The notes below the pieces were generated by a model. It was not told the DNA's origin and did not search any database. It saw nothing but the letters and a program-made list of their open reading frames with translations. Of a DNA stretch of 32,000 bases, positions 1 through 32,000 are shown one piece after another. Made by a program: the position numbers and the translations under genes. Origin of the DNA: Edaphobacter aggregans (lineage in GTDB: Bacteria; Acidobacteriota; Terriglobia; Terriglobales; Acidobacteriaceae). Each line of letters starts with the position of its first letter. The first letter of the stretch is position 1. Where the stretch lies: positions 930,001 through 962,000 of the forward strand of contig NZ_RSDW01000001.1 in the NCBI RefSeq assembly GCF_003945235.1, read 5' to 3'.

Positions 1-24
1 AGCCGTGATACTCTTCCGCCTACT

Positions 25-1239
25 ATGCCCAGCACACGCCGGACATTCTGCTCTCAAGCAGCTTCACTCCTGATCGCCCCCCGCCTTCTCCTGTCTCAGA
101 CACCATCCTCCCCAACAAAATCCACGGCACGCCCCGACGTTGCCGCCATTGACCACGACCGCATCCTTCACGCCGCAGACGACTATCTCAAGCAGCCCCC
201 CGTTCCCCTCACCGAGCTCTCCTCGCCACGCAGTCCCGGCACACCACACGACTTCTTCTCCGAAGCCGAAAACTACTGGCCCGACCCAGCCGACTCCAAC
301 AACCCTTACATCCCTCGCGTCGGCCAACCCAACCCCGACGCCTTCACTGCCCATCGCGACGCGCTCCTCAACCTCAGCCTCTACGTCCCCGCGCTCACCG
401 CCGCCTTCGTCCTCACCAAAGACGACCGCTACGCCAAACACGCCGTCGCCCATCTCCACGCATGGTTCATTGACCCCGCCACCAGCATGACCCCGAGCCT
501 CCTCTACGCGCAGGTTATCCAGCCAGCGAAAACCGGCCGCCCCGAAGGCGTCGTCGAAGCCGTCCATCTAGCCGAAGTCGCGCAATCCCTTCCCTTCCTC
601 TCCATCTCGGAAGCCCTCTCCGACACCGACCTCGTCACCATCCAAAAATGGTTCGCTGACTACTTCGACTGGCTCACCACGTCCCGCCTCGCCGGCCTCG
701 CCCGCGACACCCGAGACCACAACGGCAGTTCCTGGCTACTGCAAGCTGCCGCCTGCGCCCACCTCAACACCAAAGACGACCGCCCCCTCACCGCTCTCCG
801 TCACCAGTTCAGATCCACCACCCTCCGAGCCCAGATCTCCGGCGAAGGCACCTTCCCCCGCGAGCTAACCACACCCACACCCTATCGACTCTCTCTCTTC
901 AACCTTGATATGCTCGCCGCCGTCTGCGATCTACTCTCCACCCGTTTCGAAAGCGTCTGGGAGTACGAGCTCCAGGACGGCCCAAGCATGCGCGTCGCCA
1001 TCGCACGCCATTTCCCCTTCATCCTCCATCGCGGAGCGTGGCCCTACAAAGCCGACGCCACTCTCTTCAGTGCCCTGCCTCTCCGCCAGCCCAGCCTTCT
1101 GCTCGCCGCCCGCGCGTACAACCGCCCCGAATACGCAGACCTATGGCGCACCCTACCGCCCGATCCCACCGTCCCCGAACTCCAGCGAACCTTTCCCATC
1201 CGCCAGCCCTTACTCTGGGTCACCCGCCCTCACCCATAG
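25..1239 (+). CDS. Exported polysaccharide lyase, alginate-lyase family
   Basis: 404-aa ORF with ATG at 25. RR-containing signal-like N-terminus (MPSTRRTFCSQAASLLIAPRLLLSQ). Motifs ENYWPDP..NPYIPR and DDRYAKHAVAHLHAWFIDPATSMTPSLLYAQ match my recollection of alginate_lyase-type alpha/alpha-toroid lyases. Adjacent to eda-kdgK-kduI. Confidence 0.7.
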   Translation: MPSTRRTFCSQAASLLIAPRLLLSQTPSSPTKSTARPDVAAIDHDRILHAADDYLKQPPVPLTELSSPRSPGTPHDFFSEAENYWPDPADSNNPYIPRVGQPNPDAFTAHRDALLNLSLYVPALTAAFVLTKDDRYAKHAVAHLHAWFIDPATSMTPSLLYAQVIQPAKTGRPEGVVEAVHLAEVAQSLPFLSISEALSDTDLVTIQKWFADYFDWLTTSRLAGLARDTRDHNGSSWLLQAAACAHLNTKDDRPLTALRHQFRSTTLRAQISGEGTFPRELTTPTPYRLSLFNLDMLAAVCDLLSTRFESVWEYELQDGPSMRVAIARHFPFILHRGAWPYKADATLFSALPLRQPSLLLAARAYNRPEYADLWRTLPPDPTVPELQRTFPIRQPLLWVTRPHP

Positions 1240-1312
1240 CGCGACGATCAAAAGAACAACGGCGAGACCAAAGTCCCGCCGCATCTTTCTACTTCAGACT
1301 TCATCAACGAGC

Positions 1313-1972
1313 CTAAGCAGCCCCCTTCGACTGAAACTCCTTCACAATCGCCAGATACTTCTTAGCGCTCTCGGTCACGACTTCGGGCTTACCCTCCGCC
1401 ATGGCCTTCGCATTCACCAGATCTGCACCCACACCAAGTGCAAACGCACCAGCCTGCAGGAACTCCGCTGCAGTAGCCAGCGAAACCCCGCCCGTCGGAA
1501 TCATCTCAACATGTGGCAGCGGAGCTTTCAGAGTCGAAATATACTTCGCACCTCCCATCGCGCTAGCTGGGAATACCTTCACTACATCCGCGCCCGCCTG
1601 CCACGCCGTGACAATCTCCGTAGGAGTCAACGCACCCGGCAAAACAGCAATCGAATACCGATGGCACATCTCAATCGTCTGCAGATTCAGCGCCGGACTC
1701 ACTACAAACTTCGCGCCCTCCAGAATGCACATCCGCGCCGTCTCCGCATCCAGCACCGTACCCGCGCCAATCAGAATATCCGGCCGCTGTTCTGCCAGCT
1801 TCCGCATCACCTGAATCGCGCCCGGCACCGTCATCGTGATCTCGAGCACCGTCACGCCACCGGCGGCAATCGCCTCAGCCAGCGCCAGCGCCTTATCCAC
1901 CGACTCCGCACGCAGCACCGGAACCAGCCCAATCTCCTTCAGCGACTTCAATACAGCAACCTTCTCCATCAT
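1313..1972 (-). CDS. eda: 2-dehydro-3-deoxy-phosphogluconate (KDPG) / KHG aldolase
   Basis: 219-aa ORF with ATGATG start and a GGAGAG SD directly upstream. Full-length resemblance to Eda (VPVLR, GAGTVL, FVVSPALN, PGALTPTEI, VKVFPA, IPTGGV). Confidence 0.9.
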   Translation of the reverse strand: MMEKVAVLKSLKEIGLVPVLRAESVDKALALAEAIAAGGVTVLEITMTVPGAIQVMRKLAEQRPDILIGAGTVLDAETARMCILEGAKFVVSPALNLQTIEMCHRYSIAVLPGALTPTEIVTAWQAGADVVKVFPASAMGGAKYISTLKAPLPHVEMIPTGGVSLATAAEFLQAGAFALGVGADLVNAKAMAEGKPEVVTESAKKYLAIVKEFQSKGAA

Positions 1973-1978
1973 CTCTCC

Positions 1979-1999
1979 TATTCCCTACTCCCTATTCCC
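1979..1999 (-). repeat. Three tandem heptamers GGGAATA-GGGAGTA-GGGAATA (read on minus strand) in the kdgK-eda spacer
   Basis: Plus strand reads tattccc tactccc tattccc between the kdgK stop (TAA, 2006-2008) and the eda SD/ATG. A near-identical array is at 23394-23414. Confidence 0.8.
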
Positions 2000-2005
2000 T
2001 GTCTT

Positions 2006-3109
2006 TTATCGCTGCACGCGAGCCCCGCCGCCCTTCATGATGCGCTGCACCTCATCGAAGGTAGCCATAGTCGTATCACCGGGAGTAGTCATCGCTAACG
2101 CACCATGCGCGCAGCCGCAATTGACAGCCCAATCCGCGCCCTTGTCATTCAGGAAGCCATAAATCAATCCCGAAGCAAACGAGTCCCCGCCGCCAACGCG
2201 ATCAAATATCTCGAGATCGGGCATAGGCCGCGCCTCATGGAACTTGCCTTCGTAATAGCAAACGGCTCCCCAATCATTCACACTCGCCGTCTTCGCATGA
2301 CGCAGCGTAGTCGCCACTGCCCTGAAGTTCGGGAACGTAGCCACCGCCTTCTCGATCATCTTGCGGAAGTTCGCCGAATCAAGCTCACCCAGATCCTCGC
2401 CAACGCCCTCAATCTCAAATCCCAGCGCCGCCGTAAAGTCCTCTTCATTGCCGATCATCACATCGACATACGAAGCCAGCTCACGATTCACCTCAGTTGC
2501 CCGAGCCTTCCCGCCAATCGACTTCCACAGCGAGTCGCGATAATTCAAGTCATAGCTGATCATCACGCCATGCTTCCGAGCCGCGACCATCGCCTCCTTC
2601 GCCACCTCAGGCGTAGTCTCGCTCAGTGCGCAGAAAATCCCGCCCGTATGAAACCAGCGCGAACCCTCCTTGCCAAAAATCTCATCCCAATCGATCTGTC
2701 CCGGCTTCAACTGGCTCACCGCAGTATGCCCACGGTCCGAGCAGCCCAGCGCCGCACGCACACCAAACCCACGCTCGGTAAAGTTCAACCCATTGCGCGT
2801 AGTCCGTCCCACACCGTCATACTTCGTCCACACCACATGCGACTGATCCACGCCGCCTTGCAGCATCAAGTCCTCAAGCAACCTGCCCACCGGATTATCC
2901 GCCACTGCCGTCACAATCGCAGTCTTCAATCCAAAGCAACGCCGCAGCCCGCGAGCGACGTTGTACTCACCGCCACCCTCCCACACGTTGAACTGCCGCG
3001 CTGTCGCCACCCTGACATCACCCGGATCCAGCCTTAGCATCACCTCGCCCAGGCTCACCAGATCCCACTTACACTCTTCCTTCTTGCGAATCACCAAACT
3101 CTTCGTCAC
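2006..3109 (-). CDS. kdgK: 2-dehydro-3-deoxygluconokinase (PfkB family)
   Basis: The ORF track gives 2006..3223. I place the start at GTG 3109-3107, which overlaps the kduI TAG stop (TAGTG). The N-terminus VTKSLVIRKKEECKWDLVSLGEVMLRLDPGD then fits the KdgK pattern. C-terminal DRVGGGDSFASG is the PfkB motif. Confidence 0.85.
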   Translation of the reverse strand: MTKSLVIRKKEECKWDLVSLGEVMLRLDPGDVRVATARQFNVWEGGGEYNVARGLRRCFGLKTAIVTAVADNPVGRLLEDLMLQGGVDQSHVVWTKYDGVGRTTRNGLNFTERGFGVRAALGCSDRGHTAVSQLKPGQIDWDEIFGKEGSRWFHTGGIFCALSETTPEVAKEAMVAARKHGVMISYDLNYRDSLWKSIGGKARATEVNRELASYVDVMIGNEEDFTAALGFEIEGVGEDLGELDSANFRKMIEKAVATFPNFRAVATTLRHAKTASVNDWGAVCYYEGKFHEARPMPDLEIFDRVGGGDSFASGLIYGFLNDKGADWAVNCGCAHGALAMTTPGDTTMATFDEVQRIMKGGGARVQR

Positions 3110-3939
3110 TATTTCAACTCCGCGATGGCAACACCATCCATGTCGTCGTACGCCTGATTTTCTCCGCCCATACCCCAGCAGAATCCATAGTTCTTCGTTC
3201 CAACTCCAGCATGGATCGACCACCCCGGAGACACCACGACTTCTTTGTCCGCCACCACTAGATGACTCGTAGCATCCGGAGGCCCCATCAAGTGCAGCAC
3301 CCTATGCGCGGGGTCAACATCAAAGTAGAAATAAACCTCGCTGCGCCGCATATGTGTATGCGGAGGCATCGTATTCCAATTGCTCCCCGATGACAGCAGC
3401 GTAAAACCCATCACCAGCTGGCAGCTCTTGATGCCCTCTTTGTAAATAGCCTTATAAATCGTGCGCTTATTGCACGTCTCCACGCTGCCCAGCTCAAGTC
3501 CCTTCATATCCGCGAACTTCACCATCGCCGTCGGATACTCCGCATGCGCCGGATAGCTCAACAGATAAAAGCAAGCCGAAGCCGAAGCGTCTGCACTGGC
3601 AAACGTAACCTCTTTGCTCCCGCGCCCCACATAAAGACAATCCAGCCTGTCCATCGCGAAGGTCTTGCCATCGACAGTCACCGCGCCCGGGCCCCCGATA
3701 TTCAGCACCCCAAGCTCACGCCGCTCCAAAAAATAATCAGCGCGCAACTCCGGCTCCGTCTCCAGCTTCAACTCATCGGTCGTCGGAACTGCAGACCCAA
3801 TCACCGTGCGGTCAAGATCCACATAAGCAAACTCAATCTCTCCCGGCTGAAACATCCCCTCCAGAAGAAACGTCTCTCGCAGCTCTTCGGTATTCATCAA
3901 CCCATACCGAACCGCATCTGCCATCTGATACAGCCTCAT
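3109..3939 (-). CDS. kduI: 5-dehydro-4-deoxy-D-glucuronate isomerase
   Basis: 276 aa, collinear with E. coli KduI as I recall it (FLERRELGVLNIGG, WNTMPPHTH.RR.EVYFYF, SPGWSIHAGVGT, WGMGGENQ.YDDMD). Confidence 0.9.
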   Translation of the reverse strand: MRLYQMADAVRYGLMNTEELRETFLLEGMFQPGEIEFAYVDLDRTVIGSAVPTTDELKLETEPELRADYFLERRELGVLNIGGPGAVTVDGKTFAMDRLDCLYVGRGSKEVTFASADASASACFYLLSYPAHAEYPTAMVKFADMKGLELGSVETCNKRTIYKAIYKEGIKSCQLVMGFTLLSSGSNWNTMPPHTHMRRSEVYFYFDVDPAHRVLHLMGPPDATSHLVVADKEVVVSPGWSIHAGVGTKNYGFCWGMGGENQAYDDMDGVAIAELK

Positions 3940-4055
3940 TCAACTCCTCCAAACCTGCGTTCTCAGTATAGCCATCTCAACCTGTCTCCTACTTCGTCTG
4001 CGGCGTGGAAATCTCCTGCTATCATTGCCCTGAATTTCAGCGCCGAGGAGACTGA

Positions 4056-5699
4056 ATGCAGAAGCTTCGCATCGCAACACACCTCCGCCACGCAGCCCTC
4101 CTTCTTACCGCGCTCCACACTCTTCCGGCGTTCACACAACCTTCGCCCGATCATAGCCACGTTCACTTCATCGTGCATGCACCCTCCATCCTTACCGCTC
4201 CGATTAGCGGACGTCTCCTCATCTTCCTCAAGCCCGGCACCGGAGACAACGAAGTAAGTACAGACGAACTTCGTCCAACAGCCGCCTGGGTCGGAGCAAG
4301 AGAAGTCCAGAGCCTCAGCGCAGGTGCGTCCGTGGAAATCGACCCCGACGCCGAGGACATGGCATTCCCCTCTCCCTTCGCCTCCATCACCCCCGGCGAC
4401 TACGAAGTCCAGGCCGTCCTCGACATCGACCACACCTACAACTACAGCGGCCGAAGCCCACAAGACTGGATCAGTCCCGTCCTCGATCTTTCCCACTGGA
4501 CTCCCGGCGAAGGCCCCGAACCTACCCTTGAACTCACCCAACACCCCACAGAGGATCCCGCCCGTACCGCCTCCCTCGCAAAAGCCAATGCTCAGGTAGC
4601 CCCTGGAGTAGTCCAGCTCGAACAGCTTCAAAGCCCGCTCCTCACCCGCTTTTGGGGTCACCCTGTCAACCTCCAGGCATGGGTCGTCCTGCCCCCCGGC
4701 TACACCGAACACGCCAAAGAACGCTACCCCACCGTCTATTGGACCCACGGATTCGGCGGCAACTTGGAATACTCCCTCGCTAGCGGGTTACGCCTGCGCG
4801 ACCGCATGAACGAAGGCAAAATGCCTCCCATGATCTGGGTCATGCTCGACGAATCCTGCCCGCAAGGCACCCATGAATTCGCCGACTCCGTAAACAACGG
4901 CCCCTGGGGCGCAGCGCTAACAACGGAGCTCCTTCCTTACCTCGAATCCAAATACCGCATGGACGCCCGTCCCACCGGACGACTTCTCAACGGCCACTCC
5001 AGCGGCGGCTGGGCCACCCTGCAGCTTCAGGTCAACTATCCCAAAATCTTCGGCGGCACATGGTCCACCTCGCCCGACCCCAGCGACTTCCACGACTTCA
5101 CCAACGCCGACCTCTACGCTCCCAACGCAAACCTCTACCGCACCCCCGATGGCGCACTCATCCCCATCATGCGCGATCACGGCAAAGTTCTCTCCACGCT
5201 CCAGGAGTTAGCCCAACTCGAGCAGGTCCTCGGCCCCTACGGTGGCCAATTGGCCTCGTTCGAATGGGTCTTCTCGCCCAAAAACAACTCCGGCGCTCCC
5301 CAGCAAATGTTCAACCGCGCTACCGGCGCTGTAGACCCAGCCGTCGTCTCCTACTGGCGCGATCACTACGATCTCGCACACATCGTCGAAACCAACTGGC
5401 CCATCCTCAAGCCCGACCTGAAAGGCAGAATCCACCTCATCGTCGGTACCGCCGACACCTTCTACCTCGACGGAGCCGCGCACAAATTCGAAGCAGTCCT
5501 CAACCACCTAGGCGCAGACCCGCACTTCACCTATCTACCCGATCGCACACACTTCGATCTCTATGCCGTCAACCAGGATCGCTACGCACTCTTCGACCAG
5601 ATCAGCGCAGAGATGTACGCCGTCGCTCGGCCAAATTCACACTGGCAGCCCCATCCTCCTACAGCTTCGACACCTCAGCCTTCACCACAAAGCAAGTAA
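4056..5699 (+). CDS. Secreted alpha/beta-fold esterase (putative esterase / esterase D-like family)
   Basis: 547 aa. ATG at 4056 is preceded by GAGGAG (5-nt spacing). Signal-like N-terminus. Serine-hydrolase nucleophile elbow LLNGHSSGGWATL. PTVYWTHGFGG is typical of this family. Confidence 0.65.
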   Translation: MQKLRIATHLRHAALLLTALHTLPAFTQPSPDHSHVHFIVHAPSILTAPISGRLLIFLKPGTGDNEVSTDELRPTAAWVGAREVQSLSAGASVEIDPDAEDMAFPSPFASITPGDYEVQAVLDIDHTYNYSGRSPQDWISPVLDLSHWTPGEGPEPTLELTQHPTEDPARTASLAKANAQVAPGVVQLEQLQSPLLTRFWGHPVNLQAWVVLPPGYTEHAKERYPTVYWTHGFGGNLEYSLASGLRLRDRMNEGKMPPMIWVMLDESCPQGTHEFADSVNNGPWGAALTTELLPYLESKYRMDARPTGRLLNGHSSGGWATLQLQVNYPKIFGGTWSTSPDPSDFHDFTNADLYAPNANLYRTPDGALIPIMRDHGKVLSTLQELAQLEQVLGPYGGQLASFEWVFSPKNNSGAPQQMFNRATGAVDPAVVSYWRDHYDLAHIVETNWPILKPDLKGRIHLIVGTADTFYLDGAAHKFEAVLNHLGADPHFTYLPDRTHFDLYAVNQDRYALFDQISAEMYAVARPNSHWQPHPPTASTPQPSPQSK

Positions 5700-5800
5700 A
5701 CCGTCACATTCAGTAACGACGCCGTCTGATACAACATCCCTGCAAGCTCACGACCGCCCCCAATACATCGCACCCATCCCATGCGATACATTGGCTTAAC

Positions 5801-6568
5801 ATGCAAAACGCACTCGATCTCTTCCGCCTCGACAACAAAGTCGCTCTCGTCTCCGGTTCCGCCAGCGGCCTCGGAGCCGCCATCGCCACAGCACTCGCAC
5901 AAGCCGGAGCAACCGTAGCCTGCCACGGCAACCGCCGCCCCGCCGATGATACCGCCGCCGCCATCAATGCCGCTGGCGGCAAAGCTCACGCCTTCCAAGC
6001 CGACCTCTCCGCCACCGACGGAGCCGAGCACCTCTTCAATCAAGTCCTCGCCTCTCTCAGCCGCGTCGACATCCTCATCAACAACGCCGGCACCATCCAC
6101 CGCGCCGCCGCCGAAGAGGTCGCCCTCGAAGACTGGGACCGCGTCCTTCAGGTAAACCTCACCAGCCCCTTCCAACTCTCCCAACTCGCCGCCCGCAACA
6201 TGATCCCCCGTGGCCACGGCAAGATCGTCAACATCGCCTCGCTCCTCAGCTTTCAGGGAGGAATCCGCGTCCCCGCCTACTCGGCCAGCAAAGGCGGCAT
6301 CGCCCAACTCACCAAGGCCCTCGCCAACGAGTGGGCGCCCAAAGGCATCCAGGTCAACGCCATAGCCCCCGGCTACTTCGCCACCACCAACACCGAAGCC
6401 CTCCAGGCCGACGAGACCCGCAACCGCCAGATCCTCGAACGCATCCCCGCCGCCCGCTGGGGCCAGCCGCAAGACCTCGCCGGAGCAGCACTCTTCCTAA
6501 GCTCCGCCGCCAGCGACTACGTCACAGGAACCATTCTCACCGTAGACGGCGGCTGGATGGGCCGCTAG
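5801..6568 (+). CDS. kduD: 2-dehydro-3-deoxy-D-gluconate 5-dehydrogenase (SDR)
   Basis: 255 aa. Very close to E. coli KduD over the C-terminal half as recalled (NIASLLSFQGGIRVPAYSASKGG, ANEWAPKGIQVNAIAPGYFATTNT, ILERIPAARWG, DYVTG..L.VDGGW). Confidence 0.9.
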   Translation: MQNALDLFRLDNKVALVSGSASGLGAAIATALAQAGATVACHGNRRPADDTAAAINAAGGKAHAFQADLSATDGAEHLFNQVLASLSRVDILINNAGTIHRAAAEEVALEDWDRVLQVNLTSPFQLSQLAARNMIPRGHGKIVNIASLLSFQGGIRVPAYSASKGGIAQLTKALANEWAPKGIQVNAIAPGYFATTNTEALQADETRNRQILERIPAARWGQPQDLAGAALFLSSAASDYVTGTILTVDGGWMGR

Positions 6569-6594
6569 CCCTCCAGTCGCAAAGGAGAAACACC

Positions 6595-6804
6595 ATGCCG
6601 CAAAGCCCACACGAACGAGCCGCCGAGTTCCACAACAAAGCCGCTCACGCCCATCAGGCCGCCGCCGCATCACACAATAAAGGCGACCACCTCACCGCCC
6701 ACGAACTCTCCAAGCAGGCACACGAGCACTCCGCCAAAGCTCTGGAGCACTCCAACGAAGCCGCCTCCCACTTCAAAGCAGGCAAAGATCTAGGCCATCC
6801 GTAA
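6595..6804 (+). CDS. Small (69 aa) His/Ala-rich helical protein, function unknown
   Basis: ATG at 6595 is preceded by AAAGGAG (6581-6587). Sequence is MPQSPHERAAEFHNKAAHAHQAAAASHNKGDHLTAHELSKQAHEHSAKALEHSNEAASHFKAGKDLGHP. It lies in-frame inside a longer spurious ORF (6331..6804). Confidence 0.55.
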   Translation: MPQSPHERAAEFHNKAAHAHQAAAASHNKGDHLTAHELSKQAHEHSAKALEHSNEAASHFKAGKDLGHP

Positions 6805-6818
6805 CCAAACACTGATGT

Positions 6819-6850
6819 CCCAGGCGAGCGAATCCCTGCGCTCATCTGGG
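6819..6850. terminator. Imperfect hairpin between convergent genes (possible bidirectional terminator)
   Basis: cccaggcgagcg / cgctcatctggg arms (one mismatch, one G-U) with loop aatccctg. No clear U-tract. Confidence 0.3.
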
Positions 6851-6860
6851 ACACCAACAA

Positions 6861-7940
6861 CTACTCAATCCCCGGCAACTCCACCCCGCCCCGCTCGCTC
6901 GAAAGATAAGCCGCCTCCACCGTCCGCATCGTATCCATCGCATCCTCGACGCTGGTAGGCAGAGTCGTTGCCTCACCCTGCACAAAAGCCTGCAGCGACC
7001 CCATCGACCCCATAAACGCATCCGGAAACCAATTCCCGCTCACCGGCCCATCCTTCCACCCGCCATCCCCGCAAACGATGTACTCCAAATTATCCGGCAA
7101 CCCAACCGGATAATTCAGATTCACCCCCATCTGCGCCCGCATCGCACCCTTCATTCCCTCCCACTGCACAAAGCTTCGCTGCATATTCGGATCAAAATCA
7201 TGGCTATGATTTGAAGCAATAAACACCCGCTTATCATCCCCATAATCAAACGTGATCACGCTCTTGGTCGCCGCCAATTCCGCCGTACGCGGACTCTTCA
7301 CCGTCTTTGCGTACACACCCCGCGGATTCCCAAACCAGCTACGCACCAGATCCACATAGTGAATCGAATGGTAAAGAATCTCCAGCCGCGGAGCCGTACT
7401 CAAAAAGCTCCAGAGCTCCCAAGGCATATGCACACTAACCGACACTTCCATGTCGTGCAACTCACCCAGAGCACCCGTCCCATGCAATGCCCGAGCCGCC
7501 AGCATATTCGGAGCCCACCGCAACTGAAAATTAATCGCCGCAACCAACCCCTTCGCCCGGCATATCTTCAAAATCTCCACCGCCTCAGCCAGCGTCTCCC
7601 CCATCGGCTTCTGGATCAGCACCGCCGCTCCATCCGGCAGCTGTGGCAGCACCCCCGCAATCGCCTTAGCCGGCAATGCTACATCGAATACCGCATTCTT
7701 CGGAGCATACCGAATCGCCTCTGCAATCGAAGTCGTGGCAAACGGAATCCCAAAGCCCTTAGCCAACCCCTCCGCCTTCTCGAGGTTCACATCCACCAAC
7801 GCCGCCACAGGAAACCTAGCCTTCTTATAAGCCGGCAGATGCGAATCATGCACAATCCCACCCGATCCAATCACCACAATCGGCCGCGCCACCTTAGGCC
7901 TCGGAGCCACCGCCTCCCGCATCACCTTCTCCAAATCCAT
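6861..7940 (-). CDS. Gfo/Idh/MocA family NAD(P)-dependent oxidoreductase
   Basis: Rossmann N-terminus RPIVVIGSGGIVHDSHLPAY and a QKP (EKP-like) motif. Start placed at ATG 7940 (AAAGGGG SD 5 nt upstream). ATG 7970 is an alternative. The 8063 start in the ORF track would overlap the neighbouring gene. Confidence 0.8.
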   Translation of the reverse strand: MDLEKVMREAVAPRPKVARPIVVIGSGGIVHDSHLPAYKKARFPVAALVDVNLEKAEGLAKGFGIPFATTSIAEAIRYAPKNAVFDVALPAKAIAGVLPQLPDGAAVLIQKPMGETLAEAVEILKICRAKGLVAAINFQLRWAPNMLAARALHGTGALGELHDMEVSVSVHMPWELWSFLSTAPRLEILYHSIHYVDLVRSWFGNPRGVYAKTVKSPRTAELAATKSVITFDYGDDKRVFIASNHSHDFDPNMQRSFVQWEGMKGAMRAQMGVNLNYPVGLPDNLEYIVCGDGGWKDGPVSGNWFPDAFMGSMGSLQAFVQGEATTLPTSVEDAMDTMRTVEAAYLSSERGGVELPGIE

Positions 7941-8061
7941 CCAAACCCCTTTCAAATATCCAACCGCCATTCTATTGCTAAAAATTGACACCCTAAAAAA
8001 TCGGGCCACGCCATCACCCACCTTGCGTCCGCTCGAACCAGCCCGTACCCTACCAGAAGAC

Positions 8062-8820
8062 ATGCCGTCGAGCCTCGAACTCGCCCTCCTCTCCTGCGCC
8101 CTCCTCGGACTCCGTCATGGCTTCGACTACGACCACCTCGCCGCCATCTCCGACATCACCTCCGTCCAGCGTACTTGGCGCGAAGGCATGCGCCTCGGCC
8201 TCCTCTACGCCCTCGGCCACGCCTTCACCGTCGCCATCCTCGGAGCCGCCGTCATCTTCCTCCACATCGGCCTCCCCGAGCACATGGACGCCATCGGCGA
8301 GCGACTCATCGGCGCCACACTCATCGCTCTCGGTATCTACGTCCTCATCTCCTTCCTCCGCCGCAAACCAGGGCACCATCACCACCACGCCACACCGCGC
8401 AGTCGCATCGCCCTGCTCATATCCGGAGCACGCTACACCCAATGGCGCATTCGTCGCCTCGCCAATCCCACGGCCCCAAAACCCGACCCCTTCACCTTCC
8501 GTTACGACCGCACCTCAGTCTTCACCGTTGGCATCATCCATGGTCTTGGCGCCGAAACCCCCTCGCAACTCCTCCTCTTCCTGCTCGCCGCGAACCTCGG
8601 CGGAACCAGTCTCGGGTTCCTCGGACTCCTCTGCTTCATCCTCGGCCTCCTCCTCATGAACACTCTCATGACAGCCAGCGCCTCCGGCATCTTCGCTTCC
8701 AGCACCCATCGCCCACGCGTCCAGACCGTCGTCACCTCTCTCACCGCCGCCTACAGCTTCATCATCGGAGCCATCTTCCTCTTCGGAGCCAGCGACAAAC
8801 TCCCACCCCTCTTCCACTAA
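8062..8820 (+). CDS. NicO/NiCoT-like nickel(/cobalt) transporter, polytopic membrane protein with His-rich loop
   Basis: Start at ATG 8062 (MPSSLELALL...). H-x4-D-H signature in the first TM region (LRHGFDYDHLAAISD). Cytoplasmic loop KPGHHHHHATPR (His codons 8374-8388). Second-half motif GIIHGLGAETP. Multiple hydrophobic segments. Confidence 0.75.
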   Translation: MPSSLELALLSCALLGLRHGFDYDHLAAISDITSVQRTWREGMRLGLLYALGHAFTVAILGAAVIFLHIGLPEHMDAIGERLIGATLIALGIYVLISFLRRKPGHHHHHATPRSRIALLISGARYTQWRIRRLANPTAPKPDPFTFRYDRTSVFTVGIIHGLGAETPSQLLLFLLAANLGGTSLGFLGLLCFILGLLLMNTLMTASASGIFASSTHRPRVQTVVTSLTAAYSFIIGAIFLFGASDKLPPLFH

Positions 8821-8856
8821 GCGATGCCAAAGGAATCGGCTTTCGCTTCTAGGTAG

Positions 8857-8876
8857 CCCAAGGCTTCAGCCTTGGG
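8857..8876. repeat. GC-rich hairpin cccaaggc-ttca-gccttggg (REP/terminator-like)
   Basis: Perfect 8-bp stem with tetraloop, 37 nt after the transporter stop. Shares the GCTTCAGC core with 8910-8925 and 29087-29100. Confidence 0.5.
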
Positions 8877-8909
8877 TCTCCTCGGGTCTTTCAAGCAGCC
8901 ACAACAAAA

Positions 8910-8925
8910 AGGGGCTTTAGCCCCT
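8910..8925. repeat. Hairpin aggggc-ttta-gcccct (same family)
   Basis: Perfect 6-bp stem, preceded by an A-run (acaacaaaaa). Confidence 0.45.
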
Positions 8926-8984
8926 GGGGTATGCTCTTCTATGTTGTTCCGGGGCCGTCAATCGATCGTTAGACCTAATTCCCT

Positions 8985-9761
8985 ATGAACCCACCCAGCA
9001 TCTTCGCTACCTATCCAAGCCTCGCCGACAAAGTAGTTCTCATCACCGGAGGCGGACAAGGCATCGGCGCCGCCGCCGTCGAACAATTCGCCCTGCAAGG
9101 TTCCCGTGTAGTCTTCCTCGACGTAGCCGACGACCCCTCCACCACACTGGTTAGCAATCTCACTCCCCGCTCCACACACGCACCGCTCTATCGTCGCTGC
9201 GACCTCACCGACATCCCCACCCTCCAATCCACAATTGCTGACATCTCTGCCACCCTAGGCTCCCCGCAAGTCCTCATCAACAACGCAGCCAGCGACGAAC
9301 GTCACCACATCGAAGACGTCACCCCCGAATACTGGCACCAGCGCATGTCCGTGAACCTCAACCACCAGTTCTTCGCTGCACAAGCCGTCATCCCCGGCAT
9401 GAAAGCCGCAGGCCAAGGCTCGATCGTCAATATGAGTTCCATCTCCTCGTTGATCCCCACCCCCGACCTCACCCTCTACAACATGGCCAAAGCCGCAATC
9501 GTCGCCATGACACGCTCCCTCTCGCGCGATCTCGGCCCCTTCAACGTCCGCGTCAACAGCGTCCTGCCCGGAGCCATCTTCACCGAAAAACAAAACCGCC
9601 TCTACATGTCTCCCGCCTACAAAGAGCGCATCTTCGCCGCTCAATCTCTCAAGCGCCACATCCTTCCCGAAGAAGTCGCCCGCCTCCTGCTCTTCCTCGC
9701 CGCCGACGACAGCGCCGCCATCACCGGCCAAAATCACATCATCGACGGAGGCTGGATCTAA
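8985..9761 (+). CDS. Short-chain dehydrogenase/reductase
   Basis: 258 aa. TGGGQGIG cofactor motif, NNAA, catalytic S...YNMAK, C-terminal IDGGW. Confidence 0.85.
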   Translation: MNPPSIFATYPSLADKVVLITGGGQGIGAAAVEQFALQGSRVVFLDVADDPSTTLVSNLTPRSTHAPLYRRCDLTDIPTLQSTIADISATLGSPQVLINNAASDERHHIEDVTPEYWHQRMSVNLNHQFFAAQAVIPGMKAAGQGSIVNMSSISSLIPTPDLTLYNMAKAAIVAMTRSLSRDLGPFNVRVNSVLPGAIFTEKQNRLYMSPAYKERIFAAQSLKRHILPEEVARLLLFLAADDSAAITGQNHIIDGGWI

Positions 9762-9767
9762 ACCCAC

Positions 9768-10778
9768 ATGCTCCGAGTCCCCTACAACGACCTCTACGAA
9801 GCCCTCCACCGCGCCATGCTAGGCCTCGGCCTCCGCGAAGACCGCGGCGCCCTCTCCGCCCGCCTCATCGCCGAAACCACCCGCGACGGCGTCTACACCC
9901 ACGGCCTCAACCGCTTCCCCCGCCTCGAAGCCATGGTCCTCAACGGCAGTATCGACATCCACGCCGAACCCACCCTCACCGCTTCCTTCGGCAGTATCGA
10001 ACGATGGAACGGCAACCGAGGCATCGGCAACCTAAACGCATACGTCGCCATCAATCGCGCCATCACCCTCGCCAAACAAAACGGCATCGGCGGGGTCGCT
10101 CTTGGCAACACCAACCACTGGATGCGCGGAGGCACCTATGGCTGGCTAGCCGCCGAAGCCGGCCTCTTCGCCATCTGCTGGAGCAACACCCTCGCCAACC
10201 TGCCCGCCTGGGGAGCCACGACCCCCACCCTCGGCAACAACCCCCTCGTCATCGCCATCCCCCGCGTCTCGGGCGAACACGTCATCCTCGACATGGCCAT
10301 GTCCCAGTTCTCCTACGGAACCCTCGCCTCCTATGCCAAGCGCAACGAGCCCCTCCCCGTCGACGGCGGATTCGACACCGCAGGCAATCTCACCCGCGAC
10401 GCCGCCGCCATCGAAGCCTCGCAGCGAGCACTCCCCATCGGCTACTGGAAAGGCTCCGGCCTCGCCCTCGTCCTCGACATGATGGCCACCATGCTCTCCG
10501 GAGGCCTAGCCACCCACCAATTCTCCCCCGATCCTCTCCGCGAAACCGGCCAATCCCAACTCTTCCTCACCATCGACCCAACCAACATAACCAGCGCAGC
10601 CGAACTCACCCACATCGCCGACGCCATCATCGACGACCTACACCGCGCCACCCCCGCCGACCCCACCAAACCCACCCGCTACCCCGGCGAACAGACCATC
10701 CAACTCCGCGAAGAAAATCTCCGCCTCGGCATCCCAGTCGACCCCGAAATCTGGCAAAAAATCACCAGCAAGCACTAA
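9768..10778 (+). CDS. Ldh_2 family dehydrogenase, YiaK/DlgD-like (3-dehydro-L-gulonate 2-dehydrogenase type)
   Basis: 336 aa, starting 7 nt after the SDR stop. Collinear with E. coli YiaK as recalled (GVYTHGLNRFPR, NHWMRGGTYGW, GNNPLVIAIP, PVDGGFD..GNLT, LPIGYWKGSGL..VLDM.AT.LSGG). Confidence 0.8.
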   Translation: MLRVPYNDLYEALHRAMLGLGLREDRGALSARLIAETTRDGVYTHGLNRFPRLEAMVLNGSIDIHAEPTLTASFGSIERWNGNRGIGNLNAYVAINRAITLAKQNGIGGVALGNTNHWMRGGTYGWLAAEAGLFAICWSNTLANLPAWGATTPTLGNNPLVIAIPRVSGEHVILDMAMSQFSYGTLASYAKRNEPLPVDGGFDTAGNLTRDAAAIEASQRALPIGYWKGSGLALVLDMMATMLSGGLATHQFSPDPLRETGQSQLFLTIDPTNITSAAELTHIADAIIDDLHRATPADPTKPTRYPGEQTIQLREENLRLGIPVDPEIWQKITSKH

Positions 10779-11321
10779 TCAAGAAGAGCTGTGTCCACCA
10801 CACTGCAACACCCCAAGATACACGCTCCACGGACCCACAGCCTCACGGTACTGATGAGCCATAATCCGTGAGATTTGGTGCAAATGCGTTAAATCGTGAG
10901 TCGCCCAAGTCGCCAGCAACTCCGAAAGAGTAACGACACCAAAGCTAGGATGCCGCCCACTCCGCTCAAGGTCCACTTGCCGCAGATTCAGAGCACGCAG
11001 TTCACTCAGGTTTTCAGACCGCAAACGAGCAAATTCATCTAGTAACTGCCCCAGCGACTTACCCTGACTCTCCCGCACCTGCCCCAACCGATCAAACGGC
11101 TCAAACGTCCGACTCTCGCCGAATTGCAATATCATCCGTGCCCGCGACATCCAATCAGTTCGCTCACCATGCACCAGATGGCCAACAACATCAAATACGT
11201 TCCAAGTATTTTCACCTTCGTTTCGAAACGTCCAAGTCTCCGGCAGATCACGCAGAAGCACATCAAGCGCAGCGGGAGTGCGACTAAGAAGCGACACTGT
11301 ATCTTCCAGGTGATGTTCCAT
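10779..11321 (-). CDS. DinB-family (four-helix-bundle, metal-dependent) protein
   Basis: Start placed at ATG 11321 (GAGGTG SD). The ORF-track start at 11333 is TTG. His-containing DinB pattern (VVGHLVHGE, ATHDLTHLHQI). Confidence 0.75.
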   Translation of the reverse strand: MEHHLEDTVSLLSRTPAALDVLLRDLPETWTFRNEGENTWNVFDVVGHLVHGERTDWMSRARMILQFGESRTFEPFDRLGQVRESQGKSLGQLLDEFARLRSENLSELRALNLRQVDLERSGRHPSFGVVTLSELLATWATHDLTHLHQISRIMAHQYREAVGPWSVYLGVLQCGGHSSS

Positions 11322-11329
11322 CCCGCACC

Positions 11330-13120
11330 TCAATTCGCAGCCACAGCCTTCTGCCCAGCCATGTACTCCCGAGCATGCGCCATCTCAGCCATCCCTTGAT
11401 CCCCATCCTTCCATGCCGCAACAAACCTCGCATACTCAGCCCGAGCCGCCGCCGCATCCCCCGCCGCCTCGCTACTCCGAGCCATCCCATACAGCGGAAA
11501 GCCCGACTTCGGCCTCTCCACCAACGCCGCTTCATAAGCTTTATGCGCACCGGCATAATCGCCCGCCCGCATCAACACCGCACCCTCCGCTTCACCCACC
11601 GGCCGGATATAGTTAGGAGGCTCACGATAACCCAGCCCCTTCTCCTCCTGTGCCGCCTCATCAAACAAAGCCTTCGCCTCGCTCAGCTTCTTCTGCTCCG
11701 CAAGAATCGCTCCCCGCAACTCCAGCGACATAATCGACAAACTAGACACCAGCGGCCCCGGCAAAGCATCCGGCATCACCGCGGCCATCATCGGAGCCTT
11801 CGCCTCCTCCTTCTTTTTCTTTGGAGCATCTTTCACCTTCTGCGACATACGCCACAGCTCCGCATCCAGCCTCGTCGAAGCCGCCTGCGCCGCAACTAGA
11901 TCCCCCGCCTGCACTGCAATCATGCCGCGAGCAAACTCCCCCAATTGCCCCGCAAGGAACTTCAGATTCTCGAGCTTCTCCTCTGGCTTGGCCCCCTCTA
12001 GCATCTTCTGCACACTGGCCCAATCGCCCGTCCGCAGAGCCACCGGAAGCTTCGGATCCAGCCGAGTCATCCCATCCCTCGGCGTACCGATGTACAGTGT
12101 CTCCCGAAACTGCCCTCTCGCCCCCGAAAGCTTCCCCGACAACTCCGTAGCCTCCCGCAGCTTCCCCTCTTCCATCAAATTCGCAATGCCATACATCAGA
12201 TTATGGACATAATTCCAGTCATCATCCACACCCACATTCTGCGAGCGCATATATTCCTCATCTACCGCCGTCGAAGCCGCAAACCAATGCTCCGCCTGCG
12301 CATAATCCCCCACCCGATAAAAAATATGCCCCGGCATATGCACCATATGTCCCGACGCCGGAGCCAGACTAGCCAGCACCGTCGCACTCTCCAGCGCCTT
12401 CTCCGGATGCGCGCTCGGCTCCATCGCATGAATCCAGTAGTGGTGCGCAGCCGAATCATTCGGAGCCGCCTTCAGCACCTCTTCCAGAATCGCAATCTCT
12501 TCTTTCGTGCCCTTCTTCGGCTCCCCAGCCTCGTCATACCCATCGCGAAGACTGCCCGACAAAAAGATCTTCGCTTGCAAATCCGTCGGATACTCCTTCA
12601 CCAGCTGCCGCCAGATCGCAATCTCCTTCGAGTCATCGGGCTTCGCCCCGGGCTCTGCAGCCTTCGCCGCCTCATGCCCCGCAACCGCCGCTTCGATATA
12701 AAGCTGCTCGTTCTTCCCCGCGCGACTCTTCAGCCGCACTGCATTGGCTAACGCCTGATCTGCATAAGCATTCGCATCGCTGCTCCTGAAGATCAAAGCC
12801 TGATACAGCCCCCAGTAACACATCGCGCAATCCGGATCCACCCGCACCGCCTGCTCAAACGCCCTCAACGACTCGTAATCCCAAAAATCATGCAGCAGAT
12901 TCAGCCCCTGATCAAACCAAACCTGAGCCTCAGGCTTCGCCGTAATCGCCAGATGGCTGTTCCCTATCCCAGTCATCTTCACCGGAACCGGCAGCTTCTC
13001 CGGCGCGGGAATCTCCTTCATCGCCCCCATGTCATGCCCTGCCATATTCATCTGCGCCACAGCCGGACAAGCAGCCATCAGAACCATCGAAGCAGCAAAA
13101 CTCAAGCAACTAACCAGCAT
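11330..13120 (-). CDS. Secreted TPR-repeat protein
   Basis: Start placed at ATG 13120 (AGAGGG SD); GTG 13135 is an alternative. Signal peptide MLVSCLSFAASMVLMAACPAVAQ. Recurrent TPR-like A/Y/L-rich helical repeats. Confidence 0.75.
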   Translation of the reverse strand: MLVSCLSFAASMVLMAACPAVAQMNMAGHDMGAMKEIPAPEKLPVPVKMTGIGNSHLAITAKPEAQVWFDQGLNLLHDFWDYESLRAFEQAVRVDPDCAMCYWGLYQALIFRSSDANAYADQALANAVRLKSRAGKNEQLYIEAAVAGHEAAKAAEPGAKPDDSKEIAIWRQLVKEYPTDLQAKIFLSGSLRDGYDEAGEPKKGTKEEIAILEEVLKAAPNDSAAHHYWIHAMEPSAHPEKALESATVLASLAPASGHMVHMPGHIFYRVGDYAQAEHWFAASTAVDEEYMRSQNVGVDDDWNYVHNLMYGIANLMEEGKLREATELSGKLSGARGQFRETLYIGTPRDGMTRLDPKLPVALRTGDWASVQKMLEGAKPEEKLENLKFLAGQLGEFARGMIAVQAGDLVAAQAASTRLDAELWRMSQKVKDAPKKKKEEAKAPMMAAVMPDALPGPLVSSLSIMSLELRGAILAEQKKLSEAKALFDEAAQEEKGLGYREPPNYIRPVGEAEGAVLMRAGDYAGAHKAYEAALVERPKSGFPLYGMARSSEAAGDAAAARAEYARFVAAWKDGDQGMAEMAHAREYMAGQKAVAAN

Positions 13121-13200
13121 CGGACCCTCTTTCACCGAACAATCGGTGTAATCAGCCTACGCACATCTCGCCCCTTCGTGAAGGCACACGGTCTGCATTT

Positions 13201-13239
13201 AATCGGTGTCATCGGTGAATATCGGTGTTAAGCCTTTCC
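13201..13239 (+). repeat. Phased repeat array: ATCGGTG x3 at 9-10 bp spacing, ending TTAAGCC, upstream of larE
   Basis: aATCGGTGtcATCGGTGaatATCGGTGttaagcctttcc. A partial extra copy (aatcggtgtaatcagcc) is at 13141-13157. About 29 of 34 hand-aligned positions are identical to 14218-14255. Confidence 0.8.
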
Positions 13240-13282
13240 GCCACCATGGCGGCACCCTCAATCTGTCCTACAATCCAGACAG

Positions 13283-14128
13283 ATGGATCTCGCCGCCAAA
13301 TCCGCTCTCCTCCAAGCCACCCTGCGAGATCTCGGCAGCGTGATGGTCGCCTACTCCGGCGGCACCGACTCCGCCTACCTCGCCTACGCCGCCCGTCAAA
13401 CCCTCGGCGACAAAATGCTAGCCGTCATCGCCGATTCCCCCTCGCTCCCCCGAGCCGAACTAGCCGCCGCCCTCGCCTTCGCCGCCGAACACTCCATCCC
13501 TACCCACATCCTCCAAACCGCCGAACTCGAAAACCCCGACTACCAGCGCAACGACACCCAGCGCTGCTTCCACTGCAAAGACGAGCTCTTCACCCAGATG
13601 GAGCAACTCCGCGCACAAAAAGCCTTCGTCCACATCGCCTATGGCATGAACCTCGACGACCAGGCCCCGTCGGTAGCAGCCTTCCGCCCCGGCCAGCAAG
13701 CCGCCGCCCAGCACCACGCCGTAGCCCCGCTAGTCACCGCTCAGCTCACCAAGTCCGAAATCCGCACCCTCGCCCGCGAAGCCGGCCTCACCCTTTGGGA
13801 CAAGCCCGCCAGCGCCTGCCTCTCCTCGCGCATCGAGTACGGCCGCCCCGTCACCCGCGAAAACCTCACCCAGGTCGAACAAGCCGAAGCCGCCCTCCAC
13901 GCTCTAGGCTTCCAACAAGTCCGCGTCCGCCACCACGGAGACCTCGCCCGCATCGAAATCTCCCGCCCCGAACTCCCCCGCGCCCTCAACATCGAAACCC
14001 TCGACCACATCACCGCCGCCCTCCGCCCCCTCGGCTTCCTCTACATCACCCTAGACACCCAGGGCTACCGCTCCGGCTCCATGAACGAAGTCCTCCCCGC
14101 CACCGCCATCACCCCCGCCACAAAATAA
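13283..14128 (+). CDS. larE: NPN-cofactor biosynthesis ATP-dependent sulfur transferase LarE (PP-loop ATPase)
   Basis: 281 aa. PP-loop AYSGGTDS. ASACLSSRIEYG aligns to the L. plantarum LarE Cys176 region. VRVRHHGDLARIE and YITLD..GYRSGSMN are typical LarE C-terminal motifs. Confidence 0.9.
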   Translation: MDLAAKSALLQATLRDLGSVMVAYSGGTDSAYLAYAARQTLGDKMLAVIADSPSLPRAELAAALAFAAEHSIPTHILQTAELENPDYQRNDTQRCFHCKDELFTQMEQLRAQKAFVHIAYGMNLDDQAPSVAAFRPGQQAAAQHHAVAPLVTAQLTKSEIRTLAREAGLTLWDKPASACLSSRIEYGRPVTRENLTQVEQAEAALHALGFQQVRVRHHGDLARIEISRPELPRALNIETLDHITAALRPLGFLYITLDTQGYRSGSMNEVLPATAITPATK

Positions 14129-14217
14129 GCCCAGCCTTTCGTCATTTGTTGTCATTCTGAGCGGATCGAAGCCCCGCATTTCGCATGTGCAACCACTACG
14201 ACTCCCTCAGTCACTGA

Positions 14218-14255
14218 AATCGGCGTTATCGGTGACAATCGGTGTTGAGCCTTCC
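14218..14255 (+). repeat. Second copy of the phased ATCGG(T/C)G x3 array, upstream of larC
   Basis: aATCGGCGttATCGGTGacaATCGGTGttgagccttcc ends 27 nt before the larC ATG. Confidence 0.8.
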
Positions 14256-14282
14256 ACCCTCTCGCATGAAACAATAACCACT

Positions 14283-15746
14283 ATGCGTATCGCCTACCTC
14301 GACTGCTTCGCCGGCATCAGTGGTGACATGTTCCTCGGAGCCCTCATCGACGCCGGCCTCGACCCGCAGATCCTCCACGACGCCACCGCCGCCCTTACCC
14401 TCGGAGCCTCCCTAAAAATCGAAAAGGTCGATCGCAGCGGCATCTCCAGCACCAAGGTCCACGTCCTTGAGAACGGCAAGCTAGCCGAAGACCCACACAC
14501 ACACCACCCCACCCACACCCACCCTCAAGATCATTTTCCCGGCAAGATCCAAGACCAGCGCCCAGCCGAAGACCACGCCCACCATCACCATCCCAAGACC
14601 CAGCACCTCCACAAAACCGGCCAGCCTCATACCCACGAAGAAGAACATCATCACGACCACCCTCACACCCACGAGCACACCCACGGCCGCTCCCTCACCA
14701 ACATCCGCGCCCTCATCCAATCCGCCAACCTCGCCCCCGAGGTCAAGCAAACAGCCATCAAAACCTTCGAACTCCTCGGAACCTCCGAAGCAAAAATCCA
14801 CAACATAAACATCGAAAAGATTCACTTCCACGAAGTAGGCGCAGTAGACGCCATCGTCGACATCGTCTGCGCCGCCGCCGGAGTCCAAGCCCTCAACATC
14901 GACAAGTGGCACGCCTCCCCCCTCAACGTAGGCGGAGGCATGATCGGCTGCGCCCACGGACGTTTCCCCGTCCCGGCCCCCGCCACCGCCGACCTACTTC
15001 GCGGCCTCCCCACCTACTCGGCCCACATCGAAAAGGAACTCGTTACTCCCACCGGCGCAGCCCTCATCCGCACCCTCGCACCAACCTTCGGCCCCCAGCC
15101 CGCCATGCGTGTCCAGCAAATCGGCTACGGCGCCGGAACCCGCAACCCCAAAGACTTCCCCAACGTCCTCCGCCTAAGCATCGGAGAAGCCGCCGAAGCC
15201 CCCACCACCACCCACTCACACCCAAAAGAAGTGTCATCCCGACCGGAGGCGCACTTTGCCGCCGCAGTGGAGGGACCTGTTTCACCTTTGCAGGATGCCA
15301 ACGCAACAACCGTAACCATCCTGGAAACCGCCATCGACGACCTCTCCCCCCAAATCCTCGCCCACGTCACCGAGTCCGCCCTCCAGCAAGGAGCCTTCGA
15401 CGTCATGTGCACCGCCGTCCAGATGAAAAAGGGCCGCCTAGGCACCCTCATCACCATCCTCACCGACGACGCCCACGCCTCCACCCTCGAACGCCTACTC
15501 CTACGCGAGACCAGCACCCTCGGCGTCCGCATCCACCAGGAGCGCCGCTCCTGCCTCGACCGCACCCACACCACTGTCACTACCCCCTACGGCGAAATCC
15601 GCATAAAAATCGGCTCCCGCAACAACGAAGTCCTCAACGCCGCCCCCGAGTTCGAAGACTGCCGCACCGCCGCCGCAAAGCACAACGTCCCCGTCAAACA
15701 AGTCATCCAATCCGCCACCGCCGCATATCTTCAGGCGAAGCAATGA
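14283..15746 (+). CDS. larC: NPN-cofactor nickel-insertion enzyme LarC (single polypeptide) with long His-rich insert
   Basis: Start placed at ATG 14283 (MRIAYLDCFAGISGDMFLGALIDAGL is the canonical LarC N-terminus). The ORF-track start 14187 is GTG inside repeat DNA. His-rich tract at about 14487-14685. HFHEVGAVDAIVDIV motif. Confidence 0.9.
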   Translation: MRIAYLDCFAGISGDMFLGALIDAGLDPQILHDATAALTLGASLKIEKVDRSGISSTKVHVLENGKLAEDPHTHHPTHTHPQDHFPGKIQDQRPAEDHAHHHHPKTQHLHKTGQPHTHEEEHHHDHPHTHEHTHGRSLTNIRALIQSANLAPEVKQTAIKTFELLGTSEAKIHNINIEKIHFHEVGAVDAIVDIVCAAAGVQALNIDKWHASPLNVGGGMIGCAHGRFPVPAPATADLLRGLPTYSAHIEKELVTPTGAALIRTLAPTFGPQPAMRVQQIGYGAGTRNPKDFPNVLRLSIGEAAEAPTTTHSHPKEVSSRPEAHFAAAVEGPVSPLQDANATTVTILETAIDDLSPQILAHVTESALQQGAFDVMCTAVQMKKGRLGTLITILTDDAHASTLERLLLRETSTLGVRIHQERRSCLDRTHTTVTTPYGEIRIKIGSRNNEVLNAAPEFEDCRTAAAKHNVPVKQVIQSATAAYLQAKQ

Positions 15747-15774
15747 AGGAAGCATCTCCACAAATCTGGGTGCT

Positions 15775-15814
15775 CCATATCTCGATTTTGAGATGTGGGC
15801 ATTCGCGACGCGAA
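15775..15814. repeat. Two adjacent hairpins in the larC-larB spacer
   Basis: ccatatctc-gatttt-gagatgtgg (9-bp stem, one G-U) at 15775-15798. ttcgcg-a-cgcgaa at 15802-15814. Confidence 0.5.
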
Positions 15815-15856
15815 CCGCACTCCTACACCCGAACCGAAATTAATTCGTAAAGCAAA

Positions 15857-16612
15857 ATGAATCCCACGACCCTCCTCCATCTCCTCGCCGAAGTCCAACG
15901 CGGCACCCTCACCCCCGAGCAAGCCTCCGCCCGCCTAGCCGACCTCCCCTTCGAAGACCTCGGCCACGCCAAAATCGACCACCATCGAACCCTCCGCAGC
16001 GGGCTCCCCGAGGTGATCTACGCCGCCGGCAAAACCCCCGCCCAAACCGCCGAAATCTTCTCCCGCATGGCCGCTACCGGTGTCGACGTCCTCGCCACCC
16101 GAGCTGACGAAGCCACAGCCGAAGCCGTCCTCACAGCCATCCCCGCAGCCATCCACCACCCATCAGCGCGAGCCATCACCCTCCGGCAATCCCACGCCGC
16201 CCCTCGCGGCCACGTTGCCGTCCTCTGCGCCGGAACCAGCGATCTCCCCATCGCCGAAGAGGCCGCCATCACCGCCGAGCTCTTCGGCACTCACGTCACC
16301 CGCCACTACGACGTAGGAGTAGCCGGTCTCCACCGCATCCTCGCCCAGCGCGAAACCATCAACCAGGCCAACGTCGTCATCGTCTGCGCGGGCATGGAAG
16401 GCGCACTCCCCAGCGTAGTCGGTGGCCTCGTCGGCGTCCCCGTCATCGCCGTCCCCACCTCTGTAGGCTACGGAGCCAGCTTCAACGGAGCAGCCGCCCT
16501 CCTCGGCATGCTCAACTCCTGCTCCCCCAACGTAACCGTAGTCAACATCGACAACGGCTTCGGCGCCGCCTACACGGCCACGCTAATCGCAAGGATGGCC
16601 CACCACCCATAG
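15857..16612 (+). CDS. larB: NPN-cofactor biosynthesis NaAD carboxylase/hydrolase LarB (PurE-like)
   Basis: 251 aa. LD..R..R.G.PEVIYA.GKT N-terminal region. PurE-like core VAVLCAGTSDLPIAEEA and VIVCAGMEGALPSVVGGLV..PVIAVPTSVGYG. Confidence 0.9.
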   Translation: MNPTTLLHLLAEVQRGTLTPEQASARLADLPFEDLGHAKIDHHRTLRSGLPEVIYAAGKTPAQTAEIFSRMAATGVDVLATRADEATAEAVLTAIPAAIHHPSARAITLRQSHAAPRGHVAVLCAGTSDLPIAEEAAITAELFGTHVTRHYDVGVAGLHRILAQRETINQANVVIVCAGMEGALPSVVGGLVGVPVIAVPTSVGYGASFNGAAALLGMLNSCSPNVTVVNIDNGFGAAYTATLIARMAHHP

Positions 16613-16681
16613 CCGTAAATCACTAATCCACGACCAGAAGCGATGTGCTACCTTCCCTCTATCCCTAGCAGGTGCTCCTAC

Positions 16682-18655
16682 ATGTCTAGAACACCCCGTT
16701 GGCCCCGTCCGGCAGCACTCCTATCGTCCGCCTTGATCCTCATCGGCTCGCTGCACGCTCAGAACTCCCCCAAGTATCCGAACTACCCAAGCGAAACCCC
16801 CGCCACCTTCCAACAACCGACCTACGGCATGGACTACGCCCGCCGCGAAGTCATGATCCCCATGCGGGACGGCGTCAAGCTACACACCGTCATCCTCTTG
16901 CCTAAAGGCGCAAAGCGCGCCGGCATTCTGTTGACTCGCACGCCCTACAGCGCAACCACACTGACCTCCAACGGCTACAGCACCCACCTCGGCCCCACCC
17001 TCTGGGGCTACGACAACGCCACCGAAACAATCCTCAAAGGCGGATACATTCGCGTCGTGCAAGACATCCGTGGCAAATACGGCAGCGAGGGCGACTACAT
17101 CATGAACCGCCCCATCCACGGCTCCCTCAACCCCACCCCAGTCGATGAGTCCACCGACACCTACGACACCATCGACTGGCTAGTCAAAAACACACCCGAG
17201 TCGAACGGCAAAGTCGGCGTCCTCGGCATCTCCTACGACGGTTTCCTCGCCCTCATGCCCCTCGTGCATCCCCATCCCGCGCTTAAATGCGTCGTCCCCA
17301 TGAACCCCATGGTCGACGGCTGGCGCGGCGACGACTGGTTCCACAACGGAGCCTTCCGCCAGCAGAACATGCCCTACATCTACGAGCAGGCCGGAACCCG
17401 CGACAACAGCGCCCACTGGCTCACCAGCAACTTCGACGACTACGACACCTACATGAACGCCGTCTCCGCCGGTGAGCTCGGCAAGCAACGCAACATGGAC
17501 CAGCTCGGCTTCTGGAAAAAAATCACCGACCACCCCGCCTATGACAGCTTCTGGAGCGACCAAGCCGTCGACCGCGTACTCGCCACCGAACCCCTCACCG
17601 TCCCCACCATGCTCGTAGCCAGCCTCTGGGACCAGGAGGACATCTACGGCGCACCCGCCGTCTACAAAGCCCTTGCACCCAAAGACCCCCAGCACGACAA
17701 GCTCTTCCTCGTCTTCGGTCCCTGGCATCACGGCCAGGAGATCATGGACGCCGAATCCCTCGGAGCCATCAAGTTCCGCAGCGACACCGGCCTCTACTTC
17801 CGCGAGCAGATCCTCGCGCCCTTCCTCGCACACTATCTGCACGACGACGCGCCCCCACTCACCGTCTCGCCCGTAACCGCGTTCGAGACCGGCACCAATC
17901 GATGGCAAAACCTCAAGTCCTGGCCCACAGGATGCGAGGCCGGATGCGTGCCCAAGTCAACGCCACTCTACCTCCAATCCTCAGCCAAGCTCGCCTTCAC
18001 CGCCCCCCCAACCACCGAAACCTCCGAAGCATCCTTCGACGAATACATCTCCGATCCCGCCCATCCCGTGCCCTTTCGCACGCGCCCCAGTCAACCCATC
18101 GGCTACACGCCAAATCTCTCGTGGATACGTTGGCTGGTAGATGATCAGCGCGAATTCTCTGGCCGTCCTGACGTCCTCACCTTCCAGACCGACACCCTCA
18201 CCGCACCCGTCAAAATCAGCGGCGAACCAATCGCCAACCTCATAGCCTCCACCTCCGGCACCGACAGTGACTGGGTCGTCAAGCTCATCGACGTCTACCC
18301 CGACGAGGTCCCCGGCCAGCCCGAACTCGGCGGCTACCAACTCCCCATCTCCATGGACATCTTTCGCGGCCGCTATCGTCAAAGTCTCTCCCAGCCCGCC
18401 TCCATCACCCCCGATGCACCCCAGCTCTACAAATTCGCTCTACCAACCGCAAATCACGTCTTCCTTCCCGGCCACCGCATCATGGTGCAGGTTCAATCCA
18501 GCTGGTTCCCTCTCTACGACCGCAACCCTCAAACCTTCGTGCCGAACATCTTCTTCGCCAAACCCGCCGACTACAAGAAAGCAACCCAACGTATCTACCA
18601 CGCACCTACCAACGCCAGCTTCATCGAACTTCCTATCGTGACAAATCAGCCCTGA
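16682..18655 (+). CDS. Secreted CocE/NonD-family serine hydrolase (S15 X-Pro dipeptidyl-peptidase-like)
   Basis: Start placed at ATG 16682, which gives signal peptide MSRTPRWPRPAALLSSALILIGSLHAQ; ATG 16643 is an alternative. R.PY motif (LLTRTPYS), nucleophile GISYDGF, C-terminal beta-sandwich region typical of the family. Confidence 0.85.
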   Translation: MSRTPRWPRPAALLSSALILIGSLHAQNSPKYPNYPSETPATFQQPTYGMDYARREVMIPMRDGVKLHTVILLPKGAKRAGILLTRTPYSATTLTSNGYSTHLGPTLWGYDNATETILKGGYIRVVQDIRGKYGSEGDYIMNRPIHGSLNPTPVDESTDTYDTIDWLVKNTPESNGKVGVLGISYDGFLALMPLVHPHPALKCVVPMNPMVDGWRGDDWFHNGAFRQQNMPYIYEQAGTRDNSAHWLTSNFDDYDTYMNAVSAGELGKQRNMDQLGFWKKITDHPAYDSFWSDQAVDRVLATEPLTVPTMLVASLWDQEDIYGAPAVYKALAPKDPQHDKLFLVFGPWHHGQEIMDAESLGAIKFRSDTGLYFREQILAPFLAHYLHDDAPPLTVSPVTAFETGTNRWQNLKSWPTGCEAGCVPKSTPLYLQSSAKLAFTAPPTTETSEASFDEYISDPAHPVPFRTRPSQPIGYTPNLSWIRWLVDDQREFSGRPDVLTFQTDTLTAPVKISGEPIANLIASTSGTDSDWVVKLIDVYPDEVPGQPELGGYQLPISMDIFRGRYRQSLSQPASITPDAPQLYKFALPTANHVFLPGHRIMVQVQSSWFPLYDRNPQTFVPNIFFAKPADYKKATQRIYHAPTNASFIELPIVTNQP

Positions 18656-18726
18656 GTGAAGTCACCTTCGGCCAAACCATCTGACCCGCCTGTCACCGCA
18701 TCCAAATCACCAGACAGGGGGTTCAG

Positions 18727-19734
18727 ATGGAACGCCGCGACTTCCTAAAATCCGCCACCGCCGCCGGAATAGCCGCCACCACCTCCAGCAGCTTCGCCCA
18801 AACATCAACCCCGCCCAAACGCCCCGAAGCCCCCGGCATGATCTACCGCGAACTAGGCACCACCGGCGAGCGAGTCTCCGCCATCGGCCTCGGCGGCTAC
18901 CACATCGGCAAGCAATCCAACGCCGACGAGAGCATCGCCCTCATCCGCAAAGCCATCGACAGCGGCATCACCTTCCTCGACAACTGCTGGGACTACAATG
19001 ACGGCCTCAGCGAAGTCCGCATGGGACAGGCCCTCCGCGACGGCTACCGCTCCAAAGCCTTCCTCATGACCAAAATGGACGGCCGCACCAAAGACTCCTA
19101 CAACAAGCAGCTCGAACAATCCCTAGGCCGCCTCCAGACCGACACCATCGACCTCGTTCAATTTCACGAAGTCATCCGCATGGAAGACCCCGACCGCATC
19201 TTCGCCCCAAACGGAGCCATCGAAGCCGCCATAGCCGCCAAACAAGCCGGCAAGATCCGCTACATCGGCTTCACCGGCCACAAAGATCCCGCCGTCCACC
19301 TCCGCATGCTAGAGACAGCCCAAAAACACAGCTTCCACTTCGACACTGTCCAGATGCCCATCAATGTCATGGACGCCCACTTCCGCTCATTCACCAAAGA
19401 AGTCATCCCCGTCGCTCTCAAGCAGGGCATCGGCATCCTCGCCATGAAGACCTTCGGCGACCATCACATCCTCGACTCCAAAACCGTCGAGCCCATCGAA
19501 GCCCTGCACTACGGCCTCACTCAGCCCGTCTCCGTCGTCATCACCGGCATCGACTCGCCCACGATCCTCGAGCAAGCCCTGACCGCCGCCCGCACCTTCA
19601 AACCCCTCACCGAAGCCCAGCAGACCGCCATCCTCGCCCGCACTCGCGAAGCCGCCCTCGAAGGCCGCTACGAGCTCTTCAAAACCTCAGCCCAATACGA
19701 CGGCACCGCCGCCAACCCCAAGTGGCTAGGCTGA
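18727..19734 (+). CDS. Aldo/keto reductase with twin-arginine (Tat) signal peptide
   Basis: MERRDFLKSATAAGIAATTSSSFAQ matches the Tat consensus. AKR motifs GLGGYHIG, FLDNCWDYN, DLVQFHEV, IGFTGH. AGGGGG SD upstream. Confidence 0.85.
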   Translation: MERRDFLKSATAAGIAATTSSSFAQTSTPPKRPEAPGMIYRELGTTGERVSAIGLGGYHIGKQSNADESIALIRKAIDSGITFLDNCWDYNDGLSEVRMGQALRDGYRSKAFLMTKMDGRTKDSYNKQLEQSLGRLQTDTIDLVQFHEVIRMEDPDRIFAPNGAIEAAIAAKQAGKIRYIGFTGHKDPAVHLRMLETAQKHSFHFDTVQMPINVMDAHFRSFTKEVIPVALKQGIGILAMKTFGDHHILDSKTVEPIEALHYGLTQPVSVVITGIDSPTILEQALTAARTFKPLTEAQQTAILARTREAALEGRYELFKTSAQYDGTAANPKWLG

Positions 19735-19751
19735 ACCAGCCCGGACCATCT

Positions 19752-20444
19752 CTACTGTCTGCCGCTTCGTTCGACTTGAAGCCCAAACTGACGCAGCATC
19801 TCACGCTGCCCTACACCAGTAACAGCAAGAGCCCTGCTGTCTAAATCCTGCGTCACCCACTTCTTCTTCAGTACAACCTTCAACAAAGCCGCCCCCAGCC
19901 CGCCGCCCAGATGAGGACGCCGCTCACTCCAATCCAGACACGGAAACGCGAACCTTCGTCGCAAACTAAACGTCGCCTCAAGATCGACACCCAGCGACTC
20001 AAATAACTTCACTCCCTTCGGCGTCAGCTCATACGCACGCCCACCATCCTTCTCCCTCAAACATCCCATCGCCTTCAAACGATCATGCAGCGAAACACCC
20101 ACCGTACCAGCCAGATGGTCATAACAGGTACGCGCCGCACACAAGCGGCTAGGAGTATTAGGCACAAACTTTTTCCTCGGAGTACCCACAAGAACACTCA
20201 GCGCCTCCAGCATCTGCGCAACCTCGCTCCCATCCAGACTGTAGTAGTGATGCTTCCCCTGCACCGCCACCTTCACTAGACCAGCCGCCTTCAACCGATT
20301 CAAATGGACACTCGCCGTGGACGGACTCACATCAGCCACCACAGCAAGCTCCGTACTGGTCCTGGCATGCCCATCCATCAGGCAATACAGCATCTTCTCC
20401 CGAGCCGGCTCCCCAATCGCCGCTGCAATCACATGCACTGTCAT
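19752..20444 (-). CDS. ArsR/SmtB-family winged-helix transcriptional regulator with C-terminal extension
   Basis: 230 aa. The N-terminal ~90 aa (EPAREKMLYCLMDGHARTSTELAVVADVSPSTASVHLNRLKAAGLV) are an ArsR-type HTH. Confidence 0.8.
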   Translation of the reverse strand: MTVHVIAAAIGEPAREKMLYCLMDGHARTSTELAVVADVSPSTASVHLNRLKAAGLVKVAVQGKHHYYSLDGSEVAQMLEALSVLVGTPRKKFVPNTPSRLCAARTCYDHLAGTVGVSLHDRLKAMGCLREKDGGRAYELTPKGVKLFESLGVDLEATFSLRRRFAFPCLDWSERRPHLGGGLGAALLKVVLKKKWVTQDLDSRALAVTGVGQREMLRQFGLQVERSGRQ

Positions 20445-20460
20445 AGTGGTTTACCCCTCG

Positions 20461-20496
20461 ACATTCATTATTTGACAGCAAACGAATCATGAATGT
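20461..20496. promoter_or_regulatory. Candidate operator: ACATTCAT-N20-ATGAATGT inverted repeat in the ArsR/NIPSNAP divergent region
   Basis: Perfect 8-bp arms at 20461-20468 and 20489-20496. A TTGACA hexamer (20472-20477) lies between them. Located 17 nt from the ArsR-family start codon. Confidence 0.35.
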
Positions 20497-20996
20497 CCAG
20501 CAATCGCCATACTGCGTATATGCCCCCCGCAAAGCCTCATCTCGACAACCAAATCAATCGCCGCGAGGCCATAAGCGCCCTCGCCGCAGTCTTTGCCTCA
20601 ACAAAGCTCGTGTATGCGCCACAAACCGCAGTCCCCACCGAAAGGAGCTCCATGAAGATCACATGCTTCATCCGCTACCAGATCGACCCATTCCAAAGAG
20701 ACGAATTCCAAAAGTATGCAGAAAATTGGGCCCGCATCATCCCCCGCTGCGGAGGCCATCTCATCGGCTACTTTCTTCCTCACGAAGGAACCAACGACAT
20801 CGCCTGGGGTTTGATCGCCTTCGATACTCTTGCCGCTTACGAAACCTACCGAGCCCGCCTGCGATCCGATCCCGAAGCTCGAGCAAACTTTCTCATGGCA
20901 CAAACAAAGCGCCTGATCCTTCGCGAAGAGCGAACCTTCCTCGAAATCGTCGAAGGAACCTTCTCTCTTCCATCAACCCTCACTGAACACACTTAA
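20493..20996 (+). CDS. NIPSNAP-family (dimeric alpha-beta barrel) protein
   Basis: The conserved domain starts at [26 protein letters not shown] (ATG 20652, strong AGGAG SD 4 nt upstream). The longer ORF from 20493/20520 adds a Tat-like leader ([21 protein letters not shown]). The start is therefore uncertain. Confidence 0.6.
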
Positions 20997-21083
20997 TACG
21001 CACCTCGTTAGTGACCCCATTCCAGCCTCCGCAACAGTTAACATGATTGTTTGCGACCAATTTCCAACCGAGGGATTCAGCGA

Positions 21084-21974
21084 ATGAACAGGAAACATCT
21101 TTGCGTCGCAATCGCGGCCTTTCTGTGCGCCACTCTTCAAGCACGCACCCAGACCACACAACAATACAAAGGTCCCATCATTGATGCCCACGCACACCTC
21201 CGCCTCGGCGAAGCTGACGGTCTCACACCAACCCAGCCCATCGGCACCGATGCTCTTCGAACACTGGACACCACTGCCGGAGTAGCCAAAAGCGCGCTCA
21301 TCGTCATCGCTCGCCAGGGACAACCCGAAAAGACCCGCCAGCAGAACGACGCCGTCCTCGCAGCAGCCGCCGCATCTCCTAATCATTTCTACCCAGTCGT
21401 CTCCGTCCATCCAGCCGACAAACAGACAGCCCTCAGCGAACTCGATCGCGTAGCAAAACTAGGCGCAAAAGAGGTCAAGCTCCATCCCAATACCCAAAAC
21501 TTCGACGTCTCCGACCCCGACGTAGGCACGGTCGTCGAAAGGTGCGGTGAACTCAACCTCGTCGTCCTCTTCGACTCCTACAAGCCATGGGACGCAAGCG
21601 AGATGGGCAAGTTCCTACTCCTCGCCGTCCAGCATCCCAAAACCAAAATCGTCCTCGCCCACATGGGCTTCTCTTACTTCCGCGAGGCCGTCTCCTTCGA
21701 ACTCATCCGACGCCTCGGCATGGCCGACAACGTCTGGTTCGACATCTCCGCCATCGCCGCCACCTACGCTGGCTCTCCCGTTCAGCCCGAACTCGTCTGG
21801 ACAATGCGAAAAGTAGGCACCAACCACATCCTTTTCGGCTCCGATTGGCCCGTCTACACACCTGATGAAGCCATAAAAGCCGTCCGTTCCCTGGGCCTCA
21901 CCGCCGACGAACAAAAACAAATCTTCCACGACAATGCAGCTCAACTACTAGGACTCGAAGCGCTAAAACCCTGA
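21084..21974 (+). CDS. Exported amidohydrolase-2 (TIM-barrel metal-dependent hydrolase) family protein
   Basis: Start placed at ATG 21084 (the ORF-track start 21051 is TTG). Signal peptide MNRKHLCVAIAAFLCATLQA. IIDAHAHL metal motif. VKLHP, LAHMG and FGSDWP motifs typical of PF04909-type enzymes. Confidence 0.75.
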   Translation: MNRKHLCVAIAAFLCATLQARTQTTQQYKGPIIDAHAHLRLGEADGLTPTQPIGTDALRTLDTTAGVAKSALIVIARQGQPEKTRQQNDAVLAAAAASPNHFYPVVSVHPADKQTALSELDRVAKLGAKEVKLHPNTQNFDVSDPDVGTVVERCGELNLVVLFDSYKPWDASEMGKFLLLAVQHPKTKIVLAHMGFSYFREAVSFELIRRLGMADNVWFDISAIAATYAGSPVQPELVWTMRKVGTNHILFGSDWPVYTPDEAIKAVRSLGLTADEQKQIFHDNAAQLLGLEALKP

Positions 21975-21989
21975 CGTCACAAAAACAGA

Positions 21990-22013
21990 AAAGCCCCGGC
22001 TCAGTCCGGGGCT
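21990..22013. terminator. Rho-independent-type hairpin between convergent genes
   Basis: aagccccgg-ctcagt-ccggggctt (9-bp stem). The flanking A-run on the plus strand gives a U-run for the minus-strand SDR transcript. Confidence 0.6.
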
Positions 22014-22031
22014 TCACCTGCAAAAAATAAA

Positions 22032-22808
22032 CTACTGATTCACACCACTGGCCAGGAACCCGCCATCCACCACCAGAATCTCTCCCGTAACAAAAGCCGA
22101 AGCATCACTGGCCAGATAGATCGCCGCCCCCACTAGCTCCTCTGTCTTCCCAAAGCGCCCCATCGGAGTCCGCATCAGCAACTCCTTACCCCGCTCGCTC
22201 TCATCCAAAAGTTTTTGATTCAGCGCCGTCCGAAACACTCCCGGAGCAATCGCATTCACCGTCACACCCTTTGCGCTCCACTCCACCGCCAGCGACTTCG
22301 TCAGCGCACCCACCGCCGCCTTGCTAGCCGCATAAGCCGTCACTTCCTTCAACGAAACAAAAGTATTCAGCGAAGCGATATTGATGATCCGCCCATACCC
22401 ACGCTCCAACATATGCTTCCCGAAGATCTGGCAAGCCCGCAGCGTCCCGGTCACATTCGTATCCATGATGTCGTCCCACATCTCTTCCGATACCGTCAGC
22501 GTAGGCTCCCGCTTGATCTTCCCCGCCGAGTTGATCAGAATATCGACCTTCCCAAACTCTTTCACCGTTCCATCCAGCAGTGCCTGGAGCGAAGCCCGAT
22601 CGGCCACATCCGAAGTCAGCCGCAGCGACTTCCGCCCCTTCGCCTCAATCGCCTTGGCGGCCTCTTCCACCTGTTCGGCACGGCGCGAACTCGCCACCAC
22701 ATCGGCGCCAGCTTCTGCCAGACCAATCGCCATCGCCAGTCCAATGCCGGACGTCCCCCCCACCACCACTGCCGTCTTGCCCTTCAGATCAAACAACGGA
22801 TGCCCCAT
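22032..22808 (-). CDS. SDR oxidoreductase, gluconate 5-dehydrogenase / aldonate-uronate reductase-like
   Basis: 258 aa. GGTSGIG, NSAG, S...YAASKAA, VNAIAPG, VVDGG. Last gene of the LarA-like/uxaE/gntK string. Confidence 0.85.
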   Translation of the reverse strand: MGHPLFDLKGKTAVVVGGTSGIGLAMAIGLAEAGADVVASSRRAEQVEEAAKAIEAKGRKSLRLTSDVADRASLQALLDGTVKEFGKVDILINSAGKIKREPTLTVSEEMWDDIMDTNVTGTLRACQIFGKHMLERGYGRIINIASLNTFVSLKEVTAYAASKAAVGALTKSLAVEWSAKGVTVNAIAPGVFRTALNQKLLDESERGKELLMRTPMGRFGKTEELVGAAIYLASDASAFVTGEILVVDGGFLASGVNQ

Positions 22809-22866
22809 CGAAAAATTCCTCTCTAACTTTGTAATCTTCTCTGTTACCAGTCTTCACTCAATCTCA

Positions 22867-23370
22867 CTACCAAATCGGCTCCGACGAGACGTACTCCAGA
22901 ATCTGGCTCACAATCTCCTCTGGGCTACGATCATTCACTATACGCAAAGCATCCTTCGGTGGCTCCAGCGCCTCAAACTGACTCTCCAGCAGCTTCGGAT
23001 TCATGAACTCATGATGCCGCTCCAAAAGCCGCTCCGAGATCATATCCCGGGATCCATCCAGCCAAACAAACTTCACCGCTCCCGTCGGCATTCCCGCTGC
23101 CAGCGTTGCCCTATACCTTTCCTTTAGTGCCGAACACGCCAGCACTCCATTCTTTCCCGCATCAAACCACCCGCGCATCAGTCCATTCAGAGTCTCCAGC
23201 CACGGCTGCCGATCCGCATCATTCAGCGGATGCCCCGCCGCCATCTTCTCCTTGTTCGCCGCCGGATGATAATCGTCCGCATCGGCAAACACCGCACCAG
23301 TACGCTCAGCCAGCAGCGTCCCGATCGTCGATTTCCCCGACCCGGTCACCCCCATCAGCACCACAATCAT
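22867..23370 (-). CDS. gntK: Gluconokinase (GntK/IdnK family)
   Basis: 167 aa. P-loop MGVTGSGKST. FADADDYHPAANKEKMAAGHPLNDADRQPWL and ACSALKERYR match the E. coli GntK pattern as recalled. GGAGAGGA SD. Confidence 0.9.
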   Translation of the reverse strand: MIVVLMGVTGSGKSTIGTLLAERTGAVFADADDYHPAANKEKMAAGHPLNDADRQPWLETLNGLMRGWFDAGKNGVLACSALKERYRATLAAGMPTGAVKFVWLDGSRDMISERLLERHHEFMNPKLLESQFEALEPPKDALRIVNDRSPEEIVSQILEYVSSEPIW

Positions 23371-23393
23371 TCAGACAGTCCTCTCCGTCTTTC

Positions 23394-23414
23394 TACTCCC
23401 TATTCCCTACTCCA
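23394..23414 (-). repeat. Three tandem heptamers TGGAGTA-GGGAATA-GGGAGTA (minus strand) in the uxaE-gntK spacer
   Basis: Plus strand reads tactccc tattccc tactcca. The array begins 5 nt after the uxaE TAA stop. Shares the 15-nt GGAGTAGGGAATAGG with 1979-1999. Confidence 0.8.
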
Positions 23415-23419
23415 GCCTT

Positions 23420-24682
23420 TTATTGTCCTAGAAAAACCGGCTTGATATGGCGATCAAAAAGGTTCGTCGTAACATTACGCGCCACCACAGCTTCATTGGC
23501 CTCGAGCGCATTCAAGTACCGCTCACCCATCTTAGCCGCCACCTTGAAGCCCACATGCAGCAGTTGCCGGAAGCTCGGGTTATACGCCTTGTTGCTCTGA
23601 TCATGGCGCAACGCCGACGTGAACTGCTCACTGGTCCAGCCATTCACCTCTTCCGGAGACGGCAGCTTCGCCGGATCGATATCGATCACCGTCGCATAAG
23701 GAGCGCACAACTCCTCACGATGCGAATACGCCTCCGCATAAACTTCCTTGGCAATCTCCAACCCCGATCCGCCAGCCTCAGCCAGCCCGATCAGCTCTTC
23801 CAGCCAGGTCGTCCCAGCCGTCTTCAAATGCACACCCGCGCCAAACCTCTTCACCGCGTCATGAATCGCCTGATAGATCGAAAACTTGTCCGACCCCGAG
23901 TGAACGCTCAGCTTCAAATTCTCAGGCAGCCCATACGTCTTGATCGCAAACGCAATCGCCGCAAGGTCCTCGTTGAACTCCTTGGTGAACTGCGGCACAT
24001 CCCCTACATAGTCCACGCCCTTGTTGAACCGTCCCGTAAACTTCGGCGCAATCGTCTGGATCGGAATCTTCTCATCCGCAATCGCCGCCAGAATAATCAG
24101 CAGCTCTACCGGAGTCTGAGGATAGTCCGTCTCATCCATCGAGACCTCAGGCACGAAATTCCCCGCACCCTTCTTCTCCACCAGAAACCGATAAATCCGC
24201 CCCGCATCCTGCACCGCAGCCAGAAACTTATTGGCCACGCCCGTCACAAACGCCTCATCCGTCTTGAAAGGCTCGTCGATATGCGGAATCGTCACCGTCC
24301 CCACCAGCTCCGGATGCCGATTCACAAACGCCGCCACATCCTTCGCGTCCGCCGGCTTGCCAATCATCTCCGCCACATCCAGCGTAAAGAAGTCACACGG
24401 CGCCAGAAACCGCTCCACCGTATTCAAATTGATATGGTCCGCATCCAGAAAATAAGGCTTAGTCCACCCCAGCTCCTTCACCGCCGCATCGGCGGCCACG
24501 CGCGTCTGGCTCGGCTCGGAGCCGATAATCATGTGCTCGCGGTTCGACTTGTTCCACACCGGTGAAACCTCAACCCCCGCGTTGGCGGCCATCACACAAG
24601 CCGCAAGCTGCGCCTTCGCCTGATGCGCAAACCGGTCACCCACCCCTACTGAAAATTTAGGAAGTTTCAATCCTTCAGCCAT
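23420..24682 (-). CDS. uxaE: Tagaturonate/fructuronate epimerase (UxaE family)
   Basis: Start placed at ATG 24682 (GAAGG SD); the ORF-track start 24691 is GTG. Motifs FLDADHI, SVHSGSDKFSIY and LKTAGTTWLEE match my recollection of the UxaE family (Thermotoga-type). Confidence 0.8.
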   Translation of the reverse strand: MAEGLKLPKFSVGVGDRFAHQAKAQLAACVMAANAGVEVSPVWNKSNREHMIIGSEPSQTRVAADAAVKELGWTKPYFLDADHINLNTVERFLAPCDFFTLDVAEMIGKPADAKDVAAFVNRHPELVGTVTIPHIDEPFKTDEAFVTGVANKFLAAVQDAGRIYRFLVEKKGAGNFVPEVSMDETDYPQTPVELLIILAAIADEKIPIQTIAPKFTGRFNKGVDYVGDVPQFTKEFNEDLAAIAFAIKTYGLPENLKLSVHSGSDKFSIYQAIHDAVKRFGAGVHLKTAGTTWLEELIGLAEAGGSGLEIAKEVYAEAYSHREELCAPYATVIDIDPAKLPSPEEVNGWTSEQFTSALRHDQSNKAYNPSFRQLLHVGFKVAAKMGERYLNALEANEAVVARNVTTNLFDRHIKPVFLGQ

Positions 24683-24811
24683 TGCCAACACCCTTCTTCA
24701 TCACAAAATCGATTGGTCTAACCACTTTCAACCGTCCCAGCATACTCACTCTAGCCCACAAAGGGCAACTCCCCAGTGAGCTTTAGCATGTACCATCCTT
24801 TTTTCTTGCTT

Positions 24812-24877
24812 TTATCCGCCTTATCCCCTGATCACTGTTACGCCTTTGCTCCGCGCACCTCCGCGTCAATCCGCGGT
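24812..24877 (-). repeat. Phased CGG-repeat element (same family as 13201-13239), between the SGNH stop and uxaE
   Basis: Minus-strand reading: GCGGATTGAC GCGGAGGTGC GCGGAGCAAAG GCGTAACAGTGATCAGGGGATAAGGCGGATAA. Shares atcacYgttacgcc and taatccgcg blocks with 31017-31072. Confidence 0.6.
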
Positions 24878-24879
24878 CG

Positions 24880-26121
24880 CTAGTAAGCAAACAGTGAAAG
24901 AGGAATAGCCTCTCCCATCACCCGATACCCCGCGGCTGAGGGATGAAGGTGATCGCCCGAGTCATACGCAGACAGCATCTGCTCAGGATGAGCCGGATCG
25001 CGCACCACCTTGTCGAAATCCACCACCGCATCAAAGTTCTTCGTCGTCCGAATCCACTGATTGATCGCCTGTCGGTCAGCATCACTCGCCGGACTTGCGC
25101 GATAGTACCCCGACCCGCCAAACGGCAGAATCGTCGCCCCAATCACCTTGATCCCATGCGCATGAGCCCGCAGCGCCATCTGCTCATACGCCGAAAGGAT
25201 CCGATGCACCAGAGCATCATGCTCCGCCTGCCCCACATTCCCCTCGCGCGTAAACGTCCCCAGATCGTTGATGCCCTCCAGCACAATCACATACCGCACT
25301 CCCGCCGGAGCCATCACATCGCGATCGAACCGTGCCAGCGCATTCGGCCCCAGCCCATCCAGCAGCACGCGATTCCCGCCTGTACCCGCATTCAAAACCC
25401 CAACCGTGTGCGTCTTCTTGTCCGCCTGCAGCCGCCGCGCCAGCACATCCGGCCATCGATCATTCCCATTCGTCGTCGAGCCACGACCATCCGTAATCGA
25501 ATCCCCCAGCGTCACAACAGCAGTACCCGGCACTGCCACATCCACACCCGAAACCTGATACCAGTGCTCCACCTTCTTAGCGTCAGGCAAGCTTACCGCC
25601 GAAACCAGGTCCCCATGCGCCACATACGAAGTCGCCCGCGACCCCGGATGCCCCGTCTGCGAAGCAGGAGCCGCATCCATATGCAGCGTAATCACAAGGT
25701 CCGACAACGGCCCTACCGGAAACGCAACCGGATCAGAGATAAACTCCGCGCCCGCAGGCACCGTAACATCCTGAGCCCCGCCAAAAGTCAGAGCCTTATC
25801 CGTAGCCGGATCGATCGCACCACCACCCGCAGCCGCAGGCCGAGCCACATGTACCGCAGTCAAATGCAACGGAGCCGTCCCAAACGCATTCGACACATGC
25901 ACCCGCAACTCAGGCCCACCCACCGATAGATGAACAATCTGCCGCAGCGTAGCATCCCGGAGGTCCTCCGCCGAAAGCGAGTTCTGCGGCTCAGGCAACT
26001 GCTGCGAAGCAGCCCACGAGCCAACCCAGTTCGCAGGCGTGGTCCCCTGCCCCACCGCGGCCACGGGAGCCAAAACGAAGGCCAAACCTAAAATGGAAAG
26101 CGACCCAGTTCTCTTCATCAT
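24880..26121 (-). CDS. Secreted SGNH/GDSL hydrolase (candidate carbohydrate esterase) with N-terminal beta-rich domain
   Basis: Start placed at ATGATG 26121/26118, 7 nt after the LarA-like stop. Signal MMKRTGSLSILGLAFVLAPVAAVGQG. SGNH blocks LGDSITDG, AGTGGN, EGINDL, DHLHP. Confidence 0.8.
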   Translation of the reverse strand: MMKRTGSLSILGLAFVLAPVAAVGQGTTPANWVGSWAASQQLPEPQNSLSAEDLRDATLRQIVHLSVGGPELRVHVSNAFGTAPLHLTAVHVARPAAAGGGAIDPATDKALTFGGAQDVTVPAGAEFISDPVAFPVGPLSDLVITLHMDAAPASQTGHPGSRATSYVAHGDLVSAVSLPDAKKVEHWYQVSGVDVAVPGTAVVTLGDSITDGRGSTTNGNDRWPDVLARRLQADKKTHTVGVLNAGTGGNRVLLDGLGPNALARFDRDVMAPAGVRYVIVLEGINDLGTFTREGNVGQAEHDALVHRILSAYEQMALRAHAHGIKVIGATILPFGGSGYYRASPASDADRQAINQWIRTTKNFDAVVDFDKVVRDPAHPEQMLSAYDSGDHLHPSAAGYRVMGEAIPLSLFAY

Positions 26122-26128
26122 TCGGTAG

Positions 26129-27403
26129 CTAGTCCTTAAACCTTCCCTCATAAGCCCAAAGCCCAAGCCCCGGATTCGAGATATAGAAAATCTCCTCCCC
26201 ATCCACAACATTCCACCCATCCTTCAATTTCTCCGGATCATACTTGGCCGAGTACTCCGCCAGATCCCCATACTCAAAGTGGACGCTCTCGATCTCCTCG
26301 TGCGTCAGGTGTCCCGGACAATACCGAATCGTGAACCGCCCCTCGCTCGACCCGTGAATCAAATGAGCCGCCGCGCTCAAATTCCCCGCCAGCGCCGCAT
26401 CCTCCTTCACCAGCTCTAGCGTCTTCGGAGTCCCGCAATACCCATACTTCCGAATCAGTACATCGATCGCCGCATCCTCGCCAAACTCATGCACCCCCGG
26501 AGCCAGCACAATCAACTCCGCATCGTCAGCCAGAGCCATCCTCGTCCGGTACACGCTCTTATTCCCCAGCCACGTACTCCGAAACTCATGCGGATCAAGA
26601 AACACCACAGCTTTCTTGATCTCCCGATCCATCATCTTAAAGTTAACCTTCAAACTCAGTGCTGCAGCTAACTCAAAACACTCGACATCATCGCCAATAT
26701 AAAGCCCGCGTATCACCAGCTTGCCAGCGTCATTCTTTCCCACCACCGACTGCACATACACAATCGGCAGATTCGTCGCAAAGTGATCGCTCGCATAATT
26801 CAGCACCCGCCGCACCGGAGTATCGGCCCGCCCCATCATCCGTTCCATCCCATACACCGCCCCCAGAAAGTGGCTGCGATGAATCCCAATCGACCCACCC
26901 GTCCCCACAAAGATGTTCTTGTTGTAGTTCGCCATCCCCACCACTTCATGCGGAACCACCTGTCCGATCGACAGAATCAAATCGTGCCCACCATCGCGCA
27001 ACAGCTTGTTCACCTGCGCCGGCCAGCAGTAGTCCACCTTGCCCTCGCTCACCTCATACAGAAACTCTCCCGGCACATCCCCCAGCGTCACGACATCATG
27101 CCGCCAGTCATGCACTCTGAAAAGCTCCCGCGGAGTAGCCCCATACATCGTCGCAATCTCGCTATCGGTCATCGCCTTATGCGTTCCCAGCGCCGGAAGC
27201 ACATCCGTCAGACGATCCCCGTAGTACTGCCACGCCAGCTCCGTCAGCACGCCGCTCTGCGAATGAAACCGCGTAAAGTCCGGCGGTACCGCCAGCACCT
27301 TCTTCCGCTCACCCAGCTTCTCCAGCGCAGAAAACAAACCAGCCTTCACATCGGCGGCAGACATCTCAGTTATCGGACTTCCAGCAGCAAAAAATACACT
27401 CAT
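26129..27403 (-). CDS. LarA-superfamily (DUF2088 / lactate-racemase-like) nickel-pincer-dependent isomerase homologue
   Basis: Start placed at ATG 27403 (MSVFFAAG...). ALGTHKAMTDSEI aligns with LarA ATGFHRPSTHEEL (His108). VVPHEVVGMANYNK aligns with ESHFFAGFSGGRK (His174, Lys184). GIHRSH aligns with MANHS (His200). All compared with the L. plantarum LarA sequence as I recall it. Confidence 0.85.
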   Translation of the reverse strand: MSVFFAAGSPITEMSAADVKAGLFSALEKLGERKKVLAVPPDFTRFHSQSGVLTELAWQYYGDRLTDVLPALGTHKAMTDSEIATMYGATPRELFRVHDWRHDVVTLGDVPGEFLYEVSEGKVDYCWPAQVNKLLRDGGHDLILSIGQVVPHEVVGMANYNKNIFVGTGGSIGIHRSHFLGAVYGMERMMGRADTPVRRVLNYASDHFATNLPIVYVQSVVGKNDAGKLVIRGLYIGDDVECFELAAALSLKVNFKMMDREIKKAVVFLDPHEFRSTWLGNKSVYRTRMALADDAELIVLAPGVHEFGEDAAIDVLIRKYGYCGTPKTLELVKEDAALAGNLSAAAHLIHGSSEGRFTIRYCPGHLTHEEIESVHFEYGDLAEYSAKYDPEKLKDGWNVVDGEEIFYISNPGLGLWAYEGRFKD

Positions 27404-27572
27404 GGCAACCAATCTTACTTGCACCGGACCATGATCCACCAGCCAGCCTTCACCCACGAATCACCACCAGGTGATACCCTTCTCAGCCAAAGAGGTCCAA
27501 AGAGCCAGAGACGCAGCCAGAGACCCCACCCGGGCCCAGTAAGAAAGTTTTCGACGGAGACCGTAGCCACCC

Positions 27573-29030
27573 ATGAAGCGACCATCCATCCTCAGGCCAC
27601 TCCAAAGATGGATCACAGCATCCATCCTTCTCGGGTTCCTCGTCGCCCTCACCGCAGCCATCACTCTGCCCACACACGCCCAAACCACCGACACCCTGCA
27701 TCAAGTCAAAAAGATCTACGTCGACCCCATCACCGGAAAATCCGACTCGACCGCCGCACGCAAGCTAATCATCGATAACCTGCAAAAAGACCACACCGTC
27801 CAAATCGTCGACGATCCCACCCAGGCCGACGCAATCCTGCAAGTCAGGATGGAGACTTGGGTCCGAGGCTATGTCTCCGTCAACCCGCGGTCCACCAGCG
27901 GCTACCCCGCCTATGGCGGCTTCCTCTCCGCACAACTCCTCGGCAAAGGCGGCGATCTTCTCTGGTCCAATATCGTCACTCCCAGCCGATATGCCTCCTC
28001 CGGCATCCGTCACGACCTCGCCGACCAGATCGCCCACAAACTCCTCGTCGCCCTCACCAGCTCGCCCTCCAAAGGCCCTGTCCGCATCCTCAAGGCCGCC
28101 GGCGCCACCTTTCCCGCGCCTCTCTACCTGGCCTGGATAGAGTCCTTCCGCCAGCACCGCCCCGACATTCAGATCACCTACAACAGCATCGGCTCCGAAG
28201 CCGGCCTCGAGCAGCTCCACGACAGCAAAGTCACCTTCGCCGCCTCCGATGTCGCCCTCTCCGACGCCTACATGCGCCAGATGCCCGTAAAGCTCCTCCA
28301 GTTCGCCACCGTCCTCGGCGCCATCGTGCCCGTCTATAACCTGCCCCAGATCGGCAACAACCTCCGCTTCACGCCCGAGATCCTCGCCAACATCTACCTG
28401 GGAAATATCCGCTCCTGGGATGACCCCGCCATCCGTGCCGTCAACCACGGCGTCCCCCTGCCCAGCGCTCCCATCGTCATCATCCACCGCAACGACGGCA
28501 GCGGTACCACCTTCGCCTTCACCGACTTCCTCAGCAAAACCAACCCCGACTGGAAAGCCACCGTCGGCAGCGGCACCACCGTCAAATGGCCCGTCGGCAA
28601 AGGCGTCCAGGGTAACGACGGCGTCGCCGCCAGCGTCGCTGAAACACCCAACTCCATCGGCTACACCGAGCTCACCTACGCCATCCAGCGCCAACTCAGC
28701 TACGGAATCGTCCGCAACGCCGCCGGCAACTTCATGCAGGCCAACCTGGCCACCCTCGCCGCTGCCGCTATCGCCCCTCACGGGACCTCTGCCATCGCCT
28801 CCTCGCTCACCAACGCCCCCGGCAAATACGCCTACCCCATCACCAGCTTCACGTGGCTCCTCGTCCCCGAATCAATCCCCGATCCTGTCACCAAATCCGC
28901 CGTCGCCGACTTCCTCGAATGGATCCTCACCGCCGGCCAGAAGGAAGTCTCAGCCCTCGCATACCACCCCTTACCCAAAGAAACCGTCACCCGCGAACTA
29001 CAAATGCTAGCCGCCTTCAAAGCAAAGTAG
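27573..29030 (+). CDS. PstS-family phosphate-binding protein fused to a ~170-aa N-terminal membrane-anchored domain
   Basis: The C-terminal ~310 aa are PstS-like (GATFPAPLY..W, SIGSEAG, FAASD, RNDGSGTT, IGYTELTYA, YPITSFTWLL). The N-terminus has one TM/signal segment plus an unassigned domain. Confidence 0.8.
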   Translation: MKRPSILRPLQRWITASILLGFLVALTAAITLPTHAQTTDTLHQVKKIYVDPITGKSDSTAARKLIIDNLQKDHTVQIVDDPTQADAILQVRMETWVRGYVSVNPRSTSGYPAYGGFLSAQLLGKGGDLLWSNIVTPSRYASSGIRHDLADQIAHKLLVALTSSPSKGPVRILKAAGATFPAPLYLAWIESFRQHRPDIQITYNSIGSEAGLEQLHDSKVTFAASDVALSDAYMRQMPVKLLQFATVLGAIVPVYNLPQIGNNLRFTPEILANIYLGNIRSWDDPAIRAVNHGVPLPSAPIVIIHRNDGSGTTFAFTDFLSKTNPDWKATVGSGTTVKWPVGKGVQGNDGVAASVAETPNSIGYTELTYAIQRQLSYGIVRNAAGNFMQANLATLAAAAIAPHGTSAIASSLTNAPGKYAYPITSFTWLLVPESIPDPVTKSAVADFLEWILTAGQKEVSALAYHPLPKETVTRELQMLAAFKAK

Positions 29031-29086
29031 GTCTTTGGTCGGAGCGCAGGTCTTTAGCCCTGCGAAATATCACCCCCGATGAACGA

Positions 29087-29100
29087 GGGGCTTCAGCCCC
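29087..29100. repeat. Hairpin ggggc-ttca-gcccc (same family as 8857/8910)
   Basis: Perfect 5-bp stem with tetraloop. A second hairpin cgcagg-N8-cctgcg is at 29045-29064. Confidence 0.45.
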
Positions 29101-29164
29101 GGCCCCTCCCCCGCGCCACAGCAACCAAACGAGACTGTCACAAAACTCTGCGCGGCCCCATTCC

Positions 29165-29179
29165 CATCGCCGGTGTAAC
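29165..29179. repeat. Left arm of a perfect 15-bp inverted repeat (catcgccggtgtaac)
   Basis: Its reverse complement gttacaccggcgatg occurs at 30441-30455. The two arms bracket the only segment of the window with reversed strand composition. Confidence 0.8.
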
Positions 29180-29208
29180 CTCCGAGTTGCCCCACAATAC
29201 GGCAACAA

Positions 29209-30252
29209 CTATTTTTTCGGGGCGTAGGGGCCAGCGGTGGGTTTGCCTTGCGTGTCTTTGAGGGGTCCGAGTTCATCGCCAACTCCGCGGCCGATCGCGA
29301 CGATCTCACTGGCGCTCTGGAAGCAAGTGAAATCGGGCCGATCGCGCCATGCAAATGGGCCACAGAGCCGTTTGCCTGCGCCGAGCGCGGCGTCGTGCAC
29401 GATGTTGATCAGTCGTTCGTAGTCGGGTGAACCCATCTTGTAGCCGGAGAAGTTTGCCAGGTCTCCGCTTGCGGCGAAGATGGCGGTGACGCCTGGAATC
29501 GCGGCGATTGCGCGCGCGTCCTTGACGCCTTCGAGGGTCTCGATCATTTCGACGAGGACGACGTTCTTGTTGATGGTGTTGCGATAGCCGCCAGGGACGT
29601 TGCCCCAGACCAAGGGATCGAAGGCCTGGCCGCCGCCCAGGCTGCGCTTGCCAAGCGGCGGGTACATTGTCCAGTCGCGCGCGGCGGTGCCTTCTTCGAC
29701 GGAGCGGACGGTTGGAATCACGATGACGAGCGCCCCCAGATCCATGGCGTGCTGAATTTCGCGCTCGTCGGTATAGGCGACACGAACGCCGGGTACCGCT
29801 TTGGCGTGGGGACAGGCCTTCCACATGCGGCCGACGGCATCCCAGTCGCGGGCGTTGTGCTGCATCTCGGTCCAGATGAAGTCGTAGCCGGCGTTGGCCA
29901 TGGCACAATAGGTCTCCGGAGTATCAGTGCTGAAGACTGTGCCACCGGTGATCTTATCGCCCTTTATCATCTTGATCATCACTGGATTCCATATGGGTGT
30001 ATCGGGCGAGATATCGTATGCCGGGCCGTACTTCCATTTCGCCGGATCGAATGGGCCCTGGTTGATGGCGGCTGGGGGGGCTGTGGTGATGGCGCCGGAG
30101 TCCTTACCGGCGAGTGCGGCGAGGGGGAATTGTGTTTTGCCCGCGTCGGCGTTATTCGAATAGGGATCGGCACTGGCGGTGGTTTGCGCGTAGGCCTGTA
30201 AGGTGATGCACGTGAGTACCACTGTGAGTGCCGCAGCTGAAAATCGACTCAT
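29209..30252 (-). CDS. HpcH/HpaI-family class II (metal-dependent) 2-keto-3-deoxy-acid aldolase homologue with signal peptide
   Basis: Start placed at ATG 30252 (AAGGGAG SD, 6-nt spacing). Signal MSRFSAAALTVVLTCITLQAYAQ. Family pattern GYDFIWTEMQH, VRV, MIETLEG (metal Glu), AASGDLA (metal Asp). Confidence 0.8.
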   Translation of the reverse strand: MSRFSAAALTVVLTCITLQAYAQTTASADPYSNNADAGKTQFPLAALAGKDSGAITTAPPAAINQGPFDPAKWKYGPAYDISPDTPIWNPVMIKMIKGDKITGGTVFSTDTPETYCAMANAGYDFIWTEMQHNARDWDAVGRMWKACPHAKAVPGVRVAYTDEREIQHAMDLGALVIVIPTVRSVEEGTAARDWTMYPPLGKRSLGGGQAFDPLVWGNVPGGYRNTINKNVVLVEMIETLEGVKDARAIAAIPGVTAIFAASGDLANFSGYKMGSPDYERLINIVHDAALGAGKRLCGPFAWRDRPDFTCFQSASEIVAIGRGVGDELGPLKDTQGKPTAGPYAPKK

Positions 30253-30440
30253 TGCAAACTCCCTTTCTTTGCGAGATGACGATACACGAGGAGGTTGCAG
30301 GCAGAATAGACGGGAGACCCAGGGTATCAATCGAGGGTGAGTCGGTAGAACTATTGCAGAACGTTGTTCCGCGCGTCGTTGCCTTGGCGCAATTATTCCG
30401 TTGTCCCTTGCGATTGTCGATTGTGGACGAATTACCGGCA

Positions 30441-30455
30441 GTTACACCGGCGATG
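30441..30455. repeat. Right arm of the 15-bp inverted repeat (gttacaccggcgatg)
   Basis: Perfect reverse complement of 29165-29179. Preceded by a degenerate direct copy (ttaccggca). Confidence 0.8.
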
Positions 30456-30494
30456 AACTGGATTCCCGGATTGAGTTTCGTAACAATCTCAAAC

Positions 30495-30989
30495 TCACAC
30501 ACGCATCCCCACCACCACCTTCGCCGTAGTCACCAGCTGCCCAACATGCCGCTGCGTATGATCCGCGCAATGAACCAGCAACCCACCCACACTCGTAGGC
30601 AAATTCTTCCTCCCCACCCCACGCCTATCACCAAAACTCTCAGGCGAGATCGCAATCACCCGCTTCACCGCCACCTCCACCCCTTCAGCAAACTCCATCA
30701 ACGAAGCCTCTCTCCCAGCTGACTCCATCTCCGTCTTCAGAGCCTCCATCTGCCGCTCACTCAACTGCTGCCCCTCCGCATACGTCAGCAGCCGATCCAG
30801 CGACCGAGCCATATGCCGCAAATGGAACCCCACCGAAGGCAGCCCCAGCGGCCTCGCCTCTAGCTCCTCATCACTCAACCCCTCACACCACTTCGCAACA
30901 TCCTCCGACGCCAGTTCCAGCGCATGGATCACCCCACGCCGAACCGCATCCACCTCCAACCGAGTCCCTCGCAACCAAGGCTCAACCAT
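30495..30989 (-). CDS. DinB-family protein
   Basis: Start placed at ATG 30989 (GGAGGGAGGTG upstream); the ORF-track start 31007 is TTG. His triad context (GFHLRHMARS, LLVHCADHTQRHVGQ). Confidence 0.75.
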   Translation of the reverse strand: MVEPWLRGTRLEVDAVRRGVIHALELASEDVAKWCEGLSDEELEARPLGLPSVGFHLRHMARSLDRLLTYAEGQQLSERQMEALKTEMESAGREASLMEFAEGVEVAVKRVIAISPESFGDRRGVGRKNLPTSVGGLLVHCADHTQRHVGQLVTTAKVVVGMRV

Positions 30990-31016
30990 CAACACACCTC
31001 CCTCCAATCAACTCTT

Positions 31017-31072
31017 ATTAGCCTTTATCTTTCTTATCACCGTTACGCCGTTAATCCGCGCAAATCCGCCGT
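31017..31072 (-). repeat. Phased CGG-repeat element (fourth copy) between the binding-protein stop and the DinB gene
   Basis: Minus-strand reading: GACGGCGGATTTG CGCGGATTAA CGGCGTAA CGGTGATAAG AAAGATAAAGGCTAAT. The gene-proximal end CGGTGATAAG resembles CGGTGTTAAG of the larE copy. Confidence 0.6.
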
Positions 31073-31076
31073 CACT

Positions 31077-32000
31077 TCAAAGCCCCTTCCCTTTCCGAAA
31101 TTCCCGCACCACATCCCCCACATCCCGATGCTGCCCATCCACCGCATCATTCATTCCCTGCACCTCCTCAGCGCTGACCCTGCCCGCCAACCGATCCATA
31201 GCCACCTGAATCCCCGGATGCCGCTGCAACGAATCCGCCCTCACCAACGGCACCGCCTCATACGGAGGAAAGTAGTGCTTATCATCCTCCAGCGCCACAA
31301 ACCCCAGCGCCCGAATCGGCCCATCGGTCGAGTTCCCCGCCACCATATCCACCTGTTCGTTCTGCAGCGCCCGATAAAGCAGCCCCAGATCCATCGTCCG
31401 AGGAGCATCCTTGAACCGCAGCCCATACGTCGCCTCCAGCCCCCGCAACCCATCCGGCCGCTGCTCAAACTCATACCCCACCCCCAGCCGCCAATCCGGA
31501 GCATGCGCCACAGCATCCGATATCGTCCTCACCCCCAGCCGCCGAGCATCGTCCCCCCGAATCACCATCGCAAACGTATCCTCAAATCCAAGCCCCCGCC
31601 CCACCTTCACCCCATACCGCTGCCAGTACAGCCGTCGCACCGTCTGGAAGACCTGCGCCTCATCCCGCTGCCCCACCGGAGGCAACGGCTGCTTCAAAAT
31701 CGCCGTCAGCGCCGTCCCCGAATACTCCACATACCCATCAATCCGCCCACTCACCAGAGCCTGCTGACAGATGTAGCTCCCCGCCAGATAGAACCGCCGC
31801 TCCACCCTCTGCCCCGTCACCGCTTCAATCTCTTGAGCCAGCAACTCCCCCAGCACCACCTGCTCCGTAAAGTTCTTCGCCCCAATCGTCACCCGGCTCG
31901 ACCTCGGCGGAGCACACCCCAAAAAACAACCACCAAAAACCATCCCGCAAACCACACTTGCCAGACAAAAAACCGCTAAGTAACCACCGTTTTTCCCAGA
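31077..32000 (-). CDS. ABC-transporter substrate-binding protein, glycine betaine/choline (OpuAC/OpuBC) family; 5' end may lie beyond the window
   Basis: Family pattern VTIGAKNFTEQVVLGEL, DGYVEYSGTAL, GFEDTFAMV, DMVAGNSTDG, LEDDKHYFPPYEAVP. Lipobox-like FLGC. The frame stays open from GTG 31955 / ATG 31943 up to position 32000. Confidence 0.75.
   Translation of the reverse strand, partial: SGKNGGYLAVFCLASVVCGMVFGGCFLGCAPPRSSRVTIGAKNFTEQVVLGELLAQEIEAVTGQRVERRFYLAGSYICQQALVSGRIDGYVEYSGTALTAILKQPLPPVGQRDEAQVFQTVRRLYWQRYGVKVGRGLGFEDTFAMVIRGDDARRLGVRTISDAVAHAPDWRLGVGYEFEQRPDGLRGLEATYGLRFKDAPRTMDLGLLYRALQNEQVDMVAGNSTDGPIRALGFVALEDDKHYFPPYEAVPLVRADSLQRHPGIQVAMDRLAGRVSAEEVQGMNDAVDGQHRDVGDVVREFRKGKGL

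Follow-up and report, generated by a model that had tools for sequence, protein, structure and literature searches.

The window analysed here, 32,000 nt of Edaphobacter aggregans DNA (NZ_RSDW01000001.1, positions 930,001 to 962,000), carries a LarA-like gene, larAH, close to genes for sugar-acid enzymes. What does its product do there, and do these genes form a single operon? An earlier note had described five same-strand genes with short gaps, headed by larAH and encoding a distinctive nickel-dependent route. The five ORFs are real and all lie on the minus strand:

26129..27403, minus strand: larAH, 424 aa, putative NPN (nickel-pincer nucleotide)-dependent hexonate (D-mannonate/D-gluconate) 2-epimerase of LarA-superfamily group 18
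24880..26121, minus strand: SGNH esterase, 413 aa, secreted, FjoAcXE-like acetyl-xylan-esterase type
23420..24682, minus strand: UxaE-like tagaturonate/fructuronate epimerase, 420 aa, short subfamily
22867..23370, minus strand: gntK, 167 aa, P-loop gluconokinase of the GntK/IdnK type
22032..22808, minus strand: SDR, 258 aa, adh_short; KduD/gluconate-5-dehydrogenase/UxaD-like

In this order the gaps are 7, 197, 49 and 58 nt; hence one of them is not short, and that part of the description does not stand.

Profile searches place LarAH in the LarA superfamily, as had been proposed. It matches Lar_N (PF09861) in Pfam and, in NCBIfam, NF052594, "nickel-dependent putative hexonate epimerase" (652 bits, cut-off 500), which represents group 18 of Desguin 2020 (ACP_2683, Acid345_4308, AciX9_2072); LarAH is a full-length member of this group from which nothing essential differs. 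The NCBIfam name of the family stays 'putative hexonate epimerase'. The motifs LGTH (H75), VPHEVVGMANYNK (H152, K162) and GIHRSH (H178) are all present, and the NPN and catalytic residues are thus kept, as the earlier note had held. The group-18 signature is matched by D42, R45, H75, H152, E153, V154, K162, H178, W278, L279, N281 and K282, and at 13/13 well-aligned LarA reference positions the residues (D R H H E V K H V W L N K) are those of group 18. LarAH also carries the GntE signature (PMC11770544), namely E and V directly after the catalytic His plus an AH motif, and its C-terminal stretch SAAAHLIHGS is identical in the A. capsulatum group-18 entry (Desguin Dataset S2). In an NJ tree it falls inside group 18, beside Granulicella AciX9_2072, and the sister of group 18 is formed by groups 19 and 20, which contain the proven GntE1 and GntE2, respectively (PMC7583248). 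The sole PDB sequence match at E<=0.001 (phmmer) is 4NAR, T. maritima TM0442/GntE2 (7e-31). The closest database matches are 92-97% identical, the exact LarAH sequence being new; identity is 56% with a group-18 protein of a diatom and, over the aligned positions, 83% with the truncated (~400-aa) AciX9_2072 entry, whose signature is the same.

Many close homologues are named 'nickel-dependent lactate racemase' or 'lactate racemase domain-containing protein' in databases, and the Lar_N match could be taken to agree with a true lactate racemase, or another racemase of small 2-hydroxy acids, that stands beside sugar-acid genes by chance. LarAH does have in common with L. plantarum LarA (5HUQ) the residues D72, R75, H108, H174, K184, H200 and K298, a presumed dependence on larB/larC/larE and a presumed proton-coupled hydride-transfer mechanism. 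However, the two are only 17% identical, the pocket is altered (F175E, F176V, Y294W, Q295L), LarAH lies outside group 1 in the NJ tree, phmmer reaches no LarA lactate racemase structure at E<=0.001, the curated family match is a hexonate epimerase, and the gene context is a different one, of sugar-acid genes, that is conserved across phyla. Identity, pocket residues, tree, family and context effectively refute a lactate racemase, and we see next to no chance for this whole class of activities. Judged by its sequence, LarAH is apparently active and belongs to the LarA superfamily but not to the lactate-racemase clade. Its family, its signature residues and the conservation of its gene context make it most likely a hexonate 2-epimerase acting on D-mannonate/D-gluconate.

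By analogy with the family, a catalytic His of LarAH (H75 or H152) would deprotonate the 2-OH while a hydride passes simultaneously from C2 to the pyridinium of NPN, tethered at K162 and coordinated through H178. The intermediate would be a 2-keto-hexonate, and the hydride would return to the opposite face, with a proton supplied by the other histidine. Loading with this cofactor would depend on the nickel supply set seen by the earlier note, which is indeed present and is accompanied by a NicO-like gene:

13283..14128, plus strand: larE, ATP-dependent sacrificial sulfur transferase of NPN synthesis (TIGR00268, 306.6 bits, cut-off 150)
14187..15746, plus strand: larC, nickel insertion (cyclometallase) (PF01969, 458 bits; TIGR00299 and NF052512 above cut-offs)
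15857..16612, plus strand: larB, NaAD carboxylase/hydrolase of NPN synthesis (NF033503, 289 bits, cut-off 175)
7975..8820, plus strand: membrane protein, NicO/NiCoT-like, RHGFDYDH motif, HHHHH loop (PF03824, 27.5 bits, cut-off 27.7)

The ORF at 13225-14160, which overlaps larE in another frame, gave no profile matches. The product of 7975..8820 shows weak NicT/HoxN matches and is tentatively a candidate Ni/Co transporter. Lar cofactor genes adjoin the operon in many relatives, and in 9-11/28 related loci the distance from larAH to larB/larC is at most 10 kb.

These 28 related loci are each at least 15 kb long. larAH and a UxaE-like gene occur together in 19 of them; gntK and the SDR gene are each also present in 18/28, and gntK stands beside the UxaE-like gene in 18/28. 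The gene order larAH/uxaE/gntK/SDR exceeds chance. Among 26 loci with a group-18 enzyme from other phyla, where neighbours were counted within 10 kb, a D-mannonate oxidoreductase-like SDR occurs in 21 (tblastn) and 6-phosphogluconate dehydrogenase in 22; UxaC and UxaE are common there as well. Four such SDRs were scanned and score 356-375 bits on NF006132 (cut-off 281).

The partner enzymes fit this context to differing degrees. The UxaE-like protein matches PF16257 (164 bits, profile positions 80-466 of 475) and PDB 6IL9 (Cohnella UxaE, 2.5e-27), its E49/D82 align with the catalytic Glu126/Asp159 of ClUxaE, and homologues 51-61% identical to it adjoin mannonate oxidoreductase and LarAH18 in other phyla. 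It is shorter than canonical UxaE by ~80 N-terminal residues, and no NCBIfam model matched it. The gntK product matches the gluconokinase model TIGR01313 (158 bits, cut-off 113.75). The SDR, found at the operon end in relatives and 84-95% conserved, has KduD (260 bits), gluconate 5-dehydrogenase (254) and D-mannonate oxidoreductase (232) as its top NCBIfam models, all under cut-off, and PDB matches 4Z9Y, 5U9P and 1VL8 at 184-198 bits; no curated NCBIfam model at cut-off supports a fructuronate reductase.

The SGNH gene had been counted as a member of the operon, a view we abandon. Its start is the ATG 7 nt past the larAH stop, rather than that of a longer ORF from 26220, and the resulting N-terminus, MMKRTGSLSILGLAFVLAPVAAVGQG, is signal-peptide-like. 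Its Pfam match is GDSL, and residues 27-411 are matched at 1.4e-104 by PDB 7TOG; entries 7TOG-7TOK are FjoAcXE-like esterases (PMC9105624). The SGNH gene is missing from 80/80 related genome loci and is present only in the species-level relatives L081/L082. It is a lineage-specific insertion between larAH and uxaE and no core pathway gene.

Four further elements bear on the operon question:

27412..27418, minus strand: conserved heptamer GTAAGAT, 8 nt before the larAH ATG
24739..24768, minus strand: promoter-like element 5' of the UxaE-like gene, TTGCCC (24768-24763), 18-nt spacer, TATGCT (24744-24739)
24712..24726, minus strand: palindromic operator-like site AGTGGTTAGACCAAT (TGGT-N3-ACCA)
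21990..22015, minus strand: terminator-like hairpin of the intrinsic type 3' of the SDR gene, 10-bp stem with 7 GC pairs, then a T-tail, TCTGTTTTTG

The TAT.CT box is invariant across a 9-genome alignment of the larAH-uxaE spacer, which is otherwise poorly conserved. The TTGCCC/TATGCT element, read directly from the sequence, scores under the threshold of a consensus promoter scan, so we infer its promoter function. The palindrome AGTGGTTAGACCAAT, the sole such site within the window, lies ~13 nt past the -10-like box and 30 nt before the uxaE start, and its columns are invariant in spacer alignment A1. A TGGT-N3-ACCA palindrome is found 30-57 nt 5' of the UxaE-like gene in 22 related genome loci and also in L081/L082; L002, L018 and L054 have it additionally 41-53 nt 5' of larAH. 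In the otherwise unconserved region upstream of larAH, GTAA.AT is invariant and the remaining G occurs in 9/10 genomes (alignment A2); GTAAGAT is a possible -10 box of a separate promoter, from which the larAH mRNA may be leaderless or near-leaderless. Since uxaE-gntK-SDR has its own promoter-like element and palindromic site, a single five-gene operon is doubtful. The spacer, moreover, is occupied by unrelated genes in other lineages, and together with the rarity of the SGNH insertion these observations speak against larAH as head of a five-gene operon. Probably there are two transcription units: larAH(-SGNH), with a promoter close to the start codon, and uxaE-gntK-SDR, whose promoter would be overlapped by the putative TGGT-N3-ACCA operator.

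Our preferred reading, at a probability of about 0.7, is that LarAH is a group-18 LarA homologue that interconverts D-mannonate and D-gluconate (GntE-type) and feeds hexuronates to 6-phosphogluconate. Going by context, hexuronates of pectin and glucuronoxylan would be isomerised to tagaturonate or fructuronate; UxaC is not in the window. The UxaE-like enzyme would turn tagaturonate into fructuronate, the SDR fructuronate into D-mannonate, LarAH mannonate into gluconate, and GntK gluconate into 6-phosphogluconate, which would enter the pentose-phosphate or ED pathway. This is the route claimed earlier. Family membership, residue conservation, cross-phyla gene context and the presence of the lar genes are shown, whereas the substrate, the order of steps and the SDR's part as fructuronate reductase (D-mannonate oxidoreductase) are what we infer. 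Also as claimed, domain scans of window ORFs returned neither UxaC nor UxuA nor Edd. The window does have a parallel unsaturated-uronate branch (kduI, a KDG-kinase-like PfkB, eda and, at 5801-6568, a borderline KduD), and near the cluster there are an aldo-keto reductase and an equivalog of 3-dehydro-L-gulonate 2-dehydrogenase. Several points were counted against the proposal. The SDR fits the mannonate oxidoreductase model slightly less well than those for KduD and gluconate-5-dehydrogenase, and the Km of known GntEs for D-mannonate is high, 9-120 mM. In the reaction list of the LarAH substrate panel that has been published, gluconate/mannonate are the sole hexonates. UxaC, Gnd and a hexuronate transporter are missing from the window and, in acidobacterial relatives, from the neighbourhood up to 10 kb away; and the UxaE-like protein is N-terminally short and outside NCBIfam models. 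Desguin et al. have suggested that some GntEs may prefer another substrate (PMC7583248).

The closest known system is that of T. maritima, whose operon gnd-uxaR-uxaE-uxaD-gntE-gntK is induced on pectin (PMC3750489); the uxaE-uxaD-gntE-gntK route was described by Rodionova 2012 and GntE activity was shown in 2020 (PMC7583248). Four roles are common to both (UxaE-type epimerase, SDR reductase, LarA-type epimerase and gluconate kinase), as is the end product 6-phosphogluconate. The window kinase is of the small P-loop GntK/IdnK type, whereas the T. maritima kinase, TM0443, presumably belongs to another family. GntE2 (LarAH20) has the superfamily and the catalytic and NPN-binding residues in common with LarAH, but it is 27% identical and belongs to group 20. 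Unlike in T. maritima, the UxaE-like protein is of an N-terminally shorter subfamily, larBCE are linked, and the cluster is without gnd (inside the operon in T. maritima, beside LarAH18 in other phyla), a uxaR-type regulator and pectinase genes. C. glutamicum GntE1 (LarAH19), 26% identical, likewise belongs to the GntE branch: E-V follows the catalytic His, and the neighbouring genes concern uronic acids. Its mannonate Km is very high at 120 mM, and its authors suspect another native substrate (PMC7583248). LarAH15, from Phytophthora nicotianae, has been characterised as a gluconate 2-epimerase of narrow spectrum (mannonate Km 9.4 mM, kcat 111/s; Urdiain-Arraiza et al. 2024, PMC11770544). The N-terminus MATLLFAEG, encoded by the primer used to clone it, matches the group-18 entry PITG_09435 and puts LarAH15 in group 18. 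Thus, this oomycete protein is a D-mannonate/D-gluconate 2-epimerase by experiment from the same group as LarAH, although it is eukaryotic and has no operon context.

Might the kinase act before the epimerase? Such an order exists in Lactobacillus suebicus, whose pathway likewise leads from hexuronate via mannonate to 6-phosphogluconate overall, and whose extracts convert mannonate to 6-phosphomannonate and then to 6-phosphogluconate (PMC6978723). Here, the GntK-type kinase (PfkB-type in other phyla) would phosphorylate D-mannonate, and the LarA homologue would be a 6-phospho-D-mannonate 2-epimerase. This fits the high Km of known GntEs for free mannonate and the genes beside LarAH18, almost always a kinase and, in other phyla, 6-phosphogluconate dehydrogenase; the L. 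suebicus epimerase gene, moreover, is named neither in PMC6978723 nor in any later paper found. Nevertheless, turnover of unphosphorylated mannonate reaches 59-197 per second in three enzymes of the GntE branch, one of them the oomycete protein of group 18, and the window kinase exceeds the cut-off of a gluconokinase model. The L. suebicus candidate discussed by its authors is aldose or glucose-6-phosphate 1-epimerase-like, a LarA-type enzyme not being indicated there (PMC6978723), and the PfkB kinases are explicable as KDG kinases of the kduI/kduD/eda branch at the same loci. We regard phosphorylation before epimerization as quite improbable.

It is also rather unlikely, in our judgement, that LarAH acts on another uronate-derived 2-hydroxy acid, with mannonate/gluconate activity as a side reaction. 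The candidates would be L-gulonate <-> L-idonate (leading via 5-ketogluconate and gluconate to GntK), D-altronate <-> D-allonate, or an aldarate. In fungi, two enzymes turn L-gulonate into L-idonate by oxidation and reduction at C2, a conversion for which a single LarA step could suffice; this was counted in favor, as were the SDR's preference for KduD and gluconate-5-dehydrogenase-type models, the GntK/IdnK type of the kinase, the nearby aldo-keto reductase and 3-dehydro-L-gulonate 2-dehydrogenase equivalog, and the single hexonate pair in the published panel. Uronic or aldaric substrates were raised for GntE1 by Desguin et al. (PMC7583248). Yet the SDR that adjoins the group-18 enzyme in other phyla is of the bona fide D-mannonate oxidoreductase type, the fructuronate-forming UxaE-like gene is the most constant partner of larAH, L-idonate 5-dehydrogenase was not found in the cluster, and the oomycete enzyme combines a respectable kcat/Km for mannonate with its narrow spectrum (PMC11770544).

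Taken together, the D-mannonate/D-gluconate 2-epimerase function is supported, but the pathway is not the distinctive one first suggested: the route was proposed in 2012 and published for T. maritima (PMC3750489, PMC7583248), NCBIfam already lists the enzyme family under a curated name, and gntE homologues in Acidobacterium and Terriglobus had been noted by Rodionova 2012, according to a passage in PMC6978723. By this route, the sugar acids of pectin and xylan would reach 6-phosphogluconate in a soil acidobacterium.

The earlier note had proposed that a LarA-like enzyme heads a five-gene uxaE-gntK-SDR operon leading from hexuronates to gluconate. Five open reading frames do lie on the minus strand exactly where it had placed them, with intergenic gaps of 7, 197, 49 and 58 nt along the order larAH-SGNH-uxaE-gntK-SDR:

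27403..26129, minus strand, larAH, the LarA-like gene (424 aa)
26121..24880, minus strand, SGNH hydrolase (413 aa; start 7 nt past the larAH stop)
24682..23420, minus strand, UxaE-like gene (420 aa)
23370..22867, minus strand, gntK (167 aa)
22808..22032, minus strand, SDR, the oxidoreductase gene ending the cluster (258 aa)

In profile searches of the LarA/DUF2088 type, LarAH passes both the Pfam model of the LarA N-terminal domain (PF09861, 32.7 bits against a cut-off of 23.3) and the NCBIfam model NF052594, 'nickel-dependent putative hexonate epimerase' (652 bits against an equivalog cut-off of 500, over residues 31-435 of the long larAH ORF). NF052594 is group 18 of the LarA homologues of Desguin et al. 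2020 (PMC7583248). The next-ranked NCBIfam families, the malate racemase models, reach only 29 and 20 bits. The best database protein matches are 92-97% identical, several of them named Edaphobacter sp., and near-identical proteins number thousands. When the PDB was searched with phmmer (E≤0.001), the sole solved structure reached was T. maritima TM0442/GntE2 (4NAR, 7e-31), and not the LarA structure 5HUQ; hence, LarA residues were mapped by a MAFFT alignment of LarAH with L. plantarum LarA (sequence from Desguin Dataset S2) and members of groups 18-20. In this alignment, D42, R45, H75, H152, K162, H178 and K282 of LarAH correspond to D72, R75, H108, H174, K184, H200 and K298 of LarA. Both catalytic histidines are thus kept (H75 in LGTH and H152 in VPHE), as are the positions holding the nickel-pincer nucleotide (NPN), namely K162 (the covalent tether Lys184), H178 (the Ni ligand His200), D42, R45 and K282. 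The motifs named in the earlier note (GTH, PHE..NYNK and IHRSH) are all present, and the cofactor His/Lys residues hold up in a proper alignment.

In the substrate pocket, E153, V154, W278 and L279 replace F175, F176, Y294 and Q295 of LarA, which is the group-18 pattern. LarAH is identical to the group-18 signature D R H H E V K H V W L N K at 13 well-aligned positions; the alignment to LarA is unreliable at C-terminal positions 353-362, which were compared directly with group-18 entries, and there SAAAHLIHGS is identical to ACP_2683 (signature part S A A L I H S). A neighbour-joining tree with LarA as outgroup places LarAH beside AciX9_2072 (83% identity), inside group 18 and in a branch apart from LarA (17% identity), with group 18 as sister to groups 19 and 20, which hold the proven D-gluconate 2-epimerases GntE1 and GntE2. 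Given the family score, the residues, the tree and the low identity to LarA, LarAH is apparently an active LarA-superfamily enzyme and lies outside the true lactate racemase clade; the replaced pocket residues, the 17% identity and the separate branch exclude a group-1 lactate racemase.

One member of group 18 has been characterised: LarAH15 of Phytophthora nicotianae has been shown to be a narrow-spectrum D-gluconate/D-mannonate 2-epimerase (GntE), with a Km of 9.4 mM for D-mannonate and a kcat of 111 per second (Urdiain-Arraiza et al. 2024, PMC11770544). This eukaryotic member is the only group-18 enzyme assayed (PMC11770544), and its tie to the group runs solely through its primer-encoded N-terminus: the cloning primer encodes MATLLFAEG, the LarA-domain start of PITG_09435 (MTLLFAEGSKTAELS), a protein placed in group 18 by Desguin's dataset (PMC7583248). 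The GntE signature of E, V, A and H, with E and V after the catalytic His and A/H in helix 14 (PMC11770544), is found in LarAH as E153, V154 and the AH dipeptide of SAAAHLIH; the dipeptide likewise occurs in TM0442 (VAAHVIN) and in C. glutamicum (IAHSTH).

The window also provides the context of a GntE-type gene, mannonate supply and gluconate use, through the UxaE-like protein, the SDR and GntK. The UxaE-like protein scores 164 bits on PF16257 (gathering score 27.1; profile match from position 80 on) and matches Cohnella UxaE (6IL9, 2.5e-27); its E49 and D82 align with the catalytic Glu126/Asp159 (Cohnella numbering), allowing a one-residue chain-index offset. At 420 aa it falls short of the full-length UxaE architecture (about 475-517 aa), and none of the NCBIfam models matched it. 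It represents a short subfamily, and this short form stands where canonical UxaE does in equivalent loci. The kinase passes the GntK/IdnK gluconokinase model TIGR01313 (158.1 bits versus 113.75). The SDR belongs to the KduD/gluconate-5-dehydrogenase clade, and its top PDB matches include 1VL8 (184 bits), which we take to be T. maritima TM0441/UxaD; given that it stays below every curated NCBIfam cut-off, we only infer its role as fructuronate reductase. As the earlier note had it, no uxuA, uxaC or edd is visible: among the scanned window ORFs, none matches UxaC, UxuA or Edd.

To place these genes in a wider context, larAH loci were scanned with one genome per species, giving 80 loci whose LarAH proteins are 66-92% identical. 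The relatives, with at least 72% identity, are for the most part Acidobacteriaceae and contribute 28 loci of 15 kb or more. A UxaE-like gene is found at 19 of these loci, nearly always directly downstream of larAH, while gntK and a window-type SDR each occur at 18 and a PfkB kinase at 5. The other-phyla set comprises 26 loci (Ignavibacteria, Bacteroidota, Planctomycetes and others), of which 21 carry a D-mannonate oxidoreductase-like SDR by tblastn; four scanned examples of it score 356-375 bits on NF006132 (cut-off 281). 6-Phosphogluconate dehydrogenase is present at 22 of the 26, a PfkB kinase at 17, UxaC at 11 and UxaE, canonical or short, also at 11. For example, the gene order in Melioribacter (locus L055) is MFS transporter, UxaC, UxaE, Eda, mannonate oxidoreductase, PfkB, LarAH, Gnd, transketolase, KduI, KduD, and that in Anaerohalosphaeraceae (locus L049) is UxaE-like, mannonate oxidoreductase, LarAH, PfkB, Gnd, UxaC, TRAP transporter. 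The repeated placement of the group-18 enzyme between D-mannonate-making and 6-phosphogluconate-consuming enzymes is the strongest computational evidence in this analysis, and it supports the view that LarAH18 turns mannonate, or a mannonate derivative, into the gluconate series.

In other phyla, and also in part of the Acidobacteriaceae, LarAH18 has a KDG-kinase-like PfkB gene as its immediate neighbour, which also adjoins the gene for 6-phosphogluconate dehydrogenase, as at these loci:

L055, 8865-9947, PfkB kinase
L049, 11342-12415, PfkB kinase
L034, 8863-9939, PfkB kinase
L001, 12746-13813, PfkB kinase

T. maritima and the window carry a gluconate kinase at this position. The PfkB protein could be a hexonate kinase of another kind or no more than the KdgK of the kduI/kduD branch.

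We put at roughly 0.7 the probability that LarAH is a D-mannonate to D-gluconate epimerase in a route from uronates to 6-phosphogluconate, as judged from sequence and gene context. LarB, LarE and LarC would make NPN, with which LarAH would become loaded; the loaded enzyme would invert C2 of D-mannonate to give D-gluconate via transient oxidation to the 2-keto acid; and the UxaE-like epimerase, the SDR, LarAH and GntK would together channel tagaturonate and fructuronate to 6-phosphogluconate. It is unlikely, in our estimate, that the physiological substrate of bacterial group-18 homologues is 6-phospho-D-mannonate or another uronate-derived hexonate, for example L-gulonate/L-idonate, and not free D-mannonate; in that case, the neighbouring kinases (GntK in the window, PfkB in other phyla) would precede the epimerase or act on some other product. 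With the kinase acting first, mannonate would be phosphorylated and LarAH could be a 6-phosphomannonate 2-epimerase. That order has been shown biochemically in L. suebicus (PMC6978723), and the literature searched on 6-phosphomannonate epimerase genes does not name the L. suebicus gene. On this reading, the group-18 enzyme would be the missing 6-phosphomannonate 2-epimerase of an L. suebicus-type pathway. The gluconate-5-dehydrogenase-like SDR and the IdnK-type kinase hint at another hexonate pair, for instance L-gulonate/L-idonate, as do the AKR and 3-dehydro-L-gulonate dehydrogenase genes nearby and the high Km of every assayed GntE.

For the preferred reading, in which NPN-loaded LarAH epimerizes free D-mannonate, the nickel supply set that the earlier note had described is indeed encoded in the window, with larE, larC and larB all past curated cut-offs within 13283-16612. 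These genes and a further candidate are:

13283-14128, plus strand, larE, above its curated cut-off
14187-15746, plus strand, larC, above curated cut-offs
15857-16612, plus strand, larB, above its curated cut-off
7975-8820, plus strand, NicO-like membrane protein with an RHGFDYDH (NiCoT-type) motif and a His5 loop, PGHHHHHATP

The ORF at 13225-14160, tried as larE, gave no matches; the real larE is the overlapping frame. Among the 28 relatives' loci, larE, larB or larC lies within 10 kb of larAH at 8-11, typically just past the SDR. The NicO-like protein, encoded near the lar genes, scores 27.5 bits on Pfam NicO, just under the cut-off of 27.7, and may serve as a Ni/Co transporter or exporter. 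Between the lar genes and the larAH cluster, an ArsR/SmtB-type metalloregulator is encoded at 19752-20444 on the minus strand (NF033788, 55.6 bits versus a cut-off of 55); it is 230 aa long, about twice the usual length, and is kept in L081, a JGI metagenome contig with 95.9% DNA identity to the window over 15 kb.

The SGNH hydrolase, which had been counted as a member of the operon, fares differently. Its gene is missing at 80/80 genome loci and stands between larAH and uxaE in species-level relatives only, and a homologue 69% identical to its product instead adjoins a glucuronoyl-esterase-type gene. The larAH-uxaE spacer (window 24683-26128) has repeatedly taken up unrelated secreted-protein genes: besides the window, a secreted metallophosphoesterase-like gene is found at related locus L025 (spacer 6282-7645, before a UxaE-like gene) and a PEP-CTERM protein gene, on the opposite strand, at L002 (spacer 11276-12068). 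A GntR-type regulator was sought in these two enlarged spacers and none is there. Because of its restricted lineage, its homologue located elsewhere and the other genes in the same spacer, the SGNH gene is seen to be a passenger inserted in an intergenic region, with no step in the pathway. The protein has a signal-peptide-like N-terminus and aligns over its full length with FjoAcXE-like acetyl xylan esterases (7TOG, 1.4e-104), which combine a CBM-like and an SGNH domain (PMC9105624). Its predicted function, glucuronoxylan deacetylation, would make it thematically related. An intracellular pathway enzyme such as a lactonase is ruled out, given the signal peptide, the homology to acetyl xylan esterases and the restriction to one lineage.

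The same strand and a strong terminator-like hairpin at 22015..21990, which within the five-gene run occurs only after the SDR, point to one transcription unit. Pointing away from it are the 197-nt gap, with its conserved box and palindrome, and the acceptance of foreign genes by the spacer. When the region upstream of the UxaE-like gene was aligned from nine genomes (mean column identity 41%), two conserved elements emerged in this poorly conserved spacer: a TAT(G/T)CT box and, 13 nt downstream, a palindrome, (T/G)TGGTnnGACCA(A/G). In the window these read TTGCCC-18 nt-TATGCT at 24768-24739 and AGTGGTTAGACCAAT at 24726-24712, the latter being the only TGGT-N3-ACCA-type site there. At 22 related genome loci, the palindrome is found 30-57 nt ahead of the UxaE-like start, and it is present too in L081 and L082, the species-level relatives; at L002, L018 and L054 it is found also, or instead, 41-53 nt upstream of larAH. 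Across Acidobacteriaceae, the set of such sites covers loci L001-L027, L038, L056, L081 and L082. TGGT-N3-ACCA is typical of FadR/GntR-type operators, including those of the hexuronate regulators UxuR and ExuR, and the palindrome looks like an operator of this type; no regulator gene for it was found nearby.

Upstream of larAH, one element alone is conserved across ten genomes, GTAAGAT, at a distance of 7-9 nt from the ATG (27412-27418 in the window), and a Shine-Dalgarno-like sequence is absent in the window and nine related loci; GTAAGAT could be the -10 box of a leaderless larAH mRNA. These promoter-like boxes rest on phylogenetic conservation only, and a consensus promoter scan gave nothing meaningful on the window's minus strand. 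An Rfam scan of the whole window gave no match, so that neither the 197-nt gap nor the region preceding larAH holds a riboswitch. Since a promoter-like box and a palindrome are conserved ahead of uxaE, and a separate element ahead of larAH, two transcription units appear more likely than a single five-gene operon.

At its other end (25-10778), the window holds a sugar-acid island:

25-1239, alginate-lyase-family gene
1313-1972, eda
2006-3223, KDG-kinase-like PfkB
3109-3939, kduI (equivalog)
4056-5699, esterase
5801-6568, KduD (borderline, near the cut-off)
6861-8063, GFO/IDH/MocA oxidoreductase
8985-9761, D-xylose-1-dehydrogenase-like SDR
9768-10778, 3-dehydro-L-gulonate 2-dehydrogenase (equivalog)

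Of these, kduI, the KDG-kinase-like PfkB, eda, the borderline KduD and the alginate-lyase-family gene form a KDG branch for unsaturated uronates, in the same two-branch layout as Melioribacter L055. Divergent from larAH lies a PstS equivalog (27573-29030, plus strand, 341 bits), in which about 170 residues precede the binding domain; the same 485-aa product is encoded in L081. Strand composition is extremely asymmetric over 1-32000, with 12630 C versus 6447 G on the plus strand, a GC skew that stays at about -0.3 to -0.45 in almost all 1-kb bins regardless of how the genes are oriented, and codon position 3 occupied by 63-74% C in plus-strand genes and 45-60% G in minus-strand genes. The independently assembled L081 (1-17227) has skew of the same magnitude (0.31); in more distant relatives it has the same sign and is weaker and patchier. 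The one exception is an HpcH/HpaI aldolase-like gene (29100-30330, minus strand), with a skew near 0 to +0.2 and a C-rich codon position 3 despite its strand, an anomaly shared by L081. Being opposite to that of its neighbours, this composition suggests recent inversion or acquisition.

The route drawn in the earlier note, there called distinctive, is the one that the accounts in PMC7583248, PMC3750489 and PMC6978723 attribute to Rodionova et al. 2012, who proposed uxaE-uxaD-gntE-gntK for T. maritima. In that organism, pectin induces the operon gnd-uxaR-uxaE-uxaD-gntE-gntK (PMC3750489), and gntE homologues of Acidobacterium and Terriglobus were noted already in 2012, according to Valk et al. 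(PMC6978723). GntE activity was demonstrated in 2020 (PMC7583248). As far as these accounts describe the 2012 scheme, the pathway is therefore not distinctive: the scheme, the activity and a curated NCBIfam family model are all already known. A literature search on Acidobacteria lactate racemase homologues and uronate gave nothing further. The additions made here are modest. Across phyla, group-18 enzymes are linked to genes for D-mannonate oxidoreductase and for 6-phosphogluconate dehydrogenase; in Acidobacteriaceae, they are physically linked to larBCE; the SGNH gene is recognised as an insertion; and the conserved operator-like TGGT-N3-ACCA site could serve to find the regulator. If the proposed role of LarAH is correct, abundant aerobic soil Acidobacteriaceae would need nickel and NPN to catabolise uronic acids from pectin and xylan, and this catabolism would feed 6-phosphogluconate rather than KDG. 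This would be of use to work on soil carbon cycling and to the engineering of redox-neutral galacturonate use, yet it would extend an established scheme.

Follow-up and report, generated by a model that had tools for sequence, protein, structure and literature searches.

The question raised by this locus is how a single-gene segment of about 1.3 kb came to oppose, in its strand composition, the DNA on either side of it in the window (the whole 32-kb stretch of Edaphobacter aggregans DNA analysed here), and what part the inverted repeat that brackets it has played. A sequence-only reading had proposed either a recent inversion or the insertion of a one-gene cassette in inverted orientation, in both cases by recombination between the repeats, and had named an invertible or mobile-cassette-like element as another possibility.

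Strand composition of the window and of the reversed block

The overall + strand GC skew of the 32-kb window is about -0.35, with values of -0.24 to -0.50 in every 500-nt window outside 29001-30500. ORFs supported by Pfam matches lie on both strands and the bias is independent of gene orientation; read on the coding strand, the third positions of + strand genes have a GC skew of -0.58 to -0.81, and those of - strand genes one of +0.37 to +0.93. The earlier description of the given strand as C/A-rich, whatever the direction of the genes, is thus borne out both by the 500-nt scan and by third-position skew on the two strands. Such extreme asymmetry is common to the lineage: the median absolute GC skew over 80 related metagenome loci is 0.24, and the value for L001, the nearest relative with an empty site, is -0.30.

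Within 29001-30500, the + strand GC skew ranges from -0.03 to +0.18 (500-nt windows; a 100-nt scan was also run). A two-composition likelihood change-point scan delimited a reversed block from 29212 (support 29198-29221) to 30481 (support 30461-30490), the sole one in the 32 kb, with a score of 104.8 versus 7.4 for the runner-up. The reversal inside the block is partial, at about +0.1, and does not mirror the -0.35 of the window. The skew computation that had been named as a check therefore reveals a local reversal, confined, as claimed, to about 29.2-30.48 kb. The switch points were also correctly placed within a few tens of nucleotides of the repeats, yet they do not fall exactly on them: the left change point lies 47 nt inside the left repeat end and the right one 26 nt outside the right repeat end. 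The features of the region are as follows, with L009 denoting metagenome contig Ga0209060_10000292, a related locus considered in detail below.

27573-29030, + strand: PstS-like phosphate-binding protein gene, the left native flank
29165-29191, + strand: left inverted-repeat arm (CATCGCCGGTGTAACCTCCGAGTTGCC), the first 15 nt being the repeat noted earlier and all 27 nt pairing with the right arm of L009
29209-30255, - strand: HpcH/HpaI-family (class II aldolase-like) gene, 348 aa, with C-rich third positions versus G-rich ones in native genes of the same strand
30256-30435, - strand: upstream non-coding part of the cassette, with two sigma-70-like consensus matches (30420-30392 and 30330-30303)
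30436-30455, + strand: shortened right arm of the inverted repeat, in which 30441-30455 exactly complements 29165-29179
30456-30485: short tail between the right arm and the change point at 30481, too short to be placed in either the cassette or the native spacer
30495-31007, - strand: DinB-family gene, the right native flank, which directly adjoins PstS in relatives

At four-fold sites, the C:G counts are 220:20 for PstS (+ strand), 0:66 for DinB (- strand), 4:136 for OpuAC (- strand), and 119:32 for the HpcH-family gene (- strand). With a GC3 skew of -0.43, the last of these does use, as had been noticed, the C-ending codons of plus-strand genes while being encoded on the minus strand.

Judged by its sequence matches, this cargo gene, the only gene inside the segment, is a member of the HpcH/HpaI class II aldolase family: the deduced protein matches PF03328 with 53.9 bits (cut-off 25) and PDB chains 7v8t, 7et8, 4b5s, and 2vws at E = 1e-15 to 1e-17. 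The gene starts with ATG, with GGGAG located 7 nt upstream. Its DNA similarity to homologues ends about 30 nt upstream of the start codon, and the upstream region of the cassette has no similarity to the upstream DNA of any homologue fetched. The protein possesses a signal-peptide-like N-terminus (MSRFSAAALTVVLTCITLQAYA) and is extended by about 90 aa ahead of the aldolase domain. Proteins of this form are conserved, with 3507 database proteins at E <= 0.001, and the top matches that carry names, few in number, are assigned to Bryobacteraceae, Bryobacterales or Acidobacteriota. Export, if it takes place, would be unusual for a class II aldolase-like protein.

The DNA to the left (window 1-27500) is a sugar-acid utilisation neighbourhood, encoding an alginate lyase, a KDPG aldolase, a PfkB-family sugar kinase, KduI, several SDRs, and a UxaE-like epimerase, together with nickel-pincer cofactor-type genes (LarA-like, Ni_insertion/LarC, AIRC/LarB-like, and NicO). 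A 2-keto-3-deoxy-sugar-acid aldolase would suit this metabolic setting.

The inverted repeat at the segment ends

The 15-mer CATCGCCGGTGTAAC at 29165-29179, with its exact complement at 30441-30455, forms the longest perfect inverted repeat in the window, where no other match to it exists even with two mismatches (0.04 expected). The bracketing repeat described from the letters alone is therefore confirmed as exact and, at up to two mismatches, unique in the window. In L009 the inverted repeat is 27 nt long with one mismatch (CATCGCCGGTGTAACYTCCGAGTTGCC). Compared with L009, the window lacks 8 nt (AACTCGGA) after position 30439, which would complete a 26/27 repeat. Because the left arm contains the exact complement of these 8 nt, they are ancestral, and the window carries a derived deletion; on this comparison, the repeat is ancestrally 27 bp long, with 8 nt of its right arm lost in the window. 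The chance of a 15/15 repeat lying within 60 nt of both change points is ~3e-5 and that of the 26/27 repeat in its L009 form is ~3e-10, the latter value indicating that the repeat genuinely belongs to the structure of the segment.

No direct repeat adjoins the arms (left flank ...CCCCATTCC, right flank AACTGGATTCC...), in agreement with the earlier statement that a flanking target-site duplication is missing; an ATTCC match in the flanks is 6 nt off register and not significant. Likewise, no recombinase or transposase domain was detected in the 32 ORFs of the window, as had been reported, nor in the 8 ORFs that L009 contains in about 5 kb beyond the window end. No second copy of the 27-mer was found, with as many as 6-7 mismatches allowed, in the window, in ~0.45 Mb of related loci or in IMG/VR, so that the idea of a common genome-wide repeat finds no support in the DNA searched, and the plasmid search returned no plasmid with the segment. 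A 13/15 near-match of the 15-mer, located downstream of DinB in L031 and L034, was judged to be due to chance, about one such match being expected in the DNA searched. Around HpcH homologues elsewhere, no inverted repeats were found beyond chance-level matches.

The arms have neither internal dyad symmetry nor a local fold. An integron attC site or a local hairpin was rejected: the two arms are separated by the gene, neither of the two regions gives a better fold than its shuffled versions, and an Rfam search gave nothing relevant. In this respect, and in having no integrase or cassette array, the segment differs from integron gene cassettes.

Related loci and the origin of the segment

The comparison comprised 81 related loci, obtained from a PstS scan of a genome collection and a DinB scan of metagenomes. 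The PstS-DinB spacer is empty, with a gap of 17-190 nt, in eight of them (L001, L010, L012, L013, L014, L015, L018, and L029). Since DinB in these eight relatives spans 73% to 94% identity to that of the window, the direct adjacency of PstS and DinB is ancestral; their spacers are too diverged from the window to fix the exact insertion boundaries.

L009 is the only one of the 81 loci in which the segment occurs, and its site and orientation there match those in the window. This contig is colinear with window 24503-31923 at ~96% identity, and includes the following tract.

28889-30701: tract near-identical to L009, with one substitution (29553) and three indels, versus ~4% divergence elsewhere

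In addition to the cassette, this tract takes in about 250-275 nt on either side of it; outside the tract, about 10 differences separate the two sequences in every 250 nt, with a maximum of 68 in one 250-nt window. An assembly artefact was discarded because L009, an independent assembly, has the same structure. The divergence is mosaic, with 0 differences in 24503-24752, 68 in 26003-26252, and almost none in 28889-30701, a pattern which suggests frequent homologous recombination in the population. In the HpcH copy of L009, a run of 6 G (L009 ~6935-6941) corresponds to 7 in the window (30074) and breaks the frame into two tblastn pieces, reflecting either a homopolymer sequencing error or an inactivated copy.

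The empty sites in eight relatives, together with the near-identity to L009, argue for an insertion and against the flip of a resident gene. The proposed synteny comparison thus distinguished the loci by the presence or absence of the segment; its orientation, on the other hand, is the same in the sole other carrier. We consider a recent insertion of the segment in the discordant orientation highly probable. Of the two alternatives offered by the sequence-only reading, the inverted-orientation insertion is consequently supported and the in-place inversion is not. Recombination between the repeats, which had been put forward as the cause, is neither needed nor shown, and both assemblies have the segment in one orientation.

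The spacer of other lineages contains unrelated genes: a 331-aa ORF in L011 (1007-2145), a 405-410-aa protein in L036 (6493-7833) and L060 (6202-7658), and a 769-aa protein in L044 (6493-9072), none of which has flanking inverted repeats beyond chance. These occupants characterize the spacer as a variable site with recurrent gene gain. The insert of L011 has a GC content of 0.50, below that of its flanks, and a weaker skew than they have; it may also be recent. Downstream of PstS, the window contains G+C-rich hairpins with CTTTAG or CTTCAG loops (29045-29064 and 29087-29100), matched by small hairpins in L001 (~11514-11534 and ~11554-11567), the rest of the spacer not being alignable. These hairpins may act as terminators or belong to a small repeat family.

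The source of the composition can be approached through the HpcH homologues of seven other contigs, in which GC3 skew always has the same sign as the flanks.

L006, L007, and L089 (unskewed genomes): homologue GC3 skew +0.05, +0.13, and +0.03, flank skew about 0
L008 and L091 (strongly skewed genomes): homologue GC3 skew -0.51 and -0.52, flank skew -0.22 and -0.26
L090 and L094 (mildly skewed genomes): homologue GC3 skew +0.24 and +0.20, flank skew +0.13 and +0.11
Window (strongly skewed): HpcH GC3 skew -0.43, flank skew +0.36, the sole discordant case

Four-fold-site identity between the window and L001 is 0.78-0.83, i.e. a divergence of only about 0.2, whereas a shift from a balanced C:G ratio of ~70:73, as in L006, to 119:32 would mean that over half of the G sites had changed. 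The time elapsed is therefore too short for the bias to have been built in place, and the gene would have come already marked by a long stay in a strongly skewed genome, on its C-rich strand. Leading strands are generally G/T-rich; by this rule, the HpcH gene would have moved from lagging-strand to leading-strand coding. The same considerations of time, together with the absence of the gene from the spacer of the eight relatives, led us to reject the simple inversion of a resident gene. An unskewed donor genome (e.g. Bryobacteraceae-like, according to database names) was also rejected, homologues there showing a GC3 skew of ~0 to +0.13 and not -0.43.

The best protein match to the HpcH-family protein (P0001) has 89% identity, with no closer donor among the matches, and exact-protein look-ups of the HpcH and DinB proteins of the window returned no match. 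In L008, a strongly skewed genome, a block of about 3 kb (~3000-6000) with a skew near -0.06, between flanks of -0.3, lies just upstream of the HpcH homologue and covers part of a DUF4062 gene and a DUF3738 gene; it is a candidate for another recent acquisition.

Explanations of the segment and their meaning

The events proposed are the following. Within one Acidobacteriaceae sub-lineage, a segment of ~1.3 kb (29165 to ~30485) would recently have entered the short gap that separates PstS from the convergent DinB gene. It consists of a single HpcH-family aldolase gene and the upstream region belonging to it, bounded by an ancestrally 27-bp inverted repeat. Its composition points to a source with the same extreme strand bias, located elsewhere in the host genome or in a relative. 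At that source the HpcH sense strand would have been the C/A-rich one; now opposite to the local bias, it would produce the reversed island, the gene having had almost no time since insertion to re-equilibrate. The extent of the identity tract suggests that strains then exchanged the cassette by homologous recombination, by way of a few hundred nucleotides of flanking DNA. The inverted repeats would represent the ends of the incoming segment, which is their simplest reading and the weakest step of the scheme. Taken as a whole, this account of a recent cassette insertion from a pre-skewed source, its spread between strains and the repeats as segment ends is, in our view, probable.

Among the alternatives, one holds that the cassette arrived on the + strand, in concordance with its surroundings, and was then flipped once by RecA-type homologous recombination between the 27-bp repeats. 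In its favour, inverted repeats of ~27 bp bracket the reversed block to within tens of nucleotides, and the GC3 skew of -0.43 resembles that of a + strand gene of this genome, only weaker. However, two events are invoked where one suffices, the time since the split from the empty-site relatives is too short, so that the bias would have been imported anyway, the known copies (window and L009) share one orientation, and the right change point falls about 50 nt beyond the stretch that such a flip would reverse. This sequence of events is regarded as unlikely.

Another explanation is that a foreign gene was incorporated by illegitimate or homology-assisted recombination, with the repeat as a coincidence or a by-product of repair that has no role in mobility. 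It accords with the failure to find a target-site duplication, further copies or a transposase, and with the unrelated spacer genes without flanking repeats in L011, L036, L060, and L044, which imply that the site accepts DNA by other routes. Pure coincidence of the repeat is nevertheless excluded at ~3e-10, and a 27-bp inverted duplication at the junctions is a rare outcome which finds no independent support at this locus. We thus hold this origin to be decidedly unlikely.

A programmed inverton, in which a site-specific recombinase encoded elsewhere flips the whole gene as a phase switch, is highly improbable: the inverted repeats at this locus are of typical inverton length, but this is a resemblance only, and against it stand the lack of an invertase in 29 kb to the left and 1.5 kb to the right within the window or in ~5 kb further in L009, promoter-like sites that lie inside the segment together with the gene, flanking genes that both point toward the segment so that a flip would change no obvious expression state, arms devoid of dyad symmetry or local fold, a single orientation in two of two assemblies, and a strong one-sided bias where frequent flipping should give mixed composition. 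The segment is like Hin/Gin-type segments, fimS, and the invertons of gut bacteria in that inverted repeats of 15-30 bp bracket ~1 kb of DNA; it differs from them in having no nearby recombinase or second orientation, and in that its flip would yield no promoter or coding switch.

Returning to the preferred insertion of a pre-skewed cassette, several known phenomena can be compared with it. Mobile insertion cassettes (MICs) and cargo MITE-like elements are exemplified by the IS231-derived MIC231 of Bacillus cereus. The segment is similar to these in being short, in having terminal inverted repeats (15/15 in the window, 26/27 in L009), a passenger gene and no transposase, and in its presence/absence polymorphism between close relatives. 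It differs from them in that no target-site duplication, second copy or matching insertion sequence was found in the DNA searched, and in that tens of nucleotides separate its repeat ends from the composition change points; in line with the mobile-cassette-like option of the sequence-only reading, it is no more than a candidate member of the MIC/cargo-MITE class. That the repeats are transposition ends of a non-autonomous cassette, with the transposase encoded elsewhere, is put forward only tentatively.

With accessory-gene gain at a variable spacer, the segment shares its position between conserved syntenic genes, the presence of other genes in this spacer in other lineages, and the near-identical tract that reaches ~250 nt into the flanks, although a 27-bp inverted repeat does not usually border insertions of that kind. 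Local GC-skew reversals (Lobry-type strand asymmetry) are established markers of recent inversion or translocation, and the block conforms to them since its skew contradicts the replichore and marks a recent change of orientation relative to replication. Unlike these markers, the block is a single gene, inserted rather than rearranged from resident DNA, and the host bias is strong enough for one gene to give a decisive signal.

To our knowledge, mobile elements of Acidobacteria have been little described. A 27-bp repeat around a single gene without a transposase is, as a single instance, a lead to a possible cargo-carrying mobile cassette in this phylum. It seems rather doubtful that the 27-bp ends are recognised by a hitherto undescribed trans-acting mobilisation system of Acidobacteriaceae, with a transposase or invertase encoded elsewhere and no target-site duplications; if this were true, the system would move or flip promoter-plus-gene cassettes, and the locus in the window would be its first observed member.

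The gain of one accessory gene is in itself routine, and it is the strand bias of the host that makes this instance so unusually easy to see. In a lineage with so strong a replication-strand bias, the recent history of a single gene can be read from composition alone, which here tells both the former strand of the HpcH-family gene and its recent arrival. Such genomes thus offer a favourable natural system in which gene transfers and rearrangements can be dated and oriented.
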